In this document: positions 1-44,830 of the stretch, one piece after another
How positions within the stretch are numbered: position 1 is the first letter of the stretch
How the letters are laid out: every line of letters starts with the position of its first letter
Source: a virus
Lineage: Duplodnaviria > Heunggongvirae > Uroviricota > Caudoviricetes
IMG/VR virus record: IMGVR_UViG_2740892487_000005
Coordinates: 1-44,830 of that record
DNA length: 44,830 bases
Reading direction: 5' to 3' (one strand)
The notes under the pieces: generated by a model
Told to the model about the DNA's origin: nothing
Seen by the model: the letters and a program-made list of their open reading frames with translations, nothing else
The model's database searches: none
Made by a program: the position numbers and the translations under genes

Positions 1-474
1 TTAGGTTTTTTTTCGTTGAGCGTCGCGAATAGCTTCACTGTGTGGACGTGCTGCATGAACCGGGCGGCTGTCTAAAATCACCCGATTAACGCCGCGCTGA
101 TGTAAACCGCGATTAAGCGTTTGTTCCTCTTCTCCTTTGGCGAAAAACTGTGGATGGCGGACTTCCACGCCATAATTAAATTCGCCAGGAAGAGAATCGA
201 GAAAATGCCAAAGCGCAGGCAGCTCCCGTGGGCCGAATGTGGCAGGCAGTTGCAGCCAGTATTGCCCAATGCGCGGAGCCAACGGTGACATGCGGGTCAA
301 AAATTCAGTCACTAAATCATCGCAATGCCGTAATGCTGCCTGATGCGAAATGGTCGCCGGAAACTTAAAACAGAAGCGGAAGTCATCTGTGGTCTGCTCA
401 CGCCAGCGCAGGACAACCTCGGGTTTCGGCAGGGCGTAAAGCGTGGTGTTGCCCTCCACGCAGTTAACATGACG
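1..474 (-). CDS. yecE: DUF72 family protein YecE, 3' portion of host gene; 5' end displaced by prophage insertion
   Basis: 152-aa ORF matches the YecE/DUF72 protein as recalled from memory. In-frame upstream residues diverge into phage-derived sequence near 460-480. The stop at 1-3 looks created by an extra T in the T8 run at 6-13, so the gene probably continues off the window. Confidence 0.7.
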   Translation of the reverse strand, partial: RHVNCVEGNTTLYALPKPEVVLRWREQTTDDFRFCFKFPATISHQAALRHCDDLVTEFLTRMSPLAPRIGQYWLQLPATFGPRELPALWHFLDSLPGEFNYGVEVRHPQFFAKGEEEQTLNRGLHQRGVNRVILDSRPVHAARPHSEAIRDAQRKKT

Positions 475-490
475 GGCGTTAGGGGTTAAC
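455..490. other. Approximate host/prophage junction (attL region) between yecE remnant and integrase 3' end
   Basis: Host-like yecE reading frame ends about here and the integrase stop is at 486. Exact core not determinable without attR. Confidence 0.35.
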
Positions 491-1800
491 TTACTGATTT
501 TAATAATCCTCCAGTACTGCTCTCGTGGCTATGGGGCATCAATGGGGCAAAATCTGCCAGCTTCTGATTCAGCATTGCGATCTGCTCTGCGCTGCTGTCA
601 GCCATCCATGCACCGTAAACATTGAACACCATCTGCGCGCTCGCATGCCCCATCTGACTGGCAATAAAACTCGGGTTTGCACCAGCAGATAATGACCAGC
701 ACGCATAGGTATGTCGTGACTGGTACGCCTTTCTGTGTCTGATCCCCGCGCGCTTTAGTGCCGCTTCCCATGAGTCGCCTACTGAATCGACCCGGTAGAT
801 AAATCCGACCTGCTTACTGCGTCTGACCACATGCGGGTTAAAGACGAATGTACACTCATGGGTCACCGAACGACCGTACTCACGTAACTGCACTTCAATG
901 TGATATTGCCTGCCCAGCCTTGTCATTTCAGCCTGATTTTTCAGGATGCTGATTGCGGGCTGGATAAGATGCACCACTCGATCTGTGCTTGCCTCGGTTT
1001 TCGGTAGAGTGAACTCACCAAGTTTCGTATAATTACGCCTGACGGTAATTGTTCCCGCCTTCAGGTCGATATCTTCCCAGGCCAGGGAGACCAGTTCCCC
1101 GTGACGCATTCCTGTGTACACTGCTAATGACCACAGGTTTTTCGTCTGCTGATGCCGGCATGCATCTATCAGGCGAATAAATTCATCACGAGACAGAGGA
1201 TCTGGTTCTGCCCTGGCTTTTTTCAGAGGTTTAATTCCCTCGAATGGGTTCACCTCTAAGTAACCGTGATCCGCAGCAAACTGAAACATTCCGGCCATTG
1301 TCGTCATGTAATAGTTCACAGTAACAACGCTTCGCCCTTTTGCCGGGGCTTTATTTTTCGTCGGACTCTGATAACCAGTTAGCAAATCTTTCCTGAGATA
1401 CAGCAATTCCTCTTTGGTTACTGCTGACACCAGGCGATTACCTCCGATCCTCGGCACCATATTCCTTGCGACAGATTCATAGCGATTGAATGCGTTCGCG
1501 CAGATTTCCATCCGTTTCAGATCCAGCCATTTTTCTTCAAGTTCTTTCACTGTAATGTCTTTTTTTACTTACACCAAAAGCCTTGAGGTTAGGGGAGTCA
1601 GGAAACTGGGTTGCATAATCAAAGGTTCCTGTGCGGATGGCAAAACATACTGATGTCCGCAGTTCCCCGGCTATCTTTCTGTTCTTAGCGGTGTCAGGGA
1701 CACCGAGACTTTCCCTGACACGCTTACCTTTAAAATTAAACCAGATGCGTAATGTGCCACCGTGGTTTTCGACGCCTGTTGGATATGTGACTTTATCCAT
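486..1800 (-). CDS. int: Tyrosine integrase (lambda Int family with N-terminal arm-binding domain); split in this sequence by a single-base indel
   Basis: ORFs 1537..1800 (N-terminal arm-binding-like 87 aa) and 486..1550 (354-aa core and catalytic domain) are adjacent in different frames. Removing one T from the T7 run at 1560-1566 joins them into about 438 aa. Confidence 0.9.
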
Positions 1801-1858
1801 TGGTGTTACCTCCAGACGCCCAAGAGCGATACGAGCTTACCTTTTTCATGGCATCAAA

Positions 1859-2095
1859 TCACCCTGGCTGCTTGCTTTTCATTGAAGCGACCCAGGCATC
1901 TACAGCCTTTCTGTTATACATGCACTCACTGGAAGGTTTAGGATTTCCGTCAGGCGATACGTGGATATACTCCCTCCCAATCATCCAGCATTCTTTTCTG
2001 GCCCGGAGGATGGTACCGGGCTTGAGCCCGGTCACCGCGATCAGAACACTTTCACAAACCCAATCGTTAGGAGCTAACTGAATAACATTGCTCAT
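1859..2095 (-). CDS. xis: Excisionase-like protein
   Basis: 78-aa ORF directly upstream of int with an Xis-like motif (…ILRARKECWMIGREY…). Confidence 0.65.
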   Translation of the reverse strand: MSNVIQLAPNDWVCESVLIAVTGLKPGTILRARKECWMIGREYIHVSPDGNPKPSSECMYNRKAVDAWVASMKSKQPG

Positions 2096-2104
2096 ATACC
2101 CGCC

Positions 2105-2464
2105 TCACACCAAGTCAAGGCCACGGCAGTGGCGCCACACATCAAACATCCGCTTTACCACTTCCCTACAGTAAAAACCGTCGCAATCTCGCGTAAGGTC
2201 GTAACGGCTCCCGTACCGTTGGCGCACCCATATTTCAAATGCTTTGTGCATTACTTCACCTCTGCAGATAACGTCGTCACAATGACATGCTGGCGCGCCA
2301 CCTTTTGGTGGGTGAATTTCCTTAACTTCAGGCTGGAATGGTGTTCCAGATTGCTTCCATTGCCTTCTCTTACGATAAAACGTGGTTCTGGAGATACCAC
2401 CAAGCATCTCCTGAACGCGCTCACGGTTAACGAGAACCGGCTGAATGCTGATTGTTGTTTGCAT
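2105..2464 (-). CDS. Putative DNA-binding protein (Xis/AlpA-like HTH, Cys-rich C-terminus)
   Basis: ORF 2105..2539; likely start at internal Met (MQTTISIQ…). Segment …ISRTTFYRKRRQW… resembles excisionase/AlpA HTH. Confidence 0.45.
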   Translation of the reverse strand: MQTTISIQPVLVNRERVQEMLGGISRTTFYRKRRQWKQSGTPFQPEVKEIHPPKGGAPACHCDDVICRGEVMHKAFEIWVRQRYGSRYDLTRDCDGFYCREVVKRMFDVWRHCRGLDLV

Positions 2465-2573
2465 GCTTTTCTCCAGGCAAAAAAGAATGCCCTCACACTG
2501 GAGGGCAAAATGGGTGATAACGTGGCAGTGCATTCGCACCCAATAGCCAGCTCATAACTGGCTATCAGTTGCG

Positions 2574-2901
2574 TCAGGATTTGATGTGAAGTCGCGGTTC
2601 GCCGTCTTTCGGCTCCGGCCACTGGCGAGCCATATTCACCTTCAGCTTTTCTTCCATCGCCGCGGTGATTTGCTCATCGGTGATACCGGCGCGCCGCTGC
2701 GCGTCCCAAAGCAGGAACTGCATATCAGCCCACTCGCTGAGGTCGCCAGGATCGGCGGCAGCTTCCAGCGCTTCTTTCGAAAGGTGTTTCAGCGGTCCGA
2801 TAGGGCCGACATTACCGAAGGTCTTTTTCTGACCATTCAGCGTGGCGCCGACGGATCAGGTTTCTGGTGAACTGTGATTTCTTCGATTCGTAAGGTTTCA
2901 C
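2574..2901 (-). CDS. DUF550/MazG-like dNTP pyrophosphohydrolase-like protein; frameshifted in this sequence
   Basis: Hand translation of minus strand: GTG start at 2901 after GGAGAGAG, then …AEWSEKDLR* in one frame and FGNVGPIGPLKHLSKEALEAAADPGDLSEWADMQFLLWDAQRRAGITDEQ… in the next. Removing one T from the T5 run at 2824-2828 joins them. The plus-strand ORF 2586..2870 is its antisense shadow. Confidence 0.5.
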
Positions 2902-2910
2902 GCTCTCTCC

Positions 2911-3150
2911 TCATGCCGCGCGCCGGGCACGCAGCGATTTAATGTGCTCGCTCGTCTCCAGTTCGGCGCGTATCTGTGCCGCTTCGTGATGGTCTAAAGG
3001 TTCGAAGTCTGAATTAAATCTGTCGATTGATGCTGTGTTGATCCGGCCCTGTCGCCAGTAGCGGACTATCTGTGATGTGCAACTGTGGATGATGACGGGC
3101 CAACCGTGCTGGTCAGCGTAAATCTGACCCCGTTGAATTAGCTGGAACAT
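2911..3150 (-). CDS. Hypothetical phage protein
   Basis: 79-aa ORF in the early-left operon, start overlapping the upstream gene. Confidence 0.45.
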   Translation of the reverse strand: MFQLIQRGQIYADQHGWPVIIHSCTSQIVRYWRQGRINTASIDRFNSDFEPLDHHEAAQIRAELETSEHIKSLRARRAA

Positions 3151-3799
3151 TGGGCACCACCTTAAATTCGATTACCCAGACCCAAGGGTTGGAGTCGAAG
3201 CTACCTTCGCCATTGGCCTTATCCCACCACGCTTTAAAGCCGTGCATTTCTGGACACAGCCCTACCGGAACGCCAGCGATCGCATAATGCTCGGCATGGT
3301 TGAAGGCTCGTCCAGCTACGGTTTCGCAGTGTTCGAGCATGTCGCCAAGGTCATTCAGCAAGTCTGATTCATTAGCCGTCTGAAGTTTCTCGACTCGGAT
3401 GCCGGTTATCTCCAGGGTGATTCGGCTGGCGGCGCGAGGCATTACTGCGCCAGATTGTGGACGTGTCCAGTCTCCCCATTCTGGCTCACCATCGGCCCAA
3501 TACCAGAAGTCCGGGACTTCTTGAGGAACTGCCGGATCAAAGAAGTTAAATGCGTCGAGCCGTGAAAATGACTCTCTGACATAAATCGCATCGCCAACTG
3601 CACCGAATGGACATGGATGCCAGTAATCGCACACGTGCTCCTCATCTTCGCTCCATGGCCACATGCTTCCGTCGTCGCGCTCTGCAATTTCAGTAGCCCG
3701 AGTATGACGCCATTTGATAGGGCGCCGAACCTGCGTCATGCTGCCATCAAGCAAGGCGCGCACCTGATACTCATTAAAAATCATTCCACGATCTTTCAC
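3113..3799 (-). CDS. Hypothetical phage protein (228 aa, acidic, Trp-rich)
   Basis: Long ORF in the early-left operon; no family recognised by eye. Confidence 0.6.
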   Translation of the reverse strand: MKDRGMIFNEYQVRALLDGSMTQVRRPIKWRHTRATEIAERDDGSMWPWSEDEEHVCDYWHPCPFGAVGDAIYVRESFSRLDAFNFFDPAVPQEVPDFWYWADGEPEWGDWTRPQSGAVMPRAASRITLEITGIRVEKLQTANESDLLNDLGDMLEHCETVAGRAFNHAEHYAIAGVPVGLCPEMHGFKAWWDKANGEGSFDSNPWVWVIEFKVVPNVPANSTGSDLR

Positions 3800-4020
3800 T
3801 GGATCCCCCTCTGCTTATTCCTCAATTCGATTTCTTCCTGGCAACTGGAGCACGTCTTGCAGCCGGGAACGGCAGCGCGGCGCGGCTCGGGAATTGGTTC
3901 GTCGCATTCTTCACAATGCTCAGCTGATACTGCGCTGTGGTCGATGCGGTGAGCGGAAAGGGCAGCGTTACGCTGAAGCTCTTCAATCTCTGCTGCGGTA
4001 TCGATGATGTCCATGGTCAA
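3796..4020 (-). CDS. TraR/DksA family C4-type zinc-finger protein
   Basis: 74 aa with C-terminal CEECDEPIPEPRR…CKTCSSC motif typical of phage TraR/DksA-like proteins. Confidence 0.75.
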   Translation of the reverse strand: MTMDIIDTAAEIEELQRNAALSAHRIDHSAVSAEHCEECDEPIPEPRRAAVPGCKTCSSCQEEIELRNKQRGIQ

Positions 4021-4106
4021 TGCTCCCGGAACTGTCGGTTAATTCGGTTGAAGGTGAACGCCAGCAATAAAAAAAGGCCGCTTTAGCGACCCGGTGATCA
4101 GTGCCT

Positions 4107-4298
4107 TCATGCTGCACCGCCTTCATTCTTCTCGGCTTCGACTGCCATCTGCTCAAGCCGTAGTGAAAGCTCGGCGGCCAGCGTCTGGAATTCTTCCTCG
4201 GTCGCCACAGGAATCGGCACAAAGCGAATCCCGATGTGGGCTAGGTGATTGGCAATTTCGAGGCTCTTCCTCAAATCAACGGGCGAGGCTTTGTTCAT
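4107..4298 (-). CDS. Hypothetical small phage protein
   Basis: 63-aa ORF in operon context. Confidence 0.45.
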   Translation of the reverse strand: MNKASPVDLRKSLEIANHLAHIGIRFVPIPVATEEEFQTLAAELSLRLEQMAVEAEKNEGGAA

Positions 4299-4669
4299 GC
4301 GGCTTTCTCCCCGGGTAATGGTTTCAGACCGTCATTCAGCGTGCGCTCAAGGTTGGACAATATTCCTCGCAACCTCTTTATCTCTTCATCCTCGGTCAGT
4401 CGGCGCATTGCTTCCCATAGCGTCCTTGTCAGAACATACATAGGGACATTCGGGTCGAGGCCAAGTGCTTTCGCCAGACCTTGCTGAGCGTCGGTTAACC
4501 TTTCCTCCGATTCCTCCCGGCGCTTACGTCGGCGTTGCATCTCCTCCTCACTTTCCTGGCGCAGGTTCTTCAGCCTTTCATCGTTATCCCTAACCTGCTG
4601 CTCAAGCCGCTCCTTCGACCGATGCGCTCGACAAACAAGATCGGCGATTTCGCTGCCATGTCGCTTCAT
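4295..4669 (-). CDS. Hypothetical coiled-coil protein (possibly the C-terminal part of one gene with 4602..5162)
   Basis: 124-aa ORF rich in charged heptads. It overlaps the upstream ORF by 68 nt; a T7 run at 4707-4713 could be an indel that splits a single gene. Confidence 0.45.
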   Translation of the reverse strand: MKRHGSEIADLVCRAHRSKERLEQQVRDNDERLKNLRQESEEEMQRRRKRREESEERLTDAQQGLAKALGLDPNVPMYVLTRTLWEAMRRLTEDEEIKRLRGILSNLERTLNDGLKPLPGEKAA

Positions 4670-5162
4670 AAGTTTTTGTTCGCTGAGGTAGGTGTTGATT
4701 ACGCGATTTTTTTATTTGGGTTCTCTCTGCCTGTCGCGTCATGCCATCCATAAGCAACTTCATCCAGGCGTCGCGAGGTAGGTTATCAATCTGGCGCATT
4801 GTCGGCCCCTTGAGGGTATGCCATCCAGTTTCCTTCCGGATCATCAAGCCACAACCATCTGGGATGTCGCTTTTCTTGAGCATGCCTTCAGGAACTGCAA
4901 AAACAACGCCACCTGCATAGCTGAAGTATTTGGTGTATTTGCCTGCTGTAACGTCAGCCCGGAAATCACCTACGCTGACTTTAACCTCATAGACGACTGG
5001 GCAGAACTTGCTGTAGCTGTGAGCAATAGAGTAGACATCAGGTCGGCACGTTCCGGCGGGCCCAAGCTGCATATCCTCCCAGCAGATGCGCGCTGTGTTC
5101 TGGCGCAAATGCTCTGCAAGGTCATGAGCAAGCTCGTTATGACCCCATTTTTTTGTTGTCAT
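4602..5162 (-). CDS. Hypothetical phage protein (186 aa)
   Basis: ORF MTTKKWGHNELAHDLAEHL…; family not recognised with confidence. Confidence 0.55.
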   Translation of the reverse strand: MTTKKWGHNELAHDLAEHLRQNTARICWEDMQLGPAGTCRPDVYSIAHSYSKFCPVVYEVKVSVGDFRADVTAGKYTKYFSYAGGVVFAVPEGMLKKSDIPDGCGLMIRKETGWHTLKGPTMRQIDNLPRDAWMKLLMDGMTRQAERTQIKKSRNQHLPQRTKTYEATWQRNRRSCLSSASVEGAA

Positions 5163-5380
5163 TGTTCTGCTCCGAAGCGGCGATTAAGCCGCCCTGTGTA
5201 TACGACGAACTCCAGGAGGCTAACTCCCAGAGCTTCAATTTTCTTATGATGCTTGTTGATGATGGGAGGCACCGTTTCGTTCCAGTTAGGCTTTGGCTTC
5301 TTGCGCATGGCCTGCTGGATTTTCTCGGTGCAGCGACGGCAGGCGGCGCGGATGGCGTTGTCTGTTTCAGATGTCATGAC
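5159..5380 (-). CDS. Hypothetical small protein
   Basis: ORF 5159..5536 with likely start at internal Met (MTSETDNAIRAACRRC…) preceded by a G-rich RBS. Confidence 0.45.
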   Translation of the reverse strand, partial: VMTSETDNAIRAACRRCTEKIQQAMRKKPKPNWNETVPPIINKHHKKIEALGVSLLEFVVYTGRLNRRFGAEQ

Positions 5381-5474
5381 TTGCCCCCATGATTTGCAAA
5401 TTCTCCATGGACTTGCTCGCGGAGGCCCGAGAATTGCCCGGCTCGCCCTGGCCGGCGATAGAAGGGTGTGCGTT

Positions 5475-6155
5475 TCATTTCCACTGCTCCCCGAACGTGA
5501 AGCCGATTTCCGCCAGCGCCTCGTCCATCTTCTCAATGAACTCCGGCACCATTTCGTTGAAATCGGTCATGTACTGCGGATCCCGCTCAACGACGACGTG
5601 GTGAATACCTTCGCGTTTCATGCGCGGGTCGTAGTTGGCAAAGAACCAGGCTTCTTTCCCGGTCACCCACATGCTGTACTGCACCTGGGCCATGTACTCT
5701 GACTTAATGGCTTCGAAACCGCCGAGGCGGAATTTCATGAAGTCGCGGGAGGTGAACGGACATTTCAATTCGAGGCCGAAATTGTTACTGCAAAGGCCGT
5801 CAGGGGAGCACGCGGTGCGCATGCTCTCGTCACGGAACAGGATCGGAGACTCCGTGACTTTCACGTCGGTGGTGAACTCGAAGAGGGTGCGGGCGTCTTC
5901 CTCGTACTGCTTTCCCCAGGCCAGAGCCTTGGCGTTAACCTCTGGCGCGACGCCGGTGCATACCTCGGCGAGTAGGGTGTGGAAGTAGGACATCTTCATG
6001 CCCGTCCATTTGGTGCCGGAGCGCGGCTTGGATATTACGTTGTGCACTTCAGAGGCGGTGATAACGCCGAGCCTTAATTTGGCCCATGCTTCATCACCTT
6101 GCTCTACGGTGGACACATCAATGCCGGTCCTGGCCAGGATAATTTCGGGTGTCAT
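5475..6155 (-). CDS. exo: Exonuclease (lambda Exo / YqaJ-like recombination exonuclease)
   Basis: 226-aa protein closely resembling lambda Exo (MTP.IIL.RTGIDV…GDEAW…[15 protein letters not shown]… [24 protein letters not shown]…). Confidence 0.9.
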
Positions 6156-7013
6156 GCTGCCGCCTTAGCTTTTTTCTGAAGGAAGTTGAACCCTTTCTGT
6201 GCCTCTTCTTCAGTGAGGTCTGACGCCTCAAGAATTGGCCGTTTGAAGATGTCGCTGCACACTGGGAGGAAGTCTTGCTCCCAGTCTTTATTCAGCGATG
6301 TTAAGAGATCGGTGATCGCCTGAAGTGTTTCTTCGCTTGCTGCTGGTGGAAGCGCTTCTGTGGTGCTGCGCGGGGTGACGTCACGAATATCAACGTCCAG
6401 CGATTTGCCTTCCATTTCTTCTGCAGTAGGCTGCTGTCCAATCTCAGGCCATGCCTTGCGCAACGCCTGGGCTTCTGCGCATTTCGCCAGCTGTCCATAC
6501 GGGCGTTTTTTTCCACATCGCGTTCGGCGCCGTGGTGTCACGTCCGCCGGTGGCGTAGTTTTCAATCCAGTATTCTTTAGCGCTGAACTCGACGATCTCG
6601 CCGCTGGGCATGCGCTTGAAAACGGTGTATTTGCACCACTGAGGGAAGGTCACCTCGACACCAGTAAGCGTCTGAGTTACGTCGGGCCCGAACTCGGGCT
6701 CGCGAGCCCCGGCATAATCGCCGGAGCGGTCTGCCTGAATGCGGTAAAGTCCGATGCCCGGCATGACGACGTCGCGCCATTCGCCTTTACCTGTTTTCGA
6801 GTCTTTGACGTACATCGGAACGAGGTGGACAGGTTTGAGCAACGGATCCAGCTGGCGGGCGCGGCAGTAGTCAAGCGCCATCATTACCGATTCGTCTTTG
6901 GCGCCAGGATAGATGCTGTTCTTCAGCGCGCTCCAGGTGGAGACGTCGACGCCTATCTCCTGAAGCGACGTCGCTGTGATTGTTAATTCGTTTGCCATCG
7001 TTAATCCCCTCAA
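6152..7013 (-). CDS. bet: Recombination protein Bet (RecT family single-strand annealing protein); split by an indel in this sequence
   Basis: ORFs 6444..7013 (N-terminal) and 6152..6565 (C-terminal …[38 protein letters not shown], Bet-like) overlap in different frames. Removing one T from the T7 run at 6506-6512 joins them. Confidence 0.85.
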
Positions 7014-7016
7014 AAA

Positions 7017-7301
7017 TTAAAATGGGCAGCCGGTACGGTGTTCCCAGTCGTATTCCGCCTGGGCGTAAGCAACTGCCGAAATGAAATCGTTGTAGGCCTC
7101 GCCAGCTTTATCGCTGCGAAGTCCTTCGTATGGACTGGCGTCAATCGGTACGGAGAAGTGGAAGAGGCCGGACGGCTCTTTTGGCATCATGTCGATGATT
7201 TGTTGCGCCCGGTCGTCGATCCACTTCTCTTTCTCGTCGGTGATCTGCTGCTCAGCCCAGCGCCGATCTTCGATGCGGTCGTAAGTGAGGTATGCGTTCA
7301 T
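7017..7301 (-). CDS. gam: Host-nuclease inhibitor Gam-like protein
   Basis: 94 aa beginning MNAYLTYDRIEDRRWAEQQ…, similar to the lambda Gam core; positioned after bet. Confidence 0.65.
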   Translation of the reverse strand: MNAYLTYDRIEDRRWAEQQITDEKEKWIDDRAQQIIDMMPKEPSGLFHFSVPIDASPYEGLRSDKAGEAYNDFISAVAYAQAEYDWEHRTGCPF

Positions 7302-7808
7302 AAATTCTCCGGTTTTCTTTCTTCATGAACGGCATGCTTGCCGTGCATTCGCTCTCTTGCTGCAACGACAACAGCCCTGGCCTCATTAAGGTCGGTGAAA
7401 TTGCCAAGGTGGTATTTTTTGCCGTCGATAGAGCAGCGCGCGTGCCAGCGTTTATCTTTCTTATTCCAATAAACGCCTTTGACGCCGCTTGTGTTGTTTT
7501 TTGGAGAGAGCTTATTTAGCTGATTAATGCAGTGAGGAACGTCCCTGAGGTTGCATAACCTGTTGTCAGTTCTGATGCCGTTTATGTGGTCTATTTCATG
7601 CTCAGGCCACGAACCATACGAATAAAGCCATGCCAGGCGATGGCATAAATATCTTTCGTGGTCGATAGATACTCGAAGATAACCCATAGGGTTTAACGAC
7701 CCAGCGATAGAGCCGGTAACCATGCCGCCGGCAGTTTTTTAGCCTGGTGAAAATCCCAGTCTCTGCGTCGTAGTGAAATAACTCCTTTAACCTCTGAATT
7801 GAAAGCAT
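7298..7808 (-). CDS. HNH endonuclease (AP2-domain type); split by an indel in this sequence
   Basis: N-terminal ORF 7602..7808 (MLSIQRLKELFHYDAETGIFTRLKN…) and C-terminal ORF 7298..7723 (…GYLRVSIDHERYLCHRLAW…KGVYWNKK…) join if one T is removed from the T6 run at 7735-7740. Confidence 0.75.
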
Positions 7809-7854
7809 GGCAATGCCTCCCGGTTAGTCCAGGCCGATCGGTTGAATAGGGTGG

Positions 7855-8052
7855 TTACTGCTGCGCGATGGATTTCGCCGGGAACTCGCCGTTGCGGATG
7901 ATGCTTTCTACCGGCCAGCACTCAGCTGACACTTTCTGCTCTGTAGCTGCCAGGCTGCATTCCTGCTGGCTGTCGTAAACGCCGAGAATGACATCCTGAT
8001 AATCACCGTTGGTCATTGCCACGGTCAGGACGAGTGCGAATAAAGTTTCCAT
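7855..8052 (-). CDS. Hypothetical small protein with hydrophobic N-terminus
   Basis: Internal Met of ORF 7855..8106 (METLFALVLTVAMT…) preceded by GGGAGGA. Confidence 0.4.
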   Translation of the reverse strand: METLFALVLTVAMTNGDYQDVILGVYDSQQECSLAATEQKVSAECWPVESIIRNGEFPAKSIAQQ

Positions 8053-8180
8053 CAGTGAAGAGTCCTCCCGATGGCGACGGCGTAAAGGCGTTTTGCTTCT
8101 TCCCACGCCGGAGCATTGCGATGGAGCACCGCGAACGACGCGAGCCGTTGGGCCTCTCTGATCTGCTGCTGGTTTACCAT
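8052..8180 (-). CDS. Hypothetical small protein (42 aa)
   Basis: Hand translation MVNQQQIREAQRLASFAVLHRNAPAWEEAKRLYAVAIGRTLH; strong RBS AAGAGGAA; stop overlaps the next start. Confidence 0.3.
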   Translation of the reverse strand: MVNQQQIREAQRLASFAVLHRNAPAWEEAKRLYAVAIGRTLH

Positions 8181-8336
8181 GATTTCCTCTTGGCCTTATC
8201 GCGGCGAACGGAACGGTTAATACAAGACTTCAACGCATTTATTCAGTGTTTCAATGGGCGGTGGATGGCCGCCGGTTGTCATAACTTGAGCCACTCGTAA
8301 ATGACTCCAGGTATGAAAAAGCCGCTGGTTAGGCGG

Positions 8337-8633
8337 CTATTGAGGTTCGCGCGGCTTGTGGTCGAATCGGTGCCACCCGTCAGTTAATTCAAATGGAGCA
8401 TAACTTTCCCGGCGCTCAGCGAACCCAAGCTCAACAGACAGAGCGTGCAGCTCATGCCGACGCTTAATCTGTTCCATCGCAATCCAGTCAGCATCGGCAT
8501 TGCGCTTTTGAGCTTGCTTCGGCGACAGGTCTAAACTGTTTATTTCACTTAGTTTCTGCTGACGCTTGATGTCCTGTTTCATATTGCGAAGCGCATTTAT
8601 CATTGAGTCGATGCGCTTGATGTCGTCGATCAT
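8337..8633 (-). CDS. Hypothetical phage protein (98 aa)
   Basis: ORF in the early-left operon; not Arg-rich, so not called as an N antiterminator. Confidence 0.5.
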   Translation of the reverse strand: MIDDIKRIDSMINALRNMKQDIKRQQKLSEINSLDLSPKQAQKRNADADWIAMEQIKRRHELHALSVELGFAERRESYAPFELTDGWHRFDHKPREPQ

Positions 8634-9049
8634 CCCCTTACCCTCTGTCGTTACCCGCTGATGCGGGAGAAATGCTTTGGCTATGTGGTAGGTGGGAGAC
8701 CCATTTCGACCCGATTCGGCCTACTTATCTTCGGCAATAGCTCCTCGGGCCTCGCCGCTTTACGTGCGACATATTCCCGTCCATGAACCCTTCACCACAT
8801 CCCATAACATTCCCTGTATTGGTCAGCGCCAACTCCCTGCCAGTGTTGCCCGTTCTCACGCCGTTCTCGCTCTCGCGCGGGGATACTCTCTCACCGACCG
8901 GATCGCACCCGGTGATACAGCACGTTTACGTGTAGGGGTCTTAACAGGTCATTGACGCTGTAAATCTGCATGTTGTTAAAAAGCAGGCGACTTGCTGTCC
9001 GCCGCTGGCTAACTTCGCTCAGCTGTCGATGTTTCGTTTCGATGGGGTA

Positions 9050-9127
9050 AATTTAGCGTGATGCTAAATTATGCGCAATAGCAAAATGCTAAATTGTTGA
9101 ATGGTTTTATTTAGCGTATTGATTAAT
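9050..9127. promoter_or_regulatory. Putative OL/PL operator-promoter region
   Basis: Three sites built on inverted half sites TTTAGC-N5-GCTAAA (e.g. 9052-9068 TTTAGCgtgatGCTAAA) downstream of the cI terminator. Confidence 0.5.
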
Positions 9128-9162
9128 AAGCGATTAAAAATTTACAGCGAAGGAATTCGGGA

Positions 9163-9190
9163 CGTAAAAAAGCCCGCGCGATGGCGGGCT
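9163..9190 (-). terminator. Intrinsic terminator downstream of cI
   Basis: Stem GCCCGC/GCGGGC with 6-nt loop followed by a U-run on the minus-strand transcript. Confidence 0.6.
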
Positions 9191-9209
9191 TGAGGGGTTT
9201 TGCGTGAGG

Positions 9210-9887
9210 TTATGGGATGTTTAGTATTTTGGCATCAACCACAACGCCGATGATTTTGCAGTTTCCATTAATTTCTAGCATTGGATATGCGGGGTTAAGG
9301 GGCTTTAGGAAGCGTCTGCCGGCATCGATTACAAGCTTCTTAAAGGTCGCTTCGTTATCGCCTTCTAGCTTCGCGACAACCAGCTTTCCGTTGCGCGGCT
9401 CGACTTCAGGATCAACAAGTATCGCTGCTCCCTCGGGTATGCTCAGTCCAGCCGGGGAGGTCATAGAATCCCCTTTAACGTCCAGCCAGAATGAATCTTC
9501 TGAGCAGTCAACAGTCGTGTCATACCAGCGATCTATCGCTCTTCGGTGATAAGGTTCTACAGCTTCCATCCATTGCCCCGCGCTTACCCAGCTGATTACA
9601 GGATAACTTCCTTTTGTCTCGTTCAGTCCTCGAAATGCAACGTTCGAAGGTTCTTCACTGGCGTGTAAAACATCCATCCAGCCAAAAGGCAGATCAAGCG
9701 CAGTTTCAATTTTGCGAGCCATCTTATCGCCGATATTGCGATGAGGGTTTGGTCCCAGTAGCTGGCTAAGCGCAGCCGGACTTGTCTCGATGAGCTCGGC
9801 AAACTGCGCTTTGGTCATTCCAGACTCGTGCTGACGCTTCTCGTACAGCGCTTCCAGGTTGGCTTTTCTGATTTCTTTATTTTCCAT
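9210..9887 (-). CDS. cI: CI-type repressor (N-terminal HTH, C-terminal S24 LexA-like peptidase domain)
   Basis: ORF 9210..10004; probable start at ATG 9887 (MENKEIRKANLEALYEKRQ…). Contains HTH and a GDSM…K self-cleavage-type domain. Divergent from cro across the operator region. Confidence 0.9.
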   Translation of the reverse strand: MENKEIRKANLEALYEKRQHESGMTKAQFAELIETSPAALSQLLGPNPHRNIGDKMARKIETALDLPFGWMDVLHASEEPSNVAFRGLNETKGSYPVISWVSAGQWMEAVEPYHRRAIDRWYDTTVDCSEDSFWLDVKGDSMTSPAGLSIPEGAAILVDPEVEPRNGKLVVAKLEGDNEATFKKLVIDAGRRFLKPLNPAYPMLEINGNCKIIGVVVDAKILNIP

Positions 9888-9904
9888 ACCTGCATTGTTA
9901 CTGC

Positions 9905-9971
9905 TTTTAGCAAAATGATAAATGTGCAAATTGCTAAATGATGCTTGCGTAGTATTTAGCATAACGCTAAA
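9905..9971. promoter_or_regulatory. Putative OR operators with PRM/PR between cI and cro
   Basis: Three sites related to TTTAGC-N5-GCTAAA, including a perfect palindrome TTTAGCataacGCTAAA at 9954-9970, in the 116-bp divergent intergenic region. Confidence 0.55.
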
Positions 9972-10003
9972 CTCCAAATCAAACGACTCACCCGGAGACA
10001 CCA

Positions 10004-10237
10004 ATGAGCACTGAACTACACCGCTGGCGCAAGGCCGCCACTACCGACGAATGGGCGCAGCTCGCAAAGTTGGCTAACACGACGCCAGGTTACCTGGACC
10101 AGATCGCCTACGGAAATCGCCGGGCATCTCCAGAAATGGCATCTGCTATCGAGAAAGGCACGAAGAATTTTCACCGCCAGGCTCCGGTCCTAAAAGAAAG
10201 CCTGGTATTCGCATCGCCGCGTGATACTGCGGCCTAA
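10004..10237 (+). CDS. cro: Cro-like transcriptional regulator (YdaS-type HTH)
   Basis: 77-aa ORF divergent from cI, first gene of the rightward operon. Confidence 0.7.
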   Translation: MSTELHRWRKAATTDEWAQLAKLANTTPGYLDQIAYGNRRASPEMASAIEKGTKNFHRQAPVLKESLVFASPRDTAA

Positions 10238-10254
10238 CCACGAAAGGGAAAGCA

Positions 10255-10800
10255 ATGCATTCACTTGCGTATCAACAAGGTAACAAATTTTCGCCAGCGG
10301 CGATGATTTACCAGAATCGCCGGGAGCGAGAATCCTCGGCGTTAAATATCGATGGGATCCGCGCAGCAGTACGCGCCTGGGCAGCTGATTGCCGCAGTCG
10401 TGAATTTGTCGCCGCGCTGATCGTGGAAGAGTGGCGGGCGTCCGGCGGAACCGGTCTGGATATCCCGACTGACTCGCACCGCCAGATGCAGAAAGTGTTT
10501 CGATGGATTGATGGCGATACCGAATACGCCGCCAACAACATTCGCCAGCTGGCCCCGGCAATCATGTCGGTCCTGCCGCTGGAGTACCGAAACCGTCTGG
10601 CGCCGCAGAACGACACGATGTCGCTGATCGCCTCTGCGATGAAAGAGTGTGCCGAGGCTAAACAGGCCGTGCTGCTGGACGCTCCAGAGCATCAGAAGCT
10701 CAAAGAGGTAAGCGAGGGTATAGCGTCGCTGTTCCGCCTCATGCCGGAGCAGGTAGGACCGCTGATGACGATGGTTACATCGATGCTGGGGGTTATATGA
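10255..10800 (+). CDS. CII-like / YdaT-family regulatory protein
   Basis: 181-aa ORF immediately after cro, in the position of cII/YdaT of Rac-like prophages; family assignment from memory. Confidence 0.45.
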   Translation: MHSLAYQQGNKFSPAAMIYQNRRERESSALNIDGIRAAVRAWAADCRSREFVAALIVEEWRASGGTGLDIPTDSHRQMQKVFRWIDGDTEYAANNIRQLAPAIMSVLPLEYRNRLAPQNDTMSLIASAMKECAEAKQAVLLDAPEHQKLKEVSEGIASLFRLMPEQVGPLMTMVTSMLGVI

Positions 10801-10885
10801 GAGGCACAAGAAAAGAAAAAGCCCTTGAAGCGGTAACTTCAAAGGCCCTTATCACACTGTGTTACGGCAAGTAACGGGAGTAAGT

Positions 10886-11794
10886 ATGTCAAACACCGCT
10901 GAAATAATCAATTTCCCAAATAAAACCGAACAACCGGGAGGTCGTATGGCCGACCTGTCGAACGGGTATACCAAGGTCGCTAACGAGATCCAACAGCTTA
11001 AGCCTCGCCTGAGACTGTCAGGCCGGGAATGGCAATGTTTTGAGGCGGTGATCTGGCTTACCTACGGCTGGAACAAGAAACAGGACCGCGTGACAAATAC
11101 GGTTATTGCCGAGCTTACGGGCCTGAGCGATACGCATGTATCGGACGCGCTTAAGTCTCTCGCAGAACGCAAAATCATCTTTTCACAGAAGCAGGGCATG
11201 ATGAAAATCGTCGGTGTAAACACTGACCTTTCAGCATGGATTTTAGACAAACCGGAAACGGGAAGAAAATTCCCGAAAACGGGAAAATCATTCCCGAAAT
11301 CAGGAATAACCTTCCCGAAAACGGTAGACACCCAATACAAGAACAAGAACAGTATTAAAAGATCTTCGTCCGAGAATTCTGACGAATCCTCTGACGCACG
11401 TCTGAAGAAATTTTTATCAACTCATCCTGAAGCTGCGGTCTACACACCATCCGGTGCGAAGTGGGGCTCTGCTGAAGACCTCGAGACAGCTAAGTGGATT
11501 TCCTCCAGGGTGAAGCTGATTAACCCAACCTGCAAAGCCCCGGACATGACCTCCTGGTCTAACACTGTTCGCCTGATGCGCCAGATAGACAACCGGTCGC
11601 ACCAGGACATCTGCGCGCTGTATGACTGGGCTAGCAAACACCACTTCTGGCAGACCAACATCCTGAGTCCCGAAAGCCTGCGTAAGCAGTGGGACAAGCT
11701 GACAATGCAGTGTAACGCCGGAGGTGAGCAGCGCGCTGTCAAGCCAGATCTGGACTTCAACAACACTGACTGGGCCTATGGGGTGATCCGATGA
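10886..11794 (+). CDS. O: Replication initiator protein O (iteron-binding)
   Basis: ORF 10859..11794 with start at ATG 10886 after GGGAG. Iterons are embedded in the coding sequence (repeated FPKTGK peptide); followed by P. Confidence 0.85.
   Translation: MSNTAEIINFPNKTEQPGGRMADLSNGYTKVANEIQQLKPRLRLSGREWQCFEAVIWLTYGWNKKQDRVTNTVIAELTGLSDTHVSDALKSLAERKIIFSQKQGMMKIVGVNTDLSAWILDKPETGRKFPKTGKSFPKSGITFPKTVDTQYKNKNSIKRSSSENSDESSDARLKKFLSTHPEAAVYTPSGAKWGSAEDLETAKWISSRVKLINPTCKAPDMTSWSNTVRLMRQIDNRSHQDICALYDWASKHHFWQTNILSPESLRKQWDKLTMQCNAGGEQRAVKPDLDFNNTDWAYGVIR
11252..11323 (+). repeat. Origin iterons (about 4 copies of TCCCGAAAACGG-like repeat) inside O
   Basis: Direct repeats ccggaaacgggaag / ttcccgaaaacgggaa / ttcccgaaatcagg / cttcccgaaaacgg, followed by an AT-rich stretch. 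Confidence 0.7.
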
Positions 11795-12480
11795 AATCTC
11801 TTGCAGAGCAGATGCGTAACCACGACCGCGAGCAGATGAGCCGCATGGCCCATAACCTGCCAGAGCAGTACCAGGAGTGCGCGCCGGTCGAGCAGGTGGC
11901 GCAGGTATTCAACAAGCTGTTCAACGAGCTGCGCGCCGCGTTCCCGGCCAGCATGGCGAACTTCCGCACCCAGGAAGACCTGAACGAATTCCGCCGTCAG
12001 TGGCTGCTGGCGTTTCAGGAGAACGGGATCCACACCATGGCTCAGGTCGATGCCGGCATGCGCATTGCCCGCCGCCAGGAGCGCCCATTCCTGCCGTCGC
12101 CGGGCCAGTTCGTCGCCTGGTGCAAGCAGAGCGGCGGCGCGCTGGGCGTCAACGTTGACCAGGTGATCGCCGAGTACTGGGAATGGCGTAATCGTTCGTT
12201 CGAATTCATCTCCAGCGAGCAATTTCCATGGTCGCAGCCGGTCATGTACCACATTTGCGTAGAATTGCGCCACCGCAGCACCGAGCGCCAGTTAACGCAT
12301 GGTGAACTGGCACGCGAGGCAGGCGATCTGCTGGACATGTGGGAAAGGCGCGTCACCGAGGGTAAGCCAGTGCCGCCGGTACGCCGGGCTATTGCCGCAC
12401 CAGCTGCCGAGCAAGGGCCGACGCCGATCCAGCTGCTGCTGGCCAAGTACAACCGCAACAAGTCGAACGGGATGGTGTGA
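11791..12480 (+). CDS. P: Replication protein P (DnaB helicase loader)
   Basis: 229 aa with strong resemblance to lambda P (…REQM.R.A.NMPEQY…FPAS.AN…RRQW.LAF.ENGI.TM.QV.AGMR.ARRQ.RPFLPSPGQFVAWC…). Confidence 0.9.
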   Translation: MKSLAEQMRNHDREQMSRMAHNLPEQYQECAPVEQVAQVFNKLFNELRAAFPASMANFRTQEDLNEFRRQWLLAFQENGIHTMAQVDAGMRIARRQERPFLPSPGQFVAWCKQSGGALGVNVDQVIAEYWEWRNRSFEFISSEQFPWSQPVMYHICVELRHRSTERQLTHGELAREAGDLLDMWERRVTEGKPVPPVRRAIAAPAAEQGPTPIQLLLAKYNRNKSNGMV

Positions 12481-12481
12481 C

Positions 12482-12826
12482 ATGAACATAACAATTCGTG
12501 GGCAGATTCTTGCAGCCCTGCGTAATAACCCGGGCCTGAATAGTGCTCGCATTGCCACCATGATCGGCATGACCACCAAAAAGATTTCCGGCCCGTTAAG
12601 TACGTTGTTTGCAGACGGCCTGATCGAGTTCGAAGGCAAGCACGGACAGCGGCTTTATCGGCTGACCGATTACGGCATGAAATACGCACCAGAAACAATC
12701 CCGGCTATGCCGAAGGGAAATTCGAAGCTGGTGCAGCGTACAGAGGCAAACGTGATCTGCCAGGAGTGCCGCAACAGCGCGGCGATGAGAAGGGTATTGA
12801 TGGTTTGGGGGAGGGTAGGGGTATGA
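12482..12826 (+). CDS. Hypothetical winged-helix-like protein
   Basis: Start at ATG 12482 overlapping the P stop (in-frame part of ORF 12299..12826). Confidence 0.5.
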   Translation: MNITIRGQILAALRNNPGLNSARIATMIGMTTKKISGPLSTLFADGLIEFEGKHGQRLYRLTDYGMKYAPETIPAMPKGNSKLVQRTEANVICQECRNSAAMRRVLMVWGRVGV

Positions 12827-13212
12827 GCAACATCGACAAACGTGGATTACGGGAAGCAGCGGAGAAGGCGACGAAAGGCCGGTGGGCTGTTGAGTTCGAC
12901 GATGAGATTTACTCCACTGACGGCGTGAACCATGAGCAAATAGCCATGGTATTCAGTGAAAACGAAGCGCGTGATGCTGCATTTATCGCCGCAGCCAACC
13001 CCGCCACCGTGCTGGCGCTGCTGGCATCGCTGGAAGCCGCAGAGAAGCGAATCGCTGAACTGGAAGCGAAGCTCGATAGCGCAGATAAATTGCAAGATAG
13101 CGCATTTCGTCATGGTCTTCAGCATGGCTTCAGTTTTGGTCAAACGGATAATCAGGCTGGATTTGAAGAGTGCTTATCTGCATATGGAGCGCGGGGTAAA
13201 GATAATGGCTAA
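12823..13212 (+). CDS. Ead/Ea22-like family protein
   Basis: Start at ATG 12823 after GGGTAGGGG; N-terminus MSNIDKRGLREAAEKATKGRW… is typical of ead/Ea22-like proteins (from memory). Confidence 0.5.
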   Translation: MSNIDKRGLREAAEKATKGRWAVEFDDEIYSTDGVNHEQIAMVFSENEARDAAFIAAANPATVLALLASLEAAEKRIAELEAKLDSADKLQDSAFRHGLQHGFSFGQTDNQAGFEECLSAYGARGKDNG

Positions 13213-13405
13213 TTCATTACTTGAAACATGCAATGACTGGCAAATTCTTCGCGCAGAAATATTGGCTCGAAATCCAAATATGGCCATGACACTTCAAAAG
13301 CTCGACATCATGATTGAGCATTCCGTTAGGGCGGCAATTGAAATATCGCATCGTGTTGACTGGGATTTTAGTGAAGCAGAGCGTAAAGCTAAGGCGGTGA
13401 ATTAA
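13205..13405 (+). CDS. Hypothetical small protein
   Basis: 66 aa from ATG 13205 (MANSLLETCNDW…). Confidence 0.4.
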   Translation: MANSLLETCNDWQILRAEILARNPNMAMTLQKLDIMIEHSVRAAIEISHRVDWDFSEAERKAKAVN

Positions 13406-14152
13406 TGGAACTTTCACGGGATAAGATTAAAGAAATAATCAATGACGATTGGCTTTTGATGGATGATTGCGAAGGAAATAAAAACTGTGACGTTGTCAAA
13501 GAGATGGCGCGTATAGCGTTGGCATCGCTCGAAGCGGAGCCGGTGGCGTGGTTGCTGTCAGGAGGCGGGGCAAAAAAACAACGTCAGCTTCGATAGTGGC
13601 AATGCTTATGCTGACCCATTGCGTGAGGTGACACCACTCTACGCAGCACCACAGTTACCGCAGCCAGCGGTGTTATCAGTGCCAGATGAAATACCGAAAC
13701 TGAAAGATGGGATGGGCTTTAAGTATGTGAAAGATGGCGTCCGATATTCCTTAAATTATGCCAACGGATGGAATCAATGCCGCGCCGCCATGCTTCAGGC
13801 CGAACCTGTAAGTAATAGTGATGAGTTACCGCTGGACTATCTGCAAGGACACAAAGACGGCCTGGAGTGGGCTGCACAATTGGCAGAAGCCAATCATCCG
13901 CAAACAGGTGACTGGTTGTACGACGACCAAATCGATCTTGCCAGGGCGATTCGCAAAGGTCCGGATATGCCTACTGTTCAGGGTGGCAACTCTCCGGTGA
14001 TTCCAGATGGTTGGGTGATGGTGCCGGTTGAGCTTACTCCGGATATGCGTGCAGCATGGGATTCGGCTCCGTACACAGACGATGATGACAACGACATGCA
14101 GGCTGCATACCGCGCGATGATTGCAGCAGCACCGCAGTGGAAGGTGAAGTGA
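13405..14152 (+). CDS. Hypothetical phage protein; probably one gene split by an indel
   Basis: ORF 13405..13596 ends just after the A7 run at 13572-13578. The downstream ORF (13619..14152) has only a TTG start and no RBS, and its frame is open back through the run; removing one A fuses them. Confidence 0.45.
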
Positions 14153-14265
14153 TGCAGAACCCATTCGACGAGATAATTTAAATCTAGTATTTTTATTTTC
14201 ATTGTTAGTCAAAAAAAGCTGAGCTCCGCCACAAAAAACGTGGCTCAGCTTCTGAGTGCACAGAT

Positions 14266-14766
14266 ATGATATTCGAATATATAAAGCAACATTCAGAGGT
14301 AATCATTTCCGGTTTTTCAGTCGCCGCGGCCATCGCCTCTGCCTGGGCTGCTATTGCAAGCAGGCAGACGGCAGCAAAAGCACTAAAAATCCAAAGCAGA
14401 ATGAGCCTGTATGAGCTTCTAAAATCCACTGCCGAAAAAGCTAATTCTTTCTCAAAGGGCAAGAGAGGTGCAGAGTGGGATTTCTATGACGCTGCCAATA
14501 TAGTTCGATGCCTTAACCTGGCAATGGAGAGCATAAAAGATCATACCGAAAATGATGACAAGCTTGATATAAGAGAGCTAAAACAATTCTTCTTAAGCCA
14601 ATTGAATATGGAGCTCTTTGAAGAGCTCAACTATCAAGTCGGACCGGATGCTTTCTTCCGGGGAGAGGAGCCCAACAGCATGAGCAGCGATATTTACGCG
14701 CAATGGATAAATGCTATTTCATTCTTTAACTTCATGGTTGTAACAGATGAGGATCTTGCTGATTAA
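14266..14766 (+). CDS. Hypothetical membrane-anchored protein (cargo gene in nin region)
   Basis: 166 aa with one N-terminal hydrophobic helix (SGFSVAAAIASAWAAIA); visibly AT-rich island between early genes and ninB. Confidence 0.6.
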   Translation: MIFEYIKQHSEVIISGFSVAAAIASAWAAIASRQTAAKALKIQSRMSLYELLKSTAEKANSFSKGKRGAEWDFYDAANIVRCLNLAMESIKDHTENDDKLDIRELKQFFLSQLNMELFEELNYQVGPDAFFRGEEPNSMSSDIYAQWINAISFFNFMVVTDEDLAD

Positions 14767-14954
14767 ACTCAGCGCAATTGATTTTCCAAAATCAACCAGC
14801 CATAATCATGTCATCGGAGCCTGAACAACTCCGGTGACTTCTGCGCATTTAAGGGGACTTAAATGCGACCACAATCTGAACTCCTCACATTGTCACAGAT
14901 GCAGACATGCACCTGCGATTTTCTGTATTCTGCGTTACCTCTCGGAGGTGGCGT

Positions 14955-15392
14955 ATGAAACAGCCTGTTTTCTACCTCCGCGACGAACGCGTTCGCGATA
15001 ACCTCATCGACTACATCAGGAAGCTGCCCGTTAACGACGCTCTGCCGCTCGTGGTGAAGTTTTCTGAGGCTGACCGCACTCTCGCCCAAAACGACCTCTT
15101 CCACGCTCTCTGTGGCGATACAGCGAAGCAATTGCAATGGGCTGGCAAGTCGCGCGACCTCGCTTCATGGAAAGTCCTGTATGTCTCAGGCCATGCCATT
15201 GCCACCGGTAAGCCTGGTGAAGTGGTGCCGGGTCTGGAAGGGGAGTTCTGCGCCATCCGGGAAAGCACTGCGAAGATGGGCATCCGTCGCATGACCAGTC
15301 TCATCGAATACAGCCAGGCATTTGCTGTGCAAAACGGCGTGCAACTCCGTGAAGTTCGCTACTCAGGTGATTACTTCGGGAGGGTTGCGTAA
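14955..15392 (+). CDS. ninB: Recombination protein NinB
   Basis: Start at ATG 14955 after GGAGGTGG; sequence MKQPVFYLRDERVRDNLIDYIRKLP… resembles lambda NinB. Confidence 0.85.
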   Translation: MKQPVFYLRDERVRDNLIDYIRKLPVNDALPLVVKFSEADRTLAQNDLFHALCGDTAKQLQWAGKSRDLASWKVLYVSGHAIATGKPGEVVPGLEGEFCAIRESTAKMGIRRMTSLIEYSQAFAVQNGVQLREVRYSGDYFGRVA

Positions 15393-15562
15393 TGGCTAGC
15401 CCTCTCGCTCGCATCATCACCAACGAAATCTACCGGGTCCGGACACGCACTAAGCGCAAGCCTGAACTCAAGCCATCCGAAATCCCATCACTGCTCGGCT
15501 ACACCGCGCGACTGACCCAGGTGAAATGGGATCGCCTGAAAGCGCGGAGGTCACATGGCTAA
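15392..15562 (+). CDS. Hypothetical small protein (56 aa)
   Basis: Hand-translated ORF translationally coupled to ninB (TAATG) and overlapping the next start. Confidence 0.3.
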   Translation: MASPLARIITNEIYRVRTRTKRKPELKPSEIPSLLGYTARLTQVKWDRLKARRSHG

Positions 15563-15845
15563 TTTATGCAAAGCGGCACGCGGCCGCGATTGTCAGGTGC
15601 GGATCCCCGGCGTATGCAACGGCAATCCTGAAACCTCAGTACTGGCTCACATACGTCTTGCTGGTCTATGCGGGACCGGAATCAAGCCGCCTGACCTGAT
15701 CGCCACCATCGCATGCAGCAGTTGCCACGACGAGATTGATCGCCGCACCCGTCTGGTCGATGCGGAATTTGCAAAGGAGTGCGCGCTGGAAGGCATGGCT
15801 CGCACGCAGGTCATCTGGCTTAAAGAGGGGCTCGTGAAAGCATGA
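15555..15845 (+). CDS. DUF1364-like zinc-binding nin-region protein
   Basis: 96 aa with CQVRIPGVC…CSSCHDEID Cys motifs; assignment from memory. Confidence 0.55.
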
Positions 15846-16204
15846 ATGAATACCGCATTAGCCTCCCGTGGCCGCCGAGCAACAACCGCTACTACCGGCA
15901 TAACCGCGGGCGCACGCACATCAGCACAGAGGGGCAGGCGTACCGCGACAGTGTCGCCAGAATCATCAAAGACTCAATGCTGGATATCGGCCTGGCTACA
16001 CCCGTGAAAATACGCATTGAGTGCCATATGCCGGATCGCCGCCGCCGTGACCTGGACAACCTGCAGAAGGCTGCATTCGACGCTCTGACCAAAGCCGGGT
16101 TCTGGCAGGACGACCAGCAGGTTGACGATTATCGAGTAAAAAGGATGCCGATCATCAAGGGCGGCAAACTGGAATTGACCATCACCGAACTGGAGCCAGC
16201 ATGA
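15842..16204 (+). CDS. rusA: Holliday junction resolvase RusA
   Basis: 120 aa; …[29 protein letters not shown]…[25 protein letters not shown]… is the RusA signature. Confidence 0.9.
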
Positions 16205-16341
16205 AACCAGAACTGATCGAATCGCTTCGCATGCGCTGGCTGCGTCTCCGCATTTATCGCCGCCCGGGTACGGTGCTGGTGGGCTACCGCATTCTTCGAA
16301 ACTTTATCCGCATCTACCAGATTGCAGGAGCAGCAGCATGA
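16201..16341 (+). CDS. Hypothetical small protein (46 aa)
   Basis: ORF coupled at both ends by ATGA overlaps with rusA and Q. Confidence 0.35.
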
Positions 16342-17042
16342 TCACTCAAGACCTGGAATTTGTACGCCAGCAGCTCATAGTTGCGACTGCGGATCTGAGC
16401 GGGGCGACTAAAGGGCAGTTGATGGCCTGGCTGGAGAACGCTCAGTTCGATACAAAGACATTTAAGCGGAAGAAGCCCAAAGTTTGGGACGAAGAAAGCG
16501 AGAAATGGGTACCGGTTGATAACCCGCCGATCCCCGGCAAACAGTCACACGCGAAGGGCTCGCACATTCCTCTGGTTCAGCCGGTCGAATACTCCACAGC
16601 ATCGTGGCGCCGGGCGGTCCTGTCGCTCGAGGAGCACCAGAAAGCTTGGCTGCTCTGGAACTACAGCGAAAACACGCGCTGGGAGAACCAGCTGGCGATC
16701 ACCCAATGGGCTTGGGCAGAGTTCAGGGCGCAGCTTGGAACCAGGAAGATTGCCGGCAAGACCATGGACAGGCTGAAGGCGTTAATCTGGTTGGCTGCGC
16801 AGGACGTGAAGAAAGGTCTCCGTGGTGGGGATAAATTTACTGGTGTTGAACTGGCTGATCTGACAGGGGTGGAAGAGAAAAACTGGTACAAGACGTTTGG
16901 CGGCCATTGGCAAACAATGCAGGAGGTACTCGAGGCTCTTGATAGAGATGCTTTGCGCGCGGTTTCGCGATCACGTTCACAACAAAAGGCGGCTCATTTC
17001 CAGCAAGGTATTGCAAAAGTAGAGAAAATAGCGCATATTTAA
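16338..17042 (+). CDS. Q: Late-gene antitermination protein Q
   Basis: 234-aa ORF at the end of the nin region, directly upstream of the late regulatory region and lysis genes; family call from memory. Confidence 0.7.
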   Translation: MITQDLEFVRQQLIVATADLSGATKGQLMAWLENAQFDTKTFKRKKPKVWDEESEKWVPVDNPPIPGKQSHAKGSHIPLVQPVEYSTASWRRAVLSLEEHQKAWLLWNYSENTRWENQLAITQWAWAEFRAQLGTRKIAGKTMDRLKALIWLAAQDVKKGLRGGDKFTGVELADLTGVEEKNWYKTFGGHWQTMQEVLEALDRDALRAVSRSRSQQKAAHFQQGIAKVEKIAHI

Positions 17043-17464
17043 GCCTAATTTGATATTGTGCCAATTTTTTATGCAATGGCAGTAAGTGATTTTCGAGCCC
17101 TGCGGTTAACCACGTGGGGCTTTGTCTTTTCTGGAGGGCCATAATATGTGACAGCCAAACGGATAGACCGCAGCCGGAAGGCAATGCAGCAGTCATGATG
17201 CTGCCCTGAGTCGCCATCTGGCGAGCCTGTGTAGTGACGGGTCAAGGTTCATATATCAAAACACGCTCCGGTAGAGCAGCGCGAATGCCAGACGCGCACC
17301 GGTTATCAGCGGCGATGATGCGACAGCGACTCAAGGGCATGAGCGTGGCCACTCCGGGAAGTGGCATAGAATTTTCAGAGGCTCGCGCATGCGGGCCTTT
17401 TCTGTATCTGGAATACCCCTACCTGGGACTATAAGCGCATAGCGCAACGCAGCACCCATCGATT

Positions 17465-17490
17465 GGCGGACCAGAACCCGCCTTTTTTTA
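17465..17490 (+). terminator. Intrinsic terminator, candidate tR' of the late leader transcript
   Basis: Stem GGCGG/CCGCC followed by T8 (17483-17490), about 450 bp downstream of Q. Confidence 0.55.
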
Positions 17491-17570
17491 TTCAGGGCTC
17501 CGGGAATCATTATCAATACGTCTCGTCGTTAATTCATCCCGAGAGCCCGACCTCTACACATGGACCGCCT

Positions 17571-17969
17571 ATGTCTGAACCTCTAACCATTGCTGGCGGT
17601 GTCACGTCCGCAACTATCGGAGTGACGTTCGCATCTTTGTTCCCCGAGGCAACGCCCGGCGTAATGCTGTGCGCGCTGGCTGGTGCAGCAATGTACGTTC
17701 TGACATCCGATCCACACCAACTGTGGAAGCAGTTCCTGTTCGCCGTCATCAGCTTTGTCGGCGGGGTTTTCTTCTCGGTACCGATGGCGAAGATACTGGC
17801 TGGGGTGATAAATACCGCCCTTGGCCTGTTACAGCCTCCGGTAAGCATCGAAGTATCCCCGAATATCGGCGCGCTGGTTTCCGCTTCCATCTCTGTCGCA
17901 GTCCTGCTTCGCATCCTCGCCAAATCAAAGCGGGGGAAAATGCCGGGACTGGAGGAGGAAGGTAAATGA
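17571..17969 (+). CDS. Putative holin
   Basis: Internal start of ORF 17463..17969; about 133 aa with several hydrophobic helices and a charged C-terminus; first gene of the lysis cassette. Confidence 0.55.
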   Translation: MSEPLTIAGGVTSATIGVTFASLFPEATPGVMLCALAGAAMYVLTSDPHQLWKQFLFAVISFVGGVFFSVPMAKILAGVINTALGLLQPPVSIEVSPNIGALVSASISVAVLLRILAKSKRGKMPGLEEEGK

Positions 17970-18247
17970 CATGGCAAACCATCGTCCTTGATGTAAACGC
18001 CATTATCTGCGCGCTGATCGCCGTAAGGCTGATGTTCTTCAGTAAGAGTGGAAGGCGACACCGTCCGGCTGTTGCCTGGATGGCGTACCTGATGATTCTG
18101 GCCGCTGGATTCACGGCGTTTCGCATCCTCTACGGCAAATATCTGCAGGTTGATCCGGGAGAGTTGATGCTCAACGTCGCCATATGCGTTGCTGTGTGGC
18201 GCTCCCGAGGCAATCTCGCCAAAGTTTTTCAGAAGGCCGGGCAATGA
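17966..18247 (+). CDS. Putative holin-like / lysis membrane protein
   Basis: 93 aa with two hydrophobic segments; ATGA overlaps on both sides. Confidence 0.5.
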   Translation: MTWQTIVLDVNAIICALIAVRLMFFSKSGRRHRPAVAWMAYLMILAAGFTAFRILYGKYLQVDPGELMLNVAICVAVWRSRGNLAKVFQKAGQ

Positions 18248-18786
18248 CTAAAGACGACATTTTCAACAGCATCCTCGGTAAAGAGGGCGGCTACGTGAAT
18301 CATCCGGATGATAAAGGCGGCCCGACGAACTGGAGCATCACCCAAGCAACGGCGCGCGCCCACGGTTATTCCGGAGATATGCGCAACCTGACCCGCGAGC
18401 AGGCCCTCGACATCCTCGAGGCTGATTACTGGTATGGCCCACGCTTCGACCAGGTTGCAACTGCCTCCCCGATCATCGCCGCCGAGCTCTGCGACACCGG
18501 CGTGAACATGGGGCCATCGGTACAAGTGAAATGGTTCCAGCGCTGGCTGAACGTATTCAACAATCAGCAGCAATTCTATCCCGACCTGATCGCCGACGGC
18601 CAAATTGGCCCGCGCAGCATCAGCGCCTTGAAGTCCTTCCTGGAGAAACGCGGACCCGAAGGCGAGACCGTATTGCTCAGAGCACTGAACTGCAGCCAGG
18701 GTCAGCGATATCTCGAGCTGGCAGAGCAGCGCCCGGCTAACGAATCATTCGCCTATGGCTGGATCCGGGAGCGCGTGAGCCTATGA
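18244..18786 (+). CDS. Endolysin (glycoside hydrolase family 108 lysozyme with peptidoglycan-binding domain)
   Basis: Start at ATG 18244; N-terminal …GKEGGYVNHPDDKGGPTNWSIT… motif typical of GH108. Confidence 0.85.
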   Translation: MTKDDIFNSILGKEGGYVNHPDDKGGPTNWSITQATARAHGYSGDMRNLTREQALDILEADYWYGPRFDQVATASPIIAAELCDTGVNMGPSVQVKWFQRWLNVFNNQQQFYPDLIADGQIGPRSISALKSFLEKRGPEGETVLLRALNCSQGQRYLELAEQRPANESFAYGWIRERVSL

Positions 18787-19055
18787 CTAAACTGAAAGCC
18801 ATCCTGGCAGGAATCGGGCTCGCCATCGCGCTGGTACTGGCCGCATTTGGTATTGGCGGTATTCGTGGGCGAGAAAAGGCCGAAGCAGAGTCAGAAAAGA
18901 AACGTACCGACGAGAACGCCGCAGCCACCAAAGCAGCTGCAGAACGACGCGTTGAAGTAACCAAGGAGGCCAGCAATGTTCAGCAGACAGTTAGCCATAT
19001 GCCTGATGACGATGTTGATCGTGAGCTGCGCGCAAACTGGACCCGCAAAGGTTGA
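18783..19055 (+). CDS. Spanin, inner-membrane subunit (Rz-like)
   Basis: N-terminal TM helix followed by charged coiled coil, directly after the endolysin. Confidence 0.6.
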   Translation: MTKLKAILAGIGLAIALVLAAFGIGGIRGREKAEAESEKKRTDENAAATKAAAERRVEVTKEASNVQQTVSHMPDDDVDRELRANWTRKG

Positions 19056-19221
19056 GGTAATCGACACCGGCTGCGACTGGGTCAACGTCATTCGCCTCAC
19101 TGAGCACGACATCGAAGTGATGGATCGCCAGACGAAGAAAGATGTGCTGGCACATAACAAATCGGTGCAGGCGAACTGCCAACCGAGTGAATACCGGGCC
19201 TTACAAACGCGGCCTGAGTGA
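18976..19221 (+). CDS. Spanin, outer-membrane lipoprotein subunit (Rz1-like)
   Basis: Lipoprotein signal with lipobox (MFSRQLAICLMTMLIVSC) in an ORF overlapping the 3' end of the Rz-like gene. Confidence 0.65.
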   Translation: MFSRQLAICLMTMLIVSCAQTGPAKVEVIDTGCDWVNVIRLTEHDIEVMDRQTKKDVLAHNKSVQANCQPSEYRALQTRPE

Positions 19222-19253
19222 AACAGAAACAATAAAGCGAGGTGCTTTCCCCA

Positions 19254-19433
19254 TGAAAAAAAGAAGACCGTGGTTTTATCTCGGTTACTAACTCAATCAG
19301 CGAAGTAAAAAACCTCTTCCTGGGAAATGAAATCCCGCAAGAAGGTGAGGTGCTTGAACTGGTGGTTGTCAAAAGCGAAACCACCGATGACTCATGTGCA
19401 TTGGTGCTTAAGCTGCGTTCAGTTCAAAAATAA
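19254..19433 (+). CDS. Hypothetical small protein (about 59 aa), disrupted by two compensating indels in this sequence
   Basis: ATG 19254 preceded by GAGGTG; A7 run at 19257-19263. Reading is restored by removing one A there and adding one base near 19372-19380, giving …LELVVVKSETTDDSCALVLKLRSVQK*. Confidence 0.25.
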
Positions 19434-19545
19434 GACGAACTGATTGACAAATTGAGTATTTCACGTGTGAATTGATGTAACTCATCGATTACTCTGGTGT
19501 ATGAATTCATTATGAATTTCCACTCATCAGTATCGGAGAATATCG

Positions 19546-20287
19546 ATGCATCAACACATAGCAAACGCCACGTTTCAGGTCATCGCAGGTGACTCAAGTG
19601 GCAGTGGTTTTAGCTTCATCCGTGAAGATTTAGTTGTCACTAATTACCATGTTATAGAGTCATGCTTTAATCTAGAAACCAGAAGTCAAACCCATAGCAT
19701 CATCCTGAAAACGGAAGCTAATGAGCAAATTGCAGCTGGGATTGTCTACTTTGACCACGGTAATGATTTTGTCATCATGAAACTGCTTTCAGCACTGCCC
19801 ACAGGTAGAGTTGTTCTTCAGCCTTCCGTTGGTTTTTCACCCACCAGAGGCAAAAAAAATTATCTTTGCCGGTTATCCACACGGAATACCGCAGTTGCTG
19901 ACAAATGAAGCAATTATCTCAGCACCTATGGAGTTAGGCAGATTTGCAATTGATGGTATGGTCAATGGTGGTAATTCTGGCGGGCCAATTATAGATCGAG
20001 CCTCTGGCGAACTGGTGGGTGTCGTCACTCGGCGTAGATATCTTATGGGCGATCAAGCTGATGCTTTCAGTGAGGAGATTGAAAATTTGCGCCAATATCT
20101 TGCTGCAGCAAGCCAACATGGAAGTGTAGCAATAATGGGTGTCAATTTCGGCCAGATGGCAGATATGTTCGGTAGATCGCTACAGATAGTTTCAGATATG
20201 ATGTTGCTTAACGCTAATTCTGGCATCGGAATAGGATTCTCAATGCAGCCTATCATTGACGCCCTTAGCACCATCCCAACAGAATAA
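19546..20287 (+). CDS. Trypsin-like (S1/chymotrypsin-fold) serine protease, no signal peptide; split by an indel in this sequence
   Basis: ORFs 19546..19908 and 19811..20287 join when one A is removed from the A8 run at 19851-19858. Catalytic triad context TNYHV / DFVIMKL / GNSGGP. RBS GGAGAA before the ATG. Confidence 0.8.
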
Positions 20288-20315
20288 ACGTTCATCATGT
20301 GAGCGGTCACAAGAT

Positions 20316-20339
20316 AAAGCCTCGCATCAACGAGGCTTT
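20316..20339. terminator. Hairpin between convergent genes (weak bidirectional terminator candidate)
   Basis: Perfect 9-bp inverted repeat AAAGCCTCG/CGAGGCTTT with 6-nt loop; flanking U-tracts are weak. Confidence 0.35.
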
Positions 20340-20366
20340 AGGACAAATTCAGGGGAATTCATATCC

Positions 20367-20801
20367 TTAATCTTTTATTACTTCAAATTCTATCGTATCC
20401 CCCAAGGACTCCGTCATTACAGCGCACTTTATGACTGTAGTGCGCGAATTGGCTTCATTATCTACGAGTGCCTTTCGGAATATCGCTGAAAACTTGCTGA
20501 TCACGTCATTTCTTTGATCTCTAAAATTCGATCCTTCAATACGGATCAAGCCTTTGATGGCCGTTTCTAAGTCTTCTAGCTTTTGCCAATAAGTGAATGG
20601 TCTTGCTGCATTCTCGCTAAAAGTCTCCAGTTCACTCAATTTCTTAAGCTTGCCGATGTCGACGCGAACAGCATCGGATATTTCTTTCGCTCTATGAGTA
20701 TTCCCAACTTTGTTTACAGAGTATGTAAGTAAAAAGTATTCATGCAGCATCATTTGTTCCATTAATGAGATTGATACTAAAAAATTGGGACAAAAAGTCA
20801 T
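20367..20801 (-). CDS. Hypothetical protein (131-144 aa), convergent partner of the protease gene
   Basis: AT-rich ORF with no family recognised; start may be the internal Met at 20762. Confidence 0.55.
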   Translation of the reverse strand: MTFCPNFLVSISLMEQMMLHEYFLLTYSVNKVGNTHRAKEISDAVRVDIGKLKKLSELETFSENAARPFTYWQKLEDLETAIKGLIRIEGSNFRDQRNDVISKFSAIFRKALVDNEANSRTTVIKCAVMTESLGDTIEFEVIKD

Positions 20802-20879
20802 TATTCAATAGTAAGTTAAAAATTTTTCCAGCCATTTAAATCGGCGGATCGCTAAAGTCTTATCTATAGGAGCAGTATC

Positions 20880-21481
20880 ATGAGCAAACCGGACTGGGAG
20901 GCTATTGAATCGGCTTACCGGGCCGGAGTGATGTCCCTTCGCGAAATAGCATCGCAGCATGGCATCAGCGAAGGTGCTATCCGTAAGCGTGCCAAGCGTG
21001 ATGAATGGTCACGTGACCTCAACGCGAAGGTGAAAGAGCGCGCTGACGATCTGGTACGCAAAGCGAGGTACGCAAGCAGGTACGCAGCGAAACGGTACTT
21101 TCTGAGCGCGTACTAATCGAGGCCACTGCCGAGGTAATTGCCACAGTACGCATGGAGCACCGCGGCGACATCCGCCGGGCGAGGACTCTTGCGAACGCAC
21201 TGTTTGATGAGCTCGAGGCTGAGTGCGCAGACGTTGAGGCGCTGCGTACCTTGGGCCAAATGATGCTGTGTCCAGATGAGAACGGGCGTGACCGGCTGAA
21301 CGAGCTTTACCATGCCATCATCAGCATGCCCGAGCGCGTGAAGTCGATGAAAGCGCTGAGCGAGACGTTGAAGAATCTGATTGGCCTCGAGCGGCAGGCC
21401 TACAGCATGGACGAAGGCGAAAAAGATAAGGTCGTTGACGCGCTGTCTGACCTGATGGATTCGCTCTCTCAGGGGGCGTAA
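20880..21481 (+). CDS. Terminase small subunit; split by an indel in this sequence
   Basis: ORF 20880..21116 (HTH-type N-terminus MSKPDWEAIESAYRAGVMSLREIASQHGISEGAIRKRAKR) continues in ORF 21152..21481 after a one-base deletion near 21063-21066. Confidence 0.7.
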
Positions 21482-22952
21482 TGAAACCTGAGCACCTCAA
21501 GCTTCTGGCTGATAAAGACTGGCGGCTGAACAATCTCTACTGGATCACTGACAAAGAGGGTAAGCCCACGCGCTTCAGGATGACGCCTGAGCAGCGGGAA
21601 TATTTCGAGGGGATCCATACCCGCAACATCATCCTGAAAGCCCGGCAGCTCGGTTTCACCACCGAGGTGTGCATCATCCAGCTGGACGCGGCGCTGTTCG
21701 AGTCGGCGAAGTGCGCGCTGATTGCCCACACCCTGAACGACGCCAAGCGCCTGTTCCGTGAAAAGGTGAAGTACGCCTACGACAAGCTGCCCAAAGAAAT
21801 CAGGGCTGCGAACCCGGCAAGTAACGACTCTTCTGGTGAGCTGGTGTTTAAAAAGGGCGGATCGCTCTACGTCAGCACCTCATTTCGTGGTGGTACGCTG
21901 CGTTACCTGCATGTTTCCGAGTTCGGCAAGATATGCGCCAAGTATCCGGACAAAGCTCGTGAGATCGTCACTGGTGCGTTTGAAGCGGTGTCGACAGGAT
22001 GCTTCGCACTATTGAGAGTACGGCGGAGGGCCGGGCGGGATACTTCTTCGATTACTGCCAGACCGCCGAGAGAGCATTGCTTCAGGGCAAACCGCTATCC
22101 GCGCTGGACTGGAAGTTTTTCTTCTTCTCATGGTGGAAGAATCCGCAGTACGCAATCGACCCGTTAGAGCCGCTACCGCAGCGTCTGGTTGATTACTTCG
22201 CCGAGATGAAGGCTAAGCACGGAGTTGTCGTAAACAACCGCCAGAAGGCCTGGTACTACGCCAAAGAGAAAACGCTCGGCGACGACATGAAGCGCGAGTA
22301 CCCGACCATCCCGGCCGAGGCATTCCAGCAGTCGGTCGAAGGCGCGTACTACGCCAAGCAGTTCCGCTGGCTCTACACCAATAAGCGGATCGGCCAGATT
22401 CCGGATAACTCACACCTCCCGGTTCACACGTTCTGGGATATCGGCGTGGGCGACTCCACGGCTATCTGGTTCGTTCGTGAGGTTGGCGAAGAGTTCCACA
22501 TCATCGACTACTACGAAAACTCAGGCGAGGGCCTGCGGCACTACATGAAGGTGCTGAAAGACCGCGGGTATACCTACGGTGAGCACTGGGGGCCGCACGA
22601 TATCGAGAACCGCGAGTTTGCCGCTGATGCGAAATCCCGCAAAGAGCTGGCGCGCGAAGGTTACGAAATCGATGGTCAGATGTACTCGCTGAATTTCAAA
22701 GTGGTGCCGAAAGCCGGCATCGATACCGGCATCGAGTCGGCGCGTGAAATCCTCCCGAAATGCGTATTCGACGAGGAGAAATGCTCGGAAGGCATCTCTC
22801 ACCTTGAGGGCTACCGGAAAGAGTGGGACGACAAACGCGGCTGCTGGAAAGACAAACCTCTCCATGACGCCACCTCACACGGTGCTGACGGCTTCCGTTA
22901 CTTCGCAGTGACGAAGAACAACCGCAAGCAGGTCGGCGCAGTATTCTTCTAA
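21481..22952 (+). CDS. Terminase large subunit; split by an indel in this sequence
   Basis: N-terminal ATPase ORF 21481..22167 and C-terminal nuclease ORF 21999..22952 (…IESTAEGRAGYFFDY…) meet at about 21997-21999, where one base appears to be missing. Confidence 0.9.
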
Positions 22953-22964
22953 GGAGCATCGCCA

Positions 22965-24434
22965 GTGAGCGAACAAGATAACGGCCTCAAACTGGCTGTG
23001 AACAACCTCGCCACTGAAATGAGGCGAGCGAATTACCTGAATGCCATCGGCATTGGGGGCGGCAACACGAAGCGCCCGACGCTCTATCAGGAGTTTGGCT
23101 ACCCGCGCACGATCACGTTCAACGACTTCTACAACATGTACCGCCGCAATGCCGCCGGGTTCGCTGTGGTGCACCGCCTGCTGGATGGGTGCTGGCAGGA
23201 TTACCCGGTCATCATCGACGGTGACGAGACGGAAGAAGCGAAAGAGACCAATTCGTGGGAAAAGAAAGTCACCCGCTTCATGAAAAAGCTGTGGTCGAAG
23301 GTTAAAGACGCCGATCGCCGCAATATGGTTGGACGTTACTCCGCTCTGTTGTTGCAGGTGAAAGACAATAACCCCTGGAGCGAGCCAGTCGACATCAAGC
23401 TGGTGAAATCCCTCGGTGAGTCTGCGCTGGTGAAGCTGATCCCGGTATGGGAGCCGCAACTAACCGTCGCTGACTGGGATAACGACCGCCTCTCGTCCAC
23501 CTTCGGCCAGCCGTTGATGTTCAACTTCAACGAACAGCCGGTGGGCGATGACCAATTTGTCGGGCCGATGCGCGGTGAGCCTGTGCACCCAAGCCGGGTG
23601 ATCCTTTTCTGTGAAGGTTCAGAGGATGAAAATGTCCTGTCTGGCATCCCGCTGCTTGAGGCCGGCTATAACAAAGGACTGGACCTCGAAAAAAGTATCA
23701 GGTGGCGGAGCCGAGGGTTTCCTGAAGAACGCCAGCCGCCAGATCGCGGTTGAGTTCAGCAAAGATACGGACATGGCCACACTTGCCAGCCAGGCAAAGG
23801 CAGCTGGTTATGACGATCTCGGCAGGCGATGGGCGACAAGGTCAACAAACTGAACCGCGGGACCGACGCCGCCGCTGTCATGCAGGCCGGGCAGATGCGG
23901 GTGCTCAGCGTGACGCCGGGTGACCCGGGGCCGACGTGGGAGGTTACTGCGAACGAACTGGCCGCCTCCGTGCAGATCCCATTCACCATCCTGTTTGGGC
24001 AACAGACCGGACGCCTGGCGAGCGACGAGGACAAAACCGACTGGGCCATTCGGCGCAACACGCGACGTAACACTTTCCTGACCGACCGAATCACCGCGCT
24101 ACTCGAGCGCTTCTGGACGCTGGGCATCATTGACCCGCCAACAAATGGCGAAGTCACTATCCAGTGGAGCGATCTGCTGGCGCCCGGCGAGAAAGAGAAA
24201 ATCGAGAACATGTCCAAGCTGGCTGATGTCGTCCAGAAAACAACTGGCATGTATGGCGGTGAAGCGCCGTTGACTATCAACGAACTGCGACAGGTAATCG
24301 GGCTTGAGCCATTACCTGAGCCCAAAGAACCGCCGAACCCGGACGATAAGGTGACAACCGATGATCCACTGGCCGATGACACCCGAACAGAAGGAGAAGG
24401 TGGGCCTGCCGATAGTTCCGCGCAGCAAGGTTGA
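22965..24434 (+). CDS. Portal protein (DUF1073/HI1409-like); split by two indels in this sequence
   Basis: Three consecutive ORFs (22965..23753, 23611..23853, 23829..24434) read as one protein if one A is removed from the A6 run at 23689-23694 and one base is added near 23826-23830. GTG start after AAGGAG. Confidence 0.75.
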
Positions 24435-25359
24435 CCCGACGCGATCGGCAAAACAGGTCAGCGCGATGTTCCGGGATATCGAAGAGCGTTATCTCGGCAT
24501 TAAGCGCGCCATTAAAGTCCTGTTCGACCAGCGCCTGACCGGGCGAGAGCGAGATGTTAACAGCCACAACTGGCACTTCCTGTGTCACGTCAACGGTGAA
24601 GATCAGAGGCTCTACCAGGTCAACGCTGGGAAGTTCATCTACGACATGACGCCGCAGGAACTGGCGGAGCTGCTGGAGGCTGTGCAGGGCATCCTGGATG
24701 ACTATCTGCTGGACGGTGGGGAGAACAATCAGTGGGCGATGGATTACATCGTCGCTGAGGCGCAGCGCGGCACGCTGGAGGCGTTTAACAACCTATCGCA
24801 GCAGTCGCAGGTATACGCCAACCAGACGACGCTACAGCAGCTTTTAAGCAGCCCCGGTTATCAAAACCAGATTGCCTCCGCCAGGCTGACAACGTTCAGC
24901 GACTGGAAGGCTATTAGCGATGCCGCCCGGGCAGACCTGACAGGCATTATCGCCGACGCGGTGGCACGTGGGGTTAACCCGAGGGAAACGGCCAGCGTTA
25001 TCAGTAAGCGCCTTGACGTGTCGATGAGCCGGGCAAAGTCGATTGCCCAGACCGAGCAGGTCGGCGCGCTGCGGCAGGCGCAATGGAACGAAACGGACTG
25101 GGCCGCTGACCGGCTGGGGCTGAATACCGGCCTGCTGTGGCTGTCAGCGCTCAAGCCCACAACCCGCAGCTGGCACGCCAGCCGTCATGGCAGGGTCTAC
25201 ACCACCGAAGAGGTGCGCGACTTCTACGCCGTGAACGGCAACCGGTACAACTGCTACTGCAGCCAGATTCCGGTGCTGCTCAACGACGACGGCAGCATAT
25301 TCAACGAAGGGCTGGCGGATAAGCTTGCTAAAGAGCGCAAGCAGTGGTCCGCTCAGTAG
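24361..25359 (+). CDS. Head morphogenesis protein (SPP1 gp7 / Mu F-like minor head protein)
   Basis: 332 aa with the Mu F-like C-terminal region (…WLSALKPTTRSWHASRHGRVYT…), downstream of the portal. Confidence 0.75.
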   Translation: MIHWPMTPEQKEKVGLPIVPRSKVDPTRSAKQVSAMFRDIEERYLGIKRAIKVLFDQRLTGRERDVNSHNWHFLCHVNGEDQRLYQVNAGKFIYDMTPQELAELLEAVQGILDDYLLDGGENNQWAMDYIVAEAQRGTLEAFNNLSQQSQVYANQTTLQQLLSSPGYQNQIASARLTTFSDWKAISDAARADLTGIIADAVARGVNPRETASVISKRLDVSMSRAKSIAQTEQVGALRQAQWNETDWAADRLGLNTGLLWLSALKPTTRSWHASRHGRVYTTEEVRDFYAVNGNRYNCYCSQIPVLLNDDGSIFNEGLADKLAKERKQWSAQ

Positions 25360-25416
25360 ACATTTCCGTATTAAATATATATAAATCAGCATTAAAATTT
25401 TTACGGATGGAAAATA

Positions 25417-25857
25417 ATGCGGAAGATTTTGTCTTGGATCGGAGGGCTCATCGCAGTAACGTCGGGAGTGGTTACGCTTGTTGCTTTCTTTCTTCCACAG
25501 TACGTACCAGTGCAAACCAGATTAGCAATTGGGCGATTTATTGAGTTTATGAAGGTAAACCCATATGGCACTCTTATTACGATTGTGTGCTTGGTACTTT
25601 TAGCTGTAGTTTGGATATTAAGCAGTAAGGTGATAGAGCTTACTAAAGGAACCAAGCTATTCGCCATGTGCGGATTGTACTGGAGCAAAGACAACCAGCC
25701 TTTTTGCCCAAAGTGTAAAGAACCAGCTTCAGTGCATGACGATGATGAGTCTTATCGCTGTAATTCATGCGGGAGAATTATTTTCCCCAGTGGCGAGTCG
25801 AAACAAATATCCATCACGGAAGCTTTGCAAATAGTAAATTCAAAAAGAGGTCGCTAA
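25417..25857 (+). CDS. Membrane protein with two TM helices and a C-terminal 4-Cys zinc ribbon (cargo gene)
   Basis: 146 aa; TM helices near residues 8-30 and 50-70; CPKC…CNSC motif. AT-rich island with its own RBS and terminator inside the head module. Confidence 0.65.
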   Translation: MRKILSWIGGLIAVTSGVVTLVAFFLPQYVPVQTRLAIGRFIEFMKVNPYGTLITIVCLVLLAVVWILSSKVIELTKGTKLFAMCGLYWSKDNQPFCPKCKEPASVHDDDESYRCNSCGRIIFPSGESKQISITEALQIVNSKRGR

Positions 25858-25870
25858 GGCGGCCTTTTTT
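25848..25870 (+). terminator. Intrinsic terminator after the cargo gene
   Basis: 7-bp stem (one G-U pair) with 4-nt loop followed by T6. Confidence 0.55.
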
Positions 25871-25902
25871 TATTGCCTGAACCCCACCAATGAGGACCCA
25901 GC

Positions 25903-27291
25903 ATGAAACGCAACCGCGTTAACGTGCTGACCGTCGTCAACTCCGCTTCAAACATCACCACTGAAACCATCGACGGCAAGCCACATATCGTGGTTCGCGG
26001 CATCACGCCTGTCGTGGACGATATTGTGATGAACCGGAAGTTGTACCCGGCAGCAGAAATCGAAAAGGCCTACAACACGCTTGAGCGTAACCCGATGCCG
26101 CTGGGCCACCCGAAAGTGGACGGCAAGCACGTTTCGGCGCGCGATGTCCGGGCGGTTAATAACTATCACGTCGGGGCTTGGCTGCAGAACGTCAGCCACA
26201 AAGACGGCAAGGTGACGGGTGACATGTACGTGAACCGCCAGTACGCCGAATCCAGTGAGAAGGGCAAGCGCCTCATCAACCGCCTGGACGAGATGCTGGC
26301 TGGCACCAACTCCGACCCGATCCACATCTCCACCGGACTGCTGTATTCCGGTATTGCCGCTAACGGCGAGTCGAAGGGCAAAAAGTACAACGAGATCGCC
26401 ACCAACATGATGTTCGACCATGTTGCGGTCCTGCTCGATGAGCCGGGCGCCGGAACGCCGGATGAAGGGGTGGGCATCTTCGTGAATGCCGAGGGGGATG
26501 AGCAGGAGATCGAAGTGGCTAACCTGGCCGACGCCGCCGACTGCACCCGCGAAGGCATGCTCAACAAAACCCGTTTCTTCTTCACCAACGCCTCCAATTT
26601 TTCCTTCGACGATATCCAGCTCGCCATCAGCGACAAGTTGCGCGAGGGTGCGGGCGAAGATAAGTGGCTCTGGCCGGAGACGGTGTGGCCCGACAATTTC
26701 ATCTACCGGGACGAAACCAGATACCTGAAGCAAAAGTACCTCATCGATGATGCCGGTAAGGCCGTATTCGTCGGAGAGCCTGTAGAAGTCGTGCGCAAAC
26801 CAACTGAGTACGAGATTAAAACCAACGGAGAGAACGATCCGATGAAAGAACTGATTATCAATGCGCTGCAAGCCGCTGGTAAGCCGACCGAAGGCAAGTC
26901 CGACGCTGAGCTGATGGACGCATACAACCAGCTGGCAGCAGAGAAGGCGGCCGCCAAAACCGAAACGCCCGAAGAGAAGGCGACTCGCGAAAAGGCTGAG
27001 AAAGAAGGGCGTGAGCGCGCCAACAACCAGGCAGAAGCCCCGGCATGGTTTAAGCCATTCGCCGACGATCTCGCTGCGGTTAAATCTGGCCTGACCGTTA
27101 ACGCCGATAAGGAGAAAGGCGAAAAGCGCGCAGCTGTGAAGCTGGCGATGAACATGAGCGATGACGAAGTCGCGGATCTGGACGGTAAGGCGCTCGACGC
27201 CATGTACGCCAAGTGCCAGACCTCCATCGGCCTGAATGGTTCATTCCGACAGGCTACCAATAACCAGTCAGTCAGCGAAATGCCGGAGTAA
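25903..27291 (+). CDS. Capsid scaffolding/assembly protein (DUF2213-like)
   Basis: 462 aa with an acidic, Ala/Lys/Glu-rich C-terminal half, between the head morphogenesis and capsid genes. Confidence 0.55.
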   Translation: MKRNRVNVLTVVNSASNITTETIDGKPHIVVRGITPVVDDIVMNRKLYPAAEIEKAYNTLERNPMPLGHPKVDGKHVSARDVRAVNNYHVGAWLQNVSHKDGKVTGDMYVNRQYAESSEKGKRLINRLDEMLAGTNSDPIHISTGLLYSGIAANGESKGKKYNEIATNMMFDHVAVLLDEPGAGTPDEGVGIFVNAEGDEQEIEVANLADAADCTREGMLNKTRFFFTNASNFSFDDIQLAISDKLREGAGEDKWLWPETVWPDNFIYRDETRYLKQKYLIDDAGKAVFVGEPVEVVRKPTEYEIKTNGENDPMKELIINALQAAGKPTEGKSDAELMDAYNQLAAEKAAAKTETPEEKATREKAEKEGRERANNQAEAPAWFKPFADDLAAVKSGLTVNADKEKGEKRAAVKLAMNMSDDEVADLDGKALDAMYAKCQTSIGLNGSFRQATNNQSVSEMPE

Positions 27292-27296
27292 AAAAA

Positions 27297-27729
27297 ATGG
27301 CTAAAGACGGAAAGCACGTAATTCACGCGGGCGGCATTTTCCCAAACCCGCTTCTCAATCGCGAAGGCGCGGCGGCTGCGGCGACCAAGCCCGGCACCAT
27401 CGGTTTCTTCGCCGCCGGCAAGTTCACCGCCTCCGTAGACGGTAATGAACAGGCGATCCTCTATGTCGCTGATTACGACTATCTGCGCTGTCAGACCGTC
27501 GACGATGCGATCCCGGTCGGCGAGCTGGTGGTGGGTATCCATCCGCTGGAAGGTATGTTCCTGAACGTGCGCGCGGCGGCGGGCACCTACAAAAAAAGGC
27601 CAGCCTCTGACCATTGCCAGCGGCCAGGTTAAAGCCGCCGGTACAACCGATAACGTCCGCGCCTACGTCGAAGAAGACGTCGCTTACACCGTGGTGGCAG
27701 GCGACCTGCTGCGCGTCGTAATTAAGTAA
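27297..27729 (+). CDS. Head decoration-like protein (DUF2190-like); split by an indel in this sequence
   Basis: ORF 27297..27632 continues to the stop at 27727-27729 if one A is removed from the A7 run at 27591-27597 (…GTYKKGQPLTIASGQVKAAGTTDNVRAYVEEDVAYTVVAGDLLRVVIK*). Confidence 0.5.
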
Positions 27730-27740
27730 GGAGCACCTGA

Positions 27741-28822
27741 ATGCTTGTATTTTCCCGCTCTATCGGTGAACGCACCGGTAACCTCGAAGTCAACCAGGCG
27801 CAGTTCCGCGAACTGGAGATGGCGCGCAACATGAGTGCGCAGTCTGTCGCTGACTTCATCGCCCGTGCTCGCTTCGGCGAAAACGGACATCTGGATGCCG
27901 TGAACGCCGTGGACGACATCCGCCGTATGTACCGCGCATACGATCAGACCGTGCTGGCGCAGTTCGAACCGAATACCGAGTTCACTCTGTTCAACGACCT
28001 GATGCCGCTGTCCCGCTCTGTTCGCCTGGAAGAGTCCGTGTATGAATATGCGCGTACCGGCGGCCGTGGCTGGGCTCATACCTCCATGTCAGGCCAGATT
28101 GGCGCGGCGCTGGATGCTCGCGCGTACAGCTTCGACGGTACGATGGTGCCGGTGCATGACAGTGGCTTTAAGTTCCACTGGCGTGACCCGATCTTCAACA
28201 AAGGTTCTGCACTGGCATCCCTGGCTGATGCGCAGCGCGGCTCTGTTGATGACGTGCGCCGCAAAATCGTCGACTACATGTTCAACGGCTTCCGCGATTC
28301 AGAAGGCAACTTCGTGACCTTCGACGGCAAGACCTGGAAAGGGTTGAAGAATGACGATCGCGTAGCTCAGGTTGACCTCGGCGCTTCCGGTCTGAACATC
28401 AACTTCGCTACCAGCACTGATCCGGAAGCGATGCGTAACGGGGCGATTAAGCTGCGCGATACGCTGAAACTTCAGAACAACCAGTACGGCCAGCAGACTG
28501 GTACGTTTCCAGCGAAATCATGTCCAACTGGGAGCAGTACTACGACACCCAGAACAAGACCCGCACGGTACTGGAAGAGATCCTGAAACTGTCTGGTATT
28601 GCCGCGGTGAAAGAGGATGCTGAACTGACCGGAAACCAGATCCTGATTGTTCCGCTGGCTGCGGGTGTTATCGCACCAGTTGTTGGTCAGGCCGTTGGTA
28701 CCGTGGCAGATCCGCGCCAGTTCTATAACAGCGACTATGTATGGCGCACCTGGGGTGCTGCTGGCCTGATGGTCAAGCAGGACATCAATCTCAAACACGG
28801 CGTTCTGTACGCTCACAGCTAA
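27741..28822 (+). CDS. Major capsid protein; split by an indel in this sequence
   Basis: ORFs 27741..28586 and 28520..28822 join with a one-base correction at the T3 run 28506-28508. Strong RBS AAGGAG; size about 360 aa. Confidence 0.8.
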
Positions 28823-28831
28823 GGGGTCCCT

Positions 28832-29212
28832 ATGGCACTGGTAGAAATCACAGCAGGTAACGTCTTCGCCGGTGCCAACCTCCGCAAACTGGAGGTTGGT
28901 GCGGTAGTTGAAGTTGACGATGTTACGGCGGCGCGCTGGAAGGCATCTGGTAAGGCAAAAGACACCGATAAGAAGAAGGGTGAGAAACTCTTTGACGACT
29001 CATCCTCGGTGGCCACGCTGCAATCAGTTGATCTGCAGGAGCAGCTCGCGGCGGTGACCAAGTCACGCGATGAGGCGCTGGAGCAGGTATCACAACTCAC
29101 CGAACAGGCAGCGAAAGAGAAGGCAGCTTTCGATGCGCAGCTCGCGGCGGTGACCAAACGCGCTGACGAAGCAGAGGCGGCACTGGCGGAAGCAACCAAG
29201 AAGGGCAAATAA
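28832..29212 (+). CDS. Hypothetical head-associated protein (coiled-coil C-terminus)
   Basis: 126-aa ORF immediately after the capsid gene. Confidence 0.45.
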   Translation: MALVEITAGNVFAGANLRKLEVGAVVEVDDVTAARWKASGKAKDTDKKKGEKLFDDSSSVATLQSVDLQEQLAAVTKSRDEALEQVSQLTEQAAKEKAAFDAQLAAVTKRADEAEAALAEATKKGK

Positions 29213-29214
29213 CC

Positions 29215-29595
29215 ATGGCTGACTCAATCACGGCGGCAGACGTGCAGGCGTTCCTCGGTGAATTGGGTTACTCCATCCCGGGCGCGCTGCTGGAGCCGAT
29301 CCTCTGCGTGGTGAACAAAATCATCCCGTGCCTCGATGGGGCAGGGTATGACGACTGCACCGCTAAGCTGATCCTGATGTACGCAGCCGCGCTGATGGCG
29401 ACGTCGTCCGGTGCGCGTCGTATCAAATCGCAGGGTGCGCCGTCTGGCGCATCACGCTCGTTTGATTACGGCGAAGACAGCATCACCTGGTTGCGCGGCT
29501 CGCTGGCAAAACTCGATACCAGCGGCTGCACTGGTGAGTTGCCAATCAGCGCCGGTAACAGCGTCGGCATGTTTATGGTTGTCGGGGGCTGCTGA
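29215..29595 (+). CDS. Putative head-tail connector/adaptor protein
   Basis: 126-aa ORF in the connector position. Confidence 0.45.
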   Translation: MADSITAADVQAFLGELGYSIPGALLEPILCVVNKIIPCLDGAGYDDCTAKLILMYAAALMATSSGARRIKSQGAPSGASRSFDYGEDSITWLRGSLAKLDTSGCTGELPISAGNSVGMFMVVGGC

Positions 29596-29768
29596 TGACC
29601 TGGATATCCGTAAGCGTGCGCCTGCCGAGTTCTTTCACCCGCGTCTGGGTGCTTACCGATACCGGGCGGGAGACTACCGGCTACGTTAAATCGGACGGTG
29701 AGTGGTTCATCAACTGTCCGCGTATTCGCGCTACGGGCGCGGTGGTGCTGCGCTGGAGGGAGGGCTGA
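29595..29768 (+). CDS. DUF551-like small protein
   Basis: Hand-translated 57-aa ORF (MTWISVSVRLPSSFTRVWVLTDTGRETTGYVKSDGEWFIN…), coupled to both neighbours by overlapping stop/start. Confidence 0.45.
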   Translation: MTWISVSVRLPSSFTRVWVLTDTGRETTGYVKSDGEWFINCPRIRATGAVVLRWREG

Positions 29769-30004
29769 TGGCTATTGTAACAAGCATGGTTGGTGCATTG
29801 AATGTGACGGTGGTTTATCGCGTTTCTGGTGAGGTTAAAACCTTCAAGGAGATAGTGGTTTCGCCAATCGTCATTGAGCGGTATTTGCAGCTGGAATGCG
29901 GAGATGCCATAGGGCTTTTCGTGCCGGTCGGTAAAGGCCAGCAAGTCAATGCGCTGAATATCGAGTGGTTTGAGATTGAGCGCGTGACCGCGCCAAAGGA
30001 GTGA
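29768..30004 (+). CDS. Hypothetical structural-module protein
   Basis: Internal Met of ORF 29702..30004 (MAIVTSMVGALN…). Confidence 0.45.
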   Translation: MAIVTSMVGALNVTVVYRVSGEVKTFKEIVVSPIVIERYLQLECGDAIGLFVPVGKGQQVNALNIEWFEIERVTAPKE

Positions 30005-30007
30005 CCC

Positions 30008-30364
30008 GTGTCGGCAACTGCAAACTGGTCCTACACCGCAAAAGCCACTATCTGGCGCAAAGGTGCGGGCGGCAGGGACGAGAACGGCGATCCGCTGAAT
30101 GGCTACGCCGCTCCGGTAGTCATCATGGTCGATTATGAGGGTGGGCTGTCAAAGCGCATCAGCAGCATTGGCGCTGAAATCGTCGTGAAGAACACCGTAT
30201 GGACGGAGTACGCGCTGGCCGACGCCGGTGATTACCTGCTGATTGGTGAGTCTACCGACGCTGATCCGGTTGCTGCTGGCGCTGACGAGGTGCGGCAGGT
30301 TATCCGCTACGCCGACACGTTCGAGCGGGTGGCGGACGATTTCGCCATCCTGACGGGAGTCTGA
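30008..30364 (+). CDS. Putative head closure / head-tail joining protein
   Basis: 118 aa, GTG start after AAGGAG; position. Confidence 0.5.
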   Translation: MSATANWSYTAKATIWRKGAGGRDENGDPLNGYAAPVVIMVDYEGGLSKRISSIGAEIVVKNTVWTEYALADAGDYLLIGESTDADPVAAGADEVRQVIRYADTFERVADDFAILTGV

Positions 30365-30366
30365 GC

Positions 30367-30831
30367 ATGGGCATCAAAGTTAAGGGCATCAGCCAGGCGA
30401 AAAAGCATCTGAACGACATCATTAACGACGTTCAGGGCCGGAAAGCAGTCCGCGCCATCCAGTCAGCGTTGATTCTTATTGGTGCCCGGGCAGCTTATTA
30501 CACCCCCATCGATACCTCTACGCTGGTCAACAGCCAGTTCCGGGAAATTGATGCGGGTGGCGTGATTATTACCGGGCGCGTCGGCTATTCGGCCAACTAT
30601 GCAGCGTACGTGCATGAGGCGTCAGGCAAGCTGAAAGGTCAGCCGCGCGCGCACTTCGGCATAACCAGCAACCGCTCTGAGTTCGGCCCGCAGAAACCGA
30701 AAGAGTTCGGCGGCGGGACCGGAAAGGGAAACTACTGGGATCCGCATGGTGAGCCGCAATTCCTGACCAAAGGTGCAAATGACGAGCGCGATAACGTTGA
30801 TGCAGTGATGCGCAAGGAACTTTCGCTATGA
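30367..30831 (+). CDS. HK97 gp10-family virion morphogenesis protein
   Basis: 154 aa; family call from memory and position. Confidence 0.6.
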   Translation: MGIKVKGISQAKKHLNDIINDVQGRKAVRAIQSALILIGARAAYYTPIDTSTLVNSQFREIDAGGVIITGRVGYSANYAAYVHEASGKLKGQPRAHFGITSNRSEFGPQKPKEFGGGTGKGNYWDPHGEPQFLTKGANDERDNVDAVMRKELSL

Positions 30832-31211
30832 CACCCATGATGCATGAACGGGTGCGCAACATGTTCGGTGATGCTGGCCTGACTGCCGGATTCACGGTGC
30901 AGAAGCTGATGTATGACGACCCGGAAGATCTGACGCAGGCTGTGATGGTGTTCAGACCGAACGGTGGTTCGAACATCCGTCACGACCTCGGCTCTGAACA
31001 TCACGTCCTCGTTGATGTGATCGGCGCGAAGGATAAGCGAGGTGACGCCGCCAATGCCGTGCAGCGCATCGTCGATTACGTCCAGGCCAACCCTATGGCT
31101 GATGAGTGCGTCGGCTACATCCAGAACATGGGCGCAATCCCTGCGCCGGTGCTGACAGCAGAAGGCCGGATAGTCTTCCGGCTCCAGTTCGCATGCACCT
31201 ATGGAGAATAG
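30828..31211 (+). CDS. Putative tail completion / tail terminator protein
   Basis: 127 aa immediately before the major tail protein. Confidence 0.5.
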   Translation: MTPMMHERVRNMFGDAGLTAGFTVQKLMYDDPEDLTQAVMVFRPNGGSNIRHDLGSEHHVLVDVIGAKDKRGDAANAVQRIVDYVQANPMADECVGYIQNMGAIPAPVLTAEGRIVFRLQFACTYGE

Positions 31212-31228
31212 CCATACCAACCAAATAG

Positions 31229-31254
31229 ACCCGCTCCGGCGGGTTTTCTTTTTT
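31229..31254 (+). terminator. Intrinsic terminator/attenuator upstream of the major tail gene
   Basis: Stem ACCCGC/GCGGGT with loop TCCG followed by a T-rich run. Confidence 0.65.
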
Positions 31255-31276
31255 ATACGTCAAAGAGGAAGTTTCT

Positions 31277-32020
31277 ATGGCTAATTGCCCTAGCTCTAAT
31301 GAGCGTCTATTCGGCGGCGCTGTCGTGCTGGAAGTCGCTGACAGCTGCCCGGATGTCAAACCACTTGAGTCTGAGTGGATGTCGCTGGCAGCCGGCACCT
31401 CCAAGGGATTCGACTTCAACCCGAACTCGGTAACCTCAGATGCTGATGACGGCGGCGGCTATGTCGAAACCATCATCACCAACAGCGATTTCACTCTGAG
31501 CTTCGAAGGTGAGGTCCGCAAAAAGGACAAACTGGACCAGTACGGTGTCGGCAAATTCATCAAGTATTTCGCTGACGAGCTGAAGGCCAAGCGCCAGCCT
31601 GGGATCTGGGTGCGCATGGACTACGGCCCGGTTGAATTCATCGGCTACATGAATATCACTTCGCTGAGTTCGGACGGCGGTACCAACGACATCGTGACGT
31701 TCTCAACCGAGTTCAAAGTGGGCGATGCCAGCACCATCGAAGTTAACGAAGTGACGGCAGTTGCGGTGACCGGCGTAACGGTGACCCCTGCTACCAGCAC
31801 AGGCGCGGCAGGCGGTACCAGCACCTTTACGGTCAATATCGCCCCGACTGGCGCAACCAACAAAGACTTCACCGTAGCATCAACCGATCCAACCAAAGCC
31901 ACTGCTACCGCCTCCGGTACCACCGTCACGGTGAGCCGCGTCGCCGCCGGCAGCGCGCAGATAATCATCAACACCGAAGACGGAAACTTTGTGGCCGTGC
32001 ATACGGTTACCGTTACCTAA
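31277..32020 (+). CDS. Major tail protein with C-terminal Ig-like (Big_2-type) domain
   Basis: 247 aa; the C-terminal Thr/Val/Ala-rich segment (…VTGVTVTPATSTGAAGGTSTFTVNIAPTGATNKDFTVAS…) is typical of Ig-like decorations on siphovirus tail tubes. Confidence 0.8.
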   Translation: MANCPSSNERLFGGAVVLEVADSCPDVKPLESEWMSLAAGTSKGFDFNPNSVTSDADDGGGYVETIITNSDFTLSFEGEVRKKDKLDQYGVGKFIKYFADELKAKRQPGIWVRMDYGPVEFIGYMNITSLSSDGGTNDIVTFSTEFKVGDASTIEVNEVTAVAVTGVTVTPATSTGAAGGTSTFTVNIAPTGATNKDFTVASTDPTKATATASGTTVTVSRVAAGSAQIIINTEDGNFVAVHTVTVT

Positions 32021-32078
32021 CGGACATTCCAAAGGGCGGCGTGCTGCCCTTGATAATGATCGTTACCCGGGAAGGAAC

Positions 32079-32753
32079 ATGACAGCATTAATCGACATTG
32101 GCGAGTTTTCTGTCAGTGATGGCCGTGAAGGCGGAAAAGACTACCTGCTGAGACCATCACTGATGGCGATGACGCGGATCGGCACTCCAGCAGAGATTGT
32201 TCAAGCGTATGCCACGGTGCACGGTAGTGATGTTGCTGCCGTCATCCAGCTCTGTACTGACACGCTTGGCCGCTTTCCTGACTGGCTGTCGCCATCCATG
32301 AATCGCATCGCAGAACGGCTGCTATCGCTGAGCATGCATATCATGCAGGCCTGCTGTGATGACGACCTCACCCCGATGATAGGTGAATGGAAAGGCTGGA
32401 GCCGATACGTCGTTTACCGGCCCGGGCAGATGCCGAGGAACGACATCATCGTGCTGGCTCAGCACCTGATGCAGCATGGCATCGTAGGTAAAGCCAGTGT
32501 GCGCCGCCTGCAGCGGCATGAGTCAGGCGAAACGACGAACGAGTTTAAGGCCTTCGACTACATTAGCGCGGCGCGTAGCCACTTCGGCATGAGCCGGGAA
32601 GAGGCTGCAGCGCTGACTATGACCGAGTTTCAGCTGATGCTCGCGCAGAAATACCCCGATCAGAAGGGCTTCACCCGCGAAGAGTACGACGCGGTTGCTG
32701 ATGACTACCTGAAAAAGCAGGCAGCACGCCGGGCGCAGGCGAATCAGAAGTAA
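32079..32753 (+). CDS. Putative tail assembly chaperone
   Basis: Start at ATG 32079 after GGAAGGAA; position between major tail protein and tape measure. Confidence 0.5.
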   Translation: MTALIDIGEFSVSDGREGGKDYLLRPSLMAMTRIGTPAEIVQAYATVHGSDVAAVIQLCTDTLGRFPDWLSPSMNRIAERLLSLSMHIMQACCDDDLTPMIGEWKGWSRYVVYRPGQMPRNDIIVLAQHLMQHGIVGKASVRRLQRHESGETTNEFKAFDYISAARSHFGMSREEAAALTMTEFQLMLAQKYPDQKGFTREEYDAVADDYLKKQAARRAQANQK

Positions 32754-32862
32754 CCGGCATTCATTCCGGGCACCTCTTGAGATCAATAAATCAGCAGTTG
32801 CCGTTGCGCCTGTGCTATTCCTGGGTAGGATGTTTCCACTTTTACCAATGGGGAATAGGGAT

Positions 32863-33201
32863 ATGAAGAAGTTAGCTTTGGCATTGCTTGCAGTGGTTTC
32901 CTTGGGAGCTACCGCGTCTAATACGTACACAAAAGAACAGCTCAACTCAATGGCTGCGTCTGGGAGTTACCCAGAACAGGAGTCACCAGTTACTAAGAGC
33001 GTTGAGTCAGTGTCATTTGAGAGGTGCAAGCAGGACACCTACGGCGTTTATAACCAAATCGCGGGCAATTATCCGGCACAAGAAGTTGTCAACACTGGCA
33101 TCCTTTACACTGTTAAAATTTGGACCAACGACGGCGTGATCATGGTTTCATGTTCAGAGCCTGATGGTAAAAAACTTGTCACTCAATCCTCCTACAAGTA
33201 A
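32863..33201 (+). CDS. Hypothetical secreted protein (signal peptide)
   Basis: Start at ATG 32863 (MKKLALALLAVVSLGATA…); AT-rich cargo. Confidence 0.55.
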   Translation: MKKLALALLAVVSLGATASNTYTKEQLNSMAASGSYPEQESPVTKSVESVSFERCKQDTYGVYNQIAGNYPAQEVVNTGILYTVKIWTNDGVIMVSCSEPDGKKLVTQSSYK

Positions 33202-33212
33202 AGGGAATCTAT

Positions 33213-33545
33213 ATGAGCGAACAAGAGCAACTTCAGCGTTTGAGTGAAGAGGTGGCCAGAGCATACCTGCGCCACCTGGAATCAACCACTGGCGGAAATA
33301 AAGTTACTTACGATGGCGTGACAAGATCAATTACCCTCGAAGAACTAGTTTTTGGTCTCATAGGGGTCGCGCACTTCAATGCGAAAAACCATCCAGATGA
33401 CGAGATACTAAAAGACCCATATAAACATCTCTCGCACATGATTGATATTTTATCAAAGCCGTATGTGATAACTGAGTTTGGTCTAAAAGTTATTGAACAT
33501 ATGAATGAAATTTCCATTCATAAACAGCGCGGGGTGTTGATGTGA
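33213..33545 (+). CDS. Hypothetical protein (110 aa)
   Basis: Middle gene of the cargo cassette. Confidence 0.5.
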   Translation: MSEQEQLQRLSEEVARAYLRHLESTTGGNKVTYDGVTRSITLEELVFGLIGVAHFNAKNHPDDEILKDPYKHLSHMIDILSKPYVITEFGLKVIEHMNEISIHKQRGVLM

Positions 33546-33919
33546 AAACGGGTGCAATGTGCTTATCTTTGCTGATTTTAATTTCTGGTTGCGATGATGG
33601 CGGAAAAGGAAGTGTATCTAACGGCGCTGATACAGCTATAACAATGTTCAAATCATCTATGAGTGAGGGGGATCATCCACCCTTCAACTATCAGCGTCTC
33701 GTATTCAAACCAGATCAGCAAAACTCAAGCAAGGTAATAAGTGGGTGGGTTTGCGGAGATGGAAGCATGAAGCGTGATGATAAGACCTTTAACTTTAAAG
33801 TTAGAGGTCATGTTATTAAGTCAGAAGATATTTCATACGTTGGTGACATAGCCGCACTGCTTTCTGATACTGAAATGGTCAAATACGACATTCTTTACAA
33901 TAAGAATTGCAAAGAATAA
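33542..33919 (+). CDS. Hypothetical lipoprotein
   Basis: Lipobox …LLILISGC… at the N-terminus. Confidence 0.55.
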   Translation: MKTGAMCLSLLILISGCDDGGKGSVSNGADTAITMFKSSMSEGDHPPFNYQRLVFKPDQQNSSKVISGWVCGDGSMKRDDKTFNFKVRGHVIKSEDISYVGDIAALLSDTEMVKYDILYNKNCKE

Positions 33920-33940
33920 GCAGTAAGGAATATTAACAAA

Positions 33941-33962
33941 CCTCGCCTTGGCGGGGTTTTTT
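33941..33962 (+). terminator. Intrinsic terminator after the lipoprotein cassette
   Basis: GC-rich stem (CCTCGC/GCGGGG) followed by T6. Confidence 0.6.
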
Positions 33963-33979
33963 ATTGCCCGGAGATAGCA

Positions 33980-36892
33980 ATGGCAAAAGAACAAAATGCT
34001 GGCAGCGTCGTCTATACGGTAAGCGCTGAGATAGAACCCCTACTGATTGCTGGTAAGCAGGCCATTGATGTTCTGGATAAGCTGGATGCAGCCGCTCAGC
34101 AGTCTGGCAAGGGAATGGATAGCCTGGACCAGAGCACATCCCAGACCGGATCGGCGTTCAACGAACTGGCTGGATATGCCAATTCAATGGATAACCAACT
34201 GCGTAAACTGAACACCAATGTAAGCGGCATAGCTCGCGCCATGGAAGAAGCTCGCAGCGGTACCGGGGGAGCTAACAGCGAGTTCAATCGTGCTGAATCA
34301 ATCATTGAGGCATTGGGTAACCAGCTGGCGATACTGGACGAGGCACAGGAGAATGGCGCTCGCAGCGCTGCAGTGTTGGCAGCCCAGTTACGCGCCGGGT
34401 CTAAAGCCACCGATGAAGAAAAGCAGAAAATTGGCGAGCTGACAGGCCGTCTATACGATATGAAAACCAGTGTAGATGCTGGTTCAAAAGGTCATGGAAA
34501 CTGGAAAAACAGCATGCAGCAAGCTGGCTACCAGGTGCAGGACTTCATCGTTCAGGTTCAGGGGGGGCAGTCTGCGCTGGTGGCCTTCGCTCAGCAAGGC
34601 TCACAGCTTGCTGGAGCTTTTGGTCCAGGAGGCGCGGTAGTAGGTGCTGTTCTTGCGCTAAGCACGGTTGTAGCAGGGGCGCTTATAACATCTTTGAACG
34701 GCGGAAAGTCTGCCATGGATGCGCTGAAAGATGCAGCCGAGGCGATGGATAAAGTCATTACTATTTCTCAAAATGGTGTGGCTGCGCTGTCAGATAAGTA
34801 TGCAATGCTCGCTAAAACTAACGCAGAAGCAGCGACCATTCTCCGCAATCAAGCCATCATTGAATATAATTCAGCTGTTTCAAAGATCCCGAAGGCTATT
34901 GGTGATGCGGCGGCTTCGGTAATTGATTTTGGCGATAAAGCTCTCAGCGCTTTTTCAGGTGGTTATGCATCAATTAAAGGTTTTAGTGACCGACTTGCCT
35001 CGCTGAATATCACCACTGATGACTACACAGAGGCAATGAAGCAGGCTTATGGCGCTGGGCAGGCCTTCCAGGCTACAGCGAGTAGCATCGGCAATACCGT
35101 TGGCTCAGTTGCGAGTAAGTTCGCAATCTCTGAGCAAGCTGCCTTTAAGCTTGTTAAACAAATGGATGAAGTGCAGCGGACCAAATCCACAGAAGCACTT
35201 CAAAGATTGGTCATAGAATTACAAAACACCAAAAGCTCATCAGATAGCGGAACTAACGCGATTATCGAGTTTTTGAAACCACTAACGGAATTAGTTGGTG
35301 CGGCTGGGATGGCAAAAGTCAACTTGGCCGGTATGAACCTTGAGATGGATAATCTCACCGCTGGCCAGAAAAACCTTATCAAGCAGACAGAGCGCAACTT
35401 AGCACTGTCAAAATTGCAGGGTGAGGAGCGAGTGCGACTGCAGGCGCAATACGCAGCTGAGGATGCAGGGTTTGCTAAAGACGACCCGCATGCTAAGCAG
35501 ATGGAGCAGGATGCAGCAGCGACCTACCGTAACACCCAGGCACAGAAAACCTTCCAATCTGAGCGGAAGAAGGGAGTCTCGCAGGCTGAATCCATTGCTC
35601 AGAAACTGGCAAATCTGAAGCAGCAGGCAGAACTGGCTGCCGGGTCGACGCAACAACTCAGCCGCGAGCAGGCCATTCTCACCGCCCAGCAATCTCTGGG
35701 TGCAGCAGCAACTCAAAAAGACCTCGAACTTGCCGGTCAGTATGCCGCTGCAAAATGGGATACTGCCAACGCGCTCAAAGCCCAGGCCGCCGCCGAGAAA
35801 CTCCTGCCGGAAACGCGCGAAAACGCCAGCTATAAGCAGGATGTTCAGGATCTGAATACTGCCCTGACCGCGAAGAAAATCAGTCAGGAACAGTACAACG
35901 AAACCGCAGAACGACTGGAGGCGACGCACCAGACCAACCTCGCCAAAATCCGCGCTCAGCAGGCGGTAACGCCCCAACAGGAGGCGGCTGGCACTGTTGA
36001 CCCGGTGCAGCAACTGGCGAACGAGAACGCGCGTAAGCTGGCGCTGATTCAGCAGTACGAGCAGCAGGGCGTATTAACCCACCAGAATGCGCTGGCGCTG
36101 CGAGCTGCTGCTGATACAGAGTACGAGCAGGCGCGCATCGCTGCACAGTGGGAGATTTACCGTAATCAGAGCACTGGCAATGAACTGCTGGCCACCTCGC
36201 TGGAAGGCCTGCAGAGCGGGGCAACCAATGCCCTCACTGGATTAATCAACGGCACCCAGAGCCTGCAGGAGGCAATGGCTAACGTTGGCTCGACCATCAT
36301 CAACAGCGTGATCGGCAGCCTCGTAGAAATGGGCATGCAGTGGGTTAAAAATCAGGTGATGGGGCAGGCAGCGGCGGCAGCCTCTCTGGCATCTACCATG
36401 GCGCAGGCAACTGCTGCAGCATCAGCTTGGGCGCCGGCAGCAATGAGTGCGTCGATCGCCACGTACGGCAGCGCCGCTGCTGTTGGTCAATCGGCTTATG
36501 CAGCCTCTCTTCTGTCAGCCAAGGGGTTAGCTGTCGCCGGTGCCCGCGAACACGGCGGGCCGGTCTCGGCCAGCTCCATGTACCGTGTGGGCGAAGGTGG
36601 CAAACCTGAGATTTTCAAAGCCAGCAATGGTAGCCAGTACATGATCCCCGGCGATAACGGTCGCGTCATCAGTAACCGCGATATTGGCGGTAGTGGCGGT
36701 GGGTTCAATTACAGCCCGGTCATCCATGTAAACGGTGACCCGACAGAGCAGCAGCTTGCCATGCTGGAGGCTGCAGTTAAGCGCGGGGCGCAGCAGGGAT
36801 ATTCCATGGCCGTCAGCGACGTCGCCAGTGGCAAAGGTAAGCTCTCCAACGCTCTGACCAACAACTTCAACACCAGTCAACGCCTCACATAA
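33980..36892 (+). CDS. Tail tape measure protein
   Basis: 970-aa Ala/Gln-rich, largely helical protein, between the tail chaperone position and the distal tail genes. Confidence 0.9.
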   Translation: MAKEQNAGSVVYTVSAEIEPLLIAGKQAIDVLDKLDAAAQQSGKGMDSLDQSTSQTGSAFNELAGYANSMDNQLRKLNTNVSGIARAMEEARSGTGGANSEFNRAESIIEALGNQLAILDEAQENGARSAAVLAAQLRAGSKATDEEKQKIGELTGRLYDMKTSVDAGSKGHGNWKNSMQQAGYQVQDFIVQVQGGQSALVAFAQQGSQLAGAFGPGGAVVGAVLALSTVVAGALITSLNGGKSAMDALKDAAEAMDKVITISQNGVAALSDKYAMLAKTNAEAATILRNQAIIEYNSAVSKIPKAIGDAAASVIDFGDKALSAFSGGYASIKGFSDRLASLNITTDDYTEAMKQAYGAGQAFQATASSIGNTVGSVASKFAISEQAAFKLVKQMDEVQRTKSTEALQRLVIELQNTKSSSDSGTNAIIEFLKPLTELVGAAGMAKVNLAGMNLEMDNLTAGQKNLIKQTERNLALSKLQGEERVRLQAQYAAEDAGFAKDDPHAKQMEQDAAATYRNTQAQKTFQSERKKGVSQAESIAQKLANLKQQAELAAGSTQQLSREQAILTAQQSLGAAATQKDLELAGQYAAAKWDTANALKAQAAAEKLLPETRENASYKQDVQDLNTALTAKKISQEQYNETAERLEATHQTNLAKIRAQQAVTPQQEAAGTVDPVQQLANENARKLALIQQYEQQGVLTHQNALALRAAADTEYEQARIAAQWEIYRNQSTGNELLATSLEGLQSGATNALTGLINGTQSLQEAMANVGSTIINSVIGSLVEMGMQWVKNQVMGQAAAAASLASTMAQATAAASAWAPAAMSASIATYGSAAAVGQSAYAASLLSAKGLAVAGAREHGGPVSASSMYRVGEGGKPEIFKASNGSQYMIPGDNGRVISNRDIGGSGGGFNYSPVIHVNGDPTEQQLAMLEAAVKRGAQQGYSMAVSDVASGKGKLSNALTNNFNTSQRLT

Positions 36893-36901
36893 GGAGTTCC
36901 C

Positions 36902-37372
36902 ATGGGGATCAGCAGCACCATTGATTTCCCGCACCAGTACCTGCCAATGCCCCAGCGATCCGGTCATGGATTCACTCCGGTAAGCCCTCTCCAGCGCTCC
37001 ACCATGACATCCGGCCGCACGCGCCAGCGTCGCAAATATACCTCTGTTCCCACTGAGGCGGGAGTTTCGTGGGTATTCAATGATGCCCAGGCGCAGCTGT
37101 TTGAGGTGTGGTTCAGGGATGTGATCACCGATGGCGCAGCATGGTTCAACATGCGCATGCGCACGCCAATGGGCGTTGGTGACTACGTCTGCCGTTTCAA
37201 GGATATCTACGACGGGCCGGTGCTGTTCGGGTTAGGGTTCTGGAAATTCACGGCAACACTGGAGCTTTGGGAGCGTCCAATCCTGCCAGCTGGCTGGGGT
37301 AATTTCCCTGAGTTCATCGTGGGGCAGAGCATTATCGATTACGCGCTCAACAAGGAGTGGCCTGAAGCATGA
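36902..37372 (+). CDS. Phage tail protein (distal tail, gpM-position)
   Basis: 156 aa immediately after the tape measure gene. Confidence 0.55.
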   Translation: MGISSTIDFPHQYLPMPQRSGHGFTPVSPLQRSTMTSGRTRQRRKYTSVPTEAGVSWVFNDAQAQLFEVWFRDVITDGAAWFNMRMRTPMGVGDYVCRFKDIYDGPVLFGLGFWKFTATLELWERPILPAGWGNFPEFIVGQSIIDYALNKEWPEA

Positions 37373-37857
37373 CCAGTCCAACCCTGAACAGGCTTTACGC
37401 CAGTGGCGGCAGCGAGGCGCTACTGAATACGCTGCAGATTACCGTCGGTGGGCAGGATTACTGGCTGGTCGAGAACTTCGAAGATATCACCGCTGTTACA
37501 GAGGCGGGGGCGGCAGTGACATTCCAGGCGGCGGCCATGGCCGTCGCGCTGCCAGCCAGGAACAAAGACGGCACGCAGGATCTGCAGTTCGCCATCAGCA
37601 ACATTGACGGCATCGTTTCCACTGCGATACGCAACGCCCTGGCTAACCTGAACAACGGCACGCTGGTAATGCGGCAGTACATATCGACTGACCTTAGCTA
37701 CCCGGCGGCACCACCGATCGTTCTGCAGATTAAGGACGGGTACTGGAAAGCGACCGAGGTGCAAATTACTGCCGGATTCCTGAATATCTTGAAAACCGCA
37801 TGGCCGCGCTATCGATACACGCTTCCTGTGTTCCCGGGACTTCGTTATTTAACTTGA
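37369..37857 (+). CDS. Phage tail protein (DUF1833-like, gpL-position)
   Basis: 162 aa; family call from memory. Confidence 0.55.
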   Translation: MTSPTLNRLYASGGSEALLNTLQITVGGQDYWLVENFEDITAVTEAGAAVTFQAAAMAVALPARNKDGTQDLQFAISNIDGIVSTAIRNALANLNNGTLVMRQYISTDLSYPAAPPIVLQIKDGYWKATEVQITAGFLNILKTAWPRYRYTLPVFPGLRYLT

Positions 37858-37912
37858 TGCTGGACCCTCTCAGAGTTCAATATTTCTCCTCACCTTACGT
37901 GAAGGAGGATTT

Positions 37913-38467
37913 ATGCTCGGCTCTCTCAGGGAAATTGTCTTCTCCGTTGCAAAGCATGAAGTTGGACACTGGCTCGCGTGGCATTGCTATGGCGGTTCTT
38001 CATCTGGCATTGAAGTAAAAATTATATCGATTAGTGGGCGACACACAGGTGCCTTTCTACCTGACATGGAGTGGGAAGTGTCTACGCTGGATGACGCTTG
38101 TAAATATTTAAAAGCCAGATTGCTGTGCCTGCACGCTGGTATTTATGCGGAATCTTTTCTCGGCAATATTTACGACGCAGAACGCATAGTCCGTGAGTTT
38201 AACCATCTCGGCGCTGCAGCATCTGATTTTCACCGGAGTATTGAGCTGGCCTGGGCTTACTGCAACCTCACAGGCCGCTCAGATCAATACAGCGCGGTTT
38301 GCAGTGAAATAGACCAGGAGGCGACCAAGCTGGTTGCGGACAATTTTGAATTTATTAAGCACGCAGCGAAAGCGATCTCAGACATGGCGGTTTACGAAGG
38401 TCAGATTATTAAACTCCCTGATTATGAACTGCAATCCATGTATGAAAAATTTAAACGTCAGAGGTGA
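37913..38467 (+). CDS. Stand-alone HExxH zinc metallopeptidase-like protein resembling the FtsH (M41) protease domain
   Basis: 184 aa; HEVGH motif followed by IEVKIISISGRHTGAF and LHAGIYAESFLG, resembling FtsH HEAGHA…HKVTIIPRG…LGGRAAEE. No ATPase domain or TM. Visibly lower GC than flanking tail genes. Confidence 0.6.
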   Translation: MLGSLREIVFSVAKHEVGHWLAWHCYGGSSSGIEVKIISISGRHTGAFLPDMEWEVSTLDDACKYLKARLLCLHAGIYAESFLGNIYDAERIVREFNHLGAAASDFHRSIELAWAYCNLTGRSDQYSAVCSEIDQEATKLVADNFEFIKHAAKAISDMAVYEGQIIKLPDYELQSMYEKFKRQR

Positions 38468-38470
38468 TGA

Positions 38471-38642
38471 ATGGAAAAAGTAACGCTGTCCGTAAAATTT
38501 GATACCACATCATTAGATGAGGCAATCGAGAAGGTCAGGACCTTAAAAAAAAGAACTAAGGGAGCTTGGCTTGCCTTACTTCACCGGCAATCCTCTGGCT
38601 GGATACCAGCCACAACAAGAAGAAAAAGCCACCAACCAGTAA
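38471..38642 (+). CDS. Hypothetical small protein (about 56 aa), partner of the metallopeptidase-like gene; frameshifted in this sequence
   Basis: Removing one A from the A8 run at 38545-38552 gives MEKVTLSVKFDTTSLDEAIEKVRTLKKELRELGLPYFTGNPLAGYQPQQEEKATNQ*, ending exactly at a strong terminator. Confidence 0.4.
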
Positions 38643-38664
38643 GCCGCTTGAAGCGGCTTTTTTT
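38641..38664 (+). terminator. Intrinsic terminator
   Basis: Perfect 7-bp stem AAGCCGC/GCGGCTT with 5-nt loop followed by T7. Confidence 0.8.
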
Positions 38665-38675
38665 ATGAGGCGCCC

Positions 38676-39056
38676 ATGTTCAATCCTGATAAATACCGTT
38701 CTGTCGAGTGGCAGAAGGGCGGACGCGATTACCCCGCACTGGACTGCTTTGGCATCGTCAACGAAATCAGGCGCGATCTTGGCCTGGCTCCGTGGCCTGA
38801 TTTCGCCGGAGTCACAAAGGATGATGACGGCCTCGACCGGGAGGCGCGCGGGCTGATGGCTGGCCTGACGCGATGTGAGCCTGCCCCGGGCGCGGGTATC
38901 GCCTGTTATTCAGGCTCTGTGGTGACGCACGTTGCCATCGTTGTTGAGATTGATGGCCAGCTTCGCGCCGCGGAGTGCAATCCCCGCACTAACGTAACCT
39001 TCCTGCCGCTGGCGCGGTTTGCGCGCCGCTTTGTTCGCGTGGAGTATTACCAGTGA
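38676..39056 (+). CDS. NlpC/P60 (C40) peptidase-like tail protein (gpK-position)
   Basis: 126 aa with Cys (…LDCFGIV…) and His (…VTHVAIV…) in the arrangement of NlpC/P60 catalytic residues. Confidence 0.55.
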   Translation: MFNPDKYRSVEWQKGGRDYPALDCFGIVNEIRRDLGLAPWPDFAGVTKDDDGLDREARGLMAGLTRCEPAPGAGIACYSGSVVTHVAIVVEIDGQLRAAECNPRTNVTFLPLARFARRFVRVEYYQ

Positions 39057-42000
39057 CGATCCGAATCTATCCCTCACGCCTGCCCGGCGAGCCGCTGGAA
39101 AAGCACGAACACGAAACGATGACCCTCAGCGCCTGGTTTGCGCGGAACGTGAAGGACTGGGCACCGGATCAGCAGCATCCGGTTGCGGTTGAAATCGACT
39201 GTGTCCCCGTCCCGGCGTCAGAGTGGCCACTGTGCGTTATCAAACGCGAAACCGACGTCAGGATGTATCCGGTACCATACGGTACGGGAGCAGAAATCGC
39301 GCTGTGGGTGGCCGTCAGTTTGGCTGTCGCCTCTGCTGCGTACAGCATCTACATGATGAGTACCATGTCGCAGGCAGGCGGCGGTGGTTCCCAGGCGGCC
39401 AGCGGTGACCAGATTGACCTCAACCCGGCCAAAGCGAACTCGGCGAAACTCGGTGACCCCATCCGGGAAATCTTCGGCAAATATCGCGTATGGCCTGATT
39501 ACGTCGTGCAGCCGGTGAGCCGGTTCGTCAACGAGACCAGCATGGAAACCAGCATGTTTCTGTGCGTGGGTGTCGGGGACATGGTGATTAACCAGTCCGA
39601 TATCCGGATCGGTAATACGCCAATCTCTGCTTTCGGTACGGACGTGCGTTACACCCTCTACCCGCCTGGCGCCACGGTATCCGGCGACACGCGCACTGAA
39701 AACTGGTTCAACTCACCAGAGGTCGGCAATACCGGCTCCGGTACCGCCGGGCTGGACCTGGGCTCAAGCGGCCCGGAGACGGTCAGTATTATCGCGGATG
39801 CGCTGGTCGTGTCCGGAAACTCCATCACGCTGGTTGACGTATCGTCGTCTGGGGATGAGGAGATCCCGCCGTCCTGGACGGTCGGAACGGTGATCACCGT
39901 GCTGGCACCAAACTCCTATACGGTCGTGTCGTCCGGCGGTTACAGCGTGATTTATGGCGGAGTAGAGGAACTGGCACCAGTGGTCGGCATGCCAGTATCC
40001 CTGAACTATAACGGCAACGACTACGATCTGGTGATCGCCAGCTACGCCCCTGGCGTTCCGGCGGTGCCGGGGGTAGGCGGTAGCGCCGCCAGAATCACAG
40101 CCAGTGCAGCGCCGACGACCTACGATTTCAGCACCACGCCTGTGACGTTCAGCATCAGTTGGCAGGGCACGACTTACCCGGTATCGCTGGTGACCAACTA
40201 TGTCACCATGTCAGGGCTGGTTTCCTCGATCACCTCGCAATTGTCCGGTTCCGGCCTGGTCGCGCGCGATAACAGTGGGCGGCTTGAAATTGGCGAGGCC
40301 AGCAGCCCCTATGCTGGCGGGTCCATTACGAACAGCCCGTTACCCGTTGCTGTGTTCGGTGATGCTCCGGTTAATACGGCTGGCGTGAAATCAACTGGCG
40401 GCACTGCGGAAGTGAGGGCGCACATTACCCTGGCCTACAATAGCGCCACTGGCACGCCATTCACCGGTCTGCCGGAAGGCATCCAGCGGTTCTCTCTGGG
40501 GCTGGCTGGCAATCAGTTCCGGATCACCGACGTGGACAGCCAGACGGTCACGGTTGAGAGGATTGCAGTCACCACCGGACCTGGCGGTGAGACCATCACG
40601 ACGCCAGAACTATCGTGGCCCGGATTCACTGAGCGAACCCTTCTGGACGCGACCGTTACTGGCGTCAGCGACGATTATGAATGGGTGGGGCCGTTCCTCG
40701 CCTGCCCCGACGGCGAAACCATGGACGCATTCGAAGTGAACATCAACTTCCAGAGCGGGCTGGTTCGCTACACCGATAAAGGTAACAAGCGCTCCATGCC
40801 CGTGCGCCTGGTGATCCAGTATCGCAAGGTTGGTACCACCGCCTGGCAGCAGCAGTCTCCGTTCTATTCCCGCAGCACCGAAAACCAGATTGGGTTTACG
40901 CATCGCTACAGCGTCTCACCCGGTCAGTATGAGATCCGTATGCGCCGCACTGAAACGGTTAAAGGTGGCAGCACGCGTGACCAGGTCTTCTGGCAGGCGC
41001 TGCGCTCCCGGCTGAGAAAGCGCCCCACGAAGTACGACGGAGTCACCACCATGGCGCTGACCGTGCGCACAGGGAATCGCCTGGCGGCCATGTCCGATCG
41101 CCGGATAAGTGTCACACCAACCCGGATTTACAGCGGCGGCAGAACGGCGCGGAGCATCAGCGGGGCGCTTTACCACGTCCTGGAGTCACTTGGGTTCACG
41201 ACCAGCCAGATTGATACGGCGGCAATTGACGCGCTGGAACAAACCTACTGGACGCCCCGCGGTGAGAAGTTCGACTGGGCGAGCGGTGAGAGCAAGTCCG
41301 CACTTGAGGTGCTGCAGAAAATCACCAACGCAGGTATGGGGTATTTCCTGCTGTCTGACGGGCTGGCGTCTGCTGGCCGGGAAGGGATTAAACCCTGGGT
41401 AGGCATGATCACCCCGCAGGAAACCACCGAGGAGTTGCAGACCGCGTTTAAGGCCCCGTCTCAGGACGATTACGATGGCGTGGACGTGACGTATATCAAC
41501 GGTACCACCTGGCAGAGGAGACCGTGCAGTGTCGCCTGCCTGGCAACCCTACGCCGGTGAAAATCGAGAGCTACACGCTGGATGGCGTTCTGGACGAGGA
41601 CCGCGCTTACCGCATCGGCATGCGCCGGTTGCTGGGCTACCAGTTGCAGCGCCTGCAGCACACCACCTCAACCGAGATGGATGCGCTCTGCTACGAGTTC
41701 ATGGACCGCATTGTGCTGGCCGATGACATCCCCGGCAGCCAGACACTGAGTTGCCTGATTACCGATATGACGTATGACAGCAGCAAAATCACCCTGACGC
41801 TCAGCGAGGCCCCGGACTGGTCGTTCCAAAGCCCGCGCGTGATTATCCGCCACCATGACGGGCGGGCATCGGCAATGGTTGTGCCGACACACATTGACGA
41901 CTTCACGATCTCGGTGCCGTACAGCGCCGCGCTGGAGCCGGAATTATGGGCAATGAACGATGCGTACATTGAGCCGCCGCGCCTGCTGTTCTGCTCGTCT

Positions 42001-42135
42001 GTCCGTGTGCCGTATGACGCACTGGTGGGGGAAATATCCCCAGGCAATGACGGGATCAGTCAGGTAACAGCCATCCAGTACCACCCAGGAAAGTATGCCT
42101 ATGACGACGCCACTTACCCCGGCGACGCCGCTTAA
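39053..42135 (+). CDS. Large tail host-specificity protein (gpJ-position); split by an indel in this sequence
   Basis: ORFs 39053..41560 (835 aa) and 41524..42135 (203 aa) join with a one-base correction near 41514-41518 (…YINGTTWQ / ETVQCRLPGNPTPVKIESYTLDG…). Confidence 0.7.
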
Positions 42136-42156
42136 AAAAGACTTCAATATTATCTG

Positions 42157-42179
42157 ACCCGCTTCGGCGGGTTTTTTTT
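42157..42179 (+). terminator. Intrinsic terminator
   Basis: Stem ACCCGC/GCGGGT with loop TTCG followed by T8. Confidence 0.8.
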
Positions 42180-42194
42180 ATGCCAGGAGCTAGC

Positions 42195-44186
42195 ATGACC
42201 ACATACGCCACGAATAACCCGAGAGGGTCAATGGATCCGAAGGACCTGTTCGATAACGCCCAGAACCTGGACTTTGCGGTAAACGATATTACCAAAGCAT
42301 TCTGGAAGGACCGCTTCGGCAGAAATCGACCAACAATGTTTGGCATGGAGCAGGCGTTTTCTGCCCAGCTGCTTAGCCAGAAACAGCGCTTTGACAATTT
42401 TATCCAGAGTTCAGGGTATAAGGTTATTGGTGATTATACCGATGGCCCGCTGACTATTACTGAATATAACCAGCTAATCCGTTATCAGAATGAGTTCTAC
42501 AAATTAACCGCCGCCACAACACTGCCGTTTACCACCACCGGTAATGACGCAACATCATGGGCCAATGATTCCCTGCATTTTGTCAGCGTGGGAGATGCTG
42601 CGCTTCGTCAGGAGCTGTCCGCGCCGGGGGGTGCGAGCCTGGTTGGCCCTGGGGTGATGGCTCGTGGTATTGATAAATTCTCAATATTTAATGGCAACCT
42701 AGGGGAAAATGCAACCCCTGGATTACGGGTTGATCTCAATACTCTGACAGGACAATCGACCGGTAACGGTAATTTCCTAAACATGGTTTTTATACCATCC
42801 GATCAATTGGACACCACGGGTAAAGTCGCTGGCCAGATGATTGATCATAGATTCGGAGGCGGTGCCGGAGGTAGACATGGGTTTATGTCAAGATTGATCC
42901 AATCATCACCGCAGTTAAGTACAACAAATGACCAGAACTACGTGGCTGTGGTAGCTCAAGTATTGTGTGATGCAGGCGACCCCATAGAAACATCTACCGG
43001 GTCTGTTCTTTTTGCCAGTGAGTCTTTTGCTGAAAGCCGAACAGATACTGGCAAAGTCAGGGCTGTTATTGGGTCGCTGCATGAGGCAGGGGTCTCAGGA
43101 ACAGTAATTCCACTTGATCGAATTGGCGTTCAAGTAACAAGTCAAGGCACAAAGAATGCCACTCGAGTTGATGCAGCCATTGGTGTGTCATCTGGGACTT
43201 CGCGCGCAGCCTGGAAAAACGGGATTAAGTTTTCAAATGTTACAGGTGGGCAAGTATTTGATTCAACATCCTGTGCAATTATCCTGGATCCAGAATCAAC
43301 ATCACAACCTAAGATGACCCTAGACGCGATTATAAAGGTCAAATCTTCTGATGTAACATTCAACAACATAATAGACACTCCAAGGGTAAAGCTGTCTCAA
43401 TCAGGCCTGGATATTAATTTAAGCTCGTCGTACATAAAACTTGGTGGGACGGTTGCTAGCAATACCCCGCATGTTAGTTTTCGCTCTGGCGCAACAGCCG
43501 CTCCAGGTTTTGATTCTAGATTTATCGCCACTGGAGGCAATGGCTCAGATGCGGGGGGGTCATTACAGGCACAATGCGCTACCCTAATTGTGTCTGGCAC
43601 GCTCAGGCCTAGCTCTGCAAACACATCTCTATGTGGTACGACATCACAACCATGGTCTGGCGGATTTACTCAAACTGCATTCACCGTAACCTCGGACGAA
43701 ACCCACAAGACAAAGCCGATAATGCTAGCTCGTGGCGTTCTGAAGCCTGCGACATCTTTAGATGCCGAAATGATGCCCCCTCCTCATGCTGATACCATTC
43801 TCGACGCATGGGCTGAGGTTGATTTCGTGCAATTCAAGTATCTAGACCGGGTAGAGGCGAAAGGTGAAGACGGTGCCCGTTGGCACTTTGGTGTTATTGC
43901 TCAGAGGGCTATTGAAGCATTTGAGCGCCACGGACTCGACGCATTTGCATTCGGATTTGCGTGCTATGACGAATGGGGCGGGACAGAGGAAGTTATCGAT
44001 GAAGAGTCGGGAGAGGTAATTACTGAGCGAGTTGACGCAGGCTCTAAATACGGCATTCGCTATGAAGAGGCGCTGGTATTGGAGGCAGCTCTCCAACGTC
44101 GCAACTATGCGAGATTGTTGGCCGATCAGGAGACAATGGCCGCACGTATTGAAAAGCTTGAAAGTCTACTCAGTAAGGCGAATTGA
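42195..44186 (+). CDS. Tail fibre/spike protein with C-terminal intramolecular chaperone (peptidase S74-like) domain
   Basis: Start at ATG 42195 after AGGAG. Central region visibly AT-rich. C-terminal …TSDETHK…DAWAEVDFVQFKYLD…GARWHFGVIAQ… resembles the self-cleaving chaperone domain of endosialidase-type fibres. Confidence 0.75.
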   Translation: MTTYATNNPRGSMDPKDLFDNAQNLDFAVNDITKAFWKDRFGRNRPTMFGMEQAFSAQLLSQKQRFDNFIQSSGYKVIGDYTDGPLTITEYNQLIRYQNEFYKLTAATTLPFTTTGNDATSWANDSLHFVSVGDAALRQELSAPGGASLVGPGVMARGIDKFSIFNGNLGENATPGLRVDLNTLTGQSTGNGNFLNMVFIPSDQLDTTGKVAGQMIDHRFGGGAGGRHGFMSRLIQSSPQLSTTNDQNYVAVVAQVLCDAGDPIETSTGSVLFASESFAESRTDTGKVRAVIGSLHEAGVSGTVIPLDRIGVQVTSQGTKNATRVDAAIGVSSGTSRAAWKNGIKFSNVTGGQVFDSTSCAIILDPESTSQPKMTLDAIIKVKSSDVTFNNIIDTPRVKLSQSGLDINLSSSYIKLGGTVASNTPHVSFRSGATAAPGFDSRFIATGGNGSDAGGSLQAQCATLIVSGTLRPSSANTSLCGTTSQPWSGGFTQTAFTVTSDETHKTKPIMLARGVLKPATSLDAEMMPPPHADTILDAWAEVDFVQFKYLDRVEAKGEDGARWHFGVIAQRAIEAFERHGLDAFAFGFACYDEWGGTEEVIDEESGEVITERVDAGSKYGIRYEEALVLEAALQRRNYARLLADQETMAARIEKLESLLSKAN

Positions 44187-44223
44187 TAGGCAGCCTCGCA
44201 TTGATCTGCAATCCCTTTAAAAC

Positions 44224-44243
44224 TACTGTATATAAAAACAGTA
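44224..44243. promoter_or_regulatory. LexA (SOS) box
   Basis: TACTGTATATAAAAACAGTA matches CTGT-N8-ACAG, placed 15 bp upstream of the ATG at 44259. Confidence 0.7.
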
Positions 44244-44258
44244 AAAGGAGTGCAGATC

Positions 44259-44498
44259 ATGCCCCGCCGTTCCGACATTCACGCCGCATTTGTGGCTGCA
44301 ATACAGCAAAACCCTAAAGGTTATCAGTGCCTTCACACGAATGACTTCATCCGTGAGTTGCGCGCCAGGAACTGGCATTTCACGCAGGCCGACGCCAACG
44401 ACTGGATAGAGCGCTATCAGCCCGACTTCGCCGACAAGACTACAGACCTGAGCGTGAACCGCCTGTGGATCCTGCGCAATATGGGGAGGGTTCACTAA
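44259..44498 (+). CDS. Hypothetical SOS-regulated protein (80 aa)
   Basis: ATG 44259 with AAGGAG RBS directly downstream of the LexA box. Confidence 0.5.
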   Translation: MPRRSDIHAAFVAAIQQNPKGYQCLHTNDFIRELRARNWHFTQADANDWIERYQPDFADKTTDLSVNRLWILRNMGRVH

Positions 44499-44830
44499 TG
44501 GGCTTCGCCTCACCAGCTACCGACTATATAGAGCAGCGGGTTACGCCAGCCAGTGTCTGCATGACTCCCGACAGTCGCATCCTCGAGACGTCGGCGGGTT
44601 ATGCGATCATCGTCCCGGTCACGCGCCCACAGCAGGGTGATGCGCTGTTGATTCTGTCCGGAGGTCGGACGCAGTTTGCGAAGCTTAGGGGTAAAGCGTT
44701 AATCACGGATGACGGCGAAGCGATCGAAGGTGATGCAGCTGAAGAGGCTGAGGTTATGAGGCGGGTGACGCACTTTATCAACAGCACTGATGCTGCGATA
44801 TCTCCTGAGGCGGCATTGGCGCAGTTTTGA
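44498..44830 (+). CDS. UmuD'-like protein (resembles pre-processed UmuD, lacks catalytic Ser motif)
   Basis: Coupled start (TAATG) after GGGGAGGG. N-terminus MGFASPATDYIEQR… resembles UmuD residues following its self-cleavage site (GFPSPAADYVEQR…, from memory); no GDSM motif. Confidence 0.45.
   Translation: MGFASPATDYIEQRVTPASVCMTPDSRILETSAGYAIIVPVTRPQQGDALLILSGGRTQFAKLRGKALITDDGEAIEGDAAEEAEVMRRVTHFINSTDAAISPEAALAQF

Follow-up and report, generated by a model that had tools for sequence, protein, structure and literature searches.

The closest described counterpart of the locus studied here is gene 15 of phage HK97, the first element to be named a moron, which is flanked by the genes for tail chaperone and tape measure protein and carries its own terminator (Juhala et al. 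2000 and Cumby et al. 2012, both as cited in PMC3594210). Its product gp15 is a prophage-expressed exclusion protein of the inner membrane (PMC3594210). Ltp of the Streptococcus thermophilus phage TP-J34 is an exclusion lipoprotein that targets the tape measure protein (Bebeacua et al. 2013, as cited in PMC3952083 and PMC10883804), and escape from both gp15 and Ltp maps to the tail tube/tape measure genes or to the tape measure protein (PMC10883804). Cor of phi80 is reported to inactivate the outer-membrane receptor FhuA (PMC3594210), and a note in the T5 record reports the same for Llp, whose gene adjoins the receptor-binding gene pb5. Finally, P-FimU of F10-like Pseudomonas phages is expressed from the prophage and provides anti-phage defence via an altered surface structure (PMC12952977).

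We investigated a lambdoid prophage (IMG/VR record IMGVR_UViG_2740892487_000005), of which the whole analysed stretch of 44,830 nt is referred to as the window. Here, three AT-rich genes (g1, g2, g3) follow a DUF6246 gene and precede the tape measure gene. Respective coordinates are provided in Table 1. The window also encodes integrase, a CI-like repressor, CII, O, P, lysis genes and terminase.

Table 1. Coordinates of the cassette, its flanks and further features of the window.
Feature	Position	Strand	Details
Q-like antiterminator	16338-17042		phrog_304, E 3e-95
Ig-domain tail tube gene	31277-32020		precedes DUF6246 gene
DUF6246 protein, left flank	32079..32753	+	224 aa; PF19759, E 1.4e-72; phrog_791
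Conserved leader	32777..32862	+	sigma-70-like promoter candidate and RBS (GGGGAATAGGGAT) ahead of g1 ATG
Promoter candidate	32804-32809 (-35), 32826-32831 (-10)	+	-35 TTGCGC, 16-nt spacer, -10 TAGGAT
g1, secreted periplasmic protein (predicted)	32863..33201	+	112 aa; phrog_21923
g2, cytoplasmic protein (predicted)	33213..33545	+	110 aa; phrog_19131
g3, lipoprotein (predicted)	33542..33919	+	125 aa; lipobox LISGC17, Asp18 at +2
Intrinsic terminator	33938..33966	+	AAACCTCGC-CTTG-GCGGGGTTT, then T run; 9-bp stem 33938-33959
Tape measure protein, right flank	33980..36892	+	970 aa; so annotated in near-identical E. coli prophages
CHAP/NlpC-P60-type tail gene	38676-39056		type taken from the annotation of its counterparts in SPN3UB and related E. 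coli prophages

The HK97 record shows the order chaperone, gene 15, terminator and tape measure gene, with a GC content of 0.33 for gene 15 vs. 0.55 for its flanks. That is, both elements share the slot, a low GC content compared to the flanks and a terminator few bases before the tape measure start; both reside in lambdoid prophages with Q-type late control and encode an envelope-targeted product. Since gene 15 already occupies the equivalent slot, the arrangement of the cassette is not new. In contrast to the single gene of HK97, we find three genes here, and the sequences are dissimilar (gp15 vs. g1, g2 and g3; best E 0.41 for g2, not significant). Furthermore, gp15 (62 aa) belongs to the YebO-like membrane proteins; g3, in turn, is predicted to be lipid-anchored and g1 to be soluble in the periplasm. 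Outside of the signal peptides, none of the three proteins contains a hydrophobic stretch of transmembrane length, i.e., they are not single-pass proteins of the YebO kind.

All three ORFs are located on the + strand where the original prediction had placed them. Their AT-richness is visible in both GC (0.46, 0.42 and 0.40 for g1, g2 and g3 vs. 0.57 for the DUF6246 and 0.54 for the tape measure gene) and GC3 content (0.51, 0.42 and 0.37 vs. 0.67 and 0.56, respectively). A conserved protein family exists for each of them, comprising 44 (g1), 16 (g2) and 14 (g3) clusters at 90% identity. In comparisons with unsaturated dS, g1 and g3 show dN/dS values of 0.05-0.08; for g2, dS is saturated in all comparisons and dN is 0.20-0.25. 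AlphaFold models of g1 and g3 have a pLDDT >90 across their mature domains. Given the conserved families, the dN/dS values and the model confidence for g1 and g3, the ORFs are beyond what is expected by chance.

The genes had furthermore been described as lying between a tail chaperone and a tape measure gene. While the slot as such is correct, the upstream gene encodes a DUF6246 protein, which is a tail assembly chaperone by position only: we found no overlapping + strand ORF of at least 40 aa as partner for a G/GT-type frameshift, and a literature search for DUF6246 gave nothing relevant.

Next, we compared the slot across related prophages and phages, about 57 in total. In phage CobraSix, it contains no cargo, with only 13 bp separating the DUF6246 and tape measure genes. 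In ENT1, it measures 398 bp and carries a different ORF, and other genomes have slots of up to 5.8 kb; 83 cargo clusters are observed among the surveyed loci. Beside ENT1, other genes occupy the slot in E. coli MB20, GN25, E3, SPN3UB and others. The cassette genes themselves occur in various combinations, namely g1+g2+g3, g2+g3, g3 alone, g1+g2 with another lipoprotein gene, g1 with another gene, and g2 with another gene. In E. coli 1008S19 and FDAARGOS_1250, the DNA of the cassette is about 95% identical. Empty slot, other genes and shuffled combinations identify the three genes as inserted accessory cargo, as had been proposed, and g1 and g2 behave as independent modules rather than as obligate partners of g3.

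One might still consider the genes to be tail assembly, structural or injection-assisting components, since they share the strand of the tail operon in which they reside and are located immediately 5' of the tape measure gene. We give this hardly any chance: the genes are absent in CobraSix, ENT1, MB20 and many others with homologous tube, DUF6246 and tape measure genes, they have a foreign base composition, a terminator stands between them and the tape measure gene, and two of the three products are predicted to be exported while tails assemble in the cytoplasm. The original prediction had named conservation as tail components in all relatives as an outcome that would speak against it; we observe the opposite in many relatives with homologous tails, and those with an empty site effectively refute the tail-component reading.

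At the sequence level, the region shows several characteristics of a moron, i.e., it is absent from the same site in colinear relatives, deviates in composition and has its own terminator. It is optional mosaic cargo of the chaperone-to-tape-measure slot in the late operon, and we are highly confident that it is a moron of horizontally acquired DNA. With HK97 gene 15, the classic moron, occupying this slot as well, the cassette is an ordinary kind of element, and g1, g2 and g3 are plausible candidates for exclusion proteins.

The cargo is flanked by conserved elements. The leader is 93-100% identical whether it precedes g1, directly precedes g2 (L060/L069) or precedes an unrelated lipoprotein gene (L009, L010), i.e., it is conserved ahead of three different first genes. 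Its promoter candidate matches 8/12 consensus positions and was not called by a consensus scan. Considering 54 distinct upstream regions, conservation of at least 90% is seen for both the -10-like TA..AT and the RBS, which are usually located just 3' of the terminator hairpin of the preceding module. We also considered the leader as a structured RNA and rejected this, since its fold is not unusual (z +0.97). An Rfam search of positions 32600-34100 gave no match at gathering score; five weak matches are located at 33775-33965 (end of g3 and terminator), none within the leader.

At the other end, we could confirm the intrinsic terminator suggested after g3, which ends 14 nt ahead of the ATG of the tape measure gene. 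A terminator hairpin is found 3' of the last cargo gene in 42/57 related loci, where it follows unrelated genes and is mostly of nearly the same sequence. Leader, g1, g2, g3 and terminator would therewith form an apparently self-contained transcription unit. In the lysogen, a weak sigma-70-type promoter of its own would drive this unit, and transcription would end at its own terminator. Since a Q-like antiterminator is encoded, lytic late transcription could pass through the cassette terminator, i.e., the Q-modified polymerase would continue into the tape measure gene.

We then studied the individual proteins. Signals were called from a rule-based script, from conservation within the families and from the low confidence of the models in the N-terminal peptides. 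The signal peptide proposed for g1 is well defined: the N-terminus reads MKKLALALLAVVSLGATA followed by SNTYTK, with a basic n-region, a hydrophobic core of 11 residues (mean Kyte-Doolittle 2.9) and predicted cleavage after Ala18 at an A-x-A site. Among 35 family members, the sequence of the N-terminal peptide is variable while its signal character is kept, and the mature start TYTKEQLN is conserved. C55 and C97 are invariant. Homologues of g1 are also found elsewhere in tail operons, namely in the M/L or K-I/J slot of lambda-like modules, such that g1 is not bound to the tape measure gene. Searches of Pfam, NCBIfam and PADLOC provided for g1 only a sub-threshold YhcN match, which is confined to the signal peptide.

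For g2, the suggested cytoplasmic location agrees with the lack of a signal peptide, of a hydrophobic stretch of transmembrane length and of any Cys. Its C-terminal Met is invariant, which results from the stop/start overlap with the next gene (ATGTGA), where g3 starts with GTG. The remote relatives found by an exhaustive profile search for g2 are all unannotated and measure about 108 aa; two further matches, long proteins with low-complexity repeats, were judged spurious. Neither g2 nor g3 has a specific match in Pfam, NCBIfam or PADLOC, and none of the three proteins matches a PADLOC-DB defence model at E <=0.1. When searching the PDB sequences with the three family profiles, nothing was found except for one match of E 0.73 for g2.

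The lipobox of g3 is equally supported, with Cys17 being invariant in all 14 family members, and we can add that the +2 position is Asp in 12/14 and Asn in 2/14 members. C71 and C123 are invariant as well. According to the +2 sorting rule for lipoproteins, Asp at this position leads to retention in the inner membrane. Based on this rule alone, g3 is predicted to be retained in the inner membrane, unlike Cor and Llp. The modelled folds of the cassette are generic, with that of g3 being cystatin-like; a Foldseek search with the g3 model gave no match at E <=0.001 among the viral proteins of BFVD.

The gene directly before the tape measure gene usually encodes a secreted protein or lipoprotein, drawn from at least 8 unrelated families. 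Treating these as one diverged superfamily was discarded, since profile-profile comparison aligns signal peptides only. Asp at +2 is seen in three lipoprotein families of the slot. Which family the terminal gene belongs to varies with the tape measure class, a pattern not seen for g1 and g2. The tape measure class (>=70% identity) of this prophage is found with g3-family lipoproteins in 7/8 loci. This co-variation may reflect plain physical linkage among closely related prophages. In the loci L028, L032, L073 and L081, further modules stand between the two genes.

The original prediction had seen a resemblance to Cor and Llp. Following this idea, the lipoprotein would reach the outer membrane and inactivate the phage's own receptor from the periplasmic side such that adsorption fails. 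Indeed, the predicted lipoprotein g3 resembles both in its small size, its additional conserved Cys and its coding position among tail genes, and in one relative, L092, the slot is occupied by a true Cor gene, the product of which shares 65% identity with phi80 Cor. The latter also provides indirect support for exclusion as such. The likeness does not extend to sequence or profile, however: none of the three proteins matches the Cor family phrog_1119 at E <=0.1, for which the L092 protein served as positive control (E 2e-33). BLASTP against phi80 Cor results in E values of at least 0.45 for g1 and g3 and leaves g2 unaligned, hhalign aligns only the signal peptide with the Cor profile, and none of the three aligns with T5 Llp by BLASTP at E <=100. 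The top 60 PDB matches of the g3 fold include neither Cor nor Llp. Direct comparison of the cassette proteins with phi80 MorF was negative, too. In addition, the +2 residue differs, i.e., Cys is followed by Ser in T5 Llp and by Ala in phi80 Cor. Given that Cor and Llp lack Asp at +2 and are reported to act on the outer-membrane FhuA, the Asp of g3 renders receptor masking a less likely mechanism. The link of the g3 family with the tape measure class speaks against it as well. Overall, we regard a Cor/Llp-type function of the cassette as improbable.

Our preferred reading is instead a moron whose envelope proteins exclude other phages, with g3 acting at DNA injection; taken together, we put its chances slightly short of even. 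The envelope proteins would alter the envelope of the lysogen and thereby exclude incoming phages, with g3 held on the periplasmic face of the inner membrane by its Asp at +2. Because of this predicted location, the step most likely blocked by g3 would be DNA injection, i.e., the tape-measure-dependent formation of a channel, as for HK97 gp15 and TP-J34 Ltp. Considered separately, exclusion of other phages by the cassette is a tentative reading, and a specific block of injection by g3 is rather unlikely.

Among the described systems, Ltp matches the predicted location of g3, as it is a prophage lipoprotein at the outer face of the cytoplasmic membrane. The tracking of the tape measure class by the g3 family is a further Ltp-like point; a difference is the Gram-positive host of Ltp. 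P-FimU is similar in being an envelope protein encoded in the tail cluster next to the tail chaperone gene. It differs in its slot (between tube and chaperone genes), its host and its host homologue, the pilin FimU, while the cassette proteins have no recognisable host counterpart.

Alternatively, the cassette could be lysogenic-conversion cargo that serves host fitness without any exclusion, e.g., Bor/Lom-like surface factors, orphan periplasmic T6SS/bacteriocin immunity proteins or stress lipoproteins. Morons have diverse functions (PMC3594210), and the slot holds a VasI/TagO-like T6SS-associated periplasmic protein and a BamE-like lipoprotein in other loci. It also hosts the cytoplasmic regulators KilA-N and Arc/Ant, such that location by itself is no sign of exclusion. 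On the other hand, no specific match to any such function was found, Cor is present in the same slot, and a terminal family that tracks the tape measure class is, beyond simple linkage, not expected for a general fitness factor. We thus consider conversion cargo without exclusion unlikely.

Extending the preferred reading of exclusion at injection, the slot might be a plug-and-play expression site, in which conserved leader and terminator enclose interchangeable envelope proteins. Its terminal member, here g3, would be an inner-membrane-anchored, tape-measure-specific injection blocker, i.e., a Gram-negative counterpart of Ltp, which would explain its match with the tape measure class, and several unrelated families would have been recruited to one task. 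We consider this scenario quite unlikely as a whole. More speculative still, the cystatin-like fold of the g3 model could inhibit a papain-fold (CHAP/NlpC-P60) peptidase of incoming tails. The window has a tail gene of this type (Table 1), the protein of which itself matched only a 'minor tail protein' PHROG.

If exclusion holds true, the few envelope-level exclusion proteins listed for Enterobacterales would be joined by three uncharacterised families, those of g1, g2 and g3; the PHROGs of g1 and g2 are listed with unknown function, and the families are absent from Pfam, NCBIfam and PADLOC. Therein, g3 would be a lipid-anchored example of the inner membrane that could help to explain how the siphophage tape measure crosses the periplasm. 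If not, we deal with a routine moron, and what is of value is the map of the hotspot. Conserved leader and terminator provide a simple rule to locate such cargo in prophages of Klebsiella, Enterobacter, Salmonella and E. coli, which is relevant for the prediction of host range in phage therapy. Among 5,426 complete E. coli genomes, the whole cassette is found in 2.

The three genes g1, g2 and g3 between the DUF6246 gene and the tape measure gene very probably form a moron, i.e., an extra foreign transcription unit in a phage genome. The window itself is a lambdoid prophage: besides integrase and repressor, it encodes CII-, O- and P-like proteins, RusA, a lysis set (holins, endolysin, Rz), terminase, head genes and a siphovirus tail module. 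The DUF6246 gene lies where a tail chaperone gene would be expected, and a chaperone role is putative; no overlapping plus-strand ORF of at least 40 aa for a G/GT-type frameshift product was found there. The original prediction described three AT-rich genes followed by a terminator at this site. Gene order, terminator hairpin and composition show this observation to be correct, since GC drops to 0.46/0.42/0.40 for g1/g2/g3 (flanks 0.57 and 0.54) and GC3 to 0.51/0.42/0.37 (flanks 0.67 and 0.56). Respective coordinates are provided in the table.

Features of the window and of related loci (prophages or phages with L numbers) compared with it
Sequence	Feature	Position	Strand	Remark
Window	Integrase	486-1550	minus	
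Window	CI-like repressor	9210-10004	minus	
Window	Low-GC stretch, early region	13000-15000		GC 0.46-0.49; downstream of replication genes
Window	Q-like antiterminator	16338-17042		phrog_304, E 3e-95
Window	Low-GC stretch, lysis genes to terminase	19000-21100		GC 0.43-0.45
Window	ORF	19546-19908		no PHROG match
Window	ORF	19811-20287		no PHROG match
Window	ORF	20367-20801	minus	
Window	Terminator-like hairpin	31227-31246	both	
Window	Ig-domain tail tube gene	31277-32020		first of the tail genes listed
Window	DUF6246 gene	32079-32753		PF19759, E 1.4e-72
Window	Leader	32777-32862		86 bp, upstream of g1
Window	g1	32863-33201	plus	
Window	g2	33213-33545	plus	
Window	g3	33542-33919	plus	
Window	Terminator/tape measure RBS-start junction	33934-33984		
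Window	Terminator	33938-33966		9-bp hairpin, then T run; 14 nt 5' of tape measure start
Window	Tape measure gene	33980-36892		970 aa
Window	HExxH-motif protein gene	37913-38467		184 aa, phrog_36675, GC 0.47
Window	Small ORF	38471-38668		GC 0.44
L009	Leader copy	5001-5076		
L010	Leader copy	5360-5435		
L060	Leader copy	5587-5671		
L045/L046	Leader copy	5917-5993		
L018	g1 homologue, M-L or K-I/J slot	6001-6336		
L023, L012, L022	g1 homologue, M-L or K-I/J slot	6001-6339 (each)		
L092	Cor gene	5614-5889		IMGVR_UViG_2872112595_000003
T5 (L097)	Endonuclease gene and putative terminator	778-1588		

All three are real genes. They belong to conserved families found in Enterobacterales only (44, 16 and 14 clusters at 90% identity for g1, g2 and g3, respectively), g1 and g3 show dN/dS values of 0.05-0.08 in comparisons with unsaturated dS, and their AlphaFold models are confident over the mature domains. 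For g2, dS is saturated in all comparisons, with dN of 0.20-0.25. The encoded proteins represent new, uncharacterised families: no meaningful match was found among Pfam, NCBIfam and PADLOC models, g1 and g2 are assigned to PHROGs of unknown function, and remote relatives of g2 are solely unannotated proteins of about 108 aa. The modelled folds of g1 and g3 are too generic for functional assignment, and g3 has no viral structural match in BFVD.

Export was called by a rule-based script combined with family conservation and model confidence, and these calls agree with the earlier targeting predictions. The g1 N-terminus comprises a basic n-region, a hydrophobic core of 11 residues and A16-T-A18 with Ser as the next residue. 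In 35 relatives, the sequence of this region varies freely while its character is kept, and the mature N-terminus TYTKEQLN is conserved, as is characteristic of a cleaved signal peptide; g1 also has two invariant Cys. Protein g2 carries neither an export signal nor Cys and is predicted to be cytoplasmic. Its C-terminal Met is invariant because the stop/start overlap with whichever gene follows is conserved, which implies translational coupling to that gene. In the window, g3 starts with the GTG within the ATGTGA that closes g2. Its lipobox (LISGC17) marks it as a predicted lipoprotein, with Cys17 and two further Cys invariant, and residue +2 is Asp in 12 of 14 relatives (Asn in the other two). 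In E. coli lipoprotein sorting, Asp at +2 causes retention in the inner membrane by Lol avoidance, so that g3 is predicted to sit on the periplasmic face of the inner membrane.

We surveyed about 95 related loci from deposited phages, E. coli genomes and IMG/VR contigs and located DUF6246 gene, cargo and tape measure gene in each. The gap between the two flanking genes, i.e., the slot, ranges from 13 bp without any cargo (Enterobacter phage CobraSix) to 5.8 kb. Its cargo forms a mosaic that includes KilA-N and Arc/Ant-like modules and various unknown genes; close to the tape measure end lies a short unit with g1 or g2 first and an envelope-targeted protein last. Here, g1, g2 and g3 shuffle independently. 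All three occur together in the window and three near-identical prophages, g2+g3 in L060, g3 alone in L061, L063, L067 and Hafnia (L099), g1+g2 with another lipoprotein in L013, and g1 or g2 with other genes in many Klebsiella prophages each. The whole cassette is present in only 2/5,426 complete E. coli genomes, and no g3 homologue was found among 50,697 deposited phage genomes. Given the empty slot, the shuffling and this rarity, a role of the three proteins as tail assembly components is ruled out; the cassette is an insertion, as had been proposed, and other relatives carry different cargo. Homologues of g1 also occur in M-L or K-I/J slots of lambda-like tail modules, i.e., g1 is a mobile tail-operon moron not bound to the tape measure gene. 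These copies often have a lipoprotein or small membrane protein gene directly downstream. Phage T5 provides a further example of a chaperone-to-tape-measure junction that accepts insertions, namely an endonuclease gene upstream of the tape measure gene pb2.

The terminal gene, i.e., the one nearest the tape measure gene, usually encodes a secreted or lipidated protein. Terminal genes fall into at least eight families that share nothing beyond signal peptides, among them a BamE-like lipoprotein, a VasI/TagO-like protein and three lipoprotein families with Asp at +2. The family tracks the tape measure class: 7/8 tape measure proteins of the window's class are accompanied by a g3-type lipoprotein, the exception being phage ENT1, which has no lipoprotein. 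No such tracking is observed for g1 and g2. The association fits both a tape-measure-specific function and plain linkage among related prophages.

Signals of a separate transcription unit surround the cargo. The leader is 93-100% identical ahead of three different first genes, i.e., g1, g2 directly (L060/L069, without g1) and an unrelated lipoprotein gene (E. coli GN25, E3). This far exceeds the conservation of synonymous sites in the neighbouring g1 coding sequence, which are saturated in L045/L046. Hence, the leader either is a regulatory element under strong constraint or acts as a recombination junction that has been exchanged repeatedly. An alignment of 54 distinct upstream regions revealed a conserved -10-like TA..AT (TAGGAT or TACGAT), a TTG-containing -35-like hexamer 16-17 nt 5' of it, and an RBS, usually directly downstream of the preceding module's terminator hairpin. 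The window's candidate, TTGCGC-16-TAGGAT, matches only 8/12 consensus positions and is missed by a consensus scan, such that its own promoter is putative. The leader's RNA fold is not unusual, and no Rfam match over 32600-34100 reaches its family's gathering score (five weak matches cover the g3 end and terminator, outside the leader). Downstream, 42/57 loci have a terminator hairpin behind their last cargo gene; it is found behind unrelated terminal genes, in most of these loci with nearly identical sequence. The junction of terminator and tape measure start shows about 91% identity with its counterparts in Klebsiella phages 2b LV-2017 and vB_Kpn_RAH1, whose tape measure genes otherwise cannot be aligned at the DNA level; it may be the right-hand boundary of cargo exchange. 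Given the window's Q-like antiterminator, late transcription could read through the cassette terminator, as was proposed for HK97 morons (PMC3594210).

The cassette belongs to an already known kind of element. HK97 shows the same gene order: chaperone genes gp13/14, gene 15 ('moron product'; GC 0.33 vs. 0.55 in the flank), a terminator and, 13 nt on, the tape measure gene. The word 'moron' was coined for this gene 15, whose product is a prophage-expressed inner-membrane protein that prevents genome entry (PMC3594210). For gp15 and for Ltp, a Gram-positive lipoprotein, escape maps to tail tube/tape measure genes or the tape measure protein (PMC10883804; PMC3952083). A further prophage-expressed envelope protein with its gene next to a tail chaperone gene is P-FimU of Pseudomonas (PMC12952977). 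The cassette is thus a moron of several genes that occupies the classic HK97 gene 15 position and encodes proteins of new families.

Exclusion of other phages by the cassette is a plausible prediction that we hold tentatively. In L092, the slot contains a true Cor gene, with 65% identity to phi80 Cor and a phrog_1119 match at E 2e-33, followed closely by a g2 homologue and the gene for a lipoprotein that has Asp at +2. Exclusion genes of at least one proven type thus occur in this slot. The suggested likeness of the cassette proteins themselves to Cor or Llp was not borne out, as direct comparisons of g1, g2 and g3 with T5 Llp, phi80 Cor and HK97 gp15 were negative. Conversion cargo without any exclusion role is a serious, somewhat less likely rival. 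Should g3 act in exclusion, a block of DNA injection is favoured over the Cor/Llp-type receptor block originally envisaged, given that g3 is predicted to be anchored in the inner membrane and that its family is linked to the tape measure class. From a phage specialist's viewpoint the overall picture is expected; the comparative map provides three candidates for testing, together with a simple rule by which more can be found.

Further candidate elements lie elsewhere in the window. The terminator-like hairpin that separates the tail terminator gene from the major tail gene scores on both strands, and a putative terminator is annotated at the equivalent position in HK97. Of two low-GC stretches, the one between lysis genes and terminase is probably another cargo region. 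Between minor tail genes, the HExxH-motif protein gene and the adjacent small ORF probably form a second moron. This protein shares 27% identity (E 1e-18) with cargo from the DUF6246-to-tape-measure slot of Klebsiella prophages, i.e., cargo families move between tail-operon slots.

What the first reader, a model, noticed from the sequence alone, without database searches (positions are those of the whole stretch)
42195..44186. Tail fibre with mosaic, AT-rich receptor-binding region and self-cleaving C-terminal chaperone domain
The N-terminal roughly 150 residues look like a conserved virion-attachment region. The central part appears AT-richer and is likely the exchangeable receptor-binding or depolymerase domain. 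The C-terminus carries the SDxxxK-type autoproteolytic intramolecular chaperone signature (…TSDETHK…). This architecture determines host range and is a frequent recombination hotspot.
Basis: partly seen in the sequence, partly recalled or inferred. Interest (0 to 1): 0.4.

Follow-up and report, generated by a model that had tools for sequence, protein, structure and literature searches.

The report
Modular prophage tail fibre, self-cleaving chaperone
This is a three-module prophage tail fibre gene (tail anchor, swappable receptor-recognition centre, self-removing folding domain) in an E. coli isolate; the kind is well known and ordinary, though its central domain belongs to a large family that no database annotates.

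Summary
The gene runs 42195-44186 (+) and encodes 663 aa. The start is the ATG at 42195, which follows an AGGAG; the mechanical ORF start at 42180 lies on a terminator T-run.

The C-terminus is a real Peptidase_S74 intramolecular chaperone domain (Pfam 42.1 bits against a cut-off of 22; phi29 gp12 chaperone E=4e-25). The Ser500/Lys505 pair sits inside ...TSDETHK....

Residues 1 to about 150 form an anchor shared by 118 of 120 relatives, always downstream of a TipJ-type tail-tip gene. Behind that anchor sit at least 15 unrelated central regions.

The centre is the most AT-rich part at third codon positions (GC3 0.37, against 0.57 for the anchor and 0.48 for the chaperone). However, the whole gene is AT-rich compared with its neighbours (0.68-0.77).

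DNA comparisons show sharp recombination breakpoints in two conserved boxes, one of them 1-3 codons past the predicted cleavage site.

Verdict: a new member of a known kind, of low to moderate interest.

The parts
42156..42179 (+). Terminator-like hairpin plus T-run between the J-like tail-tip gene and the fibre gene.
   Evidence: 7-bp stem with 5 GC pairs, 4-nt loop, T8. The sequence is shown.
42186..42190 (+). Ribosome-binding site (AGGAG), 5 nt upstream of the ATG at 42195.
   Evidence: Read from the sequence. Homologues start MTTY.
42195..44186 (+). Tail fibre / tailspike gene. It encodes a 663-aa precursor of 71.0 kDa.
   Evidence: The exact protein is on record in NCBI assembly GCA_001631005.1.
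42195..42614 (+). N-terminal anchor module (aa 1-140), the inferred virion-attachment domain.
   Evidence: It is present at 59-100% identity in 118 of 120 homologues. PHROG tail families 32929, 15518 and 34100 match it. It always lies downstream of a TipJ-type gene. In P2-like and T7-like contexts other anchors take its place.
42570..42660 (+). Junction box 1 (SLHFVSVGDAALRQELSAPGGASLVGPGVM), a conserved GC-rich linker where the anchor/centre crossovers map.
   Evidence: Mismatch maps. GC is 0.65 over nt 42570-42644 of the box. The same VSVGDAALR box occurs in proteins with other anchors, namely P0005 and 9vvr.
42645..43364 (+). Core of the central module (aa 151-390), the inferred receptor-recognition domain and possibly an enzyme. 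It carries the conserved motifs KV.G, H.FGG..GGRH, D.NYV and GD.
   Evidence: It has no Pfam, NCBIfam or PDB sequence match, and no PHROG match for residues about 152-405. The family has 2,290 cluster representatives at E<=1e-3. Conserved residues are listed.
43365..43691 (+). Stalk / neck (aa 391-499) leading into the cleavage site. It resembles the stalks of endosialidase, K5 lyase and AS12 gp42.
   Evidence: pLDDT is 81-94 across most of this stretch. The best Foldseek matches are the endoNF and phi92 endosialidases, over about 158 aligned columns, which I read as their stalk regions.
43650..43700 (+). Junction box 2 (PWSGGFTQTAFTVTSDE), where the centre/chaperone crossovers map.
   Evidence: Identity to L001 collapses from 43702 onward. 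Near-identity to L004 begins at about 43657.
43692..43709 (+). Predicted catalytic pair Ser500 ... Lys505 (S-D-E-T-H-K). The predicted scissile bond is Ser500|Asp501.
   Evidence: T499, S500, D501 and K505 are invariant in 24 of 24 aligned relatives. The i/i+5 spacing matches that described for the endosialidase and MYRF dyad (PMC3742443). The mature K5 lyase chain 2x3h ends at the residue aligned to S500.
43695..44183 (+). C-terminal intramolecular chaperone / autoprocessing domain (aa 501-663, 18.3 kDa), predicted to be released after trimer assembly.
   Evidence: PF13884: 42.1 bits, E=1e-10, cut-off 22. PDB matches: 9vvr 1e-46, 3gud (phi29 gp12 chaperone) 4e-25, 3gw6 (K1F endoNF chaperone) 1e-10, 4uw8 (T5 pb1) 2e-7.

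Best explanation
The gene encodes the host-recognition tail fibre (tailspike-like) of a lambdoid, TipJ-type siphovirus prophage in E. coli RCE11. It is made of three exchangeable modules.

(1) An anchor of about 140-150 aa docks the trimer on this particular tail type.

(2) A central region (aa about 151-499) is predicted to be elongated and probably intertwined as a trimer, ending in a stalk. It recognises, and possibly cleaves, a surface polysaccharide.

(3) A C-terminal S74 intramolecular chaperone domain templates trimerisation of the stalk. It then cuts itself off after Ser500 using the Ser500/Lys505 pair. This leaves a mature 52.7-kDa subunit and releases an 18.3-kDa fragment. No separate tail-fibre assembly gene is needed, and none is present.

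The gene was assembled by homologous recombination in two conserved junction boxes. As a result the anchor, the centre and the chaperone each have different closest relatives and different codon composition.

What is shown: domain identity, conservation of the dyad, modularity, the breakpoints and the composition. What is inferred: attachment to the tail, trimerisation, actual cleavage, the nature of the receptor, and any enzymatic activity.
For: S74 domain. PF13884 scores above threshold. There are strong sequence matches to solved chaperone domains of phi29 gp12, K1F endoNF, T5 pb1 and a tailspike, 9vvr. T499, S500, D501 and K505 are invariant in 24 of 24 relatives. The literature describes a Ser-Lys dyad, with cleavage triggered only in the correctly folded trimer.

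Anchor. It is conserved in 118 of 120 relatives. It lies downstream of a TipJ-type gene in the window, in L001/L002 and in E. coli MB20. The same central domain carries a Tail_spike_N anchor in a P2-like baseplate locus (P0005), and carries T7 tail-fibre N-termini in other members.

Mosaicism. Against L001, DNA identity is 62-78% in the anchor, 94-100% in the centre and 42-72% in the chaperone. Against L004 it is 78-94%, 31-52% and 99-100% respectively. The breakpoints fall at 42537-42660 and 43657-43701. Behind the same junction motif there are at least 15 unrelated centre types.

Composition. GC3 is 0.57 / 0.37 / 0.48 for the three modules, against 0.68-0.77 in neighbouring tail genes.

No tail-fibre assembly ORF follows the gene. 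The next feature is a LexA box and an SOS-type operon.
Against: Nothing has been tested biochemically. No tool here can show cleavage, trimerisation or binding.

The endoNF stalk arginine (R897), which is reported to assist cleavage, has no obvious counterpart 14-15 residues upstream of Ser500. That position is Gln485, whereas 9vvr has Arg.

The upstream J-like gene is frameshifted in this assembly, which would make the prophage tail defective if it is real. However, it is a GGG to GG change in an Ion Torrent assembly.

The model of the centre is of only moderate confidence (pLDDT about 65-80 for aa 180-390) and is a monomer.
Confidence: 0.85

Rival explanations
1. The central module is an active polysaccharide depolymerase (lyase or hydrolase) built on an intertwined triple-stranded beta-helix, the 'triple helix' depolymerase class. 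The fibre would then digest capsule or O-antigen as well as bind it. This refines the best explanation rather than excluding it.
For: The family of about 2,290 clusters keeps a set of polar residues nearly invariant at only 22-37% overall identity. Of these, D203, K210, H218, R227, H228, D246, N248, Y249, D262 and D326 are all present here.

The same anchor carries known enzyme domains in sister proteins, including pectate-lyase-like, endosialidase, SASA and GDSL esterase domains.

Triple-helix depolymerases that depend on intramolecular chaperones are a recognised class (PMC11326577).

Against: The window's subgroup departs from the family consensus at several near-invariant positions: GDGG becomes GDPI (263-264), G270 is S, N290 is A, and E295 is L (98 of 103 members have Glu).

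Conserved glycines and polar residues could also be structural.
Confidence: 0.4
2. The central module is a purely receptor-binding fibre shaft and tip with no catalytic activity. The conserved motifs are needed only for the intertwined fold.
For: The monomer model is elongated and fibre-like, with hardly any intrachain sheets. BFVD matches are annotated as tail fibres. No enzyme family matches. The subgroup has lost some of the family's conserved polar residues. T5 pb1, which carries the same chaperone, is a non-enzymatic fibre (the T5 point is from my own knowledge).
Against: Invariant Arg-His, Asp-x-Asn-Tyr and Asp residues across very divergent members are unusual for a purely structural shaft. 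The closest shapes in the PDB are enzymes.
Confidence: 0.4
3. The gene is a relic in a defective prophage and is no longer used. The composition pattern and modularity are historical only.
For: The upstream J-like tail-tip gene is split into 835-aa and 203-aa ORFs, and it was not called as a gene in the source record.
Against: The split is a single-base loss in a G-run (GGG to GG near 41511) relative to the intact 1027-aa gene in L001. The genome was sequenced on an Ion Torrent PGM, whose homopolymer errors the authors themselves discuss.

The fibre ORF is intact, with its RBS and all S74 invariant residues. It is 98% identical to an independent metagenomic copy.
Confidence: 0.1
4. The AT-richness of the centre reflects amino-acid content or local selection on codons, not a separate evolutionary origin.
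For: Total GC differs little between the anchor (0.486) and the centre (0.467). Ser/Thr/Asn/Gly-rich fibre sequences have biased composition.
Against: The difference is at synonymous third positions (0.57 versus 0.37, p=4.6e-5). The same centre has GC3 0.37 in L001, where it is joined to a different anchor variant and chaperone. The breakpoints in DNA identity coincide with the module borders.
Confidence: 0.1

Closest known systems
Coliphage K1F endosialidase (endoNF) and its C-terminal intramolecular chaperone domain (PDB 3GW6, 1V0E)
   Same: The architecture is the same: N-terminal anchor, functional centre, triple-beta-helix stalk, and a C-terminal S74 domain with a Ser-Lys dyad at i/i+5. 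The chaperone domain matches at E=1e-10 to 2e-12. The stalk is the best Foldseek match to the model.
   Different: The centre here is not a sialidase beta-propeller. The chaperone is only distantly related. No equivalent of the stalk Arg897 is evident (Gln485). A segment of about 20 aa (LARGVLKPATSLDAEMMPPPH) follows the cleavage site and is absent from 9vvr.
Tail spike protein of PDB entry 9VVR (843 aa, 18 chains in the entry)
   Same: This is the closest solved relative. The neck plus chaperone match at E=1e-46 and include ...WSGGFTQ(S/T)AFTV(V/T)SD.... The VSVGDAALR junction box is also shared.
   Different: It has a different, longer N-terminal region and a different central region. No paper on the entry was found in the library.
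K5 lyase KflA / ElmA (PDB 2X3H), phi29 gp12 neck appendage (3GUD) and T5 L-shaped tail fibre pb1 (4UW8)
   Same: These belong to the other phage protein families in which this chaperone domain was defined (GP12 of Bacillus phage GA-1 is the neck-appendage example named, PMC8326128; phi29 gp12 is its counterpart). The match to phi29 gp12 is E=4e-25. The mature K5 lyase chain ends exactly at the residue aligned to Ser500.
   Different: Their functional domains are a right-handed beta-helix lyase or a non-enzymatic fibre tip. None is homologous to the centre found here.
Streptococcal phage hyaluronate lyase HylP (PL16; PDB 6WV2) and 'triple helix' depolymerases
   Different: There is no sequence relationship (hhalign probability 0.08%; no Pfam Hyaluronidase_1 hit). 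The similarity is of predicted overall shape only.
Tail fibre genes of sister prophages (Leclercia, Enterobacter, Citrobacter, Kluyvera, E. coli MB20) and the tail spike of Escherichia phage EcoPhCCP1
   Same: The anchor and the synteny (TipJ-type gene followed by the fibre) are the same. EcoPhCCP1 and about 20 prophage proteins share the central family at 26-31% identity.
   Different: Most carry other centres, of at least 15 types. Only P0001, P0002 and P0005 have this centre at 66% identity or more. No complete E. coli genome has this centre or this chaperone at a DNA level detectable by megablast.

Membership tests
Peptidase_S74 / intramolecular chaperone autoprocessing domain (CIMCD, ICA) | Profile match to PF13884 above the curated threshold, and homology to solved chaperone domains. 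| tested here: met
   42.1 bits against a cut-off of 22, E=1e-10. PDB matches: 3gud 4e-25, 3gw6 1e-10, 4uw8 2e-7, 9vvr 1e-46.
Peptidase_S74 / intramolecular chaperone autoprocessing domain (CIMCD, ICA) | A conserved Ser and a Lys five residues downstream (the catalytic dyad) at the N-terminal border of the domain. | tested here: met
   S500 and K505 lie in TSDETHK. Both are invariant in 24 of 24 relatives. 88 of the 120 homologues carry SDxxxK. The spacing is as in the endosialidase and MYRF dyad.
Peptidase_S74 / intramolecular chaperone autoprocessing domain (CIMCD, ICA) | C-terminal position, directly after a triple-beta-helix stalk whose folding it assists. | tested here: inconclusive
   The domain is C-terminal. 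The preceding 30-110 residues match the endoNF, phi92, AS12 and K5 lyase stalks by profile and weakly by fold (Foldseek E=0.14, probability 0.9). Only a monomer could be modelled, so intertwining was not seen directly.
Peptidase_S74 / intramolecular chaperone autoprocessing domain (CIMCD, ICA) | A stalk arginine that assists cleavage (endoNF Arg897). | tested here: inconclusive
   There is no Arg 11-15 residues upstream of S500 (Q485 and W487 occupy that stretch), whereas 9vvr has Arg at -15. Equivalence cannot be judged without a trimer structure.
Peptidase_S74 / intramolecular chaperone autoprocessing domain (CIMCD, ICA) | Actual autoproteolytic release of the domain, and chaperone-dependent trimerisation. 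| not testable with these tools
   This needs protein expression and S500A / K505A mutants.
Right-handed parallel beta-helix depolymerases (Pectate_lyase_3 / Beta_helix tailspikes) | A profile match to PF12708, PF13229 or related families in the central region. | tested here: not met
   There is no Pfam hit for the centre of the window protein, or for any of 14 family members, even at E<=10. Some distant members have a short PF12708-like cap, but it lies upstream of the shared domain.
Right-handed parallel beta-helix depolymerases (Pectate_lyase_3 / Beta_helix tailspikes) | A single-chain right-handed beta-helix fold. | tested here: not met
PL16 phage hyaluronate lyase (HylP) / triple-stranded beta-helix enzymes | Sequence homology to HylP (Pfam Hyaluronidase_1). 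| tested here: not met
   hhalign of the family profile against HylP.1 of phage 315.1 gives probability 0.08%. There is no Pfam hit.
PL16 phage hyaluronate lyase (HylP) / triple-stranded beta-helix enzymes | An intertwined triple-stranded beta-helix fold. | tested here: inconclusive
PL16 phage hyaluronate lyase (HylP) / triple-stranded beta-helix enzymes | Catalytic residues and lyase activity. | not tested
   No residue-level structural alignment was available, and activity needs experiment.
Lambda Stf-type side tail fibre with a separate Tfa assembly chaperone | A tail-fibre assembly gene immediately downstream. | tested here: not met
   After the stop at 44186 come a LexA box (44224-44243), a 79-aa ORF (phrog_3893, unknown function) and a UmuD-like ORF. 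Chaperoning is intramolecular instead.

The most novel reading that the evidence does not exclude
The central domain (aa about 151-390) represents a large family, with about 2,290 clusters at 50% identity, that currently has no annotation. It carries the signature KV.G - H.FGG..GGRH - D(R/Q)NYV - GD(GG). On this reading it is a new catalytic family of intertwined ('triple helix') polysaccharide depolymerases, spread across siphovirus, P2-like myovirus and T7-like podovirus receptor-binding proteins. The window's copy would be a divergent branch with a relocated acidic residue (E295L, with Glu297 two positions on).
Probability: 0.3. Interest if true: 0.5.

Novelty: new member of a known kind. 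Interest (0 to 1): 0.25.

Why it matters
The gene is a clean, well-resolved example of three-module shuffling in a receptor-binding protein. Crossover points can be placed within a few tens of bases in two conserved boxes, and one of them lies essentially at the self-cleavage site. That is useful for engineering phage host range, because it shows where the module borders can be cut. It is also useful for annotation: the central family is widespread, yet has no Pfam, NCBIfam or PDB sequence match and no PHROG match over residues about 152-405. It does not change any concept. Tail fibres that carry an S74 chaperone and have swappable centres are textbook material.

Tried and rejected
(1) Full-length AF2 with a 24-sequence alignment gave pLDDT 49.6 and was unusable, so I repeated it on aa 132-500 with 103 sequences.

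(2) A word-indexed homologue search with the centre alone found nothing, and with the centre profile found only 12 proteins. I took this to be a limit of the candidate pre-filter and used the exhaustive search instead.

(3) A PDB sequence search with the centre profile gave 0 hits at E<=10. The apparent 6eu4 (AS12 gp42) match turned out to cover only the stalk and chaperone.

(4) The pectate-lyase / right-handed beta-helix idea was rejected.

(5) Homology to HylP was rejected.

(6) Megablast against phage genomes gave no match. In E. coli genomes only the anchor matched.

(7) The genome-contig scan with the single protein found nothing. With the family alignment it found only distant chaperone-bearing loci in other phyla, which were not informative.

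(8) A literature search for PDB entry 9VVR found no paper.

(9) I considered that the split J-like gene marks a dead prophage. This was judged unlikely, because the change is a homopolymer indel in Ion Torrent data.

(10) PADLOC scans of neighbouring small ORFs gave no hits.
Full report
NUMBERING. Residues are counted from the Met encoded at 42195 (663 aa). Searches used the mechanical 668-aa ORF that starts at 42180, so their residue numbers are 5 higher.

The ORF list gives 42180..44186 on the + strand.
- AGGAG at 42186-42190 lies 5 nt upstream of that ATG.
- The ATG at 42180 directly follows the T-run of a terminator-like hairpin (GACCCGCTTCGGCGGGTTTTTTTT, 42156-42179).
- The nearest relatives start MTTY....

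The heptapeptide TSDETHK is at residues 499-505, nt 43689-43709.

Pfam finds a single family, Peptidase_S74, at 42.1 bits against a gathering score of 22 (E=1e-10). The same C-terminal stretch matches several solved proteins:
- the chaperone domain of phi29 gp12 (3gud, E=4e-25)
- the chaperone domain of K1F endosialidase (3gw6, 1e-10)
- the T5 L-shaped fibre (4uw8)
- a tailspike (9vvr, 1e-46)

Composition is as follows.

| Region | GC | GC3 |
|---|---|---|
| Neighbouring tail genes | about 0.57-0.60 | 0.68-0.77 |
| Whole fibre gene | 0.487 | 0.44 (p=8e-29 versus the J-like gene) |
| Anchor | 0.486 | 0.573 |
| Centre | 0.467 | 0.373 |
| Chaperone domain | 0.512 | 0.476 |

Fisher p is 4.6e-5 for anchor versus centre and 0.03 for chaperone versus centre.

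So the AT-richer centre is real at synonymous sites. However, the whole gene is compositionally foreign to the prophage, and total GC barely separates anchor from centre.

2. WHAT IS THERE?

Source. The exact protein is on record in NCBI assembly GCA_001631005.1, contig LAWZ01000002.1. That accession belongs to E. coli RCE11, a phylogroup A isolate from a Crohn's disease patient, sequenced on an Ion Torrent PGM (PMC5517970). The host flank (yebC-ruvCAB) is 99.9% identical to E. coli.

Gene order. The local order is: tape measure, 156-aa ORF, DUF1833, [low-GC insert], CHAP-like ORF, TipJ-type tail-tip gene, fibre, LexA box, 79-aa ORF, UmuD-like ORF, host genes.

Anchor (aa 1 to about 150).
- Of the 120 best homologues, 118 share residues 1-140 at 59-100% identity, whatever follows.
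- PHROG tail families match residues 1-151.
- In complete E. coli genomes only the first 401-456 nt of the gene have a DNA match.
- The anchor tracks the tail type. It sits behind a TipJ-type gene in the window, in L001/L002 and in E. coli MB20.
- The same central domain is joined to a Tail_spike_N anchor in a P2-like baseplate locus (P0005), and to T7 tail-fibre N-termini in other members.
- This is good comparative evidence for a virion-attachment role, but it remains an inference.

Centre (aa about 151-499).
- Only P0001 (97%), P0002 (96%) and P0005 (66%) have this centre closely. About 20 other anchor-bearing proteins have a homologous centre at 26-31% identity.
- There is no Pfam or NCBIfam hit. 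No PHROG hit covers residues about 152-405.
- A profile of 14 centres finds nothing in the PDB at E<=10.
- An exhaustive profile search of 1.84 billion representatives nevertheless finds 2,290 clusters at E<=1e-3 and 1,039 at <=1e-10. Of the 148 held proteins that cover most of the domain, 80 have an [ST]SDxxxK motif downstream of it.
- The family keeps a polar signature: D203, K210, H218, F220, G221-222, G225-226, R227, H228, D246, N248, Y249, D262, F273 and D326. All of these are present here.
- The window's subgroup departs from near-invariant positions: GDGG becomes GDPI, G270 is S, N290 is A, and E295 is L.

Fold of the centre.
- The full-length model was poor (pLDDT 49.6).
- A model of aa 132-500 built on 103 sequences reached pLDDT 78.3 and pTM 0.66. 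The stalk (aa about 390-490) scores about 81-94, and the core about 65-80. DSSP assigns no intrachain strands over aa about 181-397.
- Foldseek against the PDB gave nothing better than E=0.14. The best matches were the endoNF and phi92 endosialidases, over about 158 columns, which I read as their stalk regions.
- BFVD returned other S74-bearing tail fibres, weakly.
- My reading is that the chain is elongated and probably intertwines in the trimer (the 'triple helix' class). It is not a pectate-lyase-type beta-helix.
- There is no sequence homology to HylP (hhalign probability 0.08%), so the resemblance is one of shape only.

Chaperone module (aa 501-663).
- T499, S500, D501 and K505 are invariant in 24 of 24 aligned relatives.
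- The Ser-Lys spacing equals that of the endosialidase and MYRF dyad.
- The mature K5 lyase chain (2x3h) ends at the residue aligned with S500. This fits cleavage after the serine, which is the published rule (Schwarzer et al. 2007, cited as reference 8 in PMC8326128; the wording is from my own knowledge).
- The predicted products are 52.7 and 18.3 kDa.
- A segment of about 20 aa after the site is absent from 9vvr but present in P0003 and P0008.
- The endoNF helper Arg897 has no obvious counterpart. The residue 15 upstream of S500 is Gln485, whereas 9vvr has Arg.

3. MOSAICISM

DNA identity to the two informative relatives, by module:

| Relative | Anchor | Centre | Chaperone |
|---|---|---|---|
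| L001 (encodes P0002) | 62-78% | 94-100% | 42-72% |
| L004 (encodes P0003) | 78-94% | 31-52% | 99-100% |

Mismatch maps place the crossovers in two conserved boxes.
- The first lies at 42537-42660, the box SLHFVSVGDAALRQELSAPGGASLVGPGVM. The first 75 nt of this box (42570-42644) have GC 0.65.
- The second lies at 43657-43701, the box PWSGGFTQTAFTVTSDE.
- Identity to L001 collapses from 43702, which is 1-3 codons past the predicted scissile bond.
- The first box is also present in proteins with unrelated anchors, P0005 and 9vvr.
- Among 88 proteins with the junction motif there are at least 15 unrelated centre types. Those with Pfam labels include pectate-lyase-like, endosialidase, SASA and GDSL esterase domains.

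The 'recombination hotspot' statement is therefore supported.

4. MECHANISM

The precursor subunits associate through the C-terminal chaperone domain. The domain nucleates the stalk and the intertwined centre, then cleaves itself off after Ser500. The mature trimer docks by its anchor on the TipJ-type tail tip and recognises a surface polysaccharide. In this way it sets host range.

Shown here: domain identities, dyad conservation, modular exchange, breakpoints and composition. Inferred: trimerisation, cleavage, attachment, receptor class and catalysis.

I put 0.85 on this overall picture. Within it, I give roughly 0.4 to an active depolymerase and 0.4 to a binding-only fibre.

5. COMPARISON AND NOVELTY

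The gene passes the membership tests that sequence can address for the S74 intramolecular-chaperone family. It fails those for right-handed beta-helix depolymerases and for PL16 (HylP). It works like K1F endoNF, K5 lyase and phi29 gp12 in assembly, but with a different and unannotated centre.

It is a new member of a known kind. The only mildly novel element is the size of the central family, which lacks Pfam, NCBIfam and PDB sequence matches, together with its conserved polar signature.

6. VERDICT

Interest is 0.25.

Noticed in passing
window 44224-44243, with ORFs 44259-44498 and 44498-44830 (+): A perfect SOS/LexA box (TACTGTATATAAAAACAGTA, i.e. CTG-N10-CAG) lies 38 nt after the fibre stop codon. 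It is unique in the window, with 0 matches expected by chance. It precedes a 79-aa ORF (phrog_3893, unknown function; the counterpart in E. coli MB20 is annotated 'DNA polymerase V') and a UmuD-like ORF (phrog_3469, E=6.5e-41) that starts MGFASPATDYIEQR and therefore lacks most of UmuD's N-terminal arm. This looks like a LexA-controlled cargo operon at the prophage end. The same pair follows the fibre gene in L001 and MB20.
   Followed up: partly
window 39053-42135, break near 41511: The TipJ-type tail-tip gene is split into 835-aa and 203-aa ORFs in different frames, and was not called as a gene in the source record. Alignment with the intact 1027-aa gene of L001 shows a single-base loss in a G-run (ACATGGGCAG versus ACCT-GGCAG). 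The assembly is from Ion Torrent PGM data, so this is most likely a homopolymer sequencing error rather than a pseudogene.
   Followed up: yes
window about 37860-38670: A low-GC insert (GC 0.42-0.48, against about 0.57-0.60 around it) sits between the DUF1833 gene and the CHAP-like gene. It carries a 184-aa ORF (37913-38467) with an HEVGHW zinc-protease-like motif, plus a 65-aa ORF. In L001 the two flanking genes are adjacent, so this is a moron-like insertion. The 184-aa ORF hits only phrog_36675 (unknown function), with no Pfam or PADLOC match.
   Followed up: partly
window 42156-42179: A strong terminator-like hairpin with T8 lies between the tail-tip gene and the fibre gene, only 6 nt before the fibre's RBS. 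If it is functional, the fibre would be expressed only from an antiterminated late transcript or by read-through. This was not examined further.
   Followed up: no
L001 11994-12287 and L016 7294-7587 (no counterpart in the window): In relatives whose fibres carry a different C-terminal chaperone variant, a 97-aa ORF overlaps the fibre stop codon. The window goes straight to the LexA box. The function of the ORF is unknown. It may travel with that C-terminal module.
   Followed up: no
window 21000-42135 versus 42195-44186 and the host flanks: The prophage structural genes have GC 0.57-0.60 and GC3 about 0.68-0.77. From my own knowledge the E. coli average GC is about 0.51, so these values are well above it. 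Most named relatives of the fibre come from Leclercia, Enterobacter, Citrobacter and Kluyvera. This suggests the prophage circulates mainly in higher-GC Enterobacteriaceae. No complete E. coli genome carries this centre or this chaperone at a level detectable by megablast.
   Followed up: partly

What the first reader, a model, noticed from the sequence alone, without database searches (positions are those of the whole stretch)
44220..44830. LexA-box-controlled two-gene operon ending in a UmuD'-like (pre-cleaved UmuD) protein
A near-consensus SOS box (TACTGTATATAAAAACAGTA) overlaps the promoter of an 80-aa unknown gene that is translationally coupled to a 111-aa gene. The second product begins MGFASPATDYIEQR…, resembling UmuD immediately after its autocleavage site, and lacks the catalytic GDSM motif. 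That is the architecture of phage P1 HumD-type proteins. It suggests a prophage-borne, LexA-regulated modulator of SOS mutagenesis (or an antirepressor-type function) located beyond the tail fibre.
Basis: partly seen in the sequence, partly recalled or inferred. Interest (0 to 1): 0.5.

Follow-up and report, generated by a model that had tools for sequence, protein, structure and literature searches.

The report
SOS-controlled phage UmuD′-like gene pair
At the far end of this prophage sits a two-gene unit, switched on by DNA damage, that encodes an already-trimmed and enzymatically dead copy of the bacterial mutagenesis protein UmuD′ plus a small unknown partner; it is a little-studied variant of a known phage gene type, and the same pair occurs on many phages and plasmids.

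Summary
A 20-bp LexA operator (44224-44243) is identical to the E. coli K-12 umuDC operator. It lies 15 nt upstream of a 79-aa gene (44259-44498), which overlaps a 110-aa gene (44498-44830) by one base (TAATG).

The operator, the gene pair and the overlap are conserved in about 120 related loci, down to 35-45% protein identity. dN/dS is about 0.15 for both genes. The module sits at the attR end of lambdoid and P22-like prophages. ORF1 plus a UmuD′-like gene also occurs on IncX3 and IncY plasmids, never with umuC in the loci inspected.

The phage's own CI repressor has a full S24 domain, so an antirepressor is not needed.

Most likely function (inferred): an SOS-timed, RecA-independent UmuD′ surrogate or modulator for host UmuC (Pol V). 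ORF1's role is unknown.

Verdict: new variant of a known kind (HumD class); moderate interest.

The parts
44201..44206 (+). Putative -35 hexamer TTGATC. It lies 17 nt upstream of the first half of the LexA box, which then occupies the -10 position (TACTGT).
   Evidence: TTGATC or TTGCCC is conserved at this position in the box-anchored alignment of 99 distinct upstream regions. The K-12 umuDC upstream region has the same ATTGATCTGC, the same 17-nt spacing and the same operator. The generic promoter scan found nothing, because TACTGT matches only 3 of 6 positions. The assignment is inferred.
44224..44243 (+). LexA operator (SOS box) TACTGTATATAAAAACAGTA
   Evidence: It is identical to the K-12 umuDC operator. 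It is the only consensus-like site in the window, with 0 of 100 shuffles matching. It is the top PWM score at 30.6 bits, against 11.7 for the next independent site. It is conserved in 117 of 122 related loci.
44245..44250 (+). Shine-Dalgarno sequence AAGGAG for ORF1
   Evidence: Read from the sequence; 8 nt before ATG 44259.
44259..44498 (+). ORF1: 79-aa protein of unknown function (phrog_3893), a conserved upstream partner of orphan UmuD′-like genes
   Evidence: phrog_3893 E=2e-41. 211 homologues, one 100% identical in E. coli. dN/dS 0.16. It precedes short-type or HumD-type UmuD′ genes in phages and plasmids. No Pfam, NCBIfam, PDB or PADLOC match.
44485..44489 (+). Shine-Dalgarno sequence GGAGG for ORF2, inside the end of ORF1
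   Evidence: Read from the sequence; 8 nt before ATG 44498.
44498..44830 (+). ORF2: 110-aa pre-truncated, catalytically dead UmuD′ homologue (phrog_3469, 'UmuD-like protein')

Best explanation
The feature is a LexA-repressed, two-gene accessory operon at the attR end of a lambdoid prophage. Its regulatory region resembles the host umuDC promoter-operator: the same TTGATC hexamer, the same 17-nt spacing and an identical 20-bp operator. LexA should therefore keep it off in the lysogen, and RecA*-triggered LexA cleavage should turn it on together with the host's late SOS genes.

The second gene makes a UmuD′ analogue that is 'born cleaved': it starts at the equivalent of UmuD Gly25. It no longer has a protease active site, because the Ser60 loop is deleted and Lys97 aligns to Ala. 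It also lacks the residues that UmuD uses to dock in the RecA filament groove.

The most likely mechanism is inferred by homology to P1 HumD, which the P1 record says complements UmuD′. On this view the protein dimerises through the retained S24 beta-core. It uses the near-invariant GF(P)SPAxDYxE arm and binds host UmuC. That would supply or alter the accessory subunit of DNA polymerase V without waiting for slow RecA*-mediated UmuD processing, and so change translesion synthesis and mutagenesis while the prophage is being induced.

The first gene (79 aa) is a conserved but dispensable partner. Its biochemical role is unknown, and a cofactor or regulator of the same step is the default guess.

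Shown: operator identity and conservation, the operon structure, UmuD′/HumD homology, loss of the catalytic dyad, purifying selection, distribution. Inferred: LexA binding in vivo, the UmuC partnership, and whether the effect on Pol V is activating or inhibiting.
For: Operator and promoter:
- The operator is identical to K-12 umuDC, with the same -35-like hexamer and spacing.
- It is unique in the window.
- It is conserved in 117 of 122 loci, including relatives with 35-45% protein identity.

Operon structure:
- TAATG or TGATG overlap in 91 of 103 pairs.
- Both ORFs are under purifying selection, dN/dS about 0.15.

Homology of ORF2:
- A broad profile hits UmuD at E=3e-12 over UmuD residues 25-102.
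- hhalign to P1 HumD is full-length with probability 98.7%.
- The acidic C-terminal tail DDxPV/I is shared between most family members and HumD-type proteins, but not by the window's own allele or by UmuD.

Catalytic loss:
- An 11-aa deletion covers Ser60, and Lys97 aligns to Ala or Gly.

Same genomic slot as HumD-type genes:
- HK140 has DinI <-> ORF1 + HumD-type gene -> attP.
- N15 gene 26 follows the tail fibre.

No umuC lies next to the module in any annotated locus inspected. A host-encoded partner is therefore required.
Against: - No experiment bears on this short family.
- It scores far below the HumD equivalog cut-off (23 versus 120 bits) and misses Pfam Peptidase_S24 altogether. Functional equivalence to HumD or UmuD′ is therefore not assured.
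- Deleting the active-site loop and changing surface residues could abolish or invert the activity, giving an inhibitor rather than an activator.
- The family carries a near-invariant acidic motif (ITEDGEAIEG) that is absent from UmuD and HumD. This hints at a different partner.
- ORF1's role is unexplained.
- The AF2 model has only moderate confidence (pLDDT 73.8, pTM 0.57).
Confidence: 0.55

Rival explanations
1. Dominant-negative decoy. The degenerate UmuD′ binds UmuC, or heterodimerises with UmuD/UmuD′, and blocks formation of active Pol V. That would suppress SOS mutagenesis, or the UmuD2C checkpoint, during prophage induction.
For: The protein has lost the catalytic loop and several surface residues but keeps the N-terminal arm and the beta-core. 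It has a family-specific acidic motif not found in functional UmuD′ or HumD. Its similarity to HumD is far below the equivalog cut-off.
Against: UmuD′ needs no catalysis once cleaved, so loss of the dyad is also expected for an activator. HumD-type genes occupy the same slot, and HumD is recorded as complementing UmuD′. There is no direct evidence for inhibition.
Confidence: 0.2
2. RecA-filament modulator. The S24-like protein, with or without ORF1, binds the RecA* groove. It would tune the coprotease or recombination activity, and so the timing of CI, LexA and UmuD cleavage, acting in the same pathway as DinI.
For: A DinI-like gene lies divergently upstream in 24 of 134 related loci, and in HK140, mEp390 and HK225. 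LexA, UmuD and lambda CI all bind the RecA groove through the S24 domain (PMC9926225). F26 and P29 of the UmuD cleavage-site region contact RecA, and their equivalents (F3, P6) are invariant.
Against: The UmuD residues shown to matter for RecA docking align to R27 (Y52), T58 (F94), G55 (D91) and R57 (E93) in ORF2. Both the hydrophobic pocket and the acidic patch are therefore lost or charge-reversed. The window has no DinI-like gene.
Confidence: 0.12
3. SOS-controlled antirepressor module (Tum or Gifsy type). One of the two proteins would inactivate a phage repressor and so couple induction to LexA.
For: It is the only LexA box in the prophage. It encodes small proteins at the prophage end remote from the immunity region. 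LexA-controlled antirepressors in such positions are a known arrangement (my own knowledge; not checked here).
Against: This prophage's CI (9213-10004, minus strand) has HTH_3 plus a full Peptidase_S24 domain (E=2e-29). It can therefore sense RecA* directly. The same module occurs on IncX3 conjugative plasmids. ORF2 is clearly a UmuD′ derivative.
Confidence: 0.05
4. Toxin-antitoxin or anti-phage defence pair under SOS control.
For: Two small, translationally coupled genes lie in a prophage accessory slot.
Against: There are no PADLOC hits. The two genes occur independently. ORF2 is found alone in P1, N15 and the 'solo' loci. ORF1 is found without ORF2 in HK225. ORF2 alleles recombine exactly at the gene junction. 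ORF2's ancestry is UmuD′.
Confidence: 0.03

Closest known systems
Bacteriophage P1 HumD, with N15 gp26, phiKO2 gp23 and HK140 gp28: phage-borne, LexA-regulated, pre-truncated UmuD′ homologues
   Same: All start at MGFPSPA, the equivalent of UmuD Gly25. All are orphans without umuC. A LexA site lies upstream, and in N15 and HK140 the gene lies just after the tail-fibre genes. Homology runs over the full length (hhalign 98.7%). Most short-family members share the acidic C-terminal DDxPV/I tail with these proteins.
   Different: HumD-type proteins are about 129 aa. They keep the active-site loop (ADSH in P1, GATH in N15 and HK140), the Lys97 equivalent, and the Y52, D91, E93 and F94 equivalents. 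ORF2 is 110 aa, with the loop deleted and these residues changed. It scores 23 bits against the 120-bit cut-off of the HumD NCBIfam model. P1 and N15 lack ORF1.
E. coli UmuD/UmuD′ and the umuDC operon
   Same: The 20-bp LexA operator is identical, with the same TTGATC hexamer and spacing. The first 14 residues of UmuD′ are nearly identical. Both have the S24 fold.
   Different: ORF2 has no N-terminal 24-residue pro-segment, no Ser60/Lys97 dyad and no umuC downstream. A 79-aa gene is inserted between the operator and the UmuD′-like gene.
ORF1 + UmuD′-like pairs on IncX3 conjugative plasmids and IncY P1-like phage-plasmids
   Same: The two-gene order is the same: a 79-aa ORF1 homologue (38-45% identity) immediately followed by an MGFPSPA... 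protein, with no umuC. A LexA box and TTGATC lie upstream in the IncY example.
   Different: The plasmid UmuD′-like proteins are HumD-length (118-127 aa). In IncX3 the operator is cut by an IS element.
Non-catalytic S24-like domains such as the C-terminal domain of the phage 186 CI repressor
   Different: ORF2 has no DNA-binding domain, and its sequence ancestry is specifically UmuD′/HumD.
impCAB-type plasmid operons: a small upstream gene, then a UmuD-like gene, then a UmuC-like gene, under LexA control (my own knowledge; cited only as a reference title)
   Same: An SOS-regulated operon in which a gene of about 80 aa precedes the UmuD-like gene.
   Different: ImpC is, to my recollection, DinI-like. 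ORF1 shows no similarity to a phage DinI (hhalign probability 0.3%). There is no umuC-like third gene here.

Membership tests
SOS (LexA) regulon | A LexA operator matching CTGT-N8-ACAG / TACTGTATATATATACAGTA that overlaps the promoter | tested here: met
   The 20-mer is identical to the K-12 umuDC operator. 0 of 100 shuffles match. It is conserved in 117 of 122 loci.
SOS (LexA) regulon | LexA binding and DNA-damage induction in vivo | not testable with these tools
   Needs EMSA, ChIP or a reporter fusion.
UmuD′ / HumD-class accessory proteins | Sequence homology to UmuD′/HumD beyond the N-terminal arm | tested here: met
   Profile A2 against UmuD gives E=3e-12 over UmuD residues 25-102. hhalign against HumD gives probability 98.7% over the full length. 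The narrow profile A1 saw only the first 14 residues.
UmuD′ / HumD-class accessory proteins | Translation starts at the post-cleavage residue (the Gly25 equivalent), with no pro-segment | tested here: met
   M-GF(A/P)SPA aligns to UmuD G25-F26-P27-S28-P29-A30.
UmuD′ / HumD-class accessory proteins | Curated model threshold (NCBIfam NF051876 HumD, cut-off 120 bits) | tested here: not met
   23.3 bits, residues 1-30 only.
UmuD′ / HumD-class accessory proteins | Complements UmuD′ with UmuC in SOS mutagenesis | not testable with these tools
Peptidase S24 (LexA/UmuD/CI autoproteases) | S24 beta-fold | tested here: met
Peptidase S24 (LexA/UmuD/CI autoproteases) | Ser-Lys catalytic dyad (UmuD S60, K97) | tested here: not met
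   An 11-residue gap spans GDSMIDGGISD. K97 aligns to Ala61, or to Gly/Ala/Thr in relatives.
Peptidase S24 (LexA/UmuD/CI autoproteases) | Pfam PF00717 gathering threshold | tested here: not met
   No PF00717 hit at E<=1, whereas the prophage CI scores 101.9 bits.
PHROG phrog_3469 ('UmuD-like protein') and phrog_3893 (unknown function) | Full-length profile match | tested here: met
   ORF2 E=6.5e-41 over residues 1-100. ORF1 E=2.1e-41 over residues 1-79.
LexA-controlled antirepressor modules (Tum or Gifsy type) | The cognate phage repressor lacks a self-cleaving S24 domain, so it needs an antirepressor | tested here: not met
   The CI at 9213-10004 (minus strand) has Peptidase_S24, E=2.3e-29.
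DinI family (tested for ORF1) | Sequence or profile similarity to DinI | tested here: not met
   hhalign of A4 against HK140 DinI gives probability 0.3%. No Pfam DinI hit.
Known anti-phage defence systems | Match to PADLOC models | tested here: not met
   0 families for either protein at E<=1.

The most novel reading that the evidence does not exclude
ORF1 plus an orphan, born-cleaved UmuD′ may form a distinct two-component SOS module. It is spread by prophages, phage-plasmids and more than 1000 (mostly IncX3) plasmids. On this reading ORF1 is a previously unrecognised Pol V or UmuD′ cofactor or regulator. The loop-deleted short form would have been re-purposed, through its invariant acidic ITEDGEAIEG surface, to a partner other than the RecA groove. 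Mobile elements would then actively reprogramme host damage-induced mutagenesis, which bears on how resistance evolves on NDM-type plasmids.
Probability: 0.2. Interest if true: 0.7.

Novelty: new variant of a known kind. Interest (0 to 1): 0.42.

Why it matters
Pol V activity is normally delayed by slow RecA*-dependent UmuD cleavage, and this delay limits mutagenesis. Mobile elements that supply a ready-made UmuD′ under the umuDC operator could bypass or distort that safeguard.

The short, catalytically dead form described here and its conserved 79-aa partner are widespread in Enterobacteriaceae prophages. HumD-length versions of the pair occur on clinically important IncX3 plasmids. I found no functional study of either in the searchable literature.

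If they alter translesion synthesis, they affect prophage survival after DNA damage and host mutation rates under antibiotics that induce the SOS response. If they do nothing to Pol V, the near-invariant UmuD′ arm in a protein that has lost the catalytic and RecA-docking residues would need another explanation.

Tried and rejected
- The narrow family profile A1 (30 close homologues) detected only the 14-residue N-terminal motif in UmuD (E about 5e-3). It gave a useless AF2 model with pLDDT 47. Adding Erwinia, Pantoea and Klebsiella relatives (A2) resolved both problems.
- Pfam and NCBIfam single-sequence scans did not recognise ORF2 as S24 or HumD.
- ORF1 gave nothing usable. Pfam showed only a sub-threshold DUF7669 hit in 7 of 26 members. 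The PDB profile search, NCBIfam and PADLOC found nothing. hhalign against DinI and against UmuC found nothing. Both structure-prediction jobs went on ORF2, so ORF1 has no model.
- The generic sigma-70 scan found no promoter. The promoter assignment rests on conservation and on the umuDC parallel.
- A near-identity DNA search of phage genomes with the locus found nothing. Protein-level searches were needed.
- Rfam found nothing.
- Literature searches found no study of this short family or of ORF1. The HumD paper (PMC94175) is not held.
- The antirepressor idea was rejected after finding an S24 domain in the CI repressor.
- The toxin-antitoxin or defence idea was rejected because the genes occur independently and PADLOC has no hits.
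- The LexA PWM was built from E. coli operators recalled from memory. It is supportive only. The decisive evidence is identity to the K-12 umuDC operator read from the genome.

Full report
**1. What is in the sequence**

- The intergenic region after the tail-fibre gene (42180-44186) contains TACTGTATATAAAAACAGTA at 44224-44243. The tail-fibre gene has a Peptidase_S74 chaperone C-terminus and tail-fibre PHROG matches.
- AAGGAG (44245-44250) lies 8 nt before ATG 44259. This opens a 79-aa ORF that ends at TAA 44496-44498.
- The last A of that stop is the first base of ATG 44498. This opens a 110-aa ORF preceded by GGAGG (44485-44489). Its stop codon is the last triplet of the window.

**2. Is the box more than chance?**

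- The bare CTGT-N8-ACAG core is not significant: 35 of 100 shuffles give at least one match.
- The full 20-mer differs from the LexA consensus at 2 positions. No shuffle gave a site within 3 mismatches.
- With a PWM built from E. coli operators recalled from memory, it scores 30.6 bits. The next independent site in the window scores 11.7.
- I read the umuDC upstream region of E. coli K-12 MG1655 directly. The operator there is the identical 20-mer.
- That region is preceded by the same ATTGATCTGC, containing TTGATC, at the same 17-nt distance, and further upstream by the same ATTGATAG. The phage operon therefore uses a umuDC-type promoter-operator.
- In that arrangement the left half of the box sits where the -10 element should be. 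The generic promoter scan misses it because TACTGT matches only 3 of 6 positions. This promoter assignment is an inference.

**3. Conservation**

- Homologues of both proteins are numerous: 609 for ORF2 and 211 for ORF1. They are confined to Enterobacteriaceae and Erwiniaceae and are nearly all annotated 'hypothetical'.
- I fetched 134 related loci from genomes and viral contigs.
- ORF1 lies immediately upstream of ORF2 in about 105 of them.
- The stop/start overlap is TAATG or TGATG in 91 of 103 scored pairs.
- A CTG-N10-CAG box lies within 80 nt of the operon start in 117 of 122 loci. It sits 14-24 nt from the start codon even where the proteins are only 35-45% identical to the window's.
- Pairwise dN/dS is 0.16 for ORF1 and 0.15 for ORF2. 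Both are real genes under purifying selection.
- The antisense ORF at 44223-44513 is most likely spurious, since purifying selection supports ORF1 on the plus strand.

**4. What ORF2 is**

- Single-sequence scans fail. There is no Pfam Peptidase_S24 hit. NCBIfam HumD matches residues 1-30 only, at 23 bits against a cut-off of 120. PHROGs places it in phrog_3469, 'UmuD-like protein'.
- A profile of close relatives sees only the GFPSPAADYVEQR arm of UmuD′.
- More distant family members from Erwinia, Pantoea and Klebsiella look progressively more like UmuD′.
- With those included, the profile hits UmuD (8gmt_B) at E=3e-12 over UmuD residues 25-102. A single 11-residue gap removes exactly GDSMIDGGISD, the loop carrying the nucleophile Ser60.
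- hhalign against P1 HumD aligns the whole length with probability 98.7%, E=1.8e-16.
- The AF2 model from the broad alignment has pLDDT 73.8, with the core at about 80-88.
- In the multiple alignment UmuD Lys97 aligns to Ala61, and to Gly, Ala or Thr in relatives.
- ORF2 is therefore a genuine UmuD′ homologue. It is born at the post-cleavage residue and both catalytic residues are gone.

**5. Relation to HumD**

- P1 HumD, N15 gp26 and HK140 gp28 are also pre-truncated, but they are 129 aa long.
- They keep the loop (ADSH in P1, GATH in N15 and HK140) and the Lys97 equivalent.
- They also keep the equivalents of UmuD Y52, D91, E93 and F94.
- The RecA-UmuD cryo-EM study shows these four residues to be needed for docking in the RecA filament groove (PMC9926225).
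- In ORF2 these positions are R27, G55, R57 and T58. This is based on the alignment.
- Most of the short family shares the acidic C-terminal tail (DDxPV/I) with HumD-type proteins but not with UmuD. The window's allele ends differently, in DAAISPEAALAQF.
- I conclude that the short family is a further-degenerated sister of the HumD type. It has lost what UmuD needs for RecA-mediated processing, and a born-cleaved protein does not need that machinery.
- The family has gained a near-invariant acidic motif, L-I-T-E/D-D-G-E-A-I-E-G.

**6. Genomic setting**

- The window is a complete lambdoid prophage. It contains an integrase, a CI/Cro pair, a Q antiterminator, head and tail genes and a tail fibre. 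The operon is its last feature.
- In annotated relatives the module is the last thing before attR or attP:
  - a P22-like prophage next to intS and tRNA-Arg;
  - a lambdoid prophage next to yciB;
  - HK140 and mEp390 just before attP.
- No umuC is adjacent in any inspected locus.
- In HK140, mEp390 and HK225, and in 24 of 134 loci, a DinI-like gene is divergently transcribed from the same intergenic region. The window has none.
- ORF1 precedes either the short type (mEp390) or the HumD type (HK140).
- ORF2 also occurs without ORF1 in P1, N15 and the 'solo' loci.
- The solo allele in E. coli MS 115-1 is 98% identical in DNA to the window's ORF2. That similarity begins exactly at the ORF2 start codon, so the two genes are exchanged as separate modules.
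- ORF1 homologues (about 38-45% identity) occur on 1040 plasmid records, 948 of them conjugative. In both contexts I opened (IncX3 and IncY) they are followed by an MGFPSPA... UmuD′-like gene with no umuC.

**7. ORF1**

- ORF1 matches phrog_3893 (unknown function) and nothing else.
- Pfam gives only a sub-threshold DUF7669 hit. The PDB profile search, NCBIfam and PADLOC find nothing. It resembles neither DinI nor UmuC.
- Invariant residues are A10, F11, F30, L34, A46, N47, W49, I50 and F57.

**8. Mechanism**

- Shown: a umuDC-type LexA operator, a coupled two-gene operon, a dead born-cleaved UmuD′ homologue, and no linked umuC.
- Inferred: LexA represses the operon in the lysogen, and DNA damage derepresses it together with the host SOS genes.
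- Inferred: ORF2 acts through the surfaces it has kept, namely the UmuD′ arm and the beta-core with its C-terminal strand. It would act on the host Pol V system, most simply as a UmuD′ surrogate for UmuC. That is the activity the P1 record notes for HumD.
- My probabilities:
  - about 0.9 that this is a LexA-regulated UmuD′-derived module;
  - about 0.45-0.55 that it supports or modifies Pol V through UmuC;
  - about 0.2 that it is instead an inhibitor or decoy;
  - about 0.1 that it modulates RecA filaments, disfavoured by the lost docking residues;
  - about 0.05 that it is an antirepressor, disfavoured because CI (9213-10004, minus strand) has a full S24 domain, E=2e-29, and because the module also lives on conjugative plasmids;
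  - below 0.05 that it is a toxin-antitoxin or defence pair.

**9. Novelty**

- The kind is known: phage HumD-type, LexA-regulated orphan UmuD′ genes. This family already has a PHROG and the label 'UmuD-like protein' in some phage records (mEp390, phiES15).
- Several points are not described in anything I could search:
  - the active-site loop deletion;
  - the loss of RecA-docking residues;
  - the umuDC-identical promoter-operator;
  - the conserved ORF1 partner shared by prophages and IncX3/IncY plasmids.
- I rate it a new variant of a known kind, of moderate interest.

Noticed in passing
window 486-1800 (minus strand): The integrase appears split into two overlapping ORFs. One is at 1537-1800, an 87-aa N-terminal arm-binding-like segment. 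The other is at 486-1550, 354 aa with the Phage_integrase catalytic domain. This may be a frameshift, giving a defective prophage, or a sequencing error.
   Followed up: no
window 1-459 (minus strand): The left end of the window is a fragment of a DUF72-family gene (E=6e-33). It is presumably host DNA beside attL. The window is therefore a prophage cut out with one host-gene stub on the left and none on the right.
   Followed up: no
window 10255-10797 (+): A 181-aa protein with a YdaT_toxin domain (E=2e-27) lies directly downstream of the Cro-like gene in the immunity region.
   Followed up: no
L002 6001-6333, and L003, L004, L060-L069: A 'solo' ORF2 allele is 97-98% identical to the window's ORF2 and lacks ORF1. 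It has its own LexA box, and the DNA similarity starts exactly at the ORF2 start codon (seen in the E. coli MS 115-1 hit). In L002 a divergent DinI-like gene lies upstream. ORF1 and ORF2 therefore recombine as separate modules.
   Followed up: partly
Plasmid loci L143 (IncX3 pVH1, 3001-3599) and L144 (IncY, 3001-3625): ORF1 homologues occur on 1040 plasmid records, 948 of them conjugative. In both loci opened they are followed by a born-cleaved UmuD′-like gene with no umuC. In IncX3 an ISKox3 insertion has removed the left half of the LexA box.
   Followed up: partly
Proteins P0388, P0475 and P0332 (metagenome and genome collections): P0388 joins a full UmuD-like N-terminus, including the Cys-Gly cleavage site, to the loop-deleted short domain. 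P0475 and P0332 read as ORF1-ORF2 fusions. These could be natural hybrids or fusions, or assembly or frameshift artefacts.
   Followed up: no
L140 (mEp390 RefSeq NC_019721), locus 2262-2495: The RefSeq annotation of mEp390 omits the ORF1 homologue. It annotates a 42-aa antisense ORF (F859_gp25) in its place, whereas the GenBank record lists a hypothetical protein there. One E. coli RefSeq record names an ORF1 homologue 'PH domain-containing protein', and several sources call ORF1 'DNA polymerase V'. These are probably annotation artefacts.
   Followed up: no
L141 (HK225), locus 2501-2800: HK225 carries an ORF1 homologue with an altered, longer C-terminus and no UmuD′-like gene. A DNA invertase follows instead.
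   Followed up: no
window 19811-20284 (+): An ORF with only the C-terminal part of a trypsin-like peptidase domain (Trypsin_2, E=1.6e-6) lies between the Q/lysis region and the terminase genes.
   Followed up: no
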